NCBI GenBank assembly: GCA_947474755.1
Contig: CANJJE010000011.1
Location: forward strand, 30,983-94,982
Direction of reading: 5' to 3'
DNA: 64,000 nt
From: Burkholderiales bacterium
GTDB taxonomy: Bacteria; Pseudomonadota; Gammaproteobacteria; Burkholderiales; Burkholderiaceae_C
The notes beneath the pieces are model-generated. The model did not search any database and was not told where the DNA came from. It was given only the letters and a program-made list of their open reading frames with translations. How positions within the stretch are numbered: the stretch's first letter is position 1; every line of letters starts with the position of its first letter. The translations under genes and the position numbers were made by a program. Below, piece after piece: positions 1-64,000 of this stretch.

Positions 1-310
1 ACTGTTGGCGGCTCCCGAAGTACAGACCGGGGTGCAGATCGGCGAGCAGCCAGACCACCCGCTCGCGCTCCTCGCGAAACAGCTTGGTGTGCGGCCGGCC
101 GCGCCGGGCGGTGACGCGCCAGTCGATCGTGCGGGCGTCGTCGCCCTGGGCGTAGGCGCGTACCTCGTCGAATTCGAGGCCGCGACCGCGGTGGGCGCTG
201 CGGTGTCCGCCCTGCAGCTGAGCCGCGGCAGGATGGCGAAGATGCATCTCCAGCCCGTGCGCGGCGCCGCGCAGCGCGACCAGTTCGTCGAGGTCCGGCA
301 GCAGCCCCAT
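1..310 (-). CDS. DUF58 domain protein (5' part only, gene runs off the window edge)
   Basis: The reverse strand from the ATG at 310 reads MGLLPDLDELVALRGAAHGLEMHLRHPAAAQLQGGHRSAHRGRGLEFDEVRAYAQGDDARTIDWRVTARRGRPHTKLFREE. This carries the HRS..G.G.EF..R.Y..GDD.R.IDW..TAR signature of the DUF58 proteins that usually follow MoxR. It is absent from the ORF track because no stop lies in the window. Confidence 0.75.
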   Translation of the reverse strand, partial: MGLLPDLDELVALRGAAHGLEMHLRHPAAAQLQGGHRSAHRGRGLEFDEVRAYAQGDDARTIDWRVTARRGRPHTKLFREERERVVWLLADLHPGLYFGSRQQ

Positions 311-323
311 CACCTGCCTGGAG

Positions 324-1310
324 TCAGGGCGCCGGGACGGTGCGCAGCAGCTCGACCACGCAGTCTTGTGCAGTGACCCGTGCCGCTTGCGCGCTGTAGT
401 CGAGCAGCAGCCGGTGGCGCAGCGCATCGGGGGCGATCGCCTGCACGTCCTCGGGGCTGACGTAATCGCGGCCGTCCAGCCAGGCCAGTGCGCGCGCACC
501 GCGCTCGATGGCGATCGCCGCGCGCGGACTGGCGCCCCAGCGCAGCCAGCTGGCGAGCAGCGCGCTGTAGGGTGCTGGATGGCGGGTCGCATCGACCAGT
601 GCGGCGATGTACTCGGCCACCGAGTCGGCCAGCGTGAGTGCCAGCACGTCATGCCGCGCGGCGAAAACCTCCGACTGCGACAGCTTGTGCGGGGGCGGTG
701 GCATCTCGACTTCGGACATCGCCTCCTGTCGGGCCAGCGCCATGATCAGCCGGGTTGTCGCGCGATCAGGGTAATCGACCCGGGTGTGCAGCATGAAACG
801 GTCGAGCTGGGCTTCGGGCAGGGGGTAGGTGCCTTCCTGTTCGATCGGATTCTGCGTGGCCATGACCATGAACAGGTGGGGCAACTGATAGGTGGCTACC
901 CCCACGGTGATCTGCCGCTCGGCCATGGCTTCGAGCAGCGCCGACTGCACCTTGGCCGGTGCGCGGTTGATCTCGTCGGCCAGGATCAGGTTGTGGAACA
1001 GCGGGCCGCGCTGGAAGCGGAAGCTGCCTTCCTCTGGCCGGTAGATGTCGGAGCCAGTGAGATCGGCGGGCAGCATGTCGGGGGTGAACTGAACCCGCTG
1101 GAAATCGCATTCCACGCCGTGCGCCATCGCCTTGACCGCGCGGGTCTTCGCCAGCCCGGGCGGTCCTTCGACCAGCAGATGGCCATCGGCGAGCAGCGCA
1201 ACCAGCAGGCGCTCGACCAGAGCGGGCTGTCCGAGCACTTGCCCCTCCAGGTAGCTGCGCAGTCGGTCGAAAGCGTCGTGCGAGCTGGCGACGGCAGGCG
1301 GCAGGGTCAT
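324..1310 (-). CDS. MoxR-family AAA+ ATPase
   Basis: 328 aa with Walker A GPPGLAKT and Walker B LILADEINRA. It has the typical MoxR N-terminus (VLGQPALVERLLVALLADGHLLVEG), and a DUF58 gene lies immediately downstream. Confidence 0.9.
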   Translation of the reverse strand: MTLPPAVASSHDAFDRLRSYLEGQVLGQPALVERLLVALLADGHLLVEGPPGLAKTRAVKAMAHGVECDFQRVQFTPDMLPADLTGSDIYRPEEGSFRFQRGPLFHNLILADEINRAPAKVQSALLEAMAERQITVGVATYQLPHLFMVMATQNPIEQEGTYPLPEAQLDRFMLHTRVDYPDRATTRLIMALARQEAMSEVEMPPPPHKLSQSEVFAARHDVLALTLADSVAEYIAALVDATRHPAPYSALLASWLRWGASPRAAIAIERGARALAWLDGRDYVSPEDVQAIAPDALRHRLLLDYSAQAARVTAQDCVVELLRTVPAP

Positions 1311-1486
1311 GGGCGGGTGTCCGGTTGGGATGAGCTCTCGTGGAGAAGGCGCGACGTCTCCACAGACGCAACGATGGCTCGATTCTCAAGCCATGCCGGA
1401 GGTTCCTAGGGGGATTTCCGGTACAGCGTGAGGACTGTCCGGTTTGCCCCGCCGATGCTGAGATGGGGCCGGTAGCGGACGCGCGG

Positions 1487-2692
1487 TCAGGCCGCCAGCG
1501 GCGGACGGGCTCGCCGCGCATGTGCCGCCAGCGCGGCAATGACCTGCGCGATGTCGTCATCGCTTTGTGCAGCGCTCAAACTGATGCGCACCAGGCTCAG
1601 ACCTGACGGCGTGGCCGGCGGAATCATCAGGTTGGTGTAGATGCCCGCATCCAGCAGGCTTTGCCACAGCGCCAGCGCATCGTCGCGAGAGTCGAAGACG
1701 ATCGCTGCAACCGGGCCGGGGGTCGTCGTGCCAAGCCGGTAGCCCAGCTTGTTCAACTCGCCGTAAACGCGCTCCGCGTGGCGCCACAGCCGAGCACGCA
1801 GATCGTGGCCCTGCAGCACTTTACGCAGCGCCTGATGCGTTGCGGCAATCACGGGCGGTGGCGGCGAGGCGGTGAAGATGTAGGGTCGGCTGACCATGCG
1901 CATGAATTCGACCTCTGCATGTCGGCCGAGGCAGAACCCACCAACGCCGCCGAGGCTCTTCGAGAAGGTGCCGACGATGAAGTCAACCTCGCCGAGCAGA
2001 TCCTGTGCTTCGCAAAGGCCCAGGCCGCGGGGACCGAACGCGCCGAAGGAATGGGCCTCGTCGACCAGCAGCCAGGCTCCGTGGCGCTTCTTGATCTCGA
2101 CGATCTCGCGCAGCGGCGCCCGGTCGCCCAGCGTGCTGTACAGGCTTTCGACGACGATCAACGTGCGGCTGGCGGCCTCACCCAAGCGCTCCAGACGTCG
2201 CTCAAGATTTTCAGCGTCGTTGTGGCGAAAGCGGATCGTCGTCGCATGGCTGAGCCTGCAACCATCGTGGATGCTGGCATGGCTGTCCGCGTCGACAAGC
2301 AGCGTGTCGCCTTCGCCAGCCAGTGCCGACAGCGTGCCGAGGTTCGCCTGATAGCCGGTCGAAAAGACGATGGCCGTCGGCCAGCCGAAAGCACTCGCGA
2401 GGGAGTGCTCCAGCGCCCTGTGGCCGGCATAGTTACCGCTGGCCATCCGCGAGCCCGTGGTGCCGGTGCCCAGAGACTCGATTGCCGATATCGCTGCAGC
2501 ACGACAGTCTGCGTCGTAAGTCAGGCCGAGGTAATTGTTGGTGCCAGCGAGAATTACACGGCGGCCATTGATCGTGGCAGAGGTGGCCGAATGCACGTCA
2601 TCCATCGGGGTGGCGATCGGGGCCACCCGGCTGTTTTCGGCCAAGCTGGCCGCGAGGCCGCGCTGAACGGCAAATTTATCGAGAAGACTCAC
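1487..2692 (-). CDS. PLP-dependent alpha-oxoamine synthase, serine palmitoyltransferase-like
   Basis: Motifs NNYLGL, STGYQANLG, LVDEAHSFG and GTFSKSLGGVGGF (PLP lysine) are present. The start is chosen at GTG 2692, which overlaps the ACP stop (GTGA). The longest ORF extends to 2728. Confidence 0.85.
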   Translation of the reverse strand: MSLLDKFAVQRGLAASLAENSRVAPIATPMDDVHSATSATINGRRVILAGTNNYLGLTYDADCRAAAISAIESLGTGTTGSRMASGNYAGHRALEHSLASAFGWPTAIVFSTGYQANLGTLSALAGEGDTLLVDADSHASIHDGCRLSHATTIRFRHNDAENLERRLERLGEAASRTLIVVESLYSTLGDRAPLREIVEIKKRHGAWLLVDEAHSFGAFGPRGLGLCEAQDLLGEVDFIVGTFSKSLGGVGGFCLGRHAEVEFMRMVSRPYIFTASPPPPVIAATHQALRKVLQGHDLRARLWRHAERVYGELNKLGYRLGTTTPGPVAAIVFDSRDDALALWQSLLDAGIYTNLMIPPATPSGLSLVRISLSAAQSDDDIAQVIAALAAHARRARPPLAA

Positions 2693-2982
2693 GGTGCGCC
2701 GCGCTTCAACTGGACGATGCCAGCACACAGTTCATCGATGGTTCGAGCCTGAGCCATCGTCTCCACGGGAATCGACAGGTCGAGCCGGTCTTCGATCTCC
2801 ATCACGAGGTCCATGACCTCGGCTGAATCCAGATCAGCCTCCTGAGCCAGATCGGCGTCTCCCCGGATCCCCGCCGAATCGGGGCGTATCACCCCCAACG
2901 CCTCCCGGATGGTCGACTCGACCGAGGCTACGGTTTCAGTCAAGGACGTGGACCCCACTGCAGTGCTGGACAAAGGATTCAC
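2689..2982 (-). CDS. acyl carrier protein (dedicated, cluster-associated)
   Basis: 97 aa and acidic, with a DLDSAEVMDLVMEIEDRL phosphopantetheine-attachment-type motif. ATGA overlaps the upstream FAAL stop and GTGA overlaps the downstream AOS start. Confidence 0.85.
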   Translation of the reverse strand: MNPLSSTAVGSTSLTETVASVESTIREALGVIRPDSAGIRGDADLAQEADLDSAEVMDLVMEIEDRLDLSIPVETMAQARTIDELCAGIVQLKRGAP

Positions 2983-4859
2983 GATGCTGCGTTCTCGACT
3001 TCAACAGGTGCACGCTTGGCATGGCCGACGAACCTGCCACGGCACTCCGTGGAACCCTCGGCACTTCGGCGCTCCAAGAACTCCTTGCGAGCGGTGCTGC
3101 GTGACAGCTTGCCCGACGATGTCCGGGGCAGGGTATGCGGCGGAACGAGTTCTATCAGGCAATGGATGCCAAACTCGACATGGATGGCCTGCTGGACCCG
3201 TTCGGCCAAGCTGGCCAGTTTGCGGGGATCGGCTTCTCGACATTGCACGACCAAAACTGCCAACTCACCTTCGTCGGGATCGGTGATCGAGAACGCCGAG
3301 GCATCGGTTGGCCGTACTTCAGGCTGCTGCTCGGCCAGGTGTTCCAGGTCCTGTGGCCAGATGTTTCGTCCCTTGATGATCATCAGATCCTTGGCGCGAC
3401 CGGTAATGTGCAGCGAGCCCTTGGCCTGATAGCCGATGTCGCCCGTGTCCAGCCAGCCGTCAGCCGACAGCACCTCGCGAGACGCGACTGGATTGCCGAA
3501 GTAGCCAGACATCAGGCTTGCGCCGCGCAGATGGATGCGGCCGCAACGACGCTCCGGCAAAGGTCGGCCACGTTCATCCCGGATTTCCATCTCGTAGCCT
3601 GGGAGTGGTTGGCCGCAATTGATGAAGGCCTTGCCTTTCGATGGTGTTCCTTCGGCCGAGACTGGAATGGCTTCGCCGTAATGCGCCAGTCGGTCGACAT
3701 CGACGATATCGCTGCCTGCGCCACCTTCAAGGGGCGCGAAGCTGACCGCCAATGAGCACTCGGCCATTCCGTAGCACGGCAGAAACGCCTTTTCATTGAA
3801 ACCCGCCGACGCCAGCACCCTCGCGAACTCGTGCAAGGTTTCAGGGTGAATCATCTCGGCACCGACGCCGGCCACTCGCCAGGCCGACAAATCGAGCGAC
3901 TCGGTGTCTGCCGAGCGCAGGCGTCGTGCGCACAGCGTGTAGCCAAAGGGCGGACTGAAAGACACCGTGCAACGGTTCAGCGACATCAGCTTGAGCCACA
4001 GACGAGGACGCATCGCGAAATCGCGTGTCGGCAGGTAATCGACCGAGCGCTGGGTAGCGACGCAGCCCAGCACGATACCGACCAGGCCCATGTCGTGATA
4101 GTAGGGGAGCCAGGAGCAGAAACGATCCTCGGGCGTCAACCGAAAGCCGTGGTTGAAGATGGCTTTCAGATTGGCCATCACAGCAGACTGCGTGATCATC
4201 GTGCCGCGAGGAAAGCGGGTGCTACCCGAGGTGTACTGCAGGTAGGCCAGCTCACCGGGCTCGGGCGGCCGCGGTACCGTGTCCAGAGCGGGCAGCACCG
4301 AGAAATCCTGCGCAGTGCCGACCAGCGTCAGCGACAGACCCTCGCTAGCCTCGCGCAGGAAGCCGACAAACTCTGGTGGCGCGAACGCGGCCACTGCCTG
4401 ACAGTCACGAACCAATTGACGCAGATGGCGGATGTAGGCCTCTCGCCCGCCCAGGTGCACCGCAGCAGGCAAAGGTACGGGTACCAGCCCGGCGTACTGA
4501 CAGGCGTAAAACATCACTGCAAAGTCGGGATGGGTGTGGGCAACAAGGGCCAGCCTCTCACCACGTCCCAGCGGGGCGAGGCGACGCGACATTTCGAGAG
4601 CGCGCGCGCGCAGTTCCCGGTAGGGAAGCGTGGAGACCAGCGCTCCACGGCCGTCGTAGTAGTTGAAGCCGGAATCGCCACCAGCAGCGTAATCAAGCGC
4701 CGCAGCAAGTGTCGGAAAGTCCGCACTACGCAGAGCAATGCCGCTCGCGGTCGGGGTCAAACTGGCGTGAAAAGGTGCAGCAGGATTCACTGGAAACACC
4801 TCTGACGGCCATGCCGGCCTCGCAAGTAATCTTTCAACCCTCACCCTTTCGTACTGCAA
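2979..4859 (-). CDS. fatty acyl-AMP ligase / acyl-ACP synthetase (adenylate-forming enzyme)
   Basis: Motifs YLQYTSGSTRFPRG, WLPYYHDMGL, GWLDTGDIGY and TSSGKLSR are present, with a FAAL-like N-terminus. The longest ORF starts at TTG 4859, there is no upstream ATG, and the exact start is uncertain. Confidence 0.85.
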   Translation of the reverse strand: MQYERVRVERLLARPAWPSEVFPVNPAAPFHASLTPTASGIALRSADFPTLAAALDYAAGGDSGFNYYDGRGALVSTLPYRELRARALEMSRRLAPLGRGERLALVAHTHPDFAVMFYACQYAGLVPVPLPAAVHLGGREAYIRHLRQLVRDCQAVAAFAPPEFVGFLREASEGLSLTLVGTAQDFSVLPALDTVPRPPEPGELAYLQYTSGSTRFPRGTMITQSAVMANLKAIFNHGFRLTPEDRFCSWLPYYHDMGLVGIVLGCVATQRSVDYLPTRDFAMRPRLWLKLMSLNRCTVSFSPPFGYTLCARRLRSADTESLDLSAWRVAGVGAEMIHPETLHEFARVLASAGFNEKAFLPCYGMAECSLAVSFAPLEGGAGSDIVDVDRLAHYGEAIPVSAEGTPSKGKAFINCGQPLPGYEMEIRDERGRPLPERRCGRIHLRGASLMSGYFGNPVASREVLSADGWLDTGDIGYQAKGSLHITGRAKDLMIIKGRNIWPQDLEHLAEQQPEVRPTDASAFSITDPDEGELAVLVVQCREADPRKLASLAERVQQAIHVEFGIHCLIELVPPHTLPRTSSGKLSRSTARKEFLERRSAEGSTECRGRFVGHAKRAPVEVENAAS

Positions 4860-4923
4860 GCCTTTGGCCGCCGGGAAATGTAATTTGAGCGCGCCCGGGA
4901 TGCAATCAAACTGTCATGGTTGC

Positions 4924-4937
4924 CACAACATGTTGTG
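4924..4937. promoter_or_regulatory. perfect 14-bp palindrome CACAACATGTTGTG upstream of the FAAL-ACP-AOS operon (possible operator)
   Basis: Read directly in the 150-bp intergenic gap, about 65-75 nt upstream of the longest start of the 2979..4859 gene. No regulator or promoter boxes could be assigned. Confidence 0.25.
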
Positions 4938-4939
4938 AA

Positions 4940-4967
4940 AACCGCCAACGACGAACATTTGGCGGTT
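4940..4967 (-). terminator. possible rho-independent terminator after the FAAL-ACP fusion gene
   Basis: A 9-bp perfect stem (AACCGCCAA / TTGGCGGTT) with a 10-nt loop. On the minus strand the stem runs into TTTT. It lies 44 nt downstream of the stop at 5011. Confidence 0.4.
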
Positions 4968-5010
4968 GACTCACGCACGCTACTGACTATTTTGACCGAT
5001 TGCCATCGCT

Positions 5011-6966
5011 TCACGCTGTAGTGGTATCCAGAAACTCCGCAAGTTGCTCCAGCGTTGGGTAGTCGAACAAGTCGGTGACTTGGACACGCTGCGGAAACTC
5101 TAGCTCTATCGCTTCGTGGATCCGAGCCAAAGTGAGCGAGTTGAGGTCAATTTCCAGCAAGTTGGTCTGAGGTGTCAGTTCTCGGCCGACGATGAAGCCC
5201 GCGCAGATTTGCTGCAATCGTTGCTCCGTCGAGGTTCCCGTGCGTTGCTCGGCAACATTTCTTTGCGCAAGGAGCCGCTCAATTTCGGCCAGAGGTGCGT
5301 CGAATTCGCCCAGTTCGAACGCCTTGGCGAGCGCATAACGCTGTAATTTGCCGCTGCTGGTCTTCGGGATTTGCCGCACGGGCACCACATGTGCAACCTC
5401 CAGGCCGGTTTGCTGCAGCATCCTGCGCCGCAGTTCGATCACCTTGGGCAGGAACTCGGCGACCCCCGCCCTGTGAATCACGAAGAAGGCCAACTCCTCG
5501 GTATCAGCCACCGGGCCGCGCACGCCTGCTGCGGCGACGCGGTTGGCTTCAATATCGACGACCTCCGCCGCGATCCGTTCCAGATCGTGAGGGTAGTGGT
5601 TCTGCCCGTTGATGATGACCAGATCCTTCTCTCGCCCGGCTATGACCAACTGGCCTTCCAAGATGAAGCCCAGGTCGCCAGTCGCCAACCAGCCGTCGGC
5701 CGAGATGATCTCTGCGCTTCGCGCTGGATCTCGGAAATAGCCTGCGGTGACGTTGTCGCCGCGGATCAGCAAGTGACCCAGCATGCGCTCACCAAGTGTT
5801 TGCCCGGTCTCATCGACGATACGCAACTCGACCCCGCTCAACGGCAATCCGAGCTTGACCAGTTCGGATACCCGGCCGCCATTTTGTGCTTCGTGGCGCA
5901 CTGGCTCGCCGACGCGCAGCCGGGTTGGGTCGACGACGACGGTTTCGAGGGGGGTGCCGCGCATTGCGAAGCTGACAGCCAGGCTCGCTTCGGCAAGACC
6001 GTAGACGGCAAACATGGCGCTTGGCTTCAGGCCGTGGGGTGCCATCGTGCGCATGAAACGGCGGCAGACTTCCGCCGAGATCGGCTCCGCCCCGTTGAAG
6101 ATCAGTCGCACCGATGACAGGTCCAGGCCCTGCGGTGGTCGATGTGCGTACTGGCGAAGGTAGTGCTGGAAGCCGAAGTTCGGCGAACACAGCACGGTAC
6201 AGCGCCGCTGGCTGGCCAGATCCAGCCACAACAGCGGGCGCCGTGCGAACAGCTCGGTGCGCATGATCGCGTGGTTGATGCCGCTGGCCAGCTGGGTCAG
6301 GTGAAAGCCGATCAGCCCCATGTCGTGTGACAACGGCATCCAGCTCAGCACCGAGTCCTGGTCGGTGAAGGCGGCGCCTTTGATGATCGAGGCGATGTTC
6401 GCCGTGAGGTTGCGGTGCGTGAGCATCACGCCCTTCGGGTCGCCCGTCGAGCCCGATGAATACTGGATGAACGCGAGGTCCCTCGGATCAGGGTTCACCG
6501 GCACGCCTGGCTCGCCGGTGATGTCCAAGGCTCCCACGATCATCGTGCGCGCGCGAAGCTGCTGCCCTTCGTTGTCCAGGCGGTGTGTTGCGATGAAGTC
6601 GTCGAGGCGGTCCAGCGTCGGGGCGTCGATGCAGACCCGTGATTCATCGAGTTGTGCAAACACCCGCAGCAGCTTGCGCCAGTGTTCGTCTGCGACACCT
6701 GGTGCCAGCGGCACCGCCACGATGCCGCCGAGCACGCACGCCCAGAACATCTCCACGAAGCGTTCGTTGTCAGCAATGAACAGGATCAGCGTATCGCCAC
6801 GTTTGAGGCCATGGCGTTGCAGCGCGCCCAGCGCGCCAATGGCGCGCTGGCGCAGTCGCCGGAAACTCATCGTGCGCTGCTCGTTCTCGCCCTCGATGAA
6901 GGTGATCTGTCGATCCTCGCGCACGTCGGCCGGCAAGATCGCGTTGAGTGTCTCGAAGGGCAGCAT
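5011..6966 (-). CDS. fatty acyl-AMP ligase fused to a C-terminal carrier-protein (ACP/PCP) domain
   Basis: Motifs FIQYSSGSTGDPKG, WMPLSHDMGL, GWLATGDLG and TSSGKLQR are present. The C-terminal ~80 aa contain IDLNSLTLARIHEAIELEF (carrier Ser motif). The start is taken at the internal ATG 6966 (MLPFETLN), 11 nt after the P450 stop. The upstream extension to 7140 overlaps the P450 gene. Confidence 0.85.
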   Translation of the reverse strand: MLPFETLNAILPADVREDRQITFIEGENEQRTMSFRRLRQRAIGALGALQRHGLKRGDTLILFIADNERFVEMFWACVLGGIVAVPLAPGVADEHWRKLLRVFAQLDESRVCIDAPTLDRLDDFIATHRLDNEGQQLRARTMIVGALDITGEPGVPVNPDPRDLAFIQYSSGSTGDPKGVMLTHRNLTANIASIIKGAAFTDQDSVLSWMPLSHDMGLIGFHLTQLASGINHAIMRTELFARRPLLWLDLASQRRCTVLCSPNFGFQHYLRQYAHRPPQGLDLSSVRLIFNGAEPISAEVCRRFMRTMAPHGLKPSAMFAVYGLAEASLAVSFAMRGTPLETVVVDPTRLRVGEPVRHEAQNGGRVSELVKLGLPLSGVELRIVDETGQTLGERMLGHLLIRGDNVTAGYFRDPARSAEIISADGWLATGDLGFILEGQLVIAGREKDLVIINGQNHYPHDLERIAAEVVDIEANRVAAAGVRGPVADTEELAFFVIHRAGVAEFLPKVIELRRRMLQQTGLEVAHVVPVRQIPKTSSGKLQRYALAKAFELGEFDAPLAEIERLLAQRNVAEQRTGTSTEQRLQQICAGFIVGRELTPQTNLLEIDLNSLTLARIHEAIELEFPQRVQVTDLFDYPTLEQLAEFLDTTTA

Positions 6967-6977
6967 GGGAGTTGTTT

Positions 6978-8282
6978 TCAGCGCGCCACAAGACGCATGT
7001 GGAGGTCGTGACGAGAGCGCAGGTTGACCTGGAATTCTGCCGCGGGCGGAACTGTGCCGTTGTATTGCAACCGGAAGCGATCGGCCACCATGGCGAGGTG
7101 CATCGTCATCTCTGCCATCGCGAAGGTGGCGCCGATGCAATACCTCGGCCCGGCAGAAAACGGCAGGTAGGCGAAGCGATGACGGGCATCGACCGCAGCG
7201 GGTTCGAAGCGCAGCGGATCGAAGGCCTCGGGCTGGTCCCAGTGCGCGGTCTGTCGGTGAAGCATGTAAGGGCAGATGAAGACATCAGTGCCCGCCGGCA
7301 CATGAAAGCCACCCAGTACATCGTCACCGAGGGCGCGGCGGGTGAACAGCCACCCTGGCGGGTACAACCGCAAGGCTTCTTGCAGCACCTGCTCGACGTA
7401 AGGCGGCGTGGCTGAAGGTTCCTCCGCAAGCCCTGAGGCCGGTGCGGGTTCGGCGATGGCCTTGTGCAGCCTGGCTTCGACCTGCGGGTTCTGCGACAGC
7501 AGGTACCAGGTCCAGTTGAGCGCGCTGGCGGTGGTCTCGTGGCCAGCCACGATCAGCGTCATCAGTTCGTCCAGCAGGGCCCGATCGGGCATCGCTTCGC
7601 CAGTGTCACGGTCGCGCACCTCCATCAGCGTCGACAGCAGGTCCATCTCGATGCGCTGCTCCTGGCGCCGGGCCGCAATCATGTTCAGCACGTGGTGGGT
7701 CAGCGCTCGGAATTTCGCTGCGAAGGGCAGGTCGCGCCGTGTCTCGCTGGTCAGCAGATCGAACGGGTTGGAGCCTTTGGCGTCGATCAGGCGGTCGAGG
7801 TCGGTGCCAAACAAGGCGCGCAGCACGATGTTCAGCGCCAGCTCGCTCAGGTCGTGCGTCAGATTCACAGTTTCGCCGCGTGCGGCATGGCCGCTCCAGC
7901 GGTCGATCAGGTCGGCGTTGGCCTGGTGCATCAGCGCCGAGAAACCGCGGATCACCTGGCTGTGGAAGGCCGGCTGCACCAGGCGCCGCTGCCGCGACCA
8001 CAGCTCGCCCTCGCTGGCCATCAGCCCATTTCCAAGCAGCACGCGCACGCGCTCAATGCCAACGCCCTTGATGTAGTTGCCCCGGTTTGTCTGCAACACG
8101 CGACGGATGTCGTCCGCGTTCAGAATCACCAGGCTGTCGTTGCTGCGACTTTGCGAGGCGAGGCGAAAGGTGTCGCCATAGCGCTGCGACAGATCGAACA
8201 GCAGGCTTGCGCTTTCGTCGTTGGCGTCAAGGTCGTGGCGCTGTGGTGGGCCTGGGGCCAGCACTTCCTGAACCATAATCAT
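6978..8282 (-). CDS. cytochrome P450
   Basis: Heme-binding motif FSAGPRYCIGATFA, I-helix AGHETTA and EALRLYPP (ExxR region) are present. The start is taken at ATG 8282 (MIMVQEVL), giving 434 aa. The ORF-track extension to 8600 is Arg/Gln-rich and unsupported. Confidence 0.9.
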   Translation of the reverse strand: MIMVQEVLAPGPPQRHDLDANDESASLLFDLSQRYGDTFRLASQSRSNDSLVILNADDIRRVLQTNRGNYIKGVGIERVRVLLGNGLMASEGELWSRQRRLVQPAFHSQVIRGFSALMHQANADLIDRWSGHAARGETVNLTHDLSELALNIVLRALFGTDLDRLIDAKGSNPFDLLTSETRRDLPFAAKFRALTHHVLNMIAARRQEQRIEMDLLSTLMEVRDRDTGEAMPDRALLDELMTLIVAGHETTASALNWTWYLLSQNPQVEARLHKAIAEPAPASGLAEEPSATPPYVEQVLQEALRLYPPGWLFTRRALGDDVLGGFHVPAGTDVFICPYMLHRQTAHWDQPEAFDPLRFEPAAVDARHRFAYLPFSAGPRYCIGATFAMAEMTMHLAMVADRFRLQYNGTVPPAAEFQVNLRSRHDLHMRLVAR

Positions 8283-8309
8283 TTTCTGTTTCGAGCCGCA
8301 AATTGTGTC

Positions 8310-9014
8310 ATGCGCACGACAAGTGCCCCTGCGATGACCGTGTCGGTGCTGATCACCTCTGAGTTCGTGTTGTGGCCCGCGCTCGAATCGCAGTGGCTGG
8401 CGAGCCTGCCGTCGCCGCGGCGCCTGCAGATTGGCGCTTGGCCCGACGCGCAAGCGCGCCATCGCTCCCTGGTCGGCAGCCGCCTTCTGGTTCATGGGCT
8501 GCGGCGACTGGGGTACGGGGACGACGCACTGGCCACGCTGCGCTATCCAACGAATTCCCGACCGACGCTGGCATTGCCGGTCAGCTTCAGCCTGTCCCAT
8601 TGCGATGGACGCATCGTCTGTGCGCTGTCAACGCAGGGTGCGGTCGGCATCGATGTCGAGGCGCTGGGGGGTCTGGTCGCTGGAGACTTCCATCTGTACC
8701 TCAGTGCCGCCGAACGCGCTTGGGCCGGGCGCAGCACACGCCGTTTCTATTCGGTGTGGACCCGAAAGGAGGCCGTGGCCAAGGCGGCCAGCCAGAGGGG
8801 TCTGCGCGATGTGGCTCGGGTCGACACGACACACGGTGAGAACCTCGCTGCCTTTGCCGGAAGCCTGTGGCATACCGCCAGCGTGCCCGTTGGCCGGCGC
8901 CACGTGGCCCATCTGGCGCTGGCCGAGGCGCCTCGCCAACTGAGCTTTCATCGACTGGCCAGGTCGGTGTTGGAGCGCGACATGGCGGTCACGGAATCCG
9001 AGGCGGTACGGTAA
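8310..9014 (+). CDS. 4'-phosphopantetheinyl transferase (Sfp type)
   Basis: Motifs FSLSHCDGRIVCALS, GIDVE and FYSVWTRKEAVAKA are present. It is divergent from the P450 gene. ATG 8310 or 8334 is the likely start, and the 516-aa track ORF is an artefactual extension. Confidence 0.8.
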   Translation: MRTTSAPAMTVSVLITSEFVLWPALESQWLASLPSPRRLQIGAWPDAQARHRSLVGSRLLVHGLRRLGYGDDALATLRYPTNSRPTLALPVSFSLSHCDGRIVCALSTQGAVGIDVEALGGLVAGDFHLYLSAAERAWAGRSTRRFYSVWTRKEAVAKAASQRGLRDVARVDTTHGENLAAFAGSLWHTASVPVGRRHVAHLALAEAPRQLSFHRLARSVLERDMAVTESEAVR

Positions 9015-9052
9015 GCTCGCCGGCTGGTTACCGTTTTGAGAAAGTCGTCATC

Positions 9053-9829
9053 GTGAACAGACCCCATCGCGCGATCATCCTGAGTGCCGGACAAGGCAGT
9101 CGCCTGTTGCCCTTGACGGAGCAGATGCCGAAGTGCCTCATCGACCTAGGGGGACGCAGCATGCTTGAATGGCAACTGCGAGCGCTGGACCAAATGGGCG
9201 TCACCGAGGCCGTGGTGGTGACCGGTTTTTTCCCCGATCTGGTTGAGGCTGAGTTGAAGCGCCTGTCGCTCACGCAGTTGCGCGTACGCACGCTCTACAA
9301 CCCGTTCTACAAGCTGGCCGACAACCTCGCGAGTTGCTGGATGGCGCGCGCCGAGCTCAGCGGGCCGTGCATGATCCTCAACGGCGACACGCTGTTCGAG
9401 CCGGAGATTGCGGGCCGCTTGCTGGCCGCGCCCAGCGCACCCATCACGGTCACCATCGACCGCAAGGCGGCTTACGACGCTGACGACATGAAGGTCGTGA
9501 CTGAGGGGAATCACTTGCGAGCGATTGGCAAGGCGCTGACCGCCGATCGGGTCAATGGCGAGTCGATCGGTTTTCTCCGATTCGACGCAGACGGCGCGGC
9601 CTTGTTCGTCGCCGAACTCGAACGCACGATGCGCACGCCCGAGGGCCCGGGCCTGTGGTACCTCTCAGCCATCAATCGCCTCGCCAACGCGGGTGCCGAT
9701 GTCCGGGTCGTCTCTATCGAAGGACTGCAGTGGGGCGAGCTCGATTTCCCGGCTGATCTGGTTCAGGTACGGGAATTGGCGGCGACCTGGAACGTCGCGA
9801 AGCAGTCGGCGCCGGCCACGGTCGCGTGA
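9053..9829 (+). CDS. sugar/alcohol-phosphate nucleotidyltransferase (NTP_transferase fold)
   Basis: N-terminal AIILSAGQGSRLLPLTEQMPKCLIDLGGRSMLEW (the G-x-G-x-R-L signature of cytidylyl/uridylyl transferases). A GTG start at 9053 is assumed. Confidence 0.75.
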   Translation: MNRPHRAIILSAGQGSRLLPLTEQMPKCLIDLGGRSMLEWQLRALDQMGVTEAVVVTGFFPDLVEAELKRLSLTQLRVRTLYNPFYKLADNLASCWMARAELSGPCMILNGDTLFEPEIAGRLLAAPSAPITVTIDRKAAYDADDMKVVTEGNHLRAIGKALTADRVNGESIGFLRFDADGAALFVAELERTMRTPEGPGLWYLSAINRLANAGADVRVVSIEGLQWGELDFPADLVQVRELAATWNVAKQSAPATVA

Positions 9830-9830
9830 G

Positions 9831-10607
9831 TCAACGGTTGGCCAGTTCGCGTGCCAACTCCAGGTCTGCGGGCTTGTCCACATCGACGGCGGCTCGCCCA
9901 TCTCGCATCGTGACGATCGCGAGCCGCGCGCCGCCAGCGAGTGCACCCAGCCGTGCGGTCGCAGCAGACAGCGTCAGTCGGCCCAAGCGGTAGCGCAGAG
10001 CAAACAGCCAGCCCAGGCGCCGCATCATCCGAAGCGGCTCCTTGCGATGGCGCTCCAGTTCGCGCCAGAGTTCAACCACCCCTGCGGCCGCGGGTCGCGC
10101 CATCAGGAACAGATTGCATCCGGAGTAGTCGCCATCGGCAAAGCGCAGCCAGGTGCGCCGCGTGTGAGGCGCTGCGGCCTCCACAGCAGCGCGTCCGGCC
10201 AGCGCGGCGGTGACATCGGCGTCAGCCGGGCAGGCGGCTAGAAATTCTGTGAGCCAGGCTGTCTCCAGCAGGGCATGGTCGGCGGTCGTCACCAGCAGCG
10301 GGGCGCCCAGGTCGGCAAGCGCCGCTGCCACGGTAGCGCTGGGGCCTGAGGCGGTGGCCATCGTCGACAGCGGCTTGCCGAGCAACTCGGGCTGCAGTTC
10401 GGGCAGATCACGCAGCAACTCCGGCCGCTCGATCGCAACGACGATGCGTGTGACCTCCGGCACTGCGGCAAGTGCTGCCACCACGCGTTCGATCATCGTG
10501 CGGCCGCCCACCTCGATGAGCGCCTTGTGGCTGACGCCCGCATGCGCTGCCAGCGGATCGCCGCTGGTGCGGGTGCCAGCCAGCACCAACGCTGTCAGCG
10601 GCTTCAC
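9831..10607 (-). CDS. MobA-like nucleotidyltransferase family protein
   Basis: N-terminal ALVLAGTRTSGDPLA...KALIEVGGRTMIERV. The GTG start overlaps the stop of the upstream gene (GTGA). It is tail-to-tail with the 9053..9829 gene, with a 1-nt gap. Confidence 0.65.
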   Translation of the reverse strand: MKPLTALVLAGTRTSGDPLAAHAGVSHKALIEVGGRTMIERVVAALAAVPEVTRIVVAIERPELLRDLPELQPELLGKPLSTMATASGPSATVAAALADLGAPLLVTTADHALLETAWLTEFLAACPADADVTAALAGRAAVEAAAPHTRRTWLRFADGDYSGCNLFLMARPAAAGVVELWRELERHRKEPLRMMRRLGWLFALRYRLGRLTLSAATARLGALAGGARLAIVTMRDGRAAVDVDKPADLELARELANR

Positions 10608-11734
10608 GGCGCGAGCAATTTCTCGTAGACGCGGTAGGTCTTATAGGGCTTGGCGCCGAGCGATTCGATGACGTGCCGCATCGGACGATTGTCCTCGAGG
10701 ATCCACGACAGCTCGACCTGGCGCACGCCCTTGGCCCGCAAGCCCTTGCGCAGCGAGTCGATGACCAGGAACGGCGCCAGCCCGCCGGCCATGCTGCCGC
10801 TGAAACTGCGCCGGATGCCCATCAGCGGCACCCGAGCGGTGCGCGCACCACCCTTCAGCCGCCACAGCAGCTTCAGCCAGTTGAAGGGCAGCAGCCGACC
10901 GTTGAAATCGGCGATCAACTCGTTCAGGTTGGGCAGTGCGATGCCGAAGCCAACCGCCTCGCCATTCATTTCGACGATCGCCACGCAGGTCGGGTCGATC
11001 AGCATCTTCATGCTCTTGGCCATATGCGCAATCTCGGCCTTCGTGAAGGCGATGAAGCCCCAGTTCTGCGACCAGGCGTCATTGAAGATCGCGGTGACGG
11101 TGTCGAACTCTTCCAGGTAGCGAGACTTGTCGAGGTGGCGCACCGTCAGCGCCTGCGCCGTGCGGCTGTCGATCTTGCGGCGTGCAGCGCGCGGCAACTC
11201 GTGATCCATGTCGTACATGTAGGCGATCAGGTCCTTCGCCTTCCCATAGCCAAGGGCCTCGATGCGCGCCGCGGCGTAGCTCGGGTCATGGCCCATCAGC
11301 ATCACCGGTGGGGTGTCGAAGCCATCGACGAGCAATCCGGTCTCCTCGTTGATCGACAGGTTGAATGGCCCCAGGATGTGACGTTTGCCGCGCGTGCGCA
11401 GCCAGGCTTCAGCGGCGCTGAACAACGCGGCGAACACCTCGCCATCGTCCTCGGCGGCGATCATTCCGAAGTGCCCGACGTCGGGGTCCGCCACCAATCG
11501 GTCGATCTGAGCACTGATTCGCCCAACATCGCGGCCATCCCGGCGTGCCAGCCATAGCTGCGTCTCGGCATGCTGGAAATACGGGTTCTTGGCAGGCGAC
11601 AGGGCCTCGCGACGTTCCAATACCAGCGGTGGAACAAAGACCGGGTCGTTGACGTACAAGCGCGAGGGCAACGTGATGAAGCGGTCCAGTTCCGTCGGTG
11701 TTCCAACAGGGACGATCTCGATGCGACTGCTCAT
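10604..11734 (-). CDS. GNAT-like acyltransferase family protein (candidate lipid N-acyltransferase)
   Basis: 376 aa from the internal ATG 11734, which overlaps the upstream stop (ATGA). The N-terminus reads IEIVPVGTPTELDRFITLPSRLYVNDPVFVPPLVLERREALSPAKNPYF and continues through RDVGRISAQID. I recognise this only as a GNAT-related family often mis-annotated, so the function is inferred from context. Confidence 0.55.
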   Translation of the reverse strand: MSSRIEIVPVGTPTELDRFITLPSRLYVNDPVFVPPLVLERREALSPAKNPYFQHAETQLWLARRDGRDVGRISAQIDRLVADPDVGHFGMIAAEDDGEVFAALFSAAEAWLRTRGKRHILGPFNLSINEETGLLVDGFDTPPVMLMGHDPSYAAARIEALGYGKAKDLIAYMYDMDHELPRAARRKIDSRTAQALTVRHLDKSRYLEEFDTVTAIFNDAWSQNWGFIAFTKAEIAHMAKSMKMLIDPTCVAIVEMNGEAVGFGIALPNLNELIADFNGRLLPFNWLKLLWRLKGGARTARVPLMGIRRSFSGSMAGGLAPFLVIDSLRKGLRAKGVRQVELSWILEDNRPMRHVIESLGAKPYKTYRVYEKLLAP

Positions 11735-12945
11735 GCGATGGGCTTGGCTTGTACGGGGGCGAGGAAGCCCAGCCACAGCGTGCGGACGCTGTGCCAGACA
11801 AAGGTCAGTCCCTGCCATGCAGTAATGATGTACAGACCGGCGGAACCTTCGCCCACAAGCACGCTGAGCGCCATGATGGACATGGTGATGTTGCGCCGCG
11901 CGATGAAGCTACGCACCCACGCATCGAGTCGCGTTGCTGCATGCAGGGCGAAGCCAAGGCGATATTTGGCTATGCCAAGAACAATCCGGTCAGCTACATA
12001 AAACAGGGTCAGACAGATAGCAGCTTGATATATCGGGTCGCTTGTCGTCTGTGCGCCCAAACCCCAGGCGAACGCAAAGTACCAGAAGGGTGGGTGCACG
12101 ATGTCGGTGCCGTGATCCAGTGCATTGCCGATCTTCGAATCGGTCAAGGTCAATCGCGCCAGCTTGCCGTCGACGCTGTCGAGCACGCTCATGGCGTAGG
12201 CACAAAGGAAGCCGTACAGAAAGTGGCTGGTCATGAACAGCGGCACCACGGCAATGGCCAGCAGGATCGACACGATCGTCACCGTGTTGGGATGGATGCG
12301 CAGCCACACGCACAGGCGCACGAGCTGCCAGACGAGTGGCGGGTAGACATGGCGGGTCAACAAATCAGTTGAACCCTTGTAGTTGTCCCAGAACATCTGA
12401 CGCTGCAGGCGCTGGCGCGCATCGGCGTCGTGCACCGCGTAAATCCAATAGGGCAACGTGCGCCGCAGCTTGTTGATGTAAGCGGGGAACTTGGCTTCGT
12501 CGAGTGGCGCGATGCGCTCTGCTGCGACCAGGGCATCAGCTACTTCGCAGAGGCTTGCTGCCCCGGCAGGGATGGCGTCCCGCAATTCGGGCTGCAACAA
12601 AAGCACCACCGCTCGCTCATGCCCTTCTCCGCGCGTTGCCAGGCACGAGGACATGTCATCGGTGGTCAACAGGAAGTCGATCAGTCGAGGGTCGATCACA
12701 TTGGCGCCGTCGAGTGCGACGAGAGGCCCGTTGAGCAAAGCCTGGCGCAGGCGGCTGCCGAGCGCTGCGGTCGTGGTCTCGATCTGTGCGCCTGGCCAGG
12801 TCTTCGATGACGCGTCAGGCCCGGACAGCACGATGCGGGTGCCGTCCGCCACGCTGCCAACGCTGCGCCTCAATCGCTCGATCGGTGGGACGCCGAAAAG
12901 CGTTTCGGCCTGAGCCGTCGAGTGAGTATCGATCCAGAGATTCAT
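11731..12945 (-). CDS. CDP-alcohol phosphatidyltransferase family protein with ~190-aa N-terminal cytoplasmic extension
   Basis: Perfect family signature DSVDGKLAR-x8-G-x3-D-x3-D (DSVDGKLARLTLTDSKIGNALDHGTDIVH). The ATG at 12945 overlaps the LptG-like stop (ATGA). It is a paralogue of 16784..17896. Confidence 0.85.
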   Translation of the reverse strand: MNLWIDTHSTAQAETLFGVPPIERLRRSVGSVADGTRIVLSGPDASSKTWPGAQIETTTAALGSRLRQALLNGPLVALDGANVIDPRLIDFLLTTDDMSSCLATRGEGHERAVVLLLQPELRDAIPAGAASLCEVADALVAAERIAPLDEAKFPAYINKLRRTLPYWIYAVHDADARQRLQRQMFWDNYKGSTDLLTRHVYPPLVWQLVRLCVWLRIHPNTVTIVSILLAIAVVPLFMTSHFLYGFLCAYAMSVLDSVDGKLARLTLTDSKIGNALDHGTDIVHPPFWYFAFAWGLGAQTTSDPIYQAAICLTLFYVADRIVLGIAKYRLGFALHAATRLDAWVRSFIARRNITMSIMALSVLVGEGSAGLYIITAWQGLTFVWHSVRTLWLGFLAPVQAKPIA

Positions 12946-14006
12946 GGGCGCTCGCACGCCCGCAGGCGCCACAGTCCGATTGAGATGAACAACAAAGGGG
13001 CCGCCAGCGCTGTGACCGGTGGCGGAAGCTGGCCACTCGACCCCAGCGAGGCGACGACGCCATCAAACAGCAAGAAGCCCAGACCCAGCGCCAAGGAGAT
13101 CAACATCGTGCTGCCGCCGGCATCACCGCGGGTGAGCGTGGCGGCTGTCGGCAGGGCCAGCAGCAGCATGATGAACACCACGAGCGGCGCCGCGAACGAT
13201 CGGTACAAGGCGGTTTGGTAGTAGCTCAGGGGTTGTGATCCCACGCGCGAACCCACGATCACATCGGCGAGCATGATAGTGGAGAGGTAAGGACGGGCCA
13301 CGCCAAGGCGCAGCACCTCCTCCGGATGGAGGTTGGTCTGCCAAACCAGTGTGTCGTCATGAATCCGCCGGACACCAGACGGCTCGACGAGCAGTTCTGT
13401 CACGTCCTGCAATTGCCAGGCCTGACCATCCCACCGCGCGCTGGCCGCTCGCACGCGTGAGGTCAGCAGCCCCGCCTCGCTGGCGTAGACGCGTATGCCC
13501 TTCAACTGCAGCCCGTCCGGGCTGATGCTGTCGATCGACACCAGTCCACCACGTGTGTTCGCCCACAGCGGCTTCTTGACCTCTTCGGCGGGTGCGCTCG
13601 CGTTCCACCACTGCTTCAAGGCGATCTCGGCGCGCGGCAGGACCAGTTGCACCAGAGCCACCTGGAAGAGGGTGAAGACCAGCAACACGGGCAGCAGATA
13701 AGCCAGCATGCGCGTGAAGCTGACCCCGCAGGCGCGCATGGCCGAGATCTCGATCGTGCGCGCCATCGCATTCAGCGAAGTCATTGTTCCCAGCAGTACA
13801 GCCAGGGGCAACGCGAGCCCCAGCTCTGCCGGCAAGCGCAGCATGGCGTAATAGAGCAGGCCGCCGAAGCCTTGGCCGCGTTCGAAGATGTCGGTGGTGA
13901 CGTCGAGCAGTTCGAGCAACTGCATCATGGCCGTCAACACCGCCAGCATGGCCAGGATCTGCGTGCCGACACGGCGGCACAGGTACGCCTGCATCGTGCC
14001 GATCAT
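12942..14006 (-). CDS. LptF/LptG-family (YjgP/YjgQ) permease, LptG-like
   Basis: 354 aa. The N-terminus (YLCRRVGTQILAMLAVLTAMMQLLELLD) and MRACGVSFTRML are typical of the LPS export permease family, with six predicted hydrophobic segments. Confidence 0.8.
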   Translation of the reverse strand: MIGTMQAYLCRRVGTQILAMLAVLTAMMQLLELLDVTTDIFERGQGFGGLLYYAMLRLPAELGLALPLAVLLGTMTSLNAMARTIEISAMRACGVSFTRMLAYLLPVLLVFTLFQVALVQLVLPRAEIALKQWWNASAPAEEVKKPLWANTRGGLVSIDSISPDGLQLKGIRVYASEAGLLTSRVRAASARWDGQAWQLQDVTELLVEPSGVRRIHDDTLVWQTNLHPEEVLRLGVARPYLSTIMLADVIVGSRVGSQPLSYYQTALYRSFAAPLVVFIMLLLALPTAATLTRGDAGGSTMLISLALGLGFLLFDGVVASLGSSGQLPPPVTALAAPLLFISIGLWRLRACERP

Positions 14007-14046
14007 CGGCAGTCCCTGGCCGCGCGGGCGCGCGATAGCTGCGTGT

Positions 14047-15252
14047 TCATGGGCTGCGCGGTGCGCGGCGGCGCGCCCGGGTTCGGGTGCGGTCGATCAG
14101 CGCTTCGATCGCCATCACCGCGCGCAGCACCGGGTTGTCTCCTGGCCACGCCAGGCTGCTCCGGAATATCCAGACACTCAGCACGGCGAAGACGACGAAC
14201 GGCGTCCACACCGCTGCAGCAGGTGGAAGACGGCCTGATTGACCGAGACTGGCGCCCAGCTGGATCGCGTGATCGAGGCTCAGCAAGGCCACCGTGGCGA
14301 ACACCACGCCAGGCGTGCGGCGTCCCCGTTTGGATGCCATGCCCAGCGGCAATGCCAACAGGGGCAGGAACGGGAAGATGCACGCCCGCGCCAGCCGATT
14401 GTGAAACTCCGCAGCAGGCTTGGTCTGGTAGCCGTTCTGGTGCATGGTGTGCCAAAGCTCGGCCAGAGTCAGTTCGCGTACCGATCCGCCCCGCTCGGCG
14501 AGCGGCTCAGCCTTGGGCGAGAAGTCCCGGTCGGTCGCGCCCTGCACGAAACGAGACAGCGAGACGGCCGCACCGTCCTCCTTCGTGCCTTCGCTCACCC
14601 GCAGGACCAGCCCGTCTTCGAAACGCATCCGCAGCCCATCTGGCGTCGGGACCAGTCTGCCGCGAGCGGCTGTCAGCACGTCTTCGCTGTGGGCGCCACG
14701 TCGCTCCATGAACACGCCGCGCAGGCTCCTGCCATCAGGTTCGATCACCTCGGCGGTGAAGGTGACCCCGTGCCCGATGTCGACGAACCGGTTTTCTTCG
14801 ACACGCGAATCCCAGCCTGTCTGCAGCACCCGATTCACTACCACGTTGTAGCCGTAGCGTGCCATCGGCTGCAACTGGCCGTAGAGATACAGGCTGAACA
14901 TCGCCAGCAAAACGGCGAGGACGAAATAGGGTGCAGTGATGCGGGCGATCGATCGGCCGGTGACCAGCATCACATCGAGCTCGTTGTCATCGCACATGCG
15001 AGCGGCGGCCATGAAGATCGCGGCCGTGAAAGCCATGGGCAAGGCCAGACCCAGGTAGTGCGGAACCAGCGTTGCCGCCATCACTAGCACGATCGATGGC
15101 GGGGCACCGGCGGAGGCTGCCAGGTCAAACAATCGCAGCAGCCGTTCGAGGAGCTGTGCAAGAAGCAGCGCCAGTAGCGCCAGCGCCAGCGGACCGGCGA
15201 TCAGGCGCAGCGCGTAGCGGTCGAGTCGGTCGAAAGCAAACCAGGGACGCAA
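14047..15252 (-). CDS. LptF/LptG-family permease, LptF-like
   Basis: Contains FDRLDRYALRLIAGPLALALLALLLAQLLERLLRLFD and VMLVTGRSIARI. The start is uncertain: TTG 15252 lies 5 nt after the HIT stop, and the longer ORF to 15339 overlaps the HIT gene. Confidence 0.75.
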   Translation of the reverse strand: MRPWFAFDRLDRYALRLIAGPLALALLALLLAQLLERLLRLFDLAASAGAPPSIVLVMAATLVPHYLGLALPMAFTAAIFMAAARMCDDNELDVMLVTGRSIARITAPYFVLAVLLAMFSLYLYGQLQPMARYGYNVVVNRVLQTGWDSRVEENRFVDIGHGVTFTAEVIEPDGRSLRGVFMERRGAHSEDVLTAARGRLVPTPDGLRMRFEDGLVLRVSEGTKEDGAAVSLSRFVQGATDRDFSPKAEPLAERGGSVRELTLAELWHTMHQNGYQTKPAAEFHNRLARACIFPFLPLLALPLGMASKRGRRTPGVVFATVALLSLDHAIQLGASLGQSGRLPPAAAVWTPFVVFAVLSVWIFRSSLAWPGDNPVLRAVMAIEALIDRTRTRARRRAPRSP

Positions 15253-15256
15253 AGTC

Positions 15257-15715
15257 TCAGCCCGTTTGCCGCACCCAGGCGTCTCGCAACTGCGCCAGCA
15301 GCGCGTCGCTCGTGGCGGTATCGGGTGCCACCGCGGCATCGAGCATCGGTGGGCCGGGCCAGCCAGCGTCCGGGAAATCGGTGTTGCCGAAGCGGCGCGA
15401 GCCTTCGTAGCGCGGGATCACGTGAAAGTGCACGTCCGGGTCGACCATCATCAGCATCAGGTAGTTGATCCGCTCGTATCGCACGACATCGCGCAGCGTG
15501 CCCTCGATGCAGCGCACCACATCACGCATCTCGGCGTAGGCCTGAGGACTCACATCGGCAAACGCGCGCACAGGCTCGCGACAGATCAGCACCAGCGAGC
15601 CCAGCGCGGGCTGCTTCGGGCGCAGCAGGACGGTCCAGCGATCAGTCTGAGCGACTCGTGAGGCCGGGTCACCGAACTTGATCTCGGTGGCCGTCTTGGG
15701 TGCAGCATCAGCCAT
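15257..15715 (-). CDS. HIT (histidine triad) family protein
   Basis: Histidine triad DVHFHVIPRY. ATG at 15715. Confidence 0.8.
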   Translation of the reverse strand: MADAAPKTATEIKFGDPASRVAQTDRWTVLLRPKQPALGSLVLICREPVRAFADVSPQAYAEMRDVVRCIEGTLRDVVRYERINYLMLMMVDPDVHFHVIPRYEGSRRFGNTDFPDAGWPGPPMLDAAVAPDTATSDALLAQLRDAWVRQTG

Positions 15716-15734
15716 GGTCAATTCAAGTGTTTCC

Positions 15735-16658
15735 TCACGGGTGTTGATTATCTCCTGCGGTCATGGCGCGGATCCCCGGCAGGCTCAGCTCGTAGACGCT
15801 GTCTGTCTTGAATGCCTGGTCCGAGACCGACCATCGCCGCACGGTGACTTCGATCCTGCGCTCGCCAGCACCGCCGACCAGTCGCAGCCGGTGCCAGCGT
15901 GCGCCCTCGTCCTGCGGATTGGGCAGCGCCGTGGACGACGGAACGCACAGGCAGGGAATCGACCCGCTCGGCCCCGCGATCGTGTCCAGCCGCGCGCTGC
16001 GAGCGTGTCCGTGCAGGACGAGCTCGGCCCCGGTACGACGGAGCACGGCGCGCAAGTCGTCACCATCAGCGAGCGCCTTGCGCCAGCCGATGGCCCCGGC
16101 TGCCGCGGGATGGTGCAGCATCACGATGCGCACCTGCGCCGCATCACCTTCAGCACGGAGTGCCTGTTCGAGACGTGCAAGTTGATCGGTACCCAGGCGG
16201 CCCCGCGCCAGCAGCGGTGCGGTCGGTAGCGCCGAATTCAGGCCGATCAGCGAGACATCGCCCAAGCGATGCACGAACGGCCAGCCTTCCTGCAGTCGCG
16301 TCCAGCGGCTCCACAGGCCGAGGCCTTCAGCGGCAGGCACGGGCACCAGCGCGTCGTGGTTGCCGGGGACCAGGCTGATGCGCTCGGCTGGCACCAGCGC
16401 TGCCAGCCACTCGGCGGCTTGCCGGAATTCGCCGGGCAGCGAGAAGTTGGTGATGTCTCCGGTGATCAGCACCTGGTCGACCGCGTGGGCGCGCAGGTCC
16501 TGCGTCAAGGCGTCCAGCACATCGCCGCTTTGCACCGCGTGGCGCTTTTGCCAGGACCAGACGCTGAGCTGCCGCTTCGAGAACCGCTGGCGCCAGCTCA
16601 GATGCGGCTCGAAGGGCAGGTGCAGGTCGGAGATGTGGCCGAGCGTCAAATCGCTCAT
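15735..16658 (-). CDS. metallophosphoesterase (calcineurin-like)
   Basis: Motifs HISDLH, ITGDITN, VPGNHD, MLHHP and VLHGHAR are present. The start is taken at the internal ATG 16658 (MSDLTLGH). Confidence 0.8.
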   Translation of the reverse strand: MSDLTLGHISDLHLPFEPHLSWRQRFSKRQLSVWSWQKRHAVQSGDVLDALTQDLRAHAVDQVLITGDITNFSLPGEFRQAAEWLAALVPAERISLVPGNHDALVPVPAAEGLGLWSRWTRLQEGWPFVHRLGDVSLIGLNSALPTAPLLARGRLGTDQLARLEQALRAEGDAAQVRIVMLHHPAAAGAIGWRKALADGDDLRAVLRRTGAELVLHGHARSARLDTIAGPSGSIPCLCVPSSTALPNPQDEGARWHRLRLVGGAGERRIEVTVRRWSVSDQAFKTDSVYELSLPGIRAMTAGDNQHP

Positions 16659-16783
16659 CGATAATGCGCGGCTGTTGATTTGACTCGTTGTCTCAATATC
16701 CACGCCTTGGGAATTCACCCTCCGATGATGCCAAAAGAATTTTCGCCAGCGGGCAGTGGGTTCGGCTCTTGAGCGCCGCGCCA

Positions 16784-17896
16784 ATGCCAGAGCGCCGTAC
16801 GGCCGGCATCGTCGTCGGTGAGTCGCCGCTGCGTCTGTGGGGTCTCACCTCGACCCAGCGGCTGCAACGGCAGTTCGCGCGCGCGCAGGCCACTGCTGAT
16901 GCGCACGACGCGAAACGATGGGTGCTGGTGCGCGCCGACTGGGTCTACGACGACGCCTTTGTGCGCAGTCTCGCCTCGGCCGATGAAGACCTGGCGCTGA
17001 CTGCACCCGATGGGGGCGTCATCGCCCTGAGCCTGTCGGCCGCGTCACCGTCGGCGACCGAAGCATCGGAGATGCTGGCGGACCGGCGCGCGCCACCCGG
17101 CGCTCGCCTCGTGACGCCTGCGCAATTGGCCGATGGATACAACGACGTGCTGCGCAAGCGCGAGCCACCGTACCTGATCCCGCTGACGGCAGCCGAACTG
17201 CCCGCCATCGAGAAGCGCATCTTCGCGGGCTCCTACAAGGGCGTCACCGATGTGGTCACGCTGCGCGTCTGGCCCGCCCCCGCGCGGGCGGTGACGCGGT
17301 GGTGCGCCAACAACGGCATCTCGCCGAACCAGGTCACTTCGGCCAGCCTGGTGCTGGTCTTCGCGGCCATGTGGCTGTTCTGGACCGGTCACTACGGCTG
17401 GGGCCTGTTGGCGGCCTGGGTCATGACCTTCCTCGACACCGTCGACGGCAAGCTCGCCCGGGTGACGCTGACCTCGACCCGCTGGGGCAATGTGTTCGAT
17501 CATTCGATCGACCTGATCCACCCGCCCTTCTGGTGGTGGGCATGGATCGTGGGTCTGCCGGCCGCAGGGTTCAGCTTGACCCAAACCGGTCTGGTGCTGA
17601 CGGTGATCGTCGGTGGCTATGTGCTGCAGCGTATCGAGGAAGGCATCTTCATGGCCTGCTTCAAGATGGACATGCACGTCTGGCAGCGCTTCGACAGCTG
17701 GTTGCGCCTGTACACCGCCCGGCGCAATCCGAACCTGCTGATCCTGAGCGCTTCCCTGCTGGCCGGGCGTCCTGACATCGGCATCCTCGTGGTGGCCTGG
17801 TGGACGGCGATCTGTCTGTTCATCCATGCGCTGCGCATCGTGCAGGCGGCCTTTGCGCGGCGGCGCGGGCCACTGCGGTCGTGGTTGTCGGTGTGA
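16784..17896 (+). CDS. CDP-alcohol phosphatidyltransferase family protein with N-terminal extension (paralogue of 11731..12945)
   Basis: Signature DTVDGKLARVTLTSTRWGNVFDHSIDLIH. Its N-terminal region is colinear with the paralogue (LWGLTSTQRLQRQ versus LFGVPPIERLRRS). ATG 16784 is chosen, and the longest ORF starts at 16688. Confidence 0.85.
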   Translation: MPERRTAGIVVGESPLRLWGLTSTQRLQRQFARAQATADAHDAKRWVLVRADWVYDDAFVRSLASADEDLALTAPDGGVIALSLSAASPSATEASEMLADRRAPPGARLVTPAQLADGYNDVLRKREPPYLIPLTAAELPAIEKRIFAGSYKGVTDVVTLRVWPAPARAVTRWCANNGISPNQVTSASLVLVFAAMWLFWTGHYGWGLLAAWVMTFLDTVDGKLARVTLTSTRWGNVFDHSIDLIHPPFWWWAWIVGLPAAGFSLTQTGLVLTVIVGGYVLQRIEEGIFMACFKMDMHVWQRFDSWLRLYTARRNPNLLILSASLLAGRPDIGILVVAWWTAICLFIHALRIVQAAFARRRGPLRSWLSV

Positions 17897-18840
17897 GCGA
17901 AGAGCCGCTGCGCGACCTCCTGGCTGAGGAACTGCGGTGCGAGTTGCCAGCTGCTGTCACTCAGCTGGCCGCACAGCTGGCCCAGCGCGCCAACGGTGAG
18001 GCCGCGGCAGTACTGTTCTATGGATCCAACTTGCGCGATGCGCGCCTGGACGGTGTCCTCGACTTCTATGTCTTGCTTGATCGTGTGAGTGCGTGGCCGG
18101 GCCCGCGGCTGGCTTCGCTGGCGAACTGGCTGCTGCCGCCGAATGTCGGCTACATCGAGACCACGGTGGATGGGCATGCCCTGCGAGCAAAGTACGCGCT
18201 GCTCAGCGCGACTCAGTTTCGGAGGGGGGTGTCGCCTGCCGCGCTCGACACCACCCTGTGGGCGCGCTTCTCACAACCCAGCTGCTGCGCCTGGGCGCGC
18301 AGCGAGGCCGATCGCGAAGCGGTCACCGATGCGGTGCGGCAGGCGGTGGTCACGGCGGCACGCTGGGCTGCCGAGCTGGGCCCCGCGCACGGCGATGCGC
18401 TCTTGTTCTGGCGGACGCTGTTCGCCAAGACCTATGCGGCCGAGTTGCGAGTGGAGAAGGGCGCCCGTGGCGACGACCTGGTGGCGCGTGACGCCGAGCG
18501 ATATGCGCGCCTCTTGCCCCAGGCATGGCGCGCAGCGGGGATCGCCTTCGAGACCACTGCAGCCGGGCAGTTGGCGCCGCGTCTGACGCTGTCGTCGCGC
18601 GACGCGGCCGCGCGACGCTGGGCTGTGCGCCGTCGCCTGGGCAAGCCACTGAACATCGCGCGGCTGCTGAAGGCCGCGTTCACCTTCGATGGCGCGATGG
18701 ACTACGCCATGTGGAAAGTCGAGCGCCATTCAGGCGTGCGATTGGAAATCACCGATTGGCAGCGCCGTCATCCGCTGCTGGCCGCACCCGGAATCTATTG
18801 GCGCCTTCGCGAACGCAACGTATGGAGACGCAGCGGTTGA
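17893..18840 (+). CDS. conserved hypothetical protein, possibly Tam41/Mmp37-like nucleotidyltransferase
   Basis: The GTG start overlaps the stop of the CDP-alcohol transferase gene (GTGA). The blocks FYGSNL, LDFYVLLD, NVGYIETTVDGHALRAKYALLS and LWARFSQP resemble, from memory, the conserved blocks of mitochondrial CDP-DAG synthase Tam41. The coding call is firmer than the functional call. Confidence 0.45.
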   Translation: MSEEPLRDLLAEELRCELPAAVTQLAAQLAQRANGEAAAVLFYGSNLRDARLDGVLDFYVLLDRVSAWPGPRLASLANWLLPPNVGYIETTVDGHALRAKYALLSATQFRRGVSPAALDTTLWARFSQPSCCAWARSEADREAVTDAVRQAVVTAARWAAELGPAHGDALLFWRTLFAKTYAAELRVEKGARGDDLVARDAERYARLLPQAWRAAGIAFETTAAGQLAPRLTLSSRDAAARRWAVRRRLGKPLNIARLLKAAFTFDGAMDYAMWKVERHSGVRLEITDWQRRHPLLAAPGIYWRLRERNVWRRSG

Positions 18841-19934
18841 TGAACTCCATCAGCGACCGTTCATCGGGGGGCTCCGTCGCGAACGCCGTTCCGGACAGGC
18901 CGGGACTCGCGTGGTGGTGCAACTCTACGGACCTGCGGATTGCGAGCGTCCGCATGAGAGCTGCGCTCTTGATGCGGATGCTGTCACAACGAGGCATTGA
19001 GACGACGTGGTTCAGCGGGAAAGAAATCTCGCGCTACCGCTGCGTGGTCGTCCGCAAGCGTTACGACGATGCCACCGTGAAACAGTTGAGCCGCTTCAAA
19101 GGGAGCGGTGGGCGACTGGTTCTGGATCTCTGTGACAACAATTTCCTGTCCAAATCCCAGAATCAACATGAACTTCGTAAAGTCAAGAATCTGCGTTTGC
19201 TGGCGACATTGGCTGATGTCATTGTTGCCGCGTCAGAGCCGCTTGCGCAGATTGCCGCTCGGGAGTGCCCCGCGACTGCTGGCCGCATTGTGGTCATTGG
19301 TGACATACCAGATGACCTTTCCATCGTCGAAAACTCCCTATGGCGCAGGACCTGGAACAACTGGTGCGCATACCGCGAGTTGAACCATTTGGAGAGGGTA
19401 GCTCCAGCAGGAGTTGTCAGACTCGTTTGGTTCGGGGCTTCTGCGGCCAAGAAGCAGCTTTCAGGGATGGCGGATTTGGCCCGAATATGCCCAATGCTCG
19501 CGGATTTGGGTCAGGAGTACCCCTTGCATTTGACGGTTATCAGTAACAACGTCAATTTTTATCGCAAGTACATAAAGCCAGCGCTGCCATCGAGCCGATA
19601 CATAGAGTGGAATTCAGCTACCTTTGACTATCTTTTGCGCCAGCAGCACATTGCCTTGATACCGGCCCAGCACAACGAGTACACCGTCTGCAAGAGCGAC
19701 AACCGCGTGGTCACGGCCTTGCGCGCAGGTCTGGCCGTGGTGGCCGATCCGGTGCCCAGCTACGTGCCCTATGGCGAGGTGATCCAGATCGGCTCCATGG
19801 AGGCAGGCCTGCGTCACTACCTCGCCGACCCATCAAAACGCATCGCAGATGCCGCACAAGGGCAGGCGAGAGTCCTGCACTCAGGGCAGGCCCAGCGCAT
19901 CGTGGCGCAGTGGATCGAGGTTTGCGGCTTCTGA
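18840..19934 (+). CDS. hypothetical protein, glycosyltransferase-like (GT-B-like pattern)
   Basis: 364 aa. The ATG overlaps the upstream stop by 1 nt (an alternative ATG lies at 18822). GC is lower than the flanks. No firm motif was recognised. Confidence 0.5.
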   Translation: MNSISDRSSGGSVANAVPDRPGLAWWCNSTDLRIASVRMRAALLMRMLSQRGIETTWFSGKEISRYRCVVVRKRYDDATVKQLSRFKGSGGRLVLDLCDNNFLSKSQNQHELRKVKNLRLLATLADVIVAASEPLAQIAARECPATAGRIVVIGDIPDDLSIVENSLWRRTWNNWCAYRELNHLERVAPAGVVRLVWFGASAAKKQLSGMADLARICPMLADLGQEYPLHLTVISNNVNFYRKYIKPALPSSRYIEWNSATFDYLLRQQHIALIPAQHNEYTVCKSDNRVVTALRAGLAVVADPVPSYVPYGEVIQIGSMEAGLRHYLADPSKRIADAAQGQARVLHSGQAQRIVAQWIEVCGF

Positions 19935-19961
19935 CGATCCAGCGGTTGCGCCACCGTGCGC

Positions 19962-21083
19962 TCAAGGCGCTGGGCAGGGTGACGCATTGCCACGCAGGAA
20001 ATCCACAATGGCGTCGGCGCCGCGGGCTGCAGAGGCCTCGCCGGGCATGATGCTGAAGGTCTCCGCCACGTAATGCCGCTGGGCGGGCAAGTACTCCGAG
20101 TGGCTGGCAAATGCTGCCGCGATCTTCTCCCGAAAATCGTCTAGCCCGTTGATCACGGGCCCCAGATTCCAGCACTCATAGTCGGGATTTCCACGCCAGT
20201 CAGGGTTGTGGGAGTCAAGAAAAAGGCAGGGCCGAGGACGTGTGACGAATTCGGCGACCTGGCTGCTCACATCGCCAAGATACATGTCGGCCGAAGATGT
20301 ATATGTCATGTCAATACTATTTCTGCTCCCGTGATCAATATGGAGATTTGGAAGAATGCGGTAGGGTTCGAAAAATTTATAATTTATATCTAATGATGTG
20401 TTAAACAATCTAAAATGCGGCGCAAATATCAAATTATATTGATCGGAACTGGCAAAGAAATTCAATACATCAACCCCATGTTTTTTCCATGACGATAATG
20501 GATCCTGAAAGTGCGGGTTGTAAAGCACAGTGGGTCTTCCATTATCAAATAACGCATGCGGATCGTGAGATGGGCCCATCCAATCGAATTTGGCATAAAC
20601 GCCAATTGAATAGTTTCCCGGACGAATCAAGCCGGCATTCAAGAGGCGACGTTCGATTTTGCGGCCAGCGACCAGCACGAAATCAAACTGATCGATATCG
20701 GCTGCAAAACCGACCGCGCGATCGCCGGCGCCATGACGGGTCCAGATCAAGCGCGTGTCCCCCAGGCCGAGCTGGCGCATGAACAGAGACGTTCGCTCTG
20801 GCACCACGATCGCATTGAAAGAGCGCAGGTAGCGGAGGTTCCTGACCATCATCATTTTCTTTCCGGGGTTCGCCTGCAACCACGGCCGTGACAATGCATC
20901 GACGCGCACTGACGCAGCGGGTGCGTGCTTGTGCAGCAGACTTGTGATGAAGTCTCGGTGCGCTGGCGTCGCTGCCGCCACATGCACTTCGACATCGGGA
21001 TGCCGCCGTGCCATCTCAGCGGCGATCGGCAGGGAGTGGTAGACCTGATGCAATTGCGCGAAGTACGGGAAGACGACTCTCAT
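19962..21083 (-). CDS. TagB/TagF-like CDP-glycerol glycerophosphotransferase family protein (putative)
   Basis: The blocks PTVLYNPHF, IFAPHFRLF and YLGDVSSQVAEF resemble the TagF-family catalytic region. The start is taken at the internal ATG 21083 (MRVVFPYF). Confidence 0.5.
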   Translation of the reverse strand: MRVVFPYFAQLHQVYHSLPIAAEMARRHPDVEVHVAAATPAHRDFITSLLHKHAPAASVRVDALSRPWLQANPGKKMMMVRNLRYLRSFNAIVVPERTSLFMRQLGLGDTRLIWTRHGAGDRAVGFAADIDQFDFVLVAGRKIERRLLNAGLIRPGNYSIGVYAKFDWMGPSHDPHALFDNGRPTVLYNPHFQDPLSSWKKHGVDVLNFFASSDQYNLIFAPHFRLFNTSLDINYKFFEPYRILPNLHIDHGSRNSIDMTYTSSADMYLGDVSSQVAEFVTRPRPCLFLDSHNPDWRGNPDYECWNLGPVINGLDDFREKIAAAFASHSEYLPAQRHYVAETFSIMPGEASAARGADAIVDFLRGNASPCPAP

Positions 21084-21264
21084 GTGGTTTGGTCCTGCGA
21101 CAACATCTTCTGCTTCCTTCGACCCGTTTGTCTGAGGGTGGTGCGCCCCTGTGGTTGTCAATCGCCCCCGCCCTCGCGTTGCGCGATTCCTTGCTTGCGG
21201 CTCCCCTGCCGAGCGGCTCGCTTCGCGTCCCCGTCATCGACTCCGCGCTTCGTCCTCTGAATCC

Positions 21265-22383
21265 ATGAATCTAACCCTGTCCCGCCTCGTCTACGTCTCC
21301 GCCTCGACGCTGCCATCCGGCGAAGCCAACGCGGTGCATGTCGCGCAGATGTGCGATGCCTTCGCGGAACTTGGGGTGCCGGTGGAGCTGCGTGGCAAAC
21401 CCGGAAGCGGCGCATCGGTGGCACTGCATTACGGCCTGCGCCACCGTTTTCGCATATCCCTTCCTTCAGGACTGGGCAGCACGCTGTGGCTGCTTGGTCG
21501 CAGCTTGAATCGCCGCACCGAGCGTGCCTCAGGGGTGCTCTACTACGGTCGTAACCTGTCTGAAATCTCGCAACTCGCAGGCTGGGGCTACCCCGTTGGA
21601 TTCGAGTTGCACCACCCGCCGCGCAGCGCGAAAAAACTGGCCAAGCTTCGACGTATCGTCGAGGCACCCAGCCTGCGCGGTCTGGTCGTCACCACCGACA
21701 GCCTGCGAGTGGATTTGATGGCTCGTTTCCCCGCGCTGGATCCATCGCGCATCCTGGTGGCGCACGACGGTGTGCGTGCCGACCGCATCGTGGTGCCTCG
21801 GCTTCGGGAAACGGCCTCCGTGCGTGCGGTCTACTGCGGCAGTTTTCACCAGGGCAAAGGCGTCGAGACCCTGATCGCGGCGGCTGCGATGGTGCCGGAG
21901 GTAGCGTTCGACGTGATCGGAGGCGCACCTGCGCAAGTGCAGGCGTTGAGGGCATTGGCGCCTCCCAATGTGCGCTTCCTGGGGCGCTTGCCTTACGACG
22001 AAACCCAGCGCCTGCTCCCCGAGTACGACATCGCACTGGCGCCCTATGGCTCGGTGGTTCGCGGCGTGCGCACGCCTGAACATGAAAGCCTGGCGGCCTG
22101 GATGTCTCCACTCAAACTCTTCGAGTACATGGGGGCGGGGCTGCCCATCGTCACTTCGGAGTTGCCAGTACTCAAGGAAATCCTGAGCCATGGCGAAACG
22201 GCCCTGATGGTCAGTCCCGACGATCCAGCGGCGCACGCGGCGGCGATCCGCAATCTGGCCAGCGACGGTGCGCTGAGGCTGCGGCTCGCGCAGGCGGCGC
22301 AGCAGGCCCTGCGCGCCTACACCTGGGAAAACCGCGCAGCGCGAATACTGGAGTTTCTCGGCGCGAGCCGAGCCGCTGCTTGA
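21265..22383 (+). CDS. glycosyltransferase family 4 (GT-B, EX7E type)
   Basis: N-terminal SGEANAVHVAQMCDAFAELG, GSFHQGKGVETLI and C-terminal SPLKLFEYMGAGLPIV (EX7E region) are present. Start at the internal ATG 21265. Confidence 0.8.
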   Translation: MNLTLSRLVYVSASTLPSGEANAVHVAQMCDAFAELGVPVELRGKPGSGASVALHYGLRHRFRISLPSGLGSTLWLLGRSLNRRTERASGVLYYGRNLSEISQLAGWGYPVGFELHHPPRSAKKLAKLRRIVEAPSLRGLVVTTDSLRVDLMARFPALDPSRILVAHDGVRADRIVVPRLRETASVRAVYCGSFHQGKGVETLIAAAAMVPEVAFDVIGGAPAQVQALRALAPPNVRFLGRLPYDETQRLLPEYDIALAPYGSVVRGVRTPEHESLAAWMSPLKLFEYMGAGLPIVTSELPVLKEILSHGETALMVSPDDPAAHAAAIRNLASDGALRLRLAQAAQQALRAYTWENRAARILEFLGASRAAA

Positions 22384-22396
22384 CGGTGGCGTTCCT

Positions 22397-23548
22397 TCAA
22401 TCCGGTGCTTGTGGCGCGATTCGCGCGCGAATCATGTCGCAGACTTCTCGCACCGCCCCGGCTCCGCCAGACGCAGAGCACACGTACCCCACCGAACGTC
22501 GCACCATCGGAACTGCGTCGGCGGGGCAGCACGACATGGCGACGGCCCTCAGGCCCTGCAGGTCGTTCAGGTCGTCACCGATATAGGCGGTCTGCGTGAG
22601 CGGGATCTGCCATCTTGGGCCATGTTCATGGAGCCAGGCGAGCTTGTCCTTCACGCCAGGGAAATAGTCGGTGATGCCCAGCTTGCGCATGCGCGCAGCC
22701 ACCACGGCGCTGTTCTCGGCTGTCACCACACACACCCGCACCCCTGCATCCCTCAGCATCAGCATGCCCTTGGCGTCCCGCGTGTCGAACTTCTTGAGCG
22801 CCTCTCCGTCGCCGTCGTAGTACATGCCGCCGTCAGTCAGGGTGCCGTCCACGTCGACGATCAACAGGCGGATGCTCTCGAGAGCAGGGCGCAAGCGTTG
22901 TCGCAACAGGCCTTCGATGTGCGGCCAATCAGCAGGCTCATCCAGTTCAGCGGCACAGGCCTCGTCCATCACATGCACGCCGATGCGACCACCCAAACGC
23001 ACGCCGGTGGCATCGAACAGCGCACGGCGGGTGTAGTAGAACGCGCCGTTTTCCATGATGGAGCCGAGGAAATCCTGGCGGCGTGGCCGCTGCGCTGGCG
23101 CGTAGTTCAAGGGCTGGCCGTCATGGCGCCAGAAAAAGCGCTTCACCTCCACGCCGGTGAGCAGCGAGTCCAGTCCGTCCCGTTCAAAACGGGTGCGAGC
23201 AGCGCGAAAGTCTTTGGCCCGTGTCAGCGGTGAGGTGGCCTGGATCAGGGCCAGCACATCGCAATCGATGTGGGCTGCCAACTCCTGCATCACCGACTCG
23301 CTGCTGGCGGTATCGGTGGCGTTCTCAGGCGCCCGATCGACGACTTCGATGCGCGAACCATAACGAGCGCGCGCATCGTCCCGGATCGCTGCGGAATCGG
23401 ACGCCACGTAAATCGCATCGAAGCAATTGGAGTCCAATGCCGCTTCTAGGCTCCATGCGTAAAGCGGGCGCCCGGCCATCGGCCGCAGGTTCTTGCCTGG
23501 AATCGATTTCGAGCCACCCCGCAGCGGCAGCAGCGCCACCCAGCGCAT
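22397..23548 (-). CDS. bifunctional acylneuraminate (nonulosonate) cytidylyltransferase / HAD-type (KdsC-like) phosphatase
   Basis: N-terminal LLPLRGGSKSIPGKNLRPMAGRPL (CMP-sugar synthetase). The C-terminal half carries the HAD motifs LLIVDVDGTLTDG, VVTAENS and YIGDDLND. Confidence 0.8.
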   Translation of the reverse strand: MRWVALLPLRGGSKSIPGKNLRPMAGRPLYAWSLEAALDSNCFDAIYVASDSAAIRDDARARYGSRIEVVDRAPENATDTASSESVMQELAAHIDCDVLALIQATSPLTRAKDFRAARTRFERDGLDSLLTGVEVKRFFWRHDGQPLNYAPAQRPRRQDFLGSIMENGAFYYTRRALFDATGVRLGGRIGVHVMDEACAAELDEPADWPHIEGLLRQRLRPALESIRLLIVDVDGTLTDGGMYYDGDGEALKKFDTRDAKGMLMLRDAGVRVCVVTAENSAVVAARMRKLGITDYFPGVKDKLAWLHEHGPRWQIPLTQTAYIGDDLNDLQGLRAVAMSCCPADAVPMVRRSVGYVCSASGGAGAVREVCDMIRARIAPQAPD

Positions 23549-24435
23549 CAGCGCAGATGGACGCCGGGCAGCCGCTTGAGCTTGGCTCTCTGAGGGGCTT
23601 CGATGTCGAGAATGTCGGTCGGCTTGGCCGTCAACGCGCTGGCCACGGCGCGCAGGTCACGAACCAGCTTGCGCAAGCCATCGGGCTCCAGCGAGGCCGA
23701 GTGGTCTGTGCCCTTCCAGGTGCGGTCGAGGGTGAAATGTCGCTCCACCCAATTGGCGCCCAGCGTCAACGCGGCGATGTCAACCGCGATGCCGAGATGG
23801 TGTCCGGAGAAGCCGATGTCCTGAACGCGGTGGGCGTACAGCTCGCGCAAGCGCGCCACTTCGAGCAGACACACCTGATCGAAAGGCACCGGGTACCCAG
23901 AGGTGCATGCATACAGCACGACACGGTTTTGTACGCCCAGCCGCTCGAACAGACAGACGATGCTTTCCTGTTCTTCAATCGTTGTCATGCCAAGCGAAAG
24001 ATGGATCTCGCCCTCGTATTCGCGGGCCAGGAAGTCCAGCATGTCAAAGTGCAGGTTGCAGGCTGACGGCACTTTCAGCATGGGTGGGTTCAGTGACGCC
24101 ATCTCCTGAGCGGATGTCATGTCCCAGACCGACGTCGAGTAGCCAATGCCGAACTCCTCGCACCAGCGCTGGATACGGCGGTGCTGGTCGACATCGAACT
24201 CCAGGAATTCGCGGTGCGCGCCGTAGGTGTCGCCGTAGCTGTGGACGGGATTGGGGTGCGGGGCGTTGTATTCCTGAGGCGTCAGCAGCTCATGGTTGCA
24301 GCGCTTCTGGAACTTGACGAAATCGGCCTTGGCAAATCGTGCCGCTGATTCGATCAGGTCGCGGGCGATGCTCATGTCGCCTTTGTGATTGCAGCCGATT
24401 TCAGCGATGACGCGGGGACGTGGTCGATGGCTCAC
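23548..24435 (-). CDS. N-acetylneuraminate-synthase-family (NeuB-like) PEP-aldolase, apparently without the C-terminal SAF domain
   Basis: Contains VIAEIGCNHKGD, FVKFQKR, MLKVPSA, GFSGHHLG and the following HFTLDR. The GTG start at 24435 overlaps the upstream stop (GTGA), giving 295 aa. Confidence 0.8.
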   Translation of the reverse strand: MSHRPRPRVIAEIGCNHKGDMSIARDLIESAARFAKADFVKFQKRCNHELLTPQEYNAPHPNPVHSYGDTYGAHREFLEFDVDQHRRIQRWCEEFGIGYSTSVWDMTSAQEMASLNPPMLKVPSACNLHFDMLDFLAREYEGEIHLSLGMTTIEEQESIVCLFERLGVQNRVVLYACTSGYPVPFDQVCLLEVARLRELYAHRVQDIGFSGHHLGIAVDIAALTLGANWVERHFTLDRTWKGTDHSASLEPDGLRKLVRDLRAVASALTAKPTDILDIEAPQRAKLKRLPGVHLR

Positions 24436-25919
24436 AACGTGATTCCTTGATGATGGATGCTGATGCTGGGCGAATTGCTCGCCATGTCCCGTGAGCGTTC
24501 CAGGCGGGACGCGGCTTCGGGGTCGTGGATGTGAAACACATGGGGTGAGTGGGCCACCGCGCGTACGCCACCGAAGCGGCCCAATTCGTTGCCGAACCGC
24601 GCGATGCGGGCGTTCAACTCCGACGCCGTCACGCCGGGGAAACGGTGAGCATGGTAGGCCGCGCTGTTGCGATGTTGGGGCCGCAGGCTGTTGATGCGCT
24701 TGGTGGCGGTTCGCGCCTGAGATACCAACCAGGTCTTCACCCACGACAACGTTGCCGGGCGCGGCGGCGCGCGGTCGGCATAGCCGCTGGCAATCAGCAC
24801 GTCCAGCACGCGGTCGCAGGCGAGCGGGCCTTGGATGGCAGCCAGATGTCGGTTGAAAAACCGGTCCCGCGTGGCGTTATCCACAGAGCCACGGCGACCC
24901 TCAAGCACCTCGGCCAGCGCCTCGCGCACCGCTTCGGGCGTACGCGCGCCATGGCTCAGTCCGTTGGGCAGGTGGTAGTCGTAGATGTCCGACGTCACAG
25001 GCATGTAGCTCACGGCCGGCGTGCCCAGCACGCTGGCCTCGACTGCGGTGGTGCACCCGTTGTGCAGCAGCACGCTCGCGGCCATCAGCCACGGCACCAC
25101 ATTGCCTTCGTGCGCGACCTCGACTTGCGGGCTGCCCGCCAGCAGTTGCCGCCACACATCATGGTTCTCCGAGGGATGTGGTCGCAGCACGATGCGATGG
25201 TTCGGGAACCAGCCAGCAAGCAAGGGCAGCAATGCGCGGAACTGATCGCAGATGGCCTGCTGGTGGGCGGCCATGCCGAGGGCGAAATCGACACTCATGC
25301 CCAGACCGGTCCGGCTGACCTGCGGCTGGCCCTGCGCATTGCGCTCGATCAGATTCAGGGCGGGCACAAAGTTGTTGACGAACGAAAAATTGGTGTTGAC
25401 GAGGATGAAGTCGCCATATCGCTGCTTGAGCGCTGCCACCTCGGGTGCGAAGTAGCCTCGCAATTCGGGTCGCAGCAGATCAATGCGCGGGTTGCCCGTC
25501 ACGTGCAACGGTGCGCCGCTGTAGCCCGGGTAGCTGGCGAAGAACTCGGCGTCGTCCGCACCCCAGGCAAACACCCGGTCAATGACCTTGAAGGTGTCTT
25601 CCGAATAGCGCCAGTCGTAGTACTCGGGCGAGTTGTAGCGGACCAGGCTCTCTTCGTCCCAGGCCACGATGTCGTGCCCGAAGCCATGGATCAGGTTCAA
25701 TGAGAGCTTGCTCAAGGAGCGCATGCTCTTGGCGAGAAACAAGCCGCGCGGCAGCGAGGGCATCACGAAATTGACGTACGTTCGTGATCCCAGCACCACG
25801 GGGAAACCGCGCTCGGCCGCCGCACACGCCAGCAGCAGCTTGGCGTCGAGTTCGCGCACCTGGTTCTCGACCGGAATGATGAAAGTGGAGGGACTGAACG
25901 TCATGAGCTGATGGGGCAT
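24432..25919 (-). CDS. hypothetical protein, putative surface-carbohydrate biosynthesis protein
   Basis: 495 aa from the internal ATG 25919, with N-terminal IIPVENQVRELDAKLLLACAAAERG. From memory it resembles the uncharacterised family found beside nonulosonic-acid genes. Function unknown. Confidence 0.5.
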   Translation of the reverse strand: MPHQLMTFSPSTFIIPVENQVRELDAKLLLACAAAERGFPVVLGSRTYVNFVMPSLPRGLFLAKSMRSLSKLSLNLIHGFGHDIVAWDEESLVRYNSPEYYDWRYSEDTFKVIDRVFAWGADDAEFFASYPGYSGAPLHVTGNPRIDLLRPELRGYFAPEVAALKQRYGDFILVNTNFSFVNNFVPALNLIERNAQGQPQVSRTGLGMSVDFALGMAAHQQAICDQFRALLPLLAGWFPNHRIVLRPHPSENHDVWRQLLAGSPQVEVAHEGNVVPWLMAASVLLHNGCTTAVEASVLGTPAVSYMPVTSDIYDYHLPNGLSHGARTPEAVREALAEVLEGRRGSVDNATRDRFFNRHLAAIQGPLACDRVLDVLIASGYADRAPPRPATLSWVKTWLVSQARTATKRINSLRPQHRNSAAYHAHRFPGVTASELNARIARFGNELGRFGGVRAVAHSPHVFHIHDPEAASRLERSRDMASNSPSISIHHQGITL

Positions 25920-26125
25920 CTGTCTACGCCGCTGGAGGGTGCCGGTGGTACCACGCACCGAGGAAACGCCCCAATCGCCGTCAATGGACGGTCAGTGGTA
26001 ACTCCCTGACTGTGCCGAAACGTAACGAATCATAACGACGCCCAGCACCAGCACCAGCGCCCAGCCCGCGGCGTGCCACCGGTAGGGGCGTTCAACGCAC
26101 GCAGCAGCCGCTGAACATTCGCCGA

Positions 26126-27118
26126 TCACAACCATGAGCGGGCCCGGTACCAGGCCACTGCGTCGGCAAAGCCCGTGTCGAGGTCGAACTGTGGCGCCCA
26201 ATCCGGTGCTGTGGCCAGCTCGCCGACAGATACCGACCAGTCTTCATGCCGCAGCTCGCGCAGTTTCTGTGAATTGAGCATGTTCGCCAGACCCAAGCTG
26301 CGGCCCGCGTCACCGACCAGCGCCACTGCCCGCAGCAGCGCCTGCGGTGCGTGTACCAACCGCGCACGTTCGTTGCCGACTGCCCGCGCCGCGGCACCCA
26401 GAACTTCGTGCCAGTGGTAGCCCTCAGGCCGTGCATCGGCAGCGGTCAGCACCTGCCCACGCGGTTGCAGGGTGGCCAGTCGCTCGATCAGGCGTACCAG
26501 ATCGTCGACATGGATCATCGCGGCGCGTGCGCTTGGCGATCCGAGCAGAGGCACCAGGCGTTGCCGGGCGAGTTGAAAGAACACCAGCGTTTCGCGGTCA
26601 CCCGGGCCGTACACCGCTGGCGGTCTCAGCACCGTGACGCGTTCGCCGAGCATCGCGCGCACCACATCCTCGCCTGCGCGCTTGCTTGCGGCGTAATCGG
26701 AGAGCTGCGGCTCGCGAGCGGCGAGGCTTGAGACATGCAGGAAGCGCGTGGCAGGGGCCACGCGCTGCACGGCCTCAGCAAGCGCCCGCGTGCCATCGCG
26801 GTTGCTCTTGAAGAATTCGGTTCGATCCGCAGCCTTGATGAGGCCTGCGACATGAATCACCACCCCTGCGCCATCGACCAGTCGCTCCAGGGCGGACGTA
26901 TTGGCCAGCGAGCCTGCCACCACCTGCGCTCCGTGGCCGCGCCACTCGCTGATGCTGGGCTCACTGCGCAACAGCAGCCGCACCGACCAACCCCGGCCGA
27001 TCAACATCCGTACCAGATGCTGACCGATGAAACCGCTGGCCCCGGTCACGGCGGCCAGCGGAGCAGTCTCACCCGTCTTCGTGATCAACATCGGCTGTAG
27101 GGGCTGCGAGGCAGTCAT
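26126..27118 (-). CDS. NAD(P)-dependent SDR-family epimerase/dehydratase/reductase
   Basis: Rossmann motif VTGASGFIGQHLV and a YAASK catalytic motif. Confidence 0.85.
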   Translation of the reverse strand: MTASQPLQPMLITKTGETAPLAAVTGASGFIGQHLVRMLIGRGWSVRLLLRSEPSISEWRGHGAQVVAGSLANTSALERLVDGAGVVIHVAGLIKAADRTEFFKSNRDGTRALAEAVQRVAPATRFLHVSSLAAREPQLSDYAASKRAGEDVVRAMLGERVTVLRPPAVYGPGDRETLVFFQLARQRLVPLLGSPSARAAMIHVDDLVRLIERLATLQPRGQVLTAADARPEGYHWHEVLGAAARAVGNERARLVHAPQALLRAVALVGDAGRSLGLANMLNSQKLRELRHEDWSVSVGELATAPDWAPQFDLDTGFADAVAWYRARSWL

Positions 27119-27200
27119 CGAGTGGAAGGGTGCAGTGACGGAGCCGCCAACGGGGAGCGCTTAACGCGCCTCATAGAATAACTTTTCCCGGCATCACGAC

Positions 27201-28085
27201 ATGCGCAACACGGTCTTCATTCACACCAATCCGAAGCAGGTGATCGGTGCGCTGGTGGCACAGCATGCGCTACGTCGCCATAGCGCAGCACCCGAGCGCT
27301 TCGATGTACGCATTCTGCAAACCACCGATTTCCCCGCCTTGCAGCGCTTCGAAGGGCGCCGCTATCTGCGCGAGGGGCGTGAGGTGGTGTGGCTCAACGA
27401 CGACTTGCAATCCTTCACTCCGCTGCGGTTTGCCGTGCCGGAAGCCATGGGCTATGCAGGTCGTGCCGTCCTCATCGATCCCGACGTCTTTGCGCTCGGC
27501 GACATCAATGAGCTGCTGGATCGCGACATGGGGGGCGCGGCGGTCATGGCGCGGCAGATGGACAGTGACTTTCGCCGTCCGCTCCACTACGCATCGAGCG
27601 TGATGTTGCTCGACTGCGCGCGCCTGGCGCACTGGCAGTGGGAAGCCGATTTCGAGCGGGTGTGCCGCGGCGAGCGCGACTACCGCGACTGGATGTGGCT
27701 GCTGCTCGAACCGCCCGGTAGCGTGGCGCCGCTGGCGTCGGTCTGGAACGACTTCGACAGACTCGCGGCAGACACCCGGCTGCTGCACAACACCCACCGC
27801 CGCACCCAGCCGTGGAAAACCGGTCTCCCATCGGACTTCACACCGCGCGGGACGACATGGAAGTCGCGCATGGGGATCTGGCTGCGCTCGATCAAGGGAC
27901 GGGGTGCCGGGCTCTACAAGCCGCACCCCGATCCAGCGCAGGAGATTTTTTTCTTCCGACTGCTCGGCGAGTGTCTCGACAACGGATCGGTGCCTGCAAC
28001 GCTGCTCAAGGAAGAGATCGACCGCCAGCACATCCGCAGCGACGCCCACGACTGCATCGCCCGCGCTCGCCAGCCTGCGACCTGA
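27201..28085 (+). CDS. hypothetical protein, glycosyltransferase family 8-like
   Basis: The block FTPLRFAVPEAMGYAGRAVLIDPDVFALGDINELLDRDMGGAAVMA matches the general GT8 pattern around the DxD motif (here DPD). Confidence 0.5.
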   Translation: MRNTVFIHTNPKQVIGALVAQHALRRHSAAPERFDVRILQTTDFPALQRFEGRRYLREGREVVWLNDDLQSFTPLRFAVPEAMGYAGRAVLIDPDVFALGDINELLDRDMGGAAVMARQMDSDFRRPLHYASSVMLLDCARLAHWQWEADFERVCRGERDYRDWMWLLLEPPGSVAPLASVWNDFDRLAADTRLLHNTHRRTQPWKTGLPSDFTPRGTTWKSRMGIWLRSIKGRGAGLYKPHPDPAQEIFFFRLLGECLDNGSVPATLLKEEIDRQHIRSDAHDCIARARQPAT

Positions 28086-28111
28086 CCGCACGCGAGGCGT
28101 GCAGTCTGCGA

Positions 28112-29170
28112 TCACCCGCTGATCGTCTGCGTGATGCGAGCGAGCGTGGCGTGGCGTTCGCGCGCGGCCACTTCCTGAGGCCGTCCGTCGGCACCGAACA
28201 GGCCGGCGTCGGCGAGGGCGCGTTGCAGGTGCCCGATGTCTCGCACGGCCGAAAGCAGGCCGACATCGACTGCCCATCCATACAGGCGCGCCATCGCGGA
28301 CGTGGGTTTGCGCTCCGCTGCCGCGCGCCAGGCCGAAGCGAGTCGCCATCGCCAATGCGGTTGCGCTGGCAGCATGAACGGCGTGACCGTGTGGCCGCTG
28401 AGCAGGGCTTCCGTCAGCATCGAGGCACTGTCGGCCGTGACGATCAATCGATCGGCCTCGCGCAGCAGCGAGGCGTACAGGTTTTCGCCTTGGCCCCAGC
28501 GCGAGACATGTGCGGGAGCGCACAGGTTCGCTTCGATGATGGTCATGGTGGAGTCCGTCGTACGCGGGCTACCCAGTACCCAGGCGCTGCCGCCAGTCTC
28601 ACGCACCTGTTCATTCACTGTTTGCGCCAGCAAACAGGCGCTGGCATCGTTGAGCACATAAGGGCGGCTGTTTCCTCCCACCAGCACCACGGTCCAAGGG
28701 CGCGGCATGCGCGTTGTCTGGTCGGCCAGCGATGCCGTAGTGGATTCACTGGACGCGGGTACGACGAAAGGCATCAGGTTGGTGAGCACATTGGCGCGGC
28801 TGGGCACTGCGTATTGCGGGGTCGTGACGATCAGGTCGAACCAGGCCAGCGGTGCCCAGGGGCGGTTGATATGGATCAGCCGCGTACGGTCCTGCGATTG
28901 CTTGCGGATCCAGCGTGCCGCCGGGACGGATTTGCGGCCTGCAGCCAGTACCGCTTGCGGCCAGGGGGGATGCAGCGCGCATTCCGTGCGCCAGCTCAGG
29001 CGGCCGTTGCCCAGCACCAGCGGCGGTAAACGAGCTGCGCGGTTGAACTGCAGCGGGATGACACGGTATGGCCGATTCATCGCTTCGGCGATGGCCAGCA
29101 ACTGCTGGTTGTCGCCATGCTTGGTACCCAGCAGGACCCAGACCGGTACGGTGTTCAGCTCGGATGACAT
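28112..29170 (-). CDS. ELM1 / DUF1022 (mitochondrial fission ELM1-like) family protein
   Basis: Contains VWVLLGTKHGDNQQLLAIAEAM and the downstream FDLIVTTPQY. ATG at 29170, with an alternative GTG at 29185. Confidence 0.65.
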   Translation of the reverse strand: MSSELNTVPVWVLLGTKHGDNQQLLAIAEAMNRPYRVIPLQFNRAARLPPLVLGNGRLSWRTECALHPPWPQAVLAAGRKSVPAARWIRKQSQDRTRLIHINRPWAPLAWFDLIVTTPQYAVPSRANVLTNLMPFVVPASSESTTASLADQTTRMPRPWTVVLVGGNSRPYVLNDASACLLAQTVNEQVRETGGSAWVLGSPRTTDSTMTIIEANLCAPAHVSRWGQGENLYASLLREADRLIVTADSASMLTEALLSGHTVTPFMLPAQPHWRWRLASAWRAAAERKPTSAMARLYGWAVDVGLLSAVRDIGHLQRALADAGLFGADGRPQEVAARERHATLARITQTISG

Positions 29171-29261
29171 AAGGCTCGCGTGCACACGGTTTCAGCACAG
29201 CAGTCCGTAACCCAGACTGCGGTCGTGAGTATCAAGTTTCAGCGCGATGGATGACACCCTG

Positions 29262-30170
29262 TCAGTCAGTTGCAGCCATTGGAAACTTGCGCCACCGCCG
29301 GTGGTGCCAGCTCCACAGCTCCGGGTGTTGCAGCACCTGCGCTTCGGTCAGACGTGTCAGGAAATCCACATCGGCTTCCAGCGTCCCCTGTCCGATCGTC
29401 AGTTGTGGCTGGATTTCAAACCGCCATACCGGCTCTGCCCCCACTGCGACCATCGGCAGCACCGGCGAGCGTGAAACACGTGCCAGTTGAGCGGGGCCCG
29501 CAGGCATCGGCACGTCCTTGCCAAGGAAGCGCTGCGTGACGCCGTCCTCGGCCTTTCGCAGGCCTTGATCCATCATCAGGAACAGCACGCGGCCCTGCTT
29601 CAGCGCTGCCAGCATCTGGCCGTAGGCGCGAATGCCGCCATTGGCCAGGATGGCCTGGATGCCGTAATGCTCCAGGCCGGTCTGGAAGAAGCCGGTCGAC
29701 ATCATCCGAGCCTTGCGATACAGCAGCGACACCGGCCAGCCTTCCTGCGCCAGCCGAACCATCGCCAGACTGGCGTTGCCCATGTGGGTGGCCAGCACGA
29801 TCGCGCCACGCCCCTGGCTCATGGCCGCGCGCAGGTGTTCCAGGCCGCCCAGCTCGCAGCGCGCCGCCAGTGTGCTTTCGTCCTGGCGCTGGTCGAACAT
29901 CGCCATGACCTCCATCACTGCGCCGTTGTTCACCCGGTAGGCCTGGAGCAGCAGCGCGCGCACGGACGGGTCATGCGATGGTCGCCCCAGCACCTGGGCG
30001 ATCTCGCGCTGCAGTCGCTGGCGCTCTCGCCATCCGAACCAGAACTGCAAATCGCCCAGCCAGCTGCCGAGGGTGCGCGCATGCCGGAATCCGATGACGC
30101 GCAACAGCGTGCGCAGGCTGAGGAACATCGCGCGGCGACGCCGACGTCGCAGATCCCGAACCCAGTTCAT
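29262..30170 (-). CDS. LpxL/HtrB-family lipid acyltransferase
   Basis: Contains GAIVLATHMGNASLA, RKARMMSTGFF, MLAALKQGRVLFLMMDQG and the following GPAQLARVSRSPVLP. The family pattern is that of late lipid A acyltransferases. Confidence 0.75.
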   Translation of the reverse strand: MNWVRDLRRRRRRAMFLSLRTLLRVIGFRHARTLGSWLGDLQFWFGWRERQRLQREIAQVLGRPSHDPSVRALLLQAYRVNNGAVMEVMAMFDQRQDESTLAARCELGGLEHLRAAMSQGRGAIVLATHMGNASLAMVRLAQEGWPVSLLYRKARMMSTGFFQTGLEHYGIQAILANGGIRAYGQMLAALKQGRVLFLMMDQGLRKAEDGVTQRFLGKDVPMPAGPAQLARVSRSPVLPMVAVGAEPVWRFEIQPQLTIGQGTLEADVDFLTRLTEAQVLQHPELWSWHHRRWRKFPMAATD

Positions 30171-31940
30171 TCAGGCGTGCGCCGCGATTGGGGTGGGGTG
30201 GACCTGCTGCTGCAAAGCGGTGAGCTGTCCATCGGCCAGTCGGTACACGCAGTCGGCCGCCTGAATCAGCAGGTCCTGGTGCGCGACGGCCAGGATCGTC
30301 AATTGGCCCCTCAGGTGCTTGACGGCCTCGATCACCGCTGCCTGCGCTTCTGCGTCGAGATGGCTGGTGGCTTCATCGAGGATCAGGAGCCGTGGCTCAT
30401 GCACCAGCGCGCGGGCGATGGCCAGGCGCTGGCGCTGCCCACCCGACAAGCGCGATCCCCCTTCGCCGACCCGGGTCTGCAGCCCGTCGGGCATGGCCTC
30501 GACGAAACTGAGTGCGTCGGCGGCGCGCAACGCCGTGCGGATCTGCTCATCACTGATCCCGACCTCACCCAGCGTCACGTTGTAGGCCACTGATTCGTCG
30601 ACCATCACCGATTCCTGCGGCACGTAGCCTATCTGTCGCCGCCACTGGCGCAGATCCAGCTCGCCGAGCTCCACACCATCGACCAGGATGCGACCGCCGG
30701 TGGGTCTCAGCAGGCCGACGACCAGGTCCAGCAAGGTGGTCTTGCCCGCGCCCGACGGCCCGATGATGACCGTCAATTGCTGCGCCGGGATGGTGAAGTT
30801 GCCGTGCTCGACGATCGCACGGCGCTCGCCATGGCTGAAGTTCACATTCTCGAAACGTATGCCCTCGACGAGGTCCACCCGTTGATCGCCGCCCGGGGGT
30901 TCGACTTCGGCGCTGGCGTTGTTGATGTGATCCATCACCGACCAGTAGGCGCTCTCGCGCACGACGACCTGCTGGTAGGCGCGCTGGGCCTTCGAGAGGT
31001 AGCTGACGGTGCGCGCGAGCAGGAACACCATCACCAGCACCTCGGCCAGTGGCAACTTCAGCACCACCAGACTGAAGAAGAAACCAACGCCGACCAGGAT
31101 CGCCAGCAGCGGCTCCTGCAGCGCGGTCATCGCCTCTCGACTGATCACCTGACGGCGCAGGGCCCGTCGCAAGGCCCGCGTCTGGTCGGACAGCAAGGCA
31201 TCGACGTGGTCCTCGCGCGCCATGGCCTTCAGCGCCTTCGCCGCTGCCATCTGCCCGCCCATCACCGACAGCAGCGATTTCAGCAGCACGGTCTGCTGCC
31301 GCCCCGCTTTCAGCGAACTGCGCACCAGCGCGTGCAGCGACAGCAGCAGCAAGGCACCCGCGATGATCGCGGCCACGCCGGCCTGCCACGAAATCGACAG
31401 TGCGACACCCAGGAAGATCAGGCCATTGAGCACCATGGCTGCCATCTCGGCGCTGTGCTGGAACGCTTCGGAGGCTCGTTGTGCTTCACTGGCGACGGCG
31501 TTGGTCAGCCGTCCGACGGACTGATCCAGGTAGTGGGTCCAGCGTGCGGACATCACCGAGCGGATCAGCGCGAGCCGCAGGTCGGTGGCAATGTTGGCGA
31601 CGGTGTAGCCAACTTGTCGGTTGGCAACGAGGGACAAAACCGCCTTCAGCGCGATCAGCACCGTCGACAGCGCCAACAGCACCGCCGTGGTGGGCTGCAG
31701 CCCCAGGAACTGCGTCACCTGCACCGCGATCTTCTCGGGCATCGACGGTGTGTGCGCACCGGTGTTCGTGGCGAACGACAGCATGGACAGCAACATCGAC
31801 ATGCCCAGGCTGTCCGTCAGCCCTGCGACAAAGACCGCCACCAGCGCTGCCACACTGCGCCCCGGGTACGCGCGGACAAACGCACCGATCATCTGCAGGG
31901 CGCGACTGGGCTGCGCCTTGGCTTTCTGCTTCTTGCTCAT
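30171..31940 (-). CDS. ABC transporter, fused permease/ATPase (MsbA-like exporter)
   Basis: Six-TM N-terminal half. Walker A GPSGAGKTT, signature LSGGQRQRLAIARAL and Walker B LLILDEATSHLD are present. Confidence 0.9.
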   Translation of the reverse strand: MSKKQKAKAQPSRALQMIGAFVRAYPGRSVAALVAVFVAGLTDSLGMSMLLSMLSFATNTGAHTPSMPEKIAVQVTQFLGLQPTTAVLLALSTVLIALKAVLSLVANRQVGYTVANIATDLRLALIRSVMSARWTHYLDQSVGRLTNAVASEAQRASEAFQHSAEMAAMVLNGLIFLGVALSISWQAGVAAIIAGALLLLSLHALVRSSLKAGRQQTVLLKSLLSVMGGQMAAAKALKAMAREDHVDALLSDQTRALRRALRRQVISREAMTALQEPLLAILVGVGFFFSLVVLKLPLAEVLVMVFLLARTVSYLSKAQRAYQQVVVRESAYWSVMDHINNASAEVEPPGGDQRVDLVEGIRFENVNFSHGERRAIVEHGNFTIPAQQLTVIIGPSGAGKTTLLDLVVGLLRPTGGRILVDGVELGELDLRQWRRQIGYVPQESVMVDESVAYNVTLGEVGISDEQIRTALRAADALSFVEAMPDGLQTRVGEGGSRLSGGQRQRLAIARALVHEPRLLILDEATSHLDAEAQAAVIEAVKHLRGQLTILAVAHQDLLIQAADCVYRLADGQLTALQQQVHPTPIAAHA

Positions 31941-32944
31941 GGCCGAATGAAACGCAGGCGCGGGCCTGTGCTGATGATGACGGGCTGGCTCGGGTCAGCG
32001 TCGAAGGCTTCGCCGTCCAGCATGTAGCGGGTCAGGCCACCAATCGTCACCTGATTGCAGCGGCCACTGAGGTAGCCGTTGTCGGGGTTCATGGCCCGCG
32101 CGTATCGCCCGGTCAAGAGCCGAGGCATCGATCGCCAGAAGCGCGGTGCTGCCTCGCTGACGGAGGTCAGCCGCACATCACCTTGGCCGTGCGGCGCATA
32201 CGGATCGAACAGGCCGGTGCGGTGCAGCAGCGTGGTCGCCAGCAGCAGCCGGATGGCTCCGCTCTGTCTTCCGCGAGCGCCGGCATCGACATCCAGATGT
32301 GGGCAACTCATGCCGGAACGCCCGATCAGCGATCGCGCGCCCAGGCGCAGAAGGTAAGCCATCGTGCTGAGGTCGCCGTGGGATTTGAGCTCAGCACGGT
32401 GTTGATGACACTGGCGGATCACGCTGTCGATCAGCGCTGCCGAGAAGAAAAAGCCGTGTCGCATCGGCGCGCCGGAATGCGCGATGCGCAGCGCGCAGCG
32501 CTCTTCCACCGCAGCGTCCCAGCGTTGCTCACGGGCGAGCAGCAGCGCCCGCTTCAAGATCGGCAAGGCCCGGCCGCCTGGCACCAGGTCGGCCGCTGTC
32601 AGGTTGGTGCGGCCGCCAGGCAGCACCAGCAGATCCGGTGTCCAGGCGCCTGCGGGCAGGTTCGACAGCTGATCGACGATGGCACAGACCGTACCGTCGC
32701 CAGCCAGCAGCATGACCTGGCGCTGGCGCCGCGCGAGGATCGTCGCGATGGCGGCGCGCGTGGCGTCCGGGCTGTCGACGATGACCACCTCGGCGCCGTG
32801 AGACTTCCCCAGCGCCGTGGCCTGTGCGGCCAAGCCCCGCGACGCGTTGAAGCTGCGCGGGTTGACGATCAGGCACGGGGGCGTGCTTGCCGCGGCGACA
32901 ACCGCGCAATCCGGCGTCGCCAGTGCAGGATCGCGCGCGTTCAA
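31937..32944 (-). CDS. diacylglycerol-kinase-fold lipid kinase (DAGK_cat domain; sphingoid/ceramide-kinase-like candidate)
   Basis: Contains CLIVNPRSFNASRG and the downstream LLAGDGTVCAIV (GGDGT-type motif). The start is inferred at TTG 32944, overlapping the desaturase stop. Its own stop overlaps the ABC start (ATGA). The longer track ORF to 33403 overlaps the desaturase gene. Confidence 0.65.
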   Translation of the reverse strand: MNARDPALATPDCAVVAAASTPPCLIVNPRSFNASRGLAAQATALGKSHGAEVVIVDSPDATRAAIATILARRQRQVMLLAGDGTVCAIVDQLSNLPAGAWTPDLLVLPGGRTNLTAADLVPGGRALPILKRALLLAREQRWDAAVEERCALRIAHSGAPMRHGFFFSAALIDSVIRQCHQHRAELKSHGDLSTMAYLLRLGARSLIGRSGMSCPHLDVDAGARGRQSGAIRLLLATTLLHRTGLFDPYAPHGQGDVRLTSVSEAAPRFWRSMPRLLTGRYARAMNPDNGYLSGRCNQVTIGGLTRYMLDGEAFDADPSQPVIISTGPRLRFIRP

Positions 32945-34080
32945 GAGCGCCCGTTGCCCGGCGACCAGGCCCGCATCGCCGACTGGCCACGAGGGGTCTG
33001 CCGCGCCGACTGCCACAACTCGCGCACCGCGGTGAAATAGCTGTCGCGGTTGCAGCCTCGGTAGAGCGCGTCCGCCGGGAGACCGGCCATCAAGCGCCGA
33101 TGCGCCTCCCCCAGGCGGTGGTAGGGCAGGGCAGGAAACATGTGGTGCAGTGCGTGGTAGCGCAGGCCGACCGGGAACATGAATACCGTCAGCCAGGTCT
33201 GCCCGGTGATGTTGATCGACTCGGCCACCTGTTCTGCCATCGTCATGCGCTGGCCGCCATTGACATAACGGTGTGCCGCCAGGTTGCGCACCCAGTTCAG
33301 CGCCAGGGTGAAGGCCAGCAGCGCATAGCCCATGAAGAACTGCGTGATGCTGACGGTGCCTTGCCACATCAGGAACGCAATCGTCGCCAGGTACGCGAAG
33401 CACAGCGCCTCGACGACCTGCAGGTGCTGTTCATCGCGCTTCGGAAAGCGCTTGGCGTAATAGGGGTTCGACACCGCCGCGGAGACCCGCGTCAGCACCC
33501 ATTCACGCATGCCGCTGTGCAGCCAGGAGAGCGGGCCCAGCACGCCGAAACGCACGATCATGAAAAGCGGCAGCAAAGGGGCCTGGCCGACGTACTTCAG
33601 CGTCTCGCTCTGCGGCGAGGAGCCGAGCGGCAGGTACTCGCCGTCGGCCGGCGTGCCGAACTGCAGGTGGTTATGGTGCTCGATGTGGTTGCGGTACAGC
33701 ACCCAGGGCATCAACAGGGGTATGCCCAGCAGCAGGTTCCAGGCGCGCTTGAAGCCTGTCATCTGCCCGCCCGGCATGTGGACGATTTCGTGGATGAATG
33801 TTCCCACGCGGAAGAAAAGGACGCTGGCGCCGAGGAAGGCAAAGATCTGCAACGCGCCCCAGGCGGGCGCGGTGAAGTAGATCGCCGTCAACGCCCAGGC
33901 CGCGGTCGAACTCAGCAGAAGATCGGTCCAGTAGATCGCCGGGGAGCGCTGGAACAGGTCGCTGATCAGGCTGCGGGCCCGTTCCTGCCAGGCGGGGTCG
34001 ACTGCGATGCCTGGGGAAGCACTGGCGGCGGGCTCGTCAAGGGTGGCGGTAGCGGTCACGATGAAGCATGAAAAAAGCAA
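32941..34080 (-). CDS. membrane fatty-acid/sphingolipid desaturase family protein
   Basis: Three histidine boxes are present (HEIVH, HIEHHNH, HALHHMFP), and the N-terminus is hydrophobic. The start is uncertain (TTG 34080 or GTG 34059). Confidence 0.8.
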   Translation of the reverse strand: MLFSCFIVTATATLDEPAASASPGIAVDPAWQERARSLISDLFQRSPAIYWTDLLLSSTAAWALTAIYFTAPAWGALQIFAFLGASVLFFRVGTFIHEIVHMPGGQMTGFKRAWNLLLGIPLLMPWVLYRNHIEHHNHLQFGTPADGEYLPLGSSPQSETLKYVGQAPLLPLFMIVRFGVLGPLSWLHSGMREWVLTRVSAAVSNPYYAKRFPKRDEQHLQVVEALCFAYLATIAFLMWQGTVSITQFFMGYALLAFTLALNWVRNLAAHRYVNGGQRMTMAEQVAESINITGQTWLTVFMFPVGLRYHALHHMFPALPYHRLGEAHRRLMAGLPADALYRGCNRDSYFTAVRELWQSARQTPRGQSAMRAWSPGNGRS

Positions 34081-34104
34081 TGCACCAAGGATACCCGTTT
34101 GACC

Positions 34105-43715: not shown

Positions 43716-44027
43716 GTGAGACCGCACACGCCAGAGGTGCTGGTGTGCCCGCTGTGCGAGCGGATCATTCCGCCTGGGCAGCGCGATGCGCACCACCTCG
43801 TGCCGAAGAGCAAGGGCGGGCAGCAGACAGAGTTCATGCACCGCGTGTGCCACCGGCAGATCCACGCGCTGCTGACCGAGAGCGAACTGGCGCGGCGCTA
43901 CGCGACCGTCGAGGCGCTGCTGGCGCATAGCGAGCTGCAGGCCTTCGTGGCCTGGGTCAAGACCAAGCCCGACGACTTCTTCGTGCGCACGCGCAAGAGC
44001 ACACGCATGCGCAAGGTGCGTCGCTGA
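43716..44027 (+). CDS. small HNH endonuclease-domain protein
   Basis: CPLCERIIPPGQRDAHHLVPKSKGG....HRVCHRQIH (a CxxC ... HH ... H ... H HNH arrangement). GTG start. Confidence 0.75.
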   Translation: MRPHTPEVLVCPLCERIIPPGQRDAHHLVPKSKGGQQTEFMHRVCHRQIHALLTESELARRYATVEALLAHSELQAFVAWVKTKPDDFFVRTRKSTRMRKVRR

Positions 44028-44293
44028 GGTCTGCACAGATCGCCTCGCCGGTATCGGTGGACCAGAGCCCTGCGGCCACCGCTCGGTCGCTGTCAGGCGG
44101 GTCGTGGGCTGCCGGCCAGGCGAATCTGGCGAGCAACCATTCACCAAGAGGCTGCCGACGTTCGCAATGCGCCCGGAGGCGCTCTCGTCGTGGCTGGAGA
44201 GCGTCCTCGAACTTCCCTCGGCAAGGAAGCTTCCGAACGGAGCGGCCCGCGCGGGCCGGGGTGACACGCTGCAAGGCTATTCCTCTGGCCGTG

Positions 44294-44308
44294 TTACGTG
44301 CAGCGTAA
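44294..44308. promoter_or_regulatory. inverted repeat TTACG-N5-CGTAA overlapping a TAATAT -10-like box just upstream of higB (possible HigA operator/promoter)
   Basis: Read directly. TAATAT at 44306-44311 lies only 9 nt before the higB ATG (44321), implying a very short leader if it is used. Confidence 0.25.
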
Positions 44309-44320
44309 TATCATGCACTA

Positions 44321-44599
44321 ATGATTCGGAGCTTTTGCTGCAAAGACACGCAGGCCTTGTTTGAAGGTGGACATCCAAAACGCTTGCGCGCCATCGAGAC
44401 CGTTGCGACCCGCAAGCTGGCAATGCTGGACGCGGCCCAGACGCTGGACTTCATGCGGTCGCCGCCAGGCAATCGGCTTGAAGCGCTCAGGGGTGCCCGG
44501 GCAGGGCAATGGAGCGTTCGTATCAACGATCAGTGGCGGCTGTGCTTCGTGTGGACTGACTCCGGTCCGGACCAGGTCGAGATCGTTGACTATCACTGA
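44321..44599 (+). CDS. higB: HigB-type (RelE/ParE superfamily, plasmid maintenance system killer) toxin
   Basis: 92 aa. The sequence runs MIRSFCCKDTQALFEG, then NRLEALRGARAGQWSVRINDQWRLCFVW, and ends VEIVDYH. This is the canonical HigB pattern, and an HTH antitoxin gene lies 12 nt downstream. Confidence 0.85.
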   Translation: MIRSFCCKDTQALFEGGHPKRLRAIETVATRKLAMLDAAQTLDFMRSPPGNRLEALRGARAGQWSVRINDQWRLCFVWTDSGPDQVEIVDYH

Positions 44600-44611
44600 A
44601 GGAGTGTTGCC

Positions 44612-44920
44612 ATGGGGCGAGTGTTGAACCGAATGCGTGCCGTGCATCCTGGCGAAGTGTTGCGTGAAGAGTATCTGGTGCCATTGAGCCTGAGCGTGAA
44701 CGCGCTCGCCATGGCGCTGGGAGTGCCTGCCACGCGCATTCACGAAATAGTGAAGGAGCGCCGCGGCATCACTGCCGACACGGCCGAACGCTTGGCGCGC
44801 TACTTCGGTGGCGATGCCGCGTCGTGGCTGGCGCTGCAGGCCGACTATGACCTGAAGACCCTGGCCACACGGGACGACATTGCTCGAAAGGTATCGCCGC
44901 GCGAGGCAGCGCCTGCATAG
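44612..44920 (+). CDS. higA: HigA-type antitoxin (XRE-family HTH)
   Basis: HPGEVLREEYLVPLSLSVNALAMALGVPATRIHEIVKERRGITADTAERLARYFG. Confidence 0.85.
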   Translation: MGRVLNRMRAVHPGEVLREEYLVPLSLSVNALAMALGVPATRIHEIVKERRGITADTAERLARYFGGDAASWLALQADYDLKTLATRDDIARKVSPREAAPA

Positions 44921-44941
44921 GTCGCGACTTTGCTGCCGAGC

Positions 44942-45030
44942 TCAGCCTCAAGCCCAGCTCGGCGCGATCACCGGATTCAATGCCGCCGCGTGATTTGCCG
45001 GCAAGGTCGTTTGCCCCGCCGCTGGCGGCG
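44942..45030 (-). repeat. direct repeat R2, copy b (authentic 3' end of the RTX gene)
   Basis: See 41022..41110. Confidence 0.85.
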
Positions 45031-48000
45031 CGAAAGTCGCCATCGCATCGACGAGCTGCTGCACCTGCGACGCCAGCAAGGCCTGCCCGTCGGCGAGCTT
45101 GAAGCTTTCGATGCGATGGCTCGGGCTCGTGTACCAGCCGTTGATCGTCAGCCTGTCGGTCGTGCCGATCACTGACAGCTCCAGGTTGCTGCCGAGGCGG
45201 CGAAGCCAGACCTGGCTTTCTGTGACGACGGCCAGGATGTCGAGGCGGTCGCTTCCACCGGCATCGGTCAAGGTGTCGGCGCCCTGGCCGCGACCCCACA
45301 CATAGATGTCGTTCGATGTCGTCGAGGTGTCGCTCAGCGTGTCAGACCCGAGGCCGCCGATATAGGTGTCGTTACCTTCGCCTCCCGCCAGCACGTTGGC
45401 GCCCGAGTTGCCCGTCAGTGTGTTGCTGAGTGAATTGCCAGTGCCGTTGACCGCCGCAGAGCCCGTCAGCGTCAGGTTCTCGAGATTGGCCCCCAGCGTC
45501 CATGTCACTGCCGATTGGACGGTGTCGGTACCTTCATTGGCCGCCTCGGTCACGACATCGGTGACCACGTCGACAACGAACAGGTCGTTGCCAGCGCCGC
45601 CGACCAGGGTGTCGTTGCCCGCTCCGCCGGTCAGCGTGTCATTGCCGGCGCCGCCGGCGAGCGTGTTGTTCGCGCCGTTGCCTGTGAGAGCGTTGTCGAG
45701 GGCATTGCCGGTGCCATTGATGGCCGCGGTGCCGGTCAATGTGAGCGCCTCGATGTTGTTGCTCAACGTGTAAGTGGCCGTCGACTGCACACTGTCGTAG
45801 CCCTCGTTGGCTGCCTCTGTCAGCACGTCGGTTGTCGCGTCAACCACGTACAGGTCGTTTCCAGCTCCGCCCAGCATCGTGTCGTTGCCTGCTCCGCCGG
45901 TCAGCGTGTCATTGCCGGCGCCGCCGGCGAGCGTGTTGTTCGCGCCGTTGCCTGTGAGGGCGTTGTCGAGGGCATTGCCCGTGCCGTTGATGGCCGCGGA
46001 CCCAGTCAAAGTCAGGTTCTCGAGATGGGCACCCAGCGTCCATGTCACTGCCGATTGGACGGTGTCGGTACCTCCATTGGCCGCCTCGGTCACGACATCG
46101 GTGGCCACGTCGACCCCATAGACGTCGTTGCCAGCTCCACCGATCAGGGTGTCGTTGCCAGCCCCCCCGTTAAGCACGTTGGCGCCCGAGTTGCCCCTCA
46201 ATACGTTGTCCAGAAAGTTACCGGTGCCATTGAGCGCTGCCGACCCCGTGAGGGTGAGGTTCTCGACGTTGCTGGACAGCGCCCATGTCACGGACGACTC
46301 GACGGTGTCAATCCCGCCACCGCTGGACTCTGCAGTGATGTCGTGGACGTTGTCCACCACGTAGGTGTCGTCGCCCGATCCACCGATGAGCGAATCGAAC
46401 GAGCCACCGCCGTCCAAGCGGTTCGCGCCGGAGTTGCCGTGAATGGTGTTGTCTGAAGAATTGCCGGTTGCGTTGATGTTGTTGCTGCCAAGCAAACGGA
46501 GCACCTCGAATTGACCACCCAGTGTCCAGGTGACGGTGGACTCGACCGTATCCCATCCTGCGTTGATGCTTTCGACGAGGACGTCAGCAGCGTTGTCGAC
46601 CCGATAGAAATCGTCGCCAAGGCCGCCCGCCATCGTGTCGGCTCCTGCACCGCCGTCGAGCGTGTCGTTGCCCGCGTTGCCGGAGAGCATGTCGCTACCT
46701 CCCAGGCCATACAGCGCGTCGGCGCCATCGGCTCCCGCGAGCGTATCGGCAGCCGGAGTTCCGACAAAGCGCTGCACAGGACTCGCAGTGACTTCCTGCT
46801 GGATGCGCGTCGCATCCCAGAGCGTTCCATCGGCGAAGCGGACTTGCTGAACCACGCTGTAGTTGCCAGCGCCCGTATTGAAGTAGCCCGTCGCGACGAT
46901 CTTGTCATCGGTCCCGATGATGCTCAGCTGCAAGCCAGCAAGGCCCGAAAACTGTCCGTCGGCCACTCGCCGAGCGACGACGTCTGAAGGCAAGATTCCC
47001 ATCCTGAATTCGATGGTGGCCCAGTGGGTAGGTGAGCTGTAGAAAAACGTCTTGATGACGTCTTGTCCGTCGCCTCTGTTGAAGCAGGCAACGTCTCCCC
47101 CACCAAGATCATTGAGCGTGTCATTGCCGGTGCCGCCGTCGAACGTATCGACTCCATATGACCCACCGAACAGGGCGTCATCACCCGCACCACCTCGAAG
47201 GATTCCCCCCGACCCCCCGAACAAGGTGTCGGCACCGTCACCGCCTTGAAGGGTGTAACCAGCGCTCTTGGCAATCAAGACGTCATTGCCATTGCCGCCA
47301 TCGAGCAGGTCGCCGCCGTACCACGAGATCAAGCGATCGTCTCCCTCACCACCCGTCAGTGTGTCCGAATCGAACATGAAGTCCGCCCCTCTTGGGTAGA
47401 GGGCAACTTGCTGATCCTCGATCACATCGTCGCCGGCGCCACCTTCGAGCACGTCGTTCCAGAACGAGCCCACGACCCGGTTCGCGCCCGCATTACCGAC
47501 CAGGCGCACCCCTTCCACGCCGTAGACGGAGTACGGGTATTTCCAATCGAATTTCCCATTGGCGAATATGTTCTCGACGTTGGCGTAGTTGTCCAACCGA
47601 AACACGGCTCCGCTCGACAGCGCCGAGGGCGCTCCAATGGCAGCGGAGTCGATCACCACCGTATCGGTGCCGCCACCGATGGCCTCGATCACGACGTCGC
47701 CAGCGTCAACAAAGTAGACGTCGTCCCCACCCAACCCCGTGAGGCGGTTGATGGCCGTGTTCTTTGAGGCGCGCAACTCGTTGTTGCGGTCATCACCGGT
47801 GGCGTTCAACGCCGCGCTGCCCAGCAGCTCGATGTTCTCCACCCTGTCCACCAGCGTCAGGGAGATGGCGGACGAGATCAGCGTATCTCGGGTCGAAACG
47901 CTGTCGCTGCCGGTCTCGATGACGACGTCTCCAACCTGGTCGATGCGGTAGTAGGTGTCCTCGGCGCCTCCGATCATCGTGTCGGCGCCTTCTCCACCGT

Positions 48001-51000
48001 CGATCAACACTCCATTGAACAGCGACGCGTCGTACCCGGAGAAAGTGGCCCCAGGACGACCGTTCGTCACATCGATCTGGTTGGCCAATGCGTTGCCAAC
48101 GAACCAGGGTCTCGTGTCCGAGGCCCGGCCGTCGTAGATGCGATCGGCGGCCAGGAACGTTATCGGCCGCAGCTTGTTCGAGGCCGTATCGCGCAGATAG
48201 TCATAGAAAAGGGATCGCACCGCCATGCTGGCGACGATCATGTTTTCGACTTCATCCGGCAACCGAACACGGTACTGGCTGGTCACCAAGGTGTCGATTC
48301 CTTCCCCGGCTCGCTCGATGACCTTGTCCCACGGCAGAGAGTGACCCCACGTCGCGTTGGCATCAGCAAGTACCGAGAGGTTGCCGACGTCGTATAGCGA
48401 TGAGGTTTGGTCCGACCTGACGACATAGACGTCATTGCCCGCGCCACCCGACAACGTGTCGTTGCCTTGCAGGCCGTCCAGAACGTTGTCACCGGCGTTC
48501 CCGTTGATCACATTGCCCAGCGTGTTGCCGATCGCTGCAGCGTTGATGGAGCCAGTCAACGACAGGTTCTCGACATTGACTGGGAGCGTGTACGACACCG
48601 AACTGGTGACGCTGTCGACCCCTGCGTTGGCAGCTTCGCTGATCGAATCGAGCGGGTGGTCCACGACAAAACTGTCATTGCCCGCGGTGCCGGTCTGCGA
48701 GTTCACCGTTCCCTGCGCCGCAACCAGCCGTGCGTTGATATCGGCTGCCAACCATCGCCTGCCGTTCGAGAACTCGATCGCTTCGATGCCACCTGCCGCG
48801 GTGAAGAAGCCCGGTATCCAGATCTCGTCGCTGCCAGCGAGCGAGACGACCAATGCGTCAGCGGCGTACGACGTGCTGAACCACCCGGCAAAGTCAACCG
48901 GGGTGCTCGAGGTACGGACCAACGTCAGTTCTGATTCAAGGATTCCCGGACCCAAGCGAATCACGTCATAGCCCTGGCTCTCGCCGATCACATCCTGGGC
49001 GTCACCGCGGTTGTAAAGGTAGGTGTCATCACCGTCGCCTCCATACAGCAAGTCTCGGCCAGCGCCGCCCGCCAGCTGATCCATGCCTTCTTCGCCCCGA
49101 AGCGTGTCAGCGCCGCTGCCGCCATTCAAGGTGTCGTTGCCGACTCGCCCCGAGAGCGAGTCGTTGCCTGCCGCTCCATTCAAGACGTCGTTACCGATCG
49201 TCCCCAGATAGGTGTCGTCAGCAGCAGTTCCGCCAAAGGTACGGTCAAGGATCGCCTGAACGTTCCAGGTGGTGTTGTCGGCGAAACGGATTTCACGCAG
49301 CGGATTGAGGTGGTTGCCGGGATCGTCATTGAAGAAGAACCGGTTCACCGTCACCCGGTCGCTGGTTCCGGCGATGGAAACTTCCAACGCCCAGTCGCCC
49401 GTGTAGTTGAGGTACGGCACGCGTTTCAGCACAACCTCTGCCGGCGCGACGCCAGCTTTGAACAGCAGCGTGTCTGACGCAGTGCCAGAGCCGCCCGTGT
49501 CGATGATGTCTTGCCCGTCCCCGCGGCCAAACAGGTAGGTGTTGTTGCCCCCATTGCCGAACAGGGAGTCATTGCCCCTGCCGCCATCGAGTGTGTCGTT
49601 TCCGCCACCGCCCTCCAGCACATCGTTGCCACCCTGGCCACGCAGCAGATCGGCAGTCGCGTGACCGTAGATGAAGTCGGCGCCTTCATCTCCATCTCGG
49701 ATGGCGTTGGCGCGCAGTGCCGCCTCATTCCAGGCGGTGCCGTTGGAGAACCGCACCTGCTCGATGGCCGCTTCAGGCGACGACTCGGCAAACCCACGCG
49801 TCACCACCAGTTGCTCTCCCGTGGCGATGTTGCGCACCACGGCGTTGCCGAACACATCGCGCCGCACGCTGATGTCAGCTGGATTGAGGCCTTGCAGTTC
49901 CAGCGTGTCCATCCCCCCCGGCAAGACGCCGAGTTCACTCACGGTGTCATGACCGGAACCCAGCCCCCAGCGGTAGGTGTCGTCGCCAGTACCTCCTTCG
50001 AGGCGATCGTCGCCCGTGCCGCCGTCGAGAGTGTCATTTCCTGCCCCGGCATACAGGCTGTCGTCCCCGCCCAGCCCCAACAGGGTGTTGTCAGTCGCGT
50101 GCCCATAGATGCTGTCGGCACCCGCGCTGCCCGTCATGGAGGTGTTCGCCCGGATGGCCGTGTCGTCCCAGACCGTACCCTCGGCAAAGCGAAGGCTCTC
50201 GATACGACCGGAAGTGTTGCCTTCCGAGAAGCCGATTGACACCTTGAGTGTTTCGCCCGTACTCAGAATCTGGATCAGCATGTCGCTGCTGGAAGTGCGC
50301 GTGATGCGCACATCGGCCGGGGCAAGGCCCTGTAGTTCGATGACGTCGTTGCCAGACTCCTCAACGATGAAGTCGTTGCCGTTGGCCGCGCGCCAGCGAT
50401 AGACGTCATCGCCGGCTCCGCCTCGCATGTCGTCGGCTCCGGCGCCTCCGTCGAGCGTGTCGTTCCCGACACCGCTCCCCAGGGTGTCAGCGCCTTCGCC
50501 GCCGCTCAAGAGGTTGTCCCCTTCAGCGCCGGAAAGCGAGTCGTTTCCGACACCGCCGTCGAGGATGTCGTTGCCTCCGCCGCCATTCAGCCAGTCGTTG
50601 CCATCGCCGCCGGCGATCAGATCGTTGCCGTCATGGCCGACCAGGCTGTTGCCCGCGCCGTCACCCAGCAGGATGTCGGCACCATTGGTGCCCGCTGCAT
50701 TTCCCCAGCCCACACCCAGCGATGAAAGATAGGCGCGAACCGGTGAACTGATCGGCATGGCATCGACCCAGGTGCGCAGCCGGTTCAGCCCGTCGAAGCC
50801 CGTGGCCTGGAGGGTCGGCGACGCGCAGAGAAGCAACTCAACCAGGTCAATCGCAGCCTCGCGCTCGTTGGCAACCTTGCGCGTGTCCAGCAATGAGGCC
50901 AGCGCGCTGGTGTCCAGGCGCGCCCCGCTGGCATCGACCACCAACTCGATGCCAGCCAGATAAGGCTTCAGCCTCGTCTGTGTCACCAGCGAGAGATACA

Positions 51001-53764
51001 CCGACGTGCTCAGGGAGTCGTAACTGGCCTGCATTGAAGCCGCCTGCTGTGCGGCCATCGTGTACGTGCGTATCTGCACGCCATTCTGGGTGGATGCGGT
51101 GGAAGTCCAGCCACTTTCATCGACGGTGACGCCGTTGAACACCTCCAGCACAGGGATGATGCGAGCCAACTTCGCTTGAAGCGCCGTGTCGGTGCTGCCT
51201 GTCACCACGAAGCGGCGTGTCTCGGCACCAACCGGCTGAATGCTGAATCGATCGGCAATCGCCTCTGTGGCGGCCCAGGTCCGCAGCAGCGCATCCAGCG
51301 CGGCCAGCTGCGCATCACGCGTGGTGCCCTGCGCAAACACCTGTACCGCAGACACCAGTGCAGCCGCAGCCGCATTGCCCAGACTCATCGCTTCACGCAG
51401 ATCGCGCACCACGCCAGAGCCTGCCATTTCGGGCAAATTCAACGCCGTGGCGGTCAACGGCTGGACGGGGAAGCTGCGGTAGAACGGATTGCTCGCCAGG
51501 TTCAGGTTGCCCGCTGTGGTGTCTGCACCCACGGCCACGCTATCGATCTGCGTGGTGCTGCCATTGGTACGCGTCACCAGTGCTTGCCCGGTGACGGTGT
51601 TGCCATTGCCCAGGTTCACAGTGCTCGTGGTCGGTGTCAGGCTGATGCTGGCGATGTTCTTCTGAGCCAGCGTGAACAGCTCTGTGCTCTGGCTGATGCC
51701 GTCCTGGTTCAGGTCCTGCCAGAGCCGGACTTGAGTGAATGCGGTATCGGATGTGTTGAACACACGATCATTGTTGGAATCGAGCCTGGCCAGCGCTGCA
51801 AAGCCTGTCGAGGCATACACCGCATCGACACCCGGCGTGCCCGACAACAAGGTATCGACGCCGAACAGCTCGCGCCCGCTGTCGATCAGGCCATTGCCAT
51901 TGCGGTCCAGCACCAGCCAGGCATCGTTGGCCTGAACCCAGCCCGTGCCCGTGCGGATGCCATCGGCGTTGTGGTCGAAGAGGATCGGCGTGGCACCAAT
52001 GCCGACCGTTTCGATGCCGTTGCCGTTGAGGTCGATCGCCAGAGGATCGCGGAGCACGGGGGGGGGCAGGGCGTTGCGGAAGTTGGTGTTGGTGGCGGGA
52101 TCACTTTTGGTTTTCGGCTTCTTCGGAATGAAGATGCCCACGTCGCCATCGACGAAGTCATTGATCACCACCACGCTGCCTGCGCCGGCCACCGTGAGCC
52201 TCTGCGTGGGTACCTCGTAGCGATAGGTGATGGGAGAGCCCGGATTGCTGAGGTCCATCCACAGCTTCAGGTTGGCGCTCTCGGAGATCAAGGTGCCATC
52301 GCCATTGAGCTGGCGCTTATCCAGCCGGAGCCGGTCGGCGGCTTCGCTGCTGTTGATGGTGTCGGTGCCTGCGTAGGCAGAGACCACGTAGAGGTCGGCG
52401 TCTGCGCCACCGACCAGGGTGTCGTTACCGACACCACCCACGAGCGTGTCGTTGCCTGCCGCACCGATCAGCGAATCCGCTCCGCCCAGGCCCACCAGCA
52501 AGTCATTCCCACCGCCGCCGTTCAACGTGTCCCCAGCGGTGCCGCCCACTGCCACGTCGGCCAGACCGTCTGAGCCTGCCCAGGTCATTGCGCCTGGGCC
52601 GGACTGAACGTGCCACTTGGTGATTGAAGCTGCGCCAGATTTCACTGCATCACCATCGCGGTCAGCGATCGTTGCCAATGCGTCAGCAAGTTTGGTCGGG
52701 CTTTTGAGTGAGCCGACTGCCACCCCGACATCGGCGAGGTTGAAGTTCACTGCACCGCTGTTGGTTGTGAACAGGCCCGAAGCACTGGCCGGGGTCTTGC
52801 GGTAGTAATAGTCCAGCGCAGCGATATTCAGCGCCTTTTGCATGGCTGCATCTGCAGTAGTGCCGCCAGCGACGGTCAACTGCTTCACATCGGTGCCGAA
52901 GCGATCGAGCAGCGGTGTGGCTGCATTGCTCACCTGCGCGATGTACAGGCGGTCGATGAAGTTTGGGTCTTGCGAGAATTGCGGATCGCGGTAGTGAAGA
53001 CTGTTGTCAAAAATCTGTGCCAGCAAGTGAGGTGAACTGCGCACCGCATCGGCGAACGTGGTGGAGCGCTCCATCGATGCCAGCAGCGTCATGGAATGCA
53101 AATCCAGTGCGCCTGCGGCGGTCGGGCCGGTTGCTATGGGAAGGTTCAGCCCGATGGCAGTGAATGTGTTGCGCAGATAACTGACGAACTCTCCCTGTAG
53201 GTACTGCCCAAAAACATTGCCTTCTCGTGCGGAGTATTGCGATGAAATCGCGGAGCGGTAAGTGTCGAATTCGGTGTTGGTGAAACCAAGCTCTGCCATC
53301 TTGGCCTTGTAGGCCGCTAATGCGTATGCAGATAGCGCACCCCGTTTAAAGGGGGCTGCATCAAATACACGCGCCTCGCGGTTGAAAAATATCCCCATCA
53401 TGGCGGCCAGCCCTCCGCCCAGCGAATGACCCGTGAAGGTGATATTTGCTGTTGCAGAACTGGTGCGTTTGACCTCCAGATACAGCTTCATCGCCTCCCA
53501 TACCTGCAGTGAGCTGACGTCGCCACCTGTATACGCCGGGATATTGCCAAAGGCGAAATCGGAAATTAGTCGTTCGTTGGTGCCTGTGTAGGCGATGACG
53601 ATGTCGTCACCTTTTCTGTAGACGCCGGCAGAGAAGCCAGTAAGTGCGAAGTCTTTTATCCAGGGGCGTTCTTCTATCCATCCGGTGGGGATCGGGGTTC
53701 GGTTCGCTTGTGTTCTTCCGTAAGCAGCGTTGGACAGCTGTGCGTATTCTTGCGGCGTTGGCAT
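44948..53764 (-). CDS. giant RTX (repeats-in-toxin) calcium-binding protein with N-terminal class-3 lipase domain; T1SS substrate
   Basis: 2938 aa. The N-terminus runs YAQLSNAAYG to ITFTGHSLGGGLAAMM (GxSxG nucleophile elbow). There are dozens of GGxGxDxL nonapeptide repeats and several HCBP-related modules (the pattern IE..RFA.GT.W). The C-terminus is acidic and Cys-free. The hlyD/hlyB-like genes lie upstream in the same orientation. Confidence 0.9.
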   Translation of the reverse strand: MPTPQEYAQLSNAAYGRTQANRTPIPTGWIEERPWIKDFALTGFSAGVYRKGDDIVIAYTGTNERLISDFAFGNIPAYTGGDVSSLQVWEAMKLYLEVKRTSSATANITFTGHSLGGGLAAMMGIFFNREARVFDAAPFKRGALSAYALAAYKAKMAELGFTNTEFDTYRSAISSQYSAREGNVFGQYLQGEFVSYLRNTFTAIGLNLPIATGPTAAGALDLHSMTLLASMERSTTFADAVRSSPHLLAQIFDNSLHYRDPQFSQDPNFIDRLYIAQVSNAATPLLDRFGTDVKQLTVAGGTTADAAMQKALNIAALDYYYRKTPASASGLFTTNSGAVNFNLADVGVAVGSLKSPTKLADALATIADRDGDAVKSGAASITKWHVQSGPGAMTWAGSDGLADVAVGGTAGDTLNGGGGNDLLVGLGGADSLIGAAGNDTLVGGVGNDTLVGGADADLYVVSAYAGTDTINSSEAADRLRLDKRQLNGDGTLISESANLKLWMDLSNPGSPITYRYEVPTQRLTVAGAGSVVVINDFVDGDVGIFIPKKPKTKSDPATNTNFRNALPPPVLRDPLAIDLNGNGIETVGIGATPILFDHNADGIRTGTGWVQANDAWLVLDRNGNGLIDSGRELFGVDTLLSGTPGVDAVYASTGFAALARLDSNNDRVFNTSDTAFTQVRLWQDLNQDGISQSTELFTLAQKNIASISLTPTTSTVNLGNGNTVTGQALVTRTNGSTTQIDSVAVGADTTAGNLNLASNPFYRSFPVQPLTATALNLPEMAGSGVVRDLREAMSLGNAAAAALVSAVQVFAQGTTRDAQLAALDALLRTWAATEAIADRFSIQPVGAETRRFVVTGSTDTALQAKLARIIPVLEVFNGVTVDESGWTSTASTQNGVQIRTYTMAAQQAASMQASYDSLSTSVYLSLVTQTRLKPYLAGIELVVDASGARLDTSALASLLDTRKVANEREAAIDLVELLLCASPTLQATGFDGLNRLRTWVDAMPISSPVRAYLSSLGVGWGNAAGTNGADILLGDGAGNSLVGHDGNDLIAGGDGNDWLNGGGGNDILDGGVGNDSLSGAEGDNLLSGGEGADTLGSGVGNDTLDGGAGADDMRGGAGDDVYRWRAANGNDFIVEESGNDVIELQGLAPADVRITRTSSSDMLIQILSTGETLKVSIGFSEGNTSGRIESLRFAEGTVWDDTAIRANTSMTGSAGADSIYGHATDNTLLGLGGDDSLYAGAGNDTLDGGTGDDRLEGGTGDDTYRWGLGSGHDTVSELGVLPGGMDTLELQGLNPADISVRRDVFGNAVVRNIATGEQLVVTRGFAESSPEAAIEQVRFSNGTAWNEAALRANAIRDGDEGADFIYGHATADLLRGQGGNDVLEGGGGNDTLDGGRGNDSLFGNGGNNTYLFGRGDGQDIIDTGGSGTASDTLLFKAGVAPAEVVLKRVPYLNYTGDWALEVSIAGTSDRVTVNRFFFNDDPGNHLNPLREIRFADNTTWNVQAILDRTFGGTAADDTYLGTIGNDVLNGAAGNDSLSGRVGNDTLNGGSGADTLRGEEGMDQLAGGAGRDLLYGGDGDDTYLYNRGDAQDVIGESQGYDVIRLGPGILESELTLVRTSSTPVDFAGWFSTSYAADALVVSLAGSDEIWIPGFFTAAGGIEAIEFSNGRRWLAADINARLVAAQGTVNSQTGTAGNDSFVVDHPLDSISEAANAGVDSVTSSVSYTLPVNVENLSLTGSINAAAIGNTLGNVINGNAGDNVLDGLQGNDTLSGGAGNDVYVVRSDQTSSLYDVGNLSVLADANATWGHSLPWDKVIERAGEGIDTLVTSQYRVRLPDEVENMIVASMAVRSLFYDYLRDTASNKLRPITFLAADRIYDGRASDTRPWFVGNALANQIDVTNGRPGATFSGYDASLFNGVLIDGGEGADTMIGGAEDTYYRIDQVGDVVIETGSDSVSTRDTLISSAISLTLVDRVENIELLGSAALNATGDDRNNELRASKNTAINRLTGLGGDDVYFVDAGDVVIEAIGGGTDTVVIDSAAIGAPSALSSGAVFRLDNYANVENIFANGKFDWKYPYSVYGVEGVRLVGNAGANRVVGSFWNDVLEGGAGDDVIEDQQVALYPRGADFMFDSDTLTGGEGDDRLISWYGGDLLDGGNGNDVLIAKSAGYTLQGGDGADTLFGGSGGILRGGAGDDALFGGSYGVDTFDGGTGNDTLNDLGGGDVACFNRGDGQDVIKTFFYSSPTHWATIEFRMGILPSDVVARRVADGQFSGLAGLQLSIIGTDDKIVATGYFNTGAGNYSVVQQVRFADGTLWDATRIQQEVTASPVQRFVGTPAADTLAGADGADALYGLGGSDMLSGNAGNDTLDGGAGADTMAGGLGDDFYRVDNAADVLVESINAGWDTVESTVTWTLGGQFEVLRLLGSNNINATGNSSDNTIHGNSGANRLDGGGSFDSLIGGSGDDTYVVDNVHDITAESSGGGIDTVESSVTWALSSNVENLTLTGSAALNGTGNFLDNVLRGNSGANVLNGGAGNDTLIGGAGNDVYGVDVATDVVTEAANGGTDTVQSAVTWTLGAHLENLTLTGSAAINGTGNALDNALTGNGANNTLAGGAGNDTLTGGAGNDTMLGGAGNDLYVVDATTDVLTEAANEGYDSVQSTATYTLSNNIEALTLTGTAAINGTGNALDNALTGNGANNTLAGGAGNDTLTGGAGNDTLVGGAGNDLFVVDVVTDVVTEAANEGTDTVQSAVTWTLGANLENLTLTGSAAVNGTGNSLSNTLTGNSGANVLAGGEGNDTYIGGLGSDTLSDTSTTSNDIYVWGRGQGADTLTDAGGSDRLDILAVVTESQVWLRRLGSNLELSVIGTTDRLTINGWYTSPSHRIESFKLADGQALLASQVQQLVDAMATFAPPAAGQTTLPANHAAALNPVIAPSWA
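45400..46700 (-). repeat. coding tandem repeats, five units of 81-90 codons (exact 270-bp period between 45631 and 45901)
   Basis: The units read ND.Y.VD...DV.TEAAN.G.DTVQS.VTWTLG..LENLTLTGSAA.NGTGN.L.N.LTGN...N.L.GGAGNDTL.GG. Stretches of more than 100 bp are near-identical between 45585-45760 and 45855-46030. The boundaries are approximate. Confidence 0.8.
51470..52048 (-). other. FrpC/ApxIVA-like Ca2+-dependent self-processing module (SPM) with candidate Asp573-Pro574 scissile bond
   Basis: Residues 573 onward read D-PLAIDLNGNGIETVGIGATPILFDHNADGIRTGTGWVQANDAWLVLDRNGNGLIDSGRELFG, with further DxNxDG-type loops (DSNNDRVF, DLNQDGIS). Recognised from memory of the FrpC SPM; the C-terminal boundary is approximate. 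Confidence 0.6.
53015..53764 (-). other. lipase class 3 / alpha-beta hydrolase domain of the RTX protein (first ~250 codons)
   Basis: GHSLGG (the Ser114 codon is 53423-53425), preceded by the pattern typical of the family: FSAGVYRKGDDIVIAYTGTNE. This stretch is visibly lower in GC than the rest of the gene. Confidence 0.75.
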
Positions 53765-53812
53765 TGTGAATTCCTGGTTGATGAGCTTGTACCAGCAGCT
53801 AATTTTTAGAAA

Positions 53813-54400
53813 TTAACAACCACTGCTCCATTTTTCGACAATTTTTTTGTATTCAGGTGCAGCGCTAGGCCTGTCCTCAACTTCTTTTTCTTTTCGAGAC
53901 ACTGTCAGGATGGGTTTGCTGGAGTTAATTGCTTTTCTAGAAGCGAGATCAGTCACCAGCACATTTGCCTTGCGCCCTATCCACTTCGGCTCCATCGATT
54001 GCTGCAACCATTTCCCCTCTCGATACCGGTACGCTGTGTATGGCAACGCGGGTCGTCCGATGTCGTACCAGCTGTCACAGTGATAGAAAGTCGCGACGAT
54101 CATCCATTCGTGTGTATCGGGATCCCGGTCAAGAATCATTGGCACATACAGCCCACTCCAAATCGTCGGGTTACCTGGCTTGTCCGGCGATTCAAACTCA
54201 ATCGTCATGCCCCGGTTGAACGACCCACCGCCACCGCCAGCGATCCAGTTCTCGCTGAATTTGGCAGTGCGCTTGATCACGATGACCTCGCCACTCTGGA
54301 GTTGGACCTCCTCTCGCCAGTTCATGCTGGGGTCGCTAAAGACAAGCCAGAGTCCTGCTGCGGTAACGAAAACCCCTGCGAACCAAAGTTTGCGCTTCAT
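53813..54400 (-). CDS. small membrane-anchored protein of unknown function, paralogue 1 (candidate lipase immunity/accessory protein)
   Basis: 195 aa with an AAGGAG Shine-Dalgarno sequence 6 nt upstream. The N-terminal hydrophobic anchor is KLWFAGVFVTAAGLWLVF. It is a low-GC gene 48 nt upstream of the RTX-lipase start and a paralogue of 54570..55163. Confidence 0.7.
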   Translation of the reverse strand: MKRKLWFAGVFVTAAGLWLVFSDPSMNWREEVQLQSGEVIVIKRTAKFSENWIAGGGGGSFNRGMTIEFESPDKPGNPTIWSGLYVPMILDRDPDTHEWMIVATFYHCDSWYDIGRPALPYTAYRYREGKWLQQSMEPKWIGRKANVLVTDLASRKAINSSKPILTVSRKEKEVEDRPSAAPEYKKIVEKWSSGC

Positions 54401-54569
54401 TCATGGCTCCTTAGATAACCGGGTGTGTTGAATTGAGCAGCCCCAAGCCAGACAAGCTTCCATCAGGAGTCCATTCCTCAGTCCACCCTGTTTCGTGGCT
54501 GCATAGGCCCGCGATGAAAGTTGTGCATATTCCTTTTTTGAAACCATTTGAAACTCCGAAAATTTTAAG

Positions 54570-55163
54570 TTAGCAATATGTTTTCCATGCGCGTACGATG
54601 CTCTTGTACTCCGGAGATACTCTTGGATCGCTAAGCTTGTCTCTTTTCATTTGCAGAGAATAGTCAGGTCCTGCGTCTCTTCCATTTGGAACCAGAATAT
54701 TTCCTTCTCTACCTATTAACTTTTCAGAAAGAGGTAGCTGGATCCATGTTCCGTTTCTGTATCGGAATTCGGTGTATGGCAACTTGGGCCTGCCGAGGCT
54801 GTACCAATCGGTACACATGTAGAATGTTGCTACGATAAACCATTCATTATTATCGGGGTCACGGTCGAATACCAGTGGCAAGAATGGTGGGTGACGCCAT
54901 TGGGGCGGAGAATCCTTGCGATTGGGTGATGAAATTTCCAAAGTAGACTCGATAACGTCAGATCCGCCAACACCGCCGATGGGTCGATCAAACTCGAACT
55001 GTATACTTCGGTCGACTGTCAATAATTCGCCGTTTTGCAACTGAACTTCTTCCTTCCAGTGGTGACGATTGGCGAAGTGGCTCCATAGCCAATATGTGGC
55101 GACTACCAATAGCGCCAGGGTTGTATAGCTGAGCGGTGCTTTTCGGGTGGGTAAGAATTTCAT
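54570..55163 (-). CDS. small membrane-anchored protein of unknown function, paralogue 2
   Basis: 197 aa with N-terminal anchor YTTLALLVVATYWLW. It shares these blocks with paralogue 1: W.EEVQLQ.GE, DRDPD..EW.IVATFY.C..WY..GRP.LPYT..RYR.G.W, PEYK.IV and a terminal Cys. Very low GC. Confidence 0.7.
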   Translation of the reverse strand: MKFLPTRKAPLSYTTLALLVVATYWLWSHFANRHHWKEEVQLQNGELLTVDRSIQFEFDRPIGGVGGSDVIESTLEISSPNRKDSPPQWRHPPFLPLVFDRDPDNNEWFIVATFYMCTDWYSLGRPKLPYTEFRYRNGTWIQLPLSEKLIGREGNILVPNGRDAGPDYSLQMKRDKLSDPRVSPEYKSIVRAWKTYC

Positions 55164-55224
55164 TGGTGAATAATTTCAAAAAGATGGATCGTGGAACCGG
55201 TGAGAGTCAATTCAAGATAATTTT

Positions 55225-55447
55225 TTAAAGAGATGAGAAACCACGTATGGTGATGATCTGGGCATCGGCGCCCTCGGCGCTGCAGAACCATTCGCACAGA
55301 TGCACCAGACGCAAATCCGGAAACACGTCCTTCGCGTAAGACGTCTCGCCCCAGCCCGCGCACCTCCCACCCGCGGCGCTGGCACCAGGCGCGCACCTGG
55401 TGCGCAAACTGCCCGGGGAAGTTCTGGTGAATGACGAGTACTTCCAT
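55225..55447 (-). pseudogene. decayed 5' remnant of a glycosyltransferase gene (frameshifted and truncated)
   Basis: The ATG at 55447 overlaps the hlyD-like stop by 1 nt. Frame 1 reads MEVLVIHQNFPGQFAHQVRAWCQRRGWEVRGLG. A second frame (track ORF 55225..55407) reads AKDVFPDLRLVHLCEWF. Both resemble blocks of one GT family, and the sequence then breaks into low-GC DNA. Confidence 0.55.
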
Positions 55448-56868
55448 CACCGCTCCCGCAGGCTTTCGCCGACTGTCTTCTGAATCGGGCTGAGCAGGTA
55501 GTCGATCACCCGGCGCTGGCCGGTCCTGATCTCGGCAGTGATGTTCATGCCCGGGCTCAGCCCGATGCGCTTGCCGTCGACGTCGATGTGGGTTTGTGCA
55601 AGCTTCAGCGTCGCTGGAAAGATCGCTCCCTTTTTTTCGTCGTTCACGGCATCCGCGGTCACGCTGCTCACGGTGGCATCGACCGTGCCGTACCGGGTGT
55701 AGGGGAAGGTTTCCAGCTTGATGGTGGTCTGCTGTCCGGCGTTGACGAAGCCGATGTCCTTGTTGTCGATCACCACCTCGGCGGTGACCTCGGCGTCCTT
55801 CGGCACGATCACCATCAGCACCTGGGCTTCGGTCACCACGCCGCCCTCGGTGTGCACCGCCACCTGCTGCACGGTGCCGTCGACCGGCGCGGTCAGTTGC
55901 GTGAGCCGCGAGCGCTGCTGCGTCTTGTTCAATTCCTGGATGAACTGCTGGCGCTTCAGGATCGCCTGCGCCTGCCGTTCACTGAGTGAGCGCTGGGTCT
56001 CGGCCAGATAGGCCGCACGAGCCTGCGCGGTCTCGCGCGACGCAGCCTGGGCTTCGGCAAGCCGGGCCTGCTGCGTGGCCAGATCGCGCTCCTGTTCGAT
56101 GCGCTCGCGGGTGCGGTCCTGTCCGGCATGACCGGACATGAATCCCTTCTCGGTCAGCGCCTTGAAATCCATCTCCCGTTGCCGGGCCATGGGCAGCGTT
56201 GCCTCCAGCTTGGCGATCGTCTCGCGCACCGTCGCAAGCTCGGCCTGTCGGTGTGCCTGCCCGGCATCGAGTCTGGCCAGTCGGGCGGAGATGTCCTGCC
56301 ACTCGGCATCGAGCTGAGCGCTGACATGGCTGCTCGCTGCTGTCGCAAGTGTTGGCGCACGCCGAGAACGCAGTGCCTGGATCAAGGCCGTGGTGCGCAC
56401 CTCCTCTGAATGCGCCCACGCCAGTTGCTCCTGCGCGTTGGCGCCGTCGGCGCTGGCGTTGGTGGCATCGAGTTCCACCAGCACCTGCCCCGCGTGAACC
56501 GAGTCACCGTTCTTGACCAGCACCTTGCGAACGACGCTGGTTTCCAGCGGCTGGAGCGTCTTGGTGCGCTCGCTCACCACGATGCGACCGGGCGCCACCG
56601 CGACGATGTCGACCCGCCCGAGGATGCTCCACACCAGCGCGATGACGAACAGCGCGCAGATCGCCCACGCAAAGCGTCGCGGGGCCGGGTGCACCGGCGT
56701 TTCCTGCAGGCTGAGCGCGGCGGGCAGAAAGGCCGCTTCATCGGCAAGACGCCTCGGCCCCGACAGCTCGTGCCGCATCGCCCAGACCGCGCCGAAGATG
56801 GCGCGATAACGGGCCATCAGATCGAGGGCAGGGTGGCGCGTAGCCACCGATTTTGGCGATGTGGTCAT
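55447..56868 (-). CDS. HlyD-family type I secretion periplasmic adaptor
   Basis: 473 aa from ATG 56868, which overlaps the ABC stop (ATGA). It has a single N-terminal TM, long coiled-coil segments, and a C-terminus GMNITAEIRTGQRRVIDYLLSPI typical of HlyD. The 766-aa track ORF is an out-of-frame extension into the ABC gene. Confidence 0.9.
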   Translation of the reverse strand: MTTSPKSVATRHPALDLMARYRAIFGAVWAMRHELSGPRRLADEAAFLPAALSLQETPVHPAPRRFAWAICALFVIALVWSILGRVDIVAVAPGRIVVSERTKTLQPLETSVVRKVLVKNGDSVHAGQVLVELDATNASADGANAQEQLAWAHSEEVRTTALIQALRSRRAPTLATAASSHVSAQLDAEWQDISARLARLDAGQAHRQAELATVRETIAKLEATLPMARQREMDFKALTEKGFMSGHAGQDRTRERIEQERDLATQQARLAEAQAASRETAQARAAYLAETQRSLSERQAQAILKRQQFIQELNKTQQRSRLTQLTAPVDGTVQQVAVHTEGGVVTEAQVLMVIVPKDAEVTAEVVIDNKDIGFVNAGQQTTIKLETFPYTRYGTVDATVSSVTADAVNDEKKGAIFPATLKLAQTHIDVDGKRIGLSPGMNITAEIRTGQRRVIDYLLSPIQKTVGESLRER

Positions 56869-59156
56869 GGCGTCACCGATTGATGGGGTTGGGCTGCTGT
56901 GCCCTCCTGCATCGCCCACAGGCGCGCATACAGCCCCTGTGGCTGGGCCCGCAGTTCGTCGTGTGTGCCCATCTCGACGACACGCCCCTGGTCCATCACC
57001 ACGATGCGGTTGGCGTTGCGCACCGCGCTCAGGCGGTGAGCGATCACCAGCACCGTGCGGCCCTGGCAGATGTGCGCCATATGGCGTTGGACGATGGCTT
57101 CGCTTTCGTAGTCGAGCGCGCTGGTGGCCTCGTCGAAGATCAGGATGCGCGGCTGGTTGAACAGAGCGCGGGCGATCGCGATTCGCTGGCGCTGGCCGCC
57201 CGACAGGCTGGCGCCTTGCTCGCCGACCAGCGTGTCGTAGCCCTCGGGCAGCTCGCTGATGAACTCGTGCGCTCCCGCCAGTTGCGCGGCGTGCAGCACG
57301 GCCTCGATCGGCGCCGCAGGGTCGGTGATGGCGATGTTCTCGCGCACGCTGCGGTGGAACAGCAGGTTGTCCTGCAGCACCACGCCAATCTGCCGTCGCA
57401 GCTGCGATGCATCGATCAGCCCGATGTCGATCCCATCGATCAGGATGCGGCCCTGCTCCGGCGAATAGAGGCGCTGCACCAGCTTCGTCAGCGTGCTCTT
57501 GCCCGAGCCCGATCGCCCGACGATGCCGATCACCTCGCCTGGGCGGATGTCCAGGCTGAAGCCTTGCAAGGCCGGCGTGGCCTCGGGCCGGTAGCGAAAG
57601 GTGACCTGATCGAGCGTGATCTGGCCGCGGATCGGTGGCAGCTGTGCGGCGCTTGTTCCCTGGCCCATGGCGGGTACCTCGGTGCGCGCGTTCAGCACAT
57701 CGCCGAGCCGGGCCATGGAGATACCCGTCTGCTGGAAGTCGCTCCACATCTGCGCCATGCGCATGATGGGCTGGCTGACGCGGCCGGCAAACATGTTGAA
57801 GGCGACGAACATGCCGACCGTCAACTGCCCTTCGATCACCAGGTGGGCGCCGTACCAGAGCGTGGCGGCATTGACCAGCTTGCCGATCAGGTTGACGCCT
57901 TCATGCGCGAAGCCGGCCAGGGCCTGCGTTCTGAAGCTGGCCGACACATAGGCGGCGAGCTGGTTGTCCCAGCGGCGCGCCATCGCGGGTTCGAGTGCCG
58001 TGGCCTTCACCGTCTGAATGCCGGTCACGGTCTCGACCAGCAGGGCCTGGTTCTCGGCGCCGCGGGCGAATTTCTCGTCGAGCCGGGCGCGAAGCACCGG
58101 CACCACCATCCAGCTCAGGGCGAGGTAGAGCGGAATCGAAACCAGCACGATCAATGTCAGCGGCACGCTGTAGGCGAACATCACCGCAATGAAGACGACC
58201 GAGAACACGACGTCCAGCACCAGCGTCAGCGCGTTGCCGGTCAGGAAGCTGCGGATGTTTTCCAGTTCGCGCACACGGGCGACCGAATCGCCGACGCGGC
58301 GCGCCTGGAAATAGGCCAGCGGCAGGTGCAGCAGATGGCGAAACAGCCGCGCGCCCAGCTCGACATCGATGCGGCTGGTGGTGTGGCTCAAGACGTAGGC
58401 TCGCAGCGCGTTCAGCACGCTCTCGAACACCACCACGACGACGAGGCCGATGACCAGCACATCGAGCGTGTTCAGTCCGCGGTGAACCAGCACCTTGTCC
58501 ATCACGACCTGAAAGAACAGCGGACTGACCAGCGCGAACAGCTGCAGGAACAGGCTGATCGCCAGCACTTCGCCGAACAGGCGGCGGTGTCTGACGAGGC
58601 TCGGAATGAACCAGCTGAAATCGAACCTCGCCAGCTCGCCGGCGAGCGAAGCGCGACTGGTGATCAGGATCAGCTCGCCGGTCCATTGGGCGGCGAAGAC
58701 GTCGAGCGGCTCGATCGTCGGGCGCGCGCCATTCACTGACGAGGTACCCGCGGCACCTGAAGGATCCTGAAACAGCACTCGCTGGCCGTCGCACTGGGCG
58801 AGCACGACGATGCGCGGGTCACTGCCTTCGTCGGGCCTCAACAAGGCCAACGCGGGCAGTGCTGCGAGGTTCAGTCGATCGATGCTGCTGCGGCTGCGCC
58901 TGGCCTTCAGGCCGATCTGCCGCGCTGCGATCAGCAGGTCGTTGATGTCAGCGCGGTGGCTGGCGGACCAGCCGAGTTGATGGGCCAGCGTGGCCGGATC
59001 CGCGGCAATGTGGTGCAGGCGAGCGATCAGGCACAGCGCCCGCAAGCCGCTGTGCGGCGAGGCCTGGGTCGAGGGGGTCGGGTCGGCCGCACGCGGGCCC
59101 GGAGTGAAGACGGACGGATCCTGAGTGTCCGATCGCGCAGTCTCCGGTGGGCCCAT
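56865..59156 (-). CDS. HlyB-type type I secretion ABC transporter (N-terminal C39-like domain, permease, ATPase)
   Basis: Contains an N-terminal CLD-like region (SGLRALCLIARLHHIAADP), Walker A GRSGSGKST, signature LSGGQRQRIAIARAL and Walker B ILIFDEATSALD. ATG 59156 is chosen, and the longest ORF starts at TTG 59174. Confidence 0.9.
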   Translation of the reverse strand: MGPPETARSDTQDPSVFTPGPRAADPTPSTQASPHSGLRALCLIARLHHIAADPATLAHQLGWSASHRADINDLLIAARQIGLKARRSRSSIDRLNLAALPALALLRPDEGSDPRIVVLAQCDGQRVLFQDPSGAAGTSSVNGARPTIEPLDVFAAQWTGELILITSRASLAGELARFDFSWFIPSLVRHRRLFGEVLAISLFLQLFALVSPLFFQVVMDKVLVHRGLNTLDVLVIGLVVVVVFESVLNALRAYVLSHTTSRIDVELGARLFRHLLHLPLAYFQARRVGDSVARVRELENIRSFLTGNALTLVLDVVFSVVFIAVMFAYSVPLTLIVLVSIPLYLALSWMVVPVLRARLDEKFARGAENQALLVETVTGIQTVKATALEPAMARRWDNQLAAYVSASFRTQALAGFAHEGVNLIGKLVNAATLWYGAHLVIEGQLTVGMFVAFNMFAGRVSQPIMRMAQMWSDFQQTGISMARLGDVLNARTEVPAMGQGTSAAQLPPIRGQITLDQVTFRYRPEATPALQGFSLDIRPGEVIGIVGRSGSGKSTLTKLVQRLYSPEQGRILIDGIDIGLIDASQLRRQIGVVLQDNLLFHRSVRENIAITDPAAPIEAVLHAAQLAGAHEFISELPEGYDTLVGEQGASLSGGQRQRIAIARALFNQPRILIFDEATSALDYESEAIVQRHMAHICQGRTVLVIAHRLSAVRNANRIVVMDQGRVVEMGTHDELRAQPQGLYARLWAMQEGTAAQPHQSVTP

Positions 59157-59460
59157 TCGAATTCCCCTCGACAACGTATCCAGACGTTTCAGGTTCAGTC
59201 TGCACTGGCTTCAGCGACGCGCAAATCCCCCCGAACCAGGGAGCGTGCAAGGTCTGACAGGCACCCCCAACGGGGGGATGGCAAGTCGAGGGAAAGCCAG
59301 GCGAGAACGCATGCCCGCGCCGCCATCGACATGGCGCCGACTTTTCCAAAACGACCGTTTCTTCCAAGAACGCGGGCCGGTCTCTTCCTAGAGTCCGGCT
59401 CATGCAACTGTTCATTTCATACCTTCCGCCGTCGGCTCTGGCGCACCCGGGCCGCTGCCA

Positions 59461-60417
59461 ATGAAGCCCACCCAAGCGAACGGCATGCGCTGCGTGCACT
59501 GCACCAGCCTGCATCCGCACTGGGACCGCTCGCTGCCGCCGGCCCATGTGGTGGCCGATGGCGCGGTGATCTCGATGGGCTGCCCCGATGCCTCCAACGG
59601 GCTGCTGGGCCCGAACTCGACGGCGCATGACATTGCCCAGATCGATTTCGGCATGCTCGATCCGCTGTGCGGGCCGATTCACGTGGAAGGTGCCGAGCCG
59701 GGCGATGTGCTGCAGGTCGATGTGCTCGACATCGAGCTGGGCTCGTGGGGCTGGACGGGCCTGCTCAAGGGCTTTGGCCTGCTGGCCGACGAGTTTCCTC
59801 AGTCTTATTTCCGCAGCTTCGATCTGACGCGCCCCGAGGTCGATGTGTTCGGCTGTGCGTTTGCGCTGCGCCCGATGATGGGCGTGCTGGGTGTCGCACC
59901 CGCGGCGCCCGGCGCTTTCGCGTCGATCACCCCCACCAACGCGGGCGGCAACATCGATGTCCGCTACCTCGGTGCCGGCTCCACCATCTACCTGCCGGTG
60001 TTCAACACCGGTGCCTTGCTGTCGGGCGGCGACGGGCACGCGCTGCAGGGCGAGGGCGAGATCTCGGGCACGGCCATCGAGGCGCCGATGACGGCCACGC
60101 TGCGCCTGAAGGTGCTCAAGCAACAGAAGCTGGCCGCGCCGGTGCTCGACTTCTCGACCGCGCCTTACGGCGAGACCGAATACCGCGACTTCCTGGGCAT
60201 CGGCCCCGATCTGTTCCACGCGGCGCGCGACGCCACCCGTTACGCCGTCGATGCCCTGGCGGCGCACTTCAAGGTCGAGCCCTTCGAGGCCTATGCCGTG
60301 CTGGGGATGGTGGGCGAGCTTCGCATCCACGAGATCGTCGACCAGCCGAACTGGGTCGTCGGCTGCATGGTGCCCAGGCGCTTGTTCCAGAGCCGCGCTT
60401 TCTCGTCCGGGGCCTGA
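59461..60417 (+). CDS. acetamidase/formamidase family protein
   Basis: Contains GPIHVEGAEPGDVLQVDVLDI, NAGGNIDVRYL and the downstream GDGHALQGEGEISGTAIE. Confidence 0.8.
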   Translation: MKPTQANGMRCVHCTSLHPHWDRSLPPAHVVADGAVISMGCPDASNGLLGPNSTAHDIAQIDFGMLDPLCGPIHVEGAEPGDVLQVDVLDIELGSWGWTGLLKGFGLLADEFPQSYFRSFDLTRPEVDVFGCAFALRPMMGVLGVAPAAPGAFASITPTNAGGNIDVRYLGAGSTIYLPVFNTGALLSGGDGHALQGEGEISGTAIEAPMTATLRLKVLKQQKLAAPVLDFSTAPYGETEYRDFLGIGPDLFHAARDATRYAVDALAAHFKVEPFEAYAVLGMVGELRIHEIVDQPNWVVGCMVPRRLFQSRAFSSGA

Positions 60418-60459
60418 GCGGCCCGCCGATTTCCCAGCTTCTCAAACCGGAGTCCCACC

Positions 60460-61440
60460 ATGTCGCACCCTGTGTCCCGCCGCCACGTCGGCGCCTTGTG
60501 CCTTGCCTTGTCGAGCCTGTGCGTTGCGCCGTCGATTCACGCGGCCGATGCGCCTTTGCGTATCGGCGTTCCGGTGTGGGTCGGCTGGATGCCGTGGTGG
60601 GTCGCGCAGGAAAAGGGCCTGTTTGCCAAGCGCGGCGTGAGCGTCGAGCTGCGCAACTTCGCGGTGCAGGGCGATGCCGTCACCGCGCTGGCCGGCGGCA
60701 ATCTCGATGCGGCCAGCCTGGCGACCAATGACGTCCTCACCATCAACGCTGCCGGCCCGAAGGCGTCGGTGGTGCTGCTGCACGACGAATCTGCCGGCGC
60801 CGACATGCTGATCACCCGCGGCATCGACACGCCGCAGGCCTTGAAGGGTCAGCGCATCGCCCTGGAGGTCGGTGGCGTGAGCCACTTCTTCCTGACCAAG
60901 CTGCTGGCCAAGTACGGGATGAGCGAGAAGGATGTGACGCTGGTGAACATGGCCGCGCCCGATGCCGGTGCTGCCTTCACCGCGAAGTCGATCAAGGCGG
61001 CGGTCACCTGGGAGCCCTTCGGCACGCAGGGCGTCAAGTCGGGTGGCAAGCTGCTGCTGACCAGCAAGGACACCCCGGGCGCCATCGTCGATGTGCTGAG
61101 CGTCAGAAACGAGGTGCTGAAGTCGAATCCCGAACAGGTGCGCCGTTTGGTGGCCGTCTGGTTCGACGCGCTCGATTACGTCAGGAAGCACCAGGCCGAG
61201 TCATTCAAGATCATGGCCAAGGCGTCGGGCGTGTCGGTGGCTGAATTCGGCGAGATGTGGAAGGGTGTCCGCATTCCCACGCTGGCCGACAACCAGGCGG
61301 CTCTGGGCTCAAAAGGCACCCCGGGCACTTATGGCGCCACGGTGGGCGAGATGAGTCAGTTCATGGTCTCGCAGAAACTGCTGTCCAGCCCGGTGGCCGC
61401 AGGCAGCATGGTGAGCGGCGACTTCCTCCCCGCGAAGTAA
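60460..61440 (+). CDS. ABC transporter periplasmic substrate-binding protein (NMT1/NitT/TauT-like)
   Basis: A signal peptide, then LRIGVPVWVGWMPWWVAQEKGLFAKRGV and a general family pattern. Confidence 0.7.
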   Translation: MSHPVSRRHVGALCLALSSLCVAPSIHAADAPLRIGVPVWVGWMPWWVAQEKGLFAKRGVSVELRNFAVQGDAVTALAGGNLDAASLATNDVLTINAAGPKASVVLLHDESAGADMLITRGIDTPQALKGQRIALEVGGVSHFFLTKLLAKYGMSEKDVTLVNMAAPDAGAAFTAKSIKAAVTWEPFGTQGVKSGGKLLLTSKDTPGAIVDVLSVRNEVLKSNPEQVRRLVAVWFDALDYVRKHQAESFKIMAKASGVSVAEFGEMWKGVRIPTLADNQAALGSKGTPGTYGATVGEMSQFMVSQKLLSSPVAAGSMVSGDFLPAK

Positions 61441-61445
61441 GCCCG

Positions 61446-62294
61446 TCACTGCTGCCGCATCGGGTGCCGATACCGGTGCGGTGGCACGCCCACCCAGCGG
61501 GTGAAGGTCGTCGTCAGATGCGACTGATCGAAAAAGCCGCATTGCAGGGCGATGTCGGCAATGCTCAGCTTGCTGTCGCGCAGCAGCTCCTGGGCGCGCT
61601 GCGTGCGAAGCGCAATCAGGTACTGCTGCGGCGACCTGGCGGAGGCGGCCTTGAAGGCCTTGCCGAACTGGTGAGGCCCCAGGCCGGCGACGGCTGCAAG
61701 GTCCGCGATGGCGATGGGCTCGTGCAGGCGTGCCAGGCAGTGGTCGTGAATGCGCGCCAGCGTCGCCTCGGAAAGTTTTCCGCGAACCGGGGGTCTCGCC
61801 AGCCTGCGCGTTCCCGACGCGCTGCGCAGCAGGCCGCAGATCAGGGTGCCTTCGATCGATTCGGCAAAGCTGCGGCCGAGCGCGTCGCCGCGGCGCGCCT
61901 CTGCCCAGGCGCGTCTGCACAGTTCTGCGAGGAAAGGGTCCTTGAAGGCCCGAAGTCGCAAGGTGTCGAGTTCGTGTTCCTCGCTGCCGGATTCGCCGGC
62001 CACGCGGGCGACCGTCTCTTCGTCGATCGAGATCATCAGATGCCGCTGCTCGCCGGACAGCTGCAGCGTGGCCTCGACATGCGGTGGCGTGATCGGCGCG
62101 AACATGCCCGGATGCAGCCACTGCGTGTGCCAGCGGTCGTCCACCCGGTACGACAGCCGCGCCTCCCCCTGCAGCACGAGGCACAGCGTGTAGCGCGCGG
62201 TCGGCGCGTCGTGCAGTTCGGTGGCGGGCAGCATCACGTCCTCGAAGGAGACCGTGGGTGCGGGCCGTGGCGAGTGCGCAGCGATTGGATTCAT
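61446..62294 (-). CDS. AraC-family transcriptional regulator
   Basis: The C-terminal double HTH reads IADLAAVAGLGPHQFGKAFK, then IADIALQCGFFDQSHLTTTFTRWVGVPPHRYR. ATG 62294 overlaps the upstream stop (ATGA). Confidence 0.85.
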   Translation of the reverse strand: MNPIAAHSPRPAPTVSFEDVMLPATELHDAPTARYTLCLVLQGEARLSYRVDDRWHTQWLHPGMFAPITPPHVEATLQLSGEQRHLMISIDEETVARVAGESGSEEHELDTLRLRAFKDPFLAELCRRAWAEARRGDALGRSFAESIEGTLICGLLRSASGTRRLARPPVRGKLSEATLARIHDHCLARLHEPIAIADLAAVAGLGPHQFGKAFKAASARSPQQYLIALRTQRAQELLRDSKLSIADIALQCGFFDQSHLTTTFTRWVGVPPHRYRHPMRQQ

Positions 62295-63604
62295 CGAGGT
62301 CTCCCGCAGGTAGATGCCTGCCCGGTGCCCGCAGCACTTCCCGTGCCGGGGTGAACTGAACCCGCTTGCAAGGCCTCGATCTGATCGGCAATCCGATCCG
62401 CCGCATCGCTGTCCTCGGCCATCAGCGTCGCGTGGTGCCGGCAGTCCGCTGCGATCGAGGCGTCGCTTGTCAGCCGGGCCAGGGCGTCGCTCCACTCCCG
62501 CACCGGGCTGCGTGCGCTCAGCCGCAGCCCCACGCCGCGCTTGACGAGGCGGGCGGCGTTGTCGAACTGGTCGTGCGCGAAGGGCGCCACGCCTTGCGGC
62601 AGGCCTGCGGCCAGGGCCTGCGCGGTGGTGCCGATGCCGCCGTGGTGCACCAGCGCGGCCAGCCGGGGCAGCAGTGCGTCGAAGGGTGCATAGCTCACCG
62701 CGTGGGCGTGGGGCGGCAGCGGGTGGGGCAGCTGGTCGGCATAGGGCGTGATCAGCAGCGCGCGCTGGTTCAAAGCGGCCGATGCGGCCAGTGCCCGTGC
62801 GAAGAAGTCGCGGCCGTGCGCCATGGCCGAGCCGGGCGTGAAGCCGATCGGTGCCGGGCCCGCATTCAGGAAGCTCAGCAGCGCGGGGTCCAGCGACTGC
62901 GCCGCCGTGCCCGACCATCTGGCGAAGCCGGTGGTCACCGCCTGCACAGGCCAGTCAGTCTGCTTCGGTGAAAACCACTCCGGCCAGGCGCACACCACGC
63001 GCTGCGGGCTGTTCACCCACCGGCTCAGCAGTCGGCGCGCCGGCGGCAGGCCCAGGTCACGGCGGATGCGGTCGAAGCCGGGTGCCATCACGCGGTCGAT
63101 GAAGCCGCGCTCGATGGCCGCCTGGATCAGCCGCACCAGCGCAGGCGGCCAGCCGCTCAGGTCGCCCAGCCCGGGGATCACGGCCGGCGCCTGCGCCGAC
63201 CACATGCACACCGGCGACAGGTGCACCATCGCCGCAGGTATGCGGTGGGTTTCCTGCGCCAGCCGCACGTGCAGAGCCAGTGTGCTGCCCACCAGCACTG
63301 TGCGGCCGGGCTGCGCGCGCGCCACCAGCAGGCGGTGCGCCTCGACCAACCGCTGCGCAATGGCTAGCCACAGCACCGGAAAGGAGGTGCGCGGGTTCCA
63401 CAGGTCGGGGTGGTGCACCACCTGGGCAAATTCGGCCTCGGTGCCCACCGGCGTGCAGGTCAGGCCCGCCGCTTCGATGCGTGGCGCGAAATGGGGCGAG
63501 GTGACCAGTTCCACCTCGTGCCCGCGCCGCGCCAGCGCCTGGCCGATCGCGATGAAGGGGTGCACGTCACCGGCGCTGCCGACGCAGGAAATCAGGATGT
63601 GCAT
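62291..63604 (-). CDS. glycosyltransferase family 1, MGT/UDP-glycosyltransferase (RhlB/GtfB-like)
   Basis: N-terminal MHILISCVGSAGDVHPFIAIGQAL and C-terminal HHGGIGTTAQALAAGLPQGVAPFAHDQFDNA. Confidence 0.8.
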   Translation of the reverse strand: MHILISCVGSAGDVHPFIAIGQALARRGHEVELVTSPHFAPRIEAAGLTCTPVGTEAEFAQVVHHPDLWNPRTSFPVLWLAIAQRLVEAHRLLVARAQPGRTVLVGSTLALHVRLAQETHRIPAAMVHLSPVCMWSAQAPAVIPGLGDLSGWPPALVRLIQAAIERGFIDRVMAPGFDRIRRDLGLPPARRLLSRWVNSPQRVVCAWPEWFSPKQTDWPVQAVTTGFARWSGTAAQSLDPALLSFLNAGPAPIGFTPGSAMAHGRDFFARALAASAALNQRALLITPYADQLPHPLPPHAHAVSYAPFDALLPRLAALVHHGGIGTTAQALAAGLPQGVAPFAHDQFDNAARLVKRGVGLRLSARSPVREWSDALARLTSDASIAADCRHHATLMAEDSDAADRIADQIEALQAGSVHPGTGSAAGTGQASTCGRPR

Positions 63605-63678
63605 GGCGCATTGTGTGCAGACCGACAATCGTGCCGAGCGCATCGCGTGACCGCGATCGGATCCAACCCCTCATCCTG

Positions 63679-64000
63679 ATGCAGATCGACCACATCCGAC
63701 ACCGCCTTCGTGCCCACGGCGCCATGCCTTGCCACGAGCACCGGGTGCTGCGGCTGTGGTCGAACGCGCTGTCGCAAGGCAGCGGCAAGCGCAAGCCGCA
63801 GGACTTCCTGCCGCTGGGCGTGCGTGCCGAGCTGCCGGCGATCGAGGCCGATCTGCAGGGGCTGGCGCGTCTGTTATCGGAGCACCCGGGCGACGATGGC
63901 TCGGCGCGGCTGCTCGTCGGGCTGCACGACGGGCAGACGGTCGAGGCGGTGCTGCTGCCGCGCGATGGCGTGTGCGTGTCGACACAGGTGGGCTGCGCGG
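63679..64000 (+). CDS. RlmN/Cfr-family radical SAM methyltransferase (5' part, runs off the window edge)
   Basis: From ATG 63679 it reads MQIDHIRHRLRAHGAMPCHEHRVLRLW and continues through TVEAVLLPRDGVCVSTQVGCA, ending just inside the CxxxCxxC region. It is not in the ORF track because no stop lies in the window. Confidence 0.6.
   Translation, partial: MQIDHIRHRLRAHGAMPCHEHRVLRLWSNALSQGSGKRKPQDFLPLGVRAELPAIEADLQGLARLLSEHPGDDGSARLLVGLHDGQTVEAVLLPRDGVCVSTQVGCA

Follow-up and report, generated by a model that had tools for sequence, protein, structure and literature searches.

What do the two small genes immediately upstream of the RTX/lipase gene at this Burkholderiales locus encode, and what would a secreted lipase need them for? 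A sequence-only reading of the window (the whole 64,000-nucleotide stretch of DNA that was analysed) had described their products as membrane-anchored paralogues belonging to no recognizable family, and proposed that they provide immunity to the lipase, as at the Tle/Tli loci of type VI secretion systems (T6SS).

The locus and its RTX/lipase protein

The genes concerned are all on the minus strand, and are listed here in the order in which they would be transcribed.

T1SS ABC transporter, 56865-59174, minus strand: HlyB type, with an N-terminal C39-like domain
T1SS membrane-fusion protein, 55447-56868, minus strand: HlyD/CyaD type, 473 aa
GT4 glycosyltransferase remnant, 55261-55450, minus strand: residues 1-36 and 99-130 of a 428-aa gene are left
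par2, 54570-55163, minus strand: 197 aa; member of the new family, in a clade other than that of par1; proposed orphan immunity gene
Second lipase gene, dead 5' stub, 54411-54547, minus strand: between par2 and par1
par1, 53813-54400, minus strand: 195 aa; belongs to the new family; candidate immunity protein, cognate to the lipase domain encoded downstream
RTX/lipase ORF, 44948-53764, minus strand: 2938 aa, with an N-terminal class-3 lipase
Lipase fragment of the RTX protein, 52046-53764, minus strand: residues 1-573; predicted released effector
Self-processing module (SPM), 51515-52045, minus strand: FrpC type, residues 574 to ~750; match to PDB 6SJW/6SJX
Remainder of the 2938-aa RTX protein, 44948-51514, minus strand: 19 RTX nonapeptide blocks, six HCBP_related domains and a C-terminal T1SS-substrate region

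The two small genes form a patch of low GC content (0.47–0.52; the T1SS genes have 0.66 and the window as a whole 0.646), with the T1SS genes on one side and the RTX/lipase gene on the other, and the par1 stop codon is separated from the ATG of the RTX/lipase ORF by 48 nt. The low GC content, the positions and lengths of the two ORFs, the spacing and the shared sequence blocks described in the sequence-only reading are thus all confirmed. An AAGGAG motif is located 6 nt 5' of the par1 ATG, while par2 has no obvious Shine-Dalgarno motif. A promoter and terminator scan of positions 53600–55600 found nothing on the minus strand exceeding shuffle expectation, a result that agrees with co-transcription but is weak evidence. 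The glycosyltransferase remnant, whose place is occupied in related loci by an intact 428-aa GT4 gene, marks the upstream border of an inserted low-GC cassette. The N-terminus of the ABC transporter is, by our own reading, C39-like (GLRALCLIARLHHI), apparently without the catalytic cysteine at the C39 position. No T6SS genes are present next to the locus, where an HlyB-type ABC transporter, an HlyD protein and a C-terminal RTX region are found instead.

Residues 1–573 of the RTX protein contain a class-3 lipase/phospholipase-like domain followed by a short RTX block. The domain matches Lipase_3 in a Pfam scan and belongs to the Lipase_3/PF26363 family; its GHSLGG motif at residues 112–117 is unchanged across 51 homologues, with D69 and S114 invariant and H223 nearly so. 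The AlphaFold model of this segment (pLDDT 92.5) has as its closest PDB fold a T6SS lipase effector (9CYS_A, E 7e-7), solved in complex with its immunity protein, and a distant relative within a VgrG cluster joins a PF26363 domain to a Tox-PAAR-like domain. The invariant catalytic motif, the fold match to a T6SS effector and the occurrence of PF26363 on a PAAR-like T6SS protein suggest that the domain may act as a toxin. It is followed by a segment (residues 574–750) that matches the SPM of FrpC (E 2e-49), with the alignment beginning at P574, directly after D573; PF26745:SPM is also the precomputed Pfam family recorded for an identical protein. Asp573-Pro574 is accordingly the predicted site of Ca2+-dependent autocleavage, and the SPM would provide a release mechanism for the lipase fragment. 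Shorter members of the lipase family exist, such as a 584-aa protein in locus L003 with an N-terminal lipase and C-terminal RTX repeats. The NCBIfam PueAB model matches the RTX part of the protein only, and not the catalytic domain.

A family of predicted periplasm-facing proteins

The par1 and par2 proteins share 41% identity over 190 residues (BLASTP, E 1e-49), including the blocks W(R/K)EEVQLQ(S/N)GE, DRDPD..EW(M/F)IVATFY.C..WY..GRP.LPYT.(Y/F)RYR.G.W and PEYK(K/S)IV, and a C-terminal cysteine. They have 96 close clusters and belong to a family of 387 clusters at 50% identity, and these counts together with dN/dS values of 0.13–0.18 against orthologues show that both are real genes and eliminate the possibility that they are chance ORFs.

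The N-terminus of par1 (K2-R3-K4 followed by 17 hydrophobic residues) is a predicted signal anchor, and par2 likewise begins with a hydrophobic anchor. In the AlphaFold model of par1 (pLDDT 82.5, pTM 0.78) a helix at residues 4–20 precedes a domain that is largely beta, apart from a few helices near its C-terminus, in agreement with the earlier description of an anchored, beta-looking protein. Across the family, 185 of 303 members (61%) have a lipobox and a further 103 (34%) a hydrophobic anchor, together about 95%; a cysteine is found within the last eight residues in 268 of the 303, and a second cysteine is near-invariant, the corresponding par1 residues being Cys108 and Cys195. From the anchors and the two conserved cysteines we predict that the family faces the periplasm, as the envelope location proposed previously implied, although par1 and par2 are predicted to be held by a transmembrane helix without a lipobox, unlike most of their relatives.

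Pfam and NCBIfam scans give no match for par1 and par2 or for 44 family members; hits to PspB (E 0.12, on the hydrophobic anchor) and VHL (E 0.096) were dismissed as noise. The only PDB sequences matched by the family profile are designed Kelch propellers, a spurious result in which a 13-residue 'DPxTxEW' motif is summed six times, and the best Foldseek match of the par1 model in the PDB (E 0.09, TM ≤0.28) does not represent a similar fold. The failure to place the proteins in any family from the letters alone is thus borne out by profile, Pfam, NCBIfam, PDB and Foldseek searches, which support the conclusion that par1 and par2 belong to a new, large and unannotated family. Several other assignments were rejected: an HlyC-type acyltransferase (HlyC-type enzymes are cytoplasmic, whereas par1 and par2 are predicted to be exported), a LapG/LapD-type retention system (no similarity), and family membership for the 216-aa neighbour of a T6SS PAAR-lipase in L044, which is ankyrin-like and without a signal peptide.

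The sequence-only reading had also raised the alternative of a lipase-specific foldase, and the membrane anchor, the periplasm-facing orientation and the position beside a lipase gene give the small proteins a superficial likeness to Lif, such that they might assist in folding or exporting the lipase. Lif serves lipases of the type II secretion system, whereas proteins exported by a T1SS do not pass through the periplasm and fold extracellularly as they bind Ca2+. The Pfam scans of par1, par2 and the 44 family members gave no match to Lif, the par1 model is beta-rich and the Lif fold all-alpha, and neither orphan genes nor arrays, both of which are described below, are expected of a foldase. 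This alternative found no support and we regard it as very improbable.

Lipase adjacency, gene displacement and selection

Several patterns emerge from comparison of the loci that encode family members. First, a homologous lipase gene, or what remains of one, begins 25–75 nt downstream of a family gene in 17 of some 25 independent loci, a sample biased to close relatives because most were found via one peptide pattern (alignment A1; 10 and 12 loci). The family gene ends at about this distance before a lipase ORF in the window and in L003/L037 (two pairs), L008, L010-L013, L015, L024, L034, L038 and L040-L042, and is followed by a lipase remnant in L007, L009, L032 and L033. T1SS ABC and MFP genes are upstream in every locus whose contig extends far enough. 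L048, which was picked from the lipase side (33% lipase identity), has an array of hlyD, a family gene, a lipase stub, a family gene, a lipase, a family gene and a second lipase.

Secondly, the identity between small proteins tracks that between their lipases (10 pairs, lipase identity 33–81%; Pearson r 0.71, Mantel p 4e-4), a co-variation also expected from mere co-inheritance of linked genes. Divergent small-protein subfamilies (L003a, L034c) pair with a divergent lipase clade.

Thirdly, some family genes are maintained without an intact lipase. Free-standing orphans, with no lipase nearby in the genomes of L002, L028, L029 and L030, have dN/dS values of 0.15–0.18 (L028/L030, L002/L035), and family genes beside degraded lipases have values of 0.24–0.38; purifying selection thus acts both on orphans and on genes next to a dead lipase (0.13–0.38 overall), and the free-standing genes fit an orphan-immunity pattern. 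Homologues widespread without lipase neighbours had been named beforehand as evidence against a functional link, and orphans, examples being genes of Cupriavidus and Rhodoferax saidenbachensis, do account for about six of the 25 loci; this expectation is thus borne out in part only, and the orphans themselves are under purifying selection.

The window contains an example of such a displaced gene, and this alters the interpretation of par1 and par2 as a tandem pair. Beginning 22 nt past the par2 stop codon is a lipase stub overlooked in the sequence-only reading, which reads MVSKKEYAQLSSRAYAATKQ, then, after a frameshift near 54476–54496, TGWTEEWTPDGSLSGLGLLNSTHPVI and a stop codon. The lipase HMM matches this stub with an E value of 1.3e-3, and matches the orthologous stub in L032, which is 51 aa and in frame, with an E value of 4.3e-10. 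The 'AYAAT' N-terminus of the stub corresponds to that of the lipase clade whose partners are par2-like genes (L003b, L040), and par2 itself is 58% identical to a Rhodoferax member, compared to 41–44% to par1. Because par2 belongs to another clade and a dead lipase stub separates it from par1, we conclude that it is a displaced module; the two genes are homologous, as proposed, but not the products of a simple tandem duplication. The par2 gene is 95% identical to its L032 orthologue with a dN/dS of 0.13, even though its cognate lipase is dead. Stubs next to intact small genes are also seen in L032, L034, L040 and L048, and there are signs of recombination breakpoints. Searches of PLSDB plasmids with par2 and the lipase domain (tblastn) gave no match.

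These observations support the conclusion that the small genes evolve in a way typical of immunity genes, and together with repeated lipase adjacency they uphold that part of the original Tle/Tli proposal, although none of the known Tli proteins is homologous to the family. The best reading of the sequences is that par1 is the cognate, and par2 an orphan, immunity protein of a polymorphic T1SS lipase toxin. A narrower form of protection should also be considered, in which the lipase is aimed at eukaryotes (amoebae, algae or hosts) or at environmental lipids, and the small protein guards only against leakage into the producer's own periplasm, without interbacterial antagonism. Classically, the RTX lipases and toxins exported by T1SSs act as exoenzymes or against eukaryotes, and a delivery route into bacterial targets is not evident. 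For Xanthomonas T4SS effectors, periplasmic immunity lipoproteins are reported to give cis-protection (PMC10933484). We nonetheless consider protection of the producer alone to be rather unlikely, as the orphans and the conservation of par2 next to its dead stub imply that cells encounter lipases made by others, and parallel diversity of lipase alleles and small proteins is what intraspecific conflict typically produces.

Relation to known systems and implications

The closest known arrangement is not Tle/Tli, as had been thought before the SPM of the RTX protein was recognized, but frpD-frpC of Neisseria meningitidis, in which a gene for a small envelope protein is directly upstream of a T1SS RTX gene. 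FrpC likewise has an N-terminal non-RTX domain followed by an SPM, and the homologous SPM in the window starts at the equivalent proline. FrpD, a lipoprotein, binds FrpC at the latter's N-terminal domain, and it has been suggested that FrpC and FrpD are effector and immunity protein of a T1SS (PMC6759196). There are also differences: the N-terminal domain of FrpC is of unknown function, where the window protein has a class-3 lipase; FrpD is a lipoprotein, as are most members of the new family but not par1 and par2; and allelic cassettes, stubs and orphans are features of the loci described here. Moreover, FrpD is unlike the new family both in sequence (family profile against all PDB sequences, E up to 10) and in fold (outside the top 50 Foldseek matches).

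The parallel raises the possibility of a non-protective partner that docks, retains or activates the lipase domain at the envelope, either by holding the RTX protein on the producer's surface or by priming the lipase. Gene order and the SPM-bearing RTX architecture follow frpD-frpC, where tight binding alone is established, and close adjacency and co-variation suit any specific binding partner. The E. cloacae Tli provides a precedent, in that this immunity protein is also needed to activate its lipase, Tle (PMC11470151, PMC10294624). However, purifying selection on orphans and on neighbours of dead lipases is hard to explain if serving the co-encoded lipase is the sole role, the predicted inner-membrane anchors of par1 and par2 would not permit tethering at the cell surface, and the small proteins have no similarity to FrpD. 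We think a purely non-protective role unlikely, if somewhat less so than protection of the producer alone.

The resemblance to Tle/Tli loci is nevertheless considerable. In both, a GxSxG lipase toxin is encoded adjacent to a predicted periplasmic or lipoprotein partner, immunity genes are multiplied with orphan copies present, and, as noted above, the window lipase has its best solved-structure match in the E. cloacae Tle-Tli complex (PDB 9CYS) and a PF26363 relative on a PAAR-like effector. They differ in that export in the window is via a T1SS, with no T6SS genes at the locus, that the toxin domain occupies the N-terminus of a giant RTX protein with an autocleavage module, and that the small-protein family is unrelated to known Tli families. 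A second comparison is with the CDI (cdiA-CT/cdiI) and Rhs (Rhs-CT/RhsI) systems, which also have a variable toxin domain on a conserved delivery scaffold with the cognate immunity gene at the variable end, and arrays of displaced toxin fragments with intact immunity genes (here in the window, L032, L034, L040 and L048). The polarity is reversed: CDI and Rhs toxins are C-terminal with immunity genes downstream in 3' cassettes, whereas here the toxin is N-terminal, the small gene upstream and the stubs 5', a mirroring that is expected because the T1SS signal is C-terminal. Family I.3 lipases (Pseudomonas and Serratia LipA, PueA/B) share an N-terminal lipase, C-terminal RTX repeats and T1SS export, but have a non-homologous catalytic domain, no paired upstream envelope protein and no SPM. 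The arrangement is absent from the 2012 polymorphic-toxin catalogue, in which the term 'RTX' appears only for host-directed toxins, alongside a mention of the type I route (PMC3482391). In the literature that we searched, no T1SS RTX lipase is described as having an immunity gene.

We favor, with a probability of roughly 0.6, the reading in which par1 and par2, tethered to the membrane and facing the periplasm, confer immunity by inhibiting the class-3 lipase domain at the N-terminus of the T1SS-secreted, FrpC-like RTX protein. Several points count against it. We know of no route by which a T1SS-released 573-residue fragment would reach the periplasmic side of target membranes, and since export through a T1SS takes one step and should leave the producer's periplasm unexposed, it is not obvious why an immunity protein would be required there. 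The T6SS version of the lipase has a different, ankyrin-type neighbour, and the family has no homology or fold likeness to known Tli, FrpD or X-Tfi proteins.

If this reading is correct, the HlyB/HlyD-type T1SS would export the 2938-aa RTX protein, as the gene content suggests, and extracellular Ca2+ would fold the SPM, leading to cleavage between Asp573 and Pro574 and releasing the lipase fragment of 573 residues, whose C-terminus might carry a reactive anhydride like that of FrpC in 'clip-and-link'. The fragment would attack membrane phospholipids of neighbouring cells, while par1, with its inner-membrane anchor and a putatively disulfide-bonded periplasmic domain, would bind and block the cognate lipase, shielding the producer and its kin. 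The evolutionary pattern suggests that par2 arrived with another lipase allele, whose 5' end is the dead stub, and that it may be kept as protection against that allele when made by other strains. The lipase and small gene would together form a cassette that can be exchanged at the 5' end of the RTX gene.

Exoenzymes, adhesins, host-directed RTX toxins and small bacteriocins are the cargo usually associated with type I secretion, which is not known to deliver large polymorphic enzyme toxins with dedicated immunity genes. We tentatively speculate, at less than even odds, that these loci represent an unrecognised class of polymorphic interbacterial toxins on type I secretion, in which the scaffold is a self-cleaving, FrpC-like RTX protein, the warhead an exchangeable lipase domain at its N-terminus, and the partner of each warhead a periplasmic immunity protein of the new family encoded upstream, and in which replacement of warheads through 5' recombination leaves arrays of '5' stub plus orphan immunity' that mirror those of CDI and Rhs. 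The locus and its relatives offer a testable case, with a lipase warhead, a predicted cleavage site (D573-P574), and both cognate and orphan candidate immunity genes. If true, the T1SS would join the delivery routes for polymorphic toxins, several hundred 'hypothetical' lipoproteins would gain a family name, and lipase-inhibitor pairs could serve as specific lipase regulators. The long-enigmatic 'clip-and-link' RTX proteins of the FrpC/FrpD type would also gain a function, with the cleaved N-terminal effector acting as a warhead delivered onto or into neighbouring bacteria, and the FrpC/FrpD puzzle in Neisseria would have an explanation.

A small-protein family ahead of RTX-lipase genes

The lipase locus is laid out below. 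Both small ORFs lie where the sequence-only reading had placed them, on the minus strand, with the 48-nt gap it described between the end of par1 and the lipase start; the shared sequence blocks and C-terminal Cys it quoted are all present in the alignment of the two proteins.

Features of the lipase locus (window coordinates)
44948-53764, RTX/lipase ORF, 2938 aa, starting 48 nt past the par1 stop
53813-54400, minus, par1, 195 aa
54570-55163, minus, par2, 197 aa
55261-55450, minus, GT4 glycosyltransferase remnant, two fragments (only residues 1-36 and 99-130 left)
55447-56868, minus, HlyD-type membrane-fusion gene, upstream of par2
56865-59174, ABC transporter with C39-like domain, upstream of par2

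The two small paralogues share 41% identity across 190 residues (E 1e-49) and form a GC trough, with values of 0.52 for par1, 0.47 for par2 and 0.36 directly upstream of par2, compared to 0.66 for the T1SS genes and 0.646 for the window. The 2938-aa ORF has a Lipase_3 match at residues 90-129, 19 RTX blocks and six HCBP_related domains. In the mechanical ORF list the HlyD ORF is stretched to a GTG at 57747 (55447-57747, minus strand, 766 aa), overlapping the ABC gene; the 473-aa form starting at 56868, as called on identical contigs, is the plausible gene. Adjoining the 3' end of the RTX gene are HTH_3/HTH_19 antitoxin-like and HigB-like toxin genes (~44380-44920, plus strand), as called on contig L016, which is identical.

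The small proteins form a new family that has no annotation. Neither par1 and par2 nor 44 aligned relatives match any Pfam or NCBIfam model, and source records name the members 'hypothetical protein' throughout. An exhaustive phmmer search with par2 at E <= 1e-3 returned 387 representatives of clusters built at 50% identity, and 197 of these also reach E <= 1e-10. Where a host is named, it belongs to the Burkholderiales (Rhodoferax, Cupriavidus and Burkholderiaceae MAGs). AlphaFold models par1 with confidence (pLDDT 82.5, pTM 0.78): after a helix at residues 4-20 comes a beta-rich domain that includes short helices, and the best Foldseek match of this model in the PDB reaches only E 0.09 and TM 0.28. 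The sole profile match among PDB sequences, to designed Kelch proteins, is spurious and reflects one repeated 13-residue motif. The earlier impression of proteins of no recognisable family, with an N-terminal hydrophobic anchor and a beta-looking domain, thus agrees with the database checks and the model.

Among 303 members with complete N-termini, a lipobox lies directly ahead of the conserved W-x-E-E-V motif in 185, and a hydrophobic anchor takes its place in 103, as it does in par1 and par2. A Cys is found among the last eight residues in 268 of the 303, and a second (par1 C108) is near-invariant. A periplasmic location is predicted because of the lipobox or anchor and the conserved Cys pair, and the signature is that of an exported, membrane-tethered, probably disulfide-bonded domain.

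Synteny, displaced modules and probable recombination

Forty-eight loci, about 25 of them independent once dereplicated, were scanned with HMMs of the small-protein family and the lipase domain; the scans that assembled the collection rested on only one usable peptide pattern, and the sampling is biased accordingly. The gap between the end of a family gene and the start of a homologous lipase ORF downstream is ~25-75 nt in the window and in L003/L037 (two separate pairs), L008, L010, L011, L012, L013, L015, L024, L034, L038, L040, L041 and L042. A lipase remnant follows it in L007, L009, L032 and L033, and in L001 and L020-23 an intact small gene precedes an RTX gene without its lipase end. 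Free-standing orphans with no lipase nearby occur in L002 (Cupriavidus sp. BIC8F), L028 (Rhodoferax saidenbachensis, adjoining IS elements), L029 (adjoining vapBC), L030/31, L035 and L039. The proposed association with lipases is therefore upheld as repeated tight adjacency, although the orphans show that it is not universal.

The reverse test, from lipase to small gene, holds in L048, a locus selected by its lipase (identity only 33%), which has the order hlyD, family gene, lipase stub, family gene, lipase, family gene, lipase. The same array contains a second, unrelated pair of small paralogues (9248-9637 and 10499-10984; 129 and 161 aa, sharing 39% identity), of which one has a lipobox, ahead of a lipase fragment and RTX gene, and these may be immunity-like proteins of another family that goes with a further lipase variant. 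In L034 (1874-5870) a family gene, a 62-aa lipase stub, a divergent family gene, a 64-aa stub, another divergent family gene and a full lipase follow one another, an array in which lipase alleles have been displaced one after another.

The 169-nt spacer between par2 and par1 also holds a lipase stub, which the sequence-only reading missed; its ATG (54547) is 22 nt past the par2 stop. It reads MVSKKEYAQLSSRAYAATKQ and, after a frameshift, TGWTEEWTPDGSLSGLGLLNSTHPVI to a stop, compared to MPTPQEYAQLSNAAYGRTQANRTPIPTGWIEERPW at the true N-terminus of the window lipase. The lipase HMM detects it at E 1.3e-3 and the orthologous L032 stub, with 51 residues in frame, at E 4.3e-10; both end at the same junction, PDGSLSGLG(I/L)LNS. 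The N-terminal 'AYAAT' is that of the L003b/L040 lipase clade, and the closest relatives of par2 are the small genes upstream of lipases of that clade (58% and 55% identity, compared to 41-44% with par1). We therefore regard par2 and the stub as a displaced module, and not, as the tandem arrangement had suggested, as a local duplicate of par1.

At its upstream edge the cassette truncates a GT4 glycosyltransferase gene; in L001, L020 and L032 this gene is intact (Glyco_trans_4_3, 428 aa), with hlyD on one side and the small gene on the other. L032 has GT4 copies at 3770-5056 and 6570-7097, with a second copy of the 3' third following the par2-stub-par1 cassette, as if the cassette had been inserted by recombination inside the gene. 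Over 55253-54051 the window and L032 are identical at ~84% of nucleotides, and beyond this point, which lies inside par1, the similarity is lost; the par2 orthologues are consequently 95% identical and those of par1 only 68%. This points to a mosaic locus that arose by recombination, with a probable breakpoint at 54051: the N-terminal part of par1 would be shared and its C-terminal part replaced along with the lipase. No lipase follows the par1-like gene of L032.

The lipase domain and its self-processing module

The N-terminal 400 residues of the window lipase are modelled at pLDDT 92.5. Across 51 homologues H223 is near-invariant, and G61, D69 and TGHSLG.GLA (111-120) do not vary. Precomputed Pfam assignments of homologues are PF26363 (Phospholipase-like) and Lipase_3, and most have RTX repeats. 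The best solved-structure match is 9CYS_A (E 7e-7), an E. cloacae T6SS lipase effector complexed with its immunity protein, with fungal class-3 lipases next. In L044 (6001-8009), downstream of three vgrG genes, a distant homologue joins PF26363 to a Tox-PAAR-like domain, and PF26363 is therefore T6SS cargo elsewhere. Next come a 216-aa ankyrin-repeat protein, lacking a signal peptide and unrelated to the small-protein family, and then a DUF2169 gene; in L044 the lipase thus has a T6SS form, with another type of candidate immunity protein.

At residues 574-750 the window protein has a match to the self-processing module (SPM) of Neisseria meningitidis FrpC (PDB 6SJW/6SJX, E 2e-49), the alignment starting at Pro574, directly after Asp573, and PF26745:SPM is the precomputed assignment of the identical protein in L016. 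By homology, extracellular Ca2+ would induce cleavage at Asp573-Pro574 and free a 573-residue lipase fragment. The nearest known arrangement is frpD-frpC, in which a lipoprotein gene lies upstream of an SPM-bearing RTX gene; FrpD binds the FrpC N-terminal domain, and an immunity/effector role is only hypothesised (PMC6759196). By PDB profile search and Foldseek, par1 and par2 are not FrpD homologues, and the RTX protein here has a lipase as its N-terminal domain.

Proposed immunity and alternative roles

In ten small-gene/lipase pairs, identity between small proteins correlates with identity between lipases (Pearson r 0.71, Mantel p 4e-4), though linkage alone would give some correlation; the very divergent small proteins L003a and L034c stand ahead of a divergent lipase clade. 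Selection is more telling. By the Nei-Gojobori method, dN/dS is 0.13 for par2 and its L032 orthologue, both beside a dead stub, 0.24-0.38 for small genes next to degraded lipases, and 0.15-0.18 for free-standing orphans. Selection thus maintains the small proteins even where the locus lacks a partner lipase, as expected of immunity to lipases from other cells; this is not expected of the foldase or retention factor offered as alternatives in the sequence-only reading, nor of a chaperone. E. cloacae Tli both neutralises and activates Tle (PMC11470151, PMC10294624), a precedent for a non-protective or dual role; that the small proteins are non-protective binding partners of the lipase is the main rival reading, though improbable in our judgement.

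We favour par1 and par2 as immunity proteins of the lipase, with a probability of about 0.6. The RTX protein would be exported via the T1SS, its SPM would release the lipase fragment, and the fragment would attack phospholipids of neighbouring cells. Anchored in the inner membrane with its soluble domain on the periplasmic side, par1 would bind and block its cognate lipase, and par2 a different allele no longer encoded at the locus. We infer expression of these genes, as well as toxicity to bacteria and a route into the target periplasm. Against immunity, one-step T1SS export should not expose the producer periplasm, and no import route into the target is apparent; cis-leakage, shown for Xanthomonas T4SS effectors (PMC10933484), and attack by siblings are each possible.

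The likeness to Tle/Tli loci that had been proposed is functional, and neither T6SS delivery nor Tli homology is found here. That to CDI/Rhs polymorphic toxins is evolutionary, with reversed polarity. In a 2012 polymorphic-toxin survey, the passages retrieved by term search treat RTX proteins only as host-directed toxins and mention the type I route as background (PMC3482391), and our literature search found no description of a T1SS RTX lipase with an immunity gene. The earlier proposal of an undescribed T1SS antibacterial lipase system is supported in part by the new family, synteny, co-variation, selection and export signals, and is extended by the SPM and the stub, although binding, inhibition and bacterial toxicity are presumptive. 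The system is best described as of the effector-immunity/polymorphic-toxin type, on a T1SS/FrpC-like scaffold.
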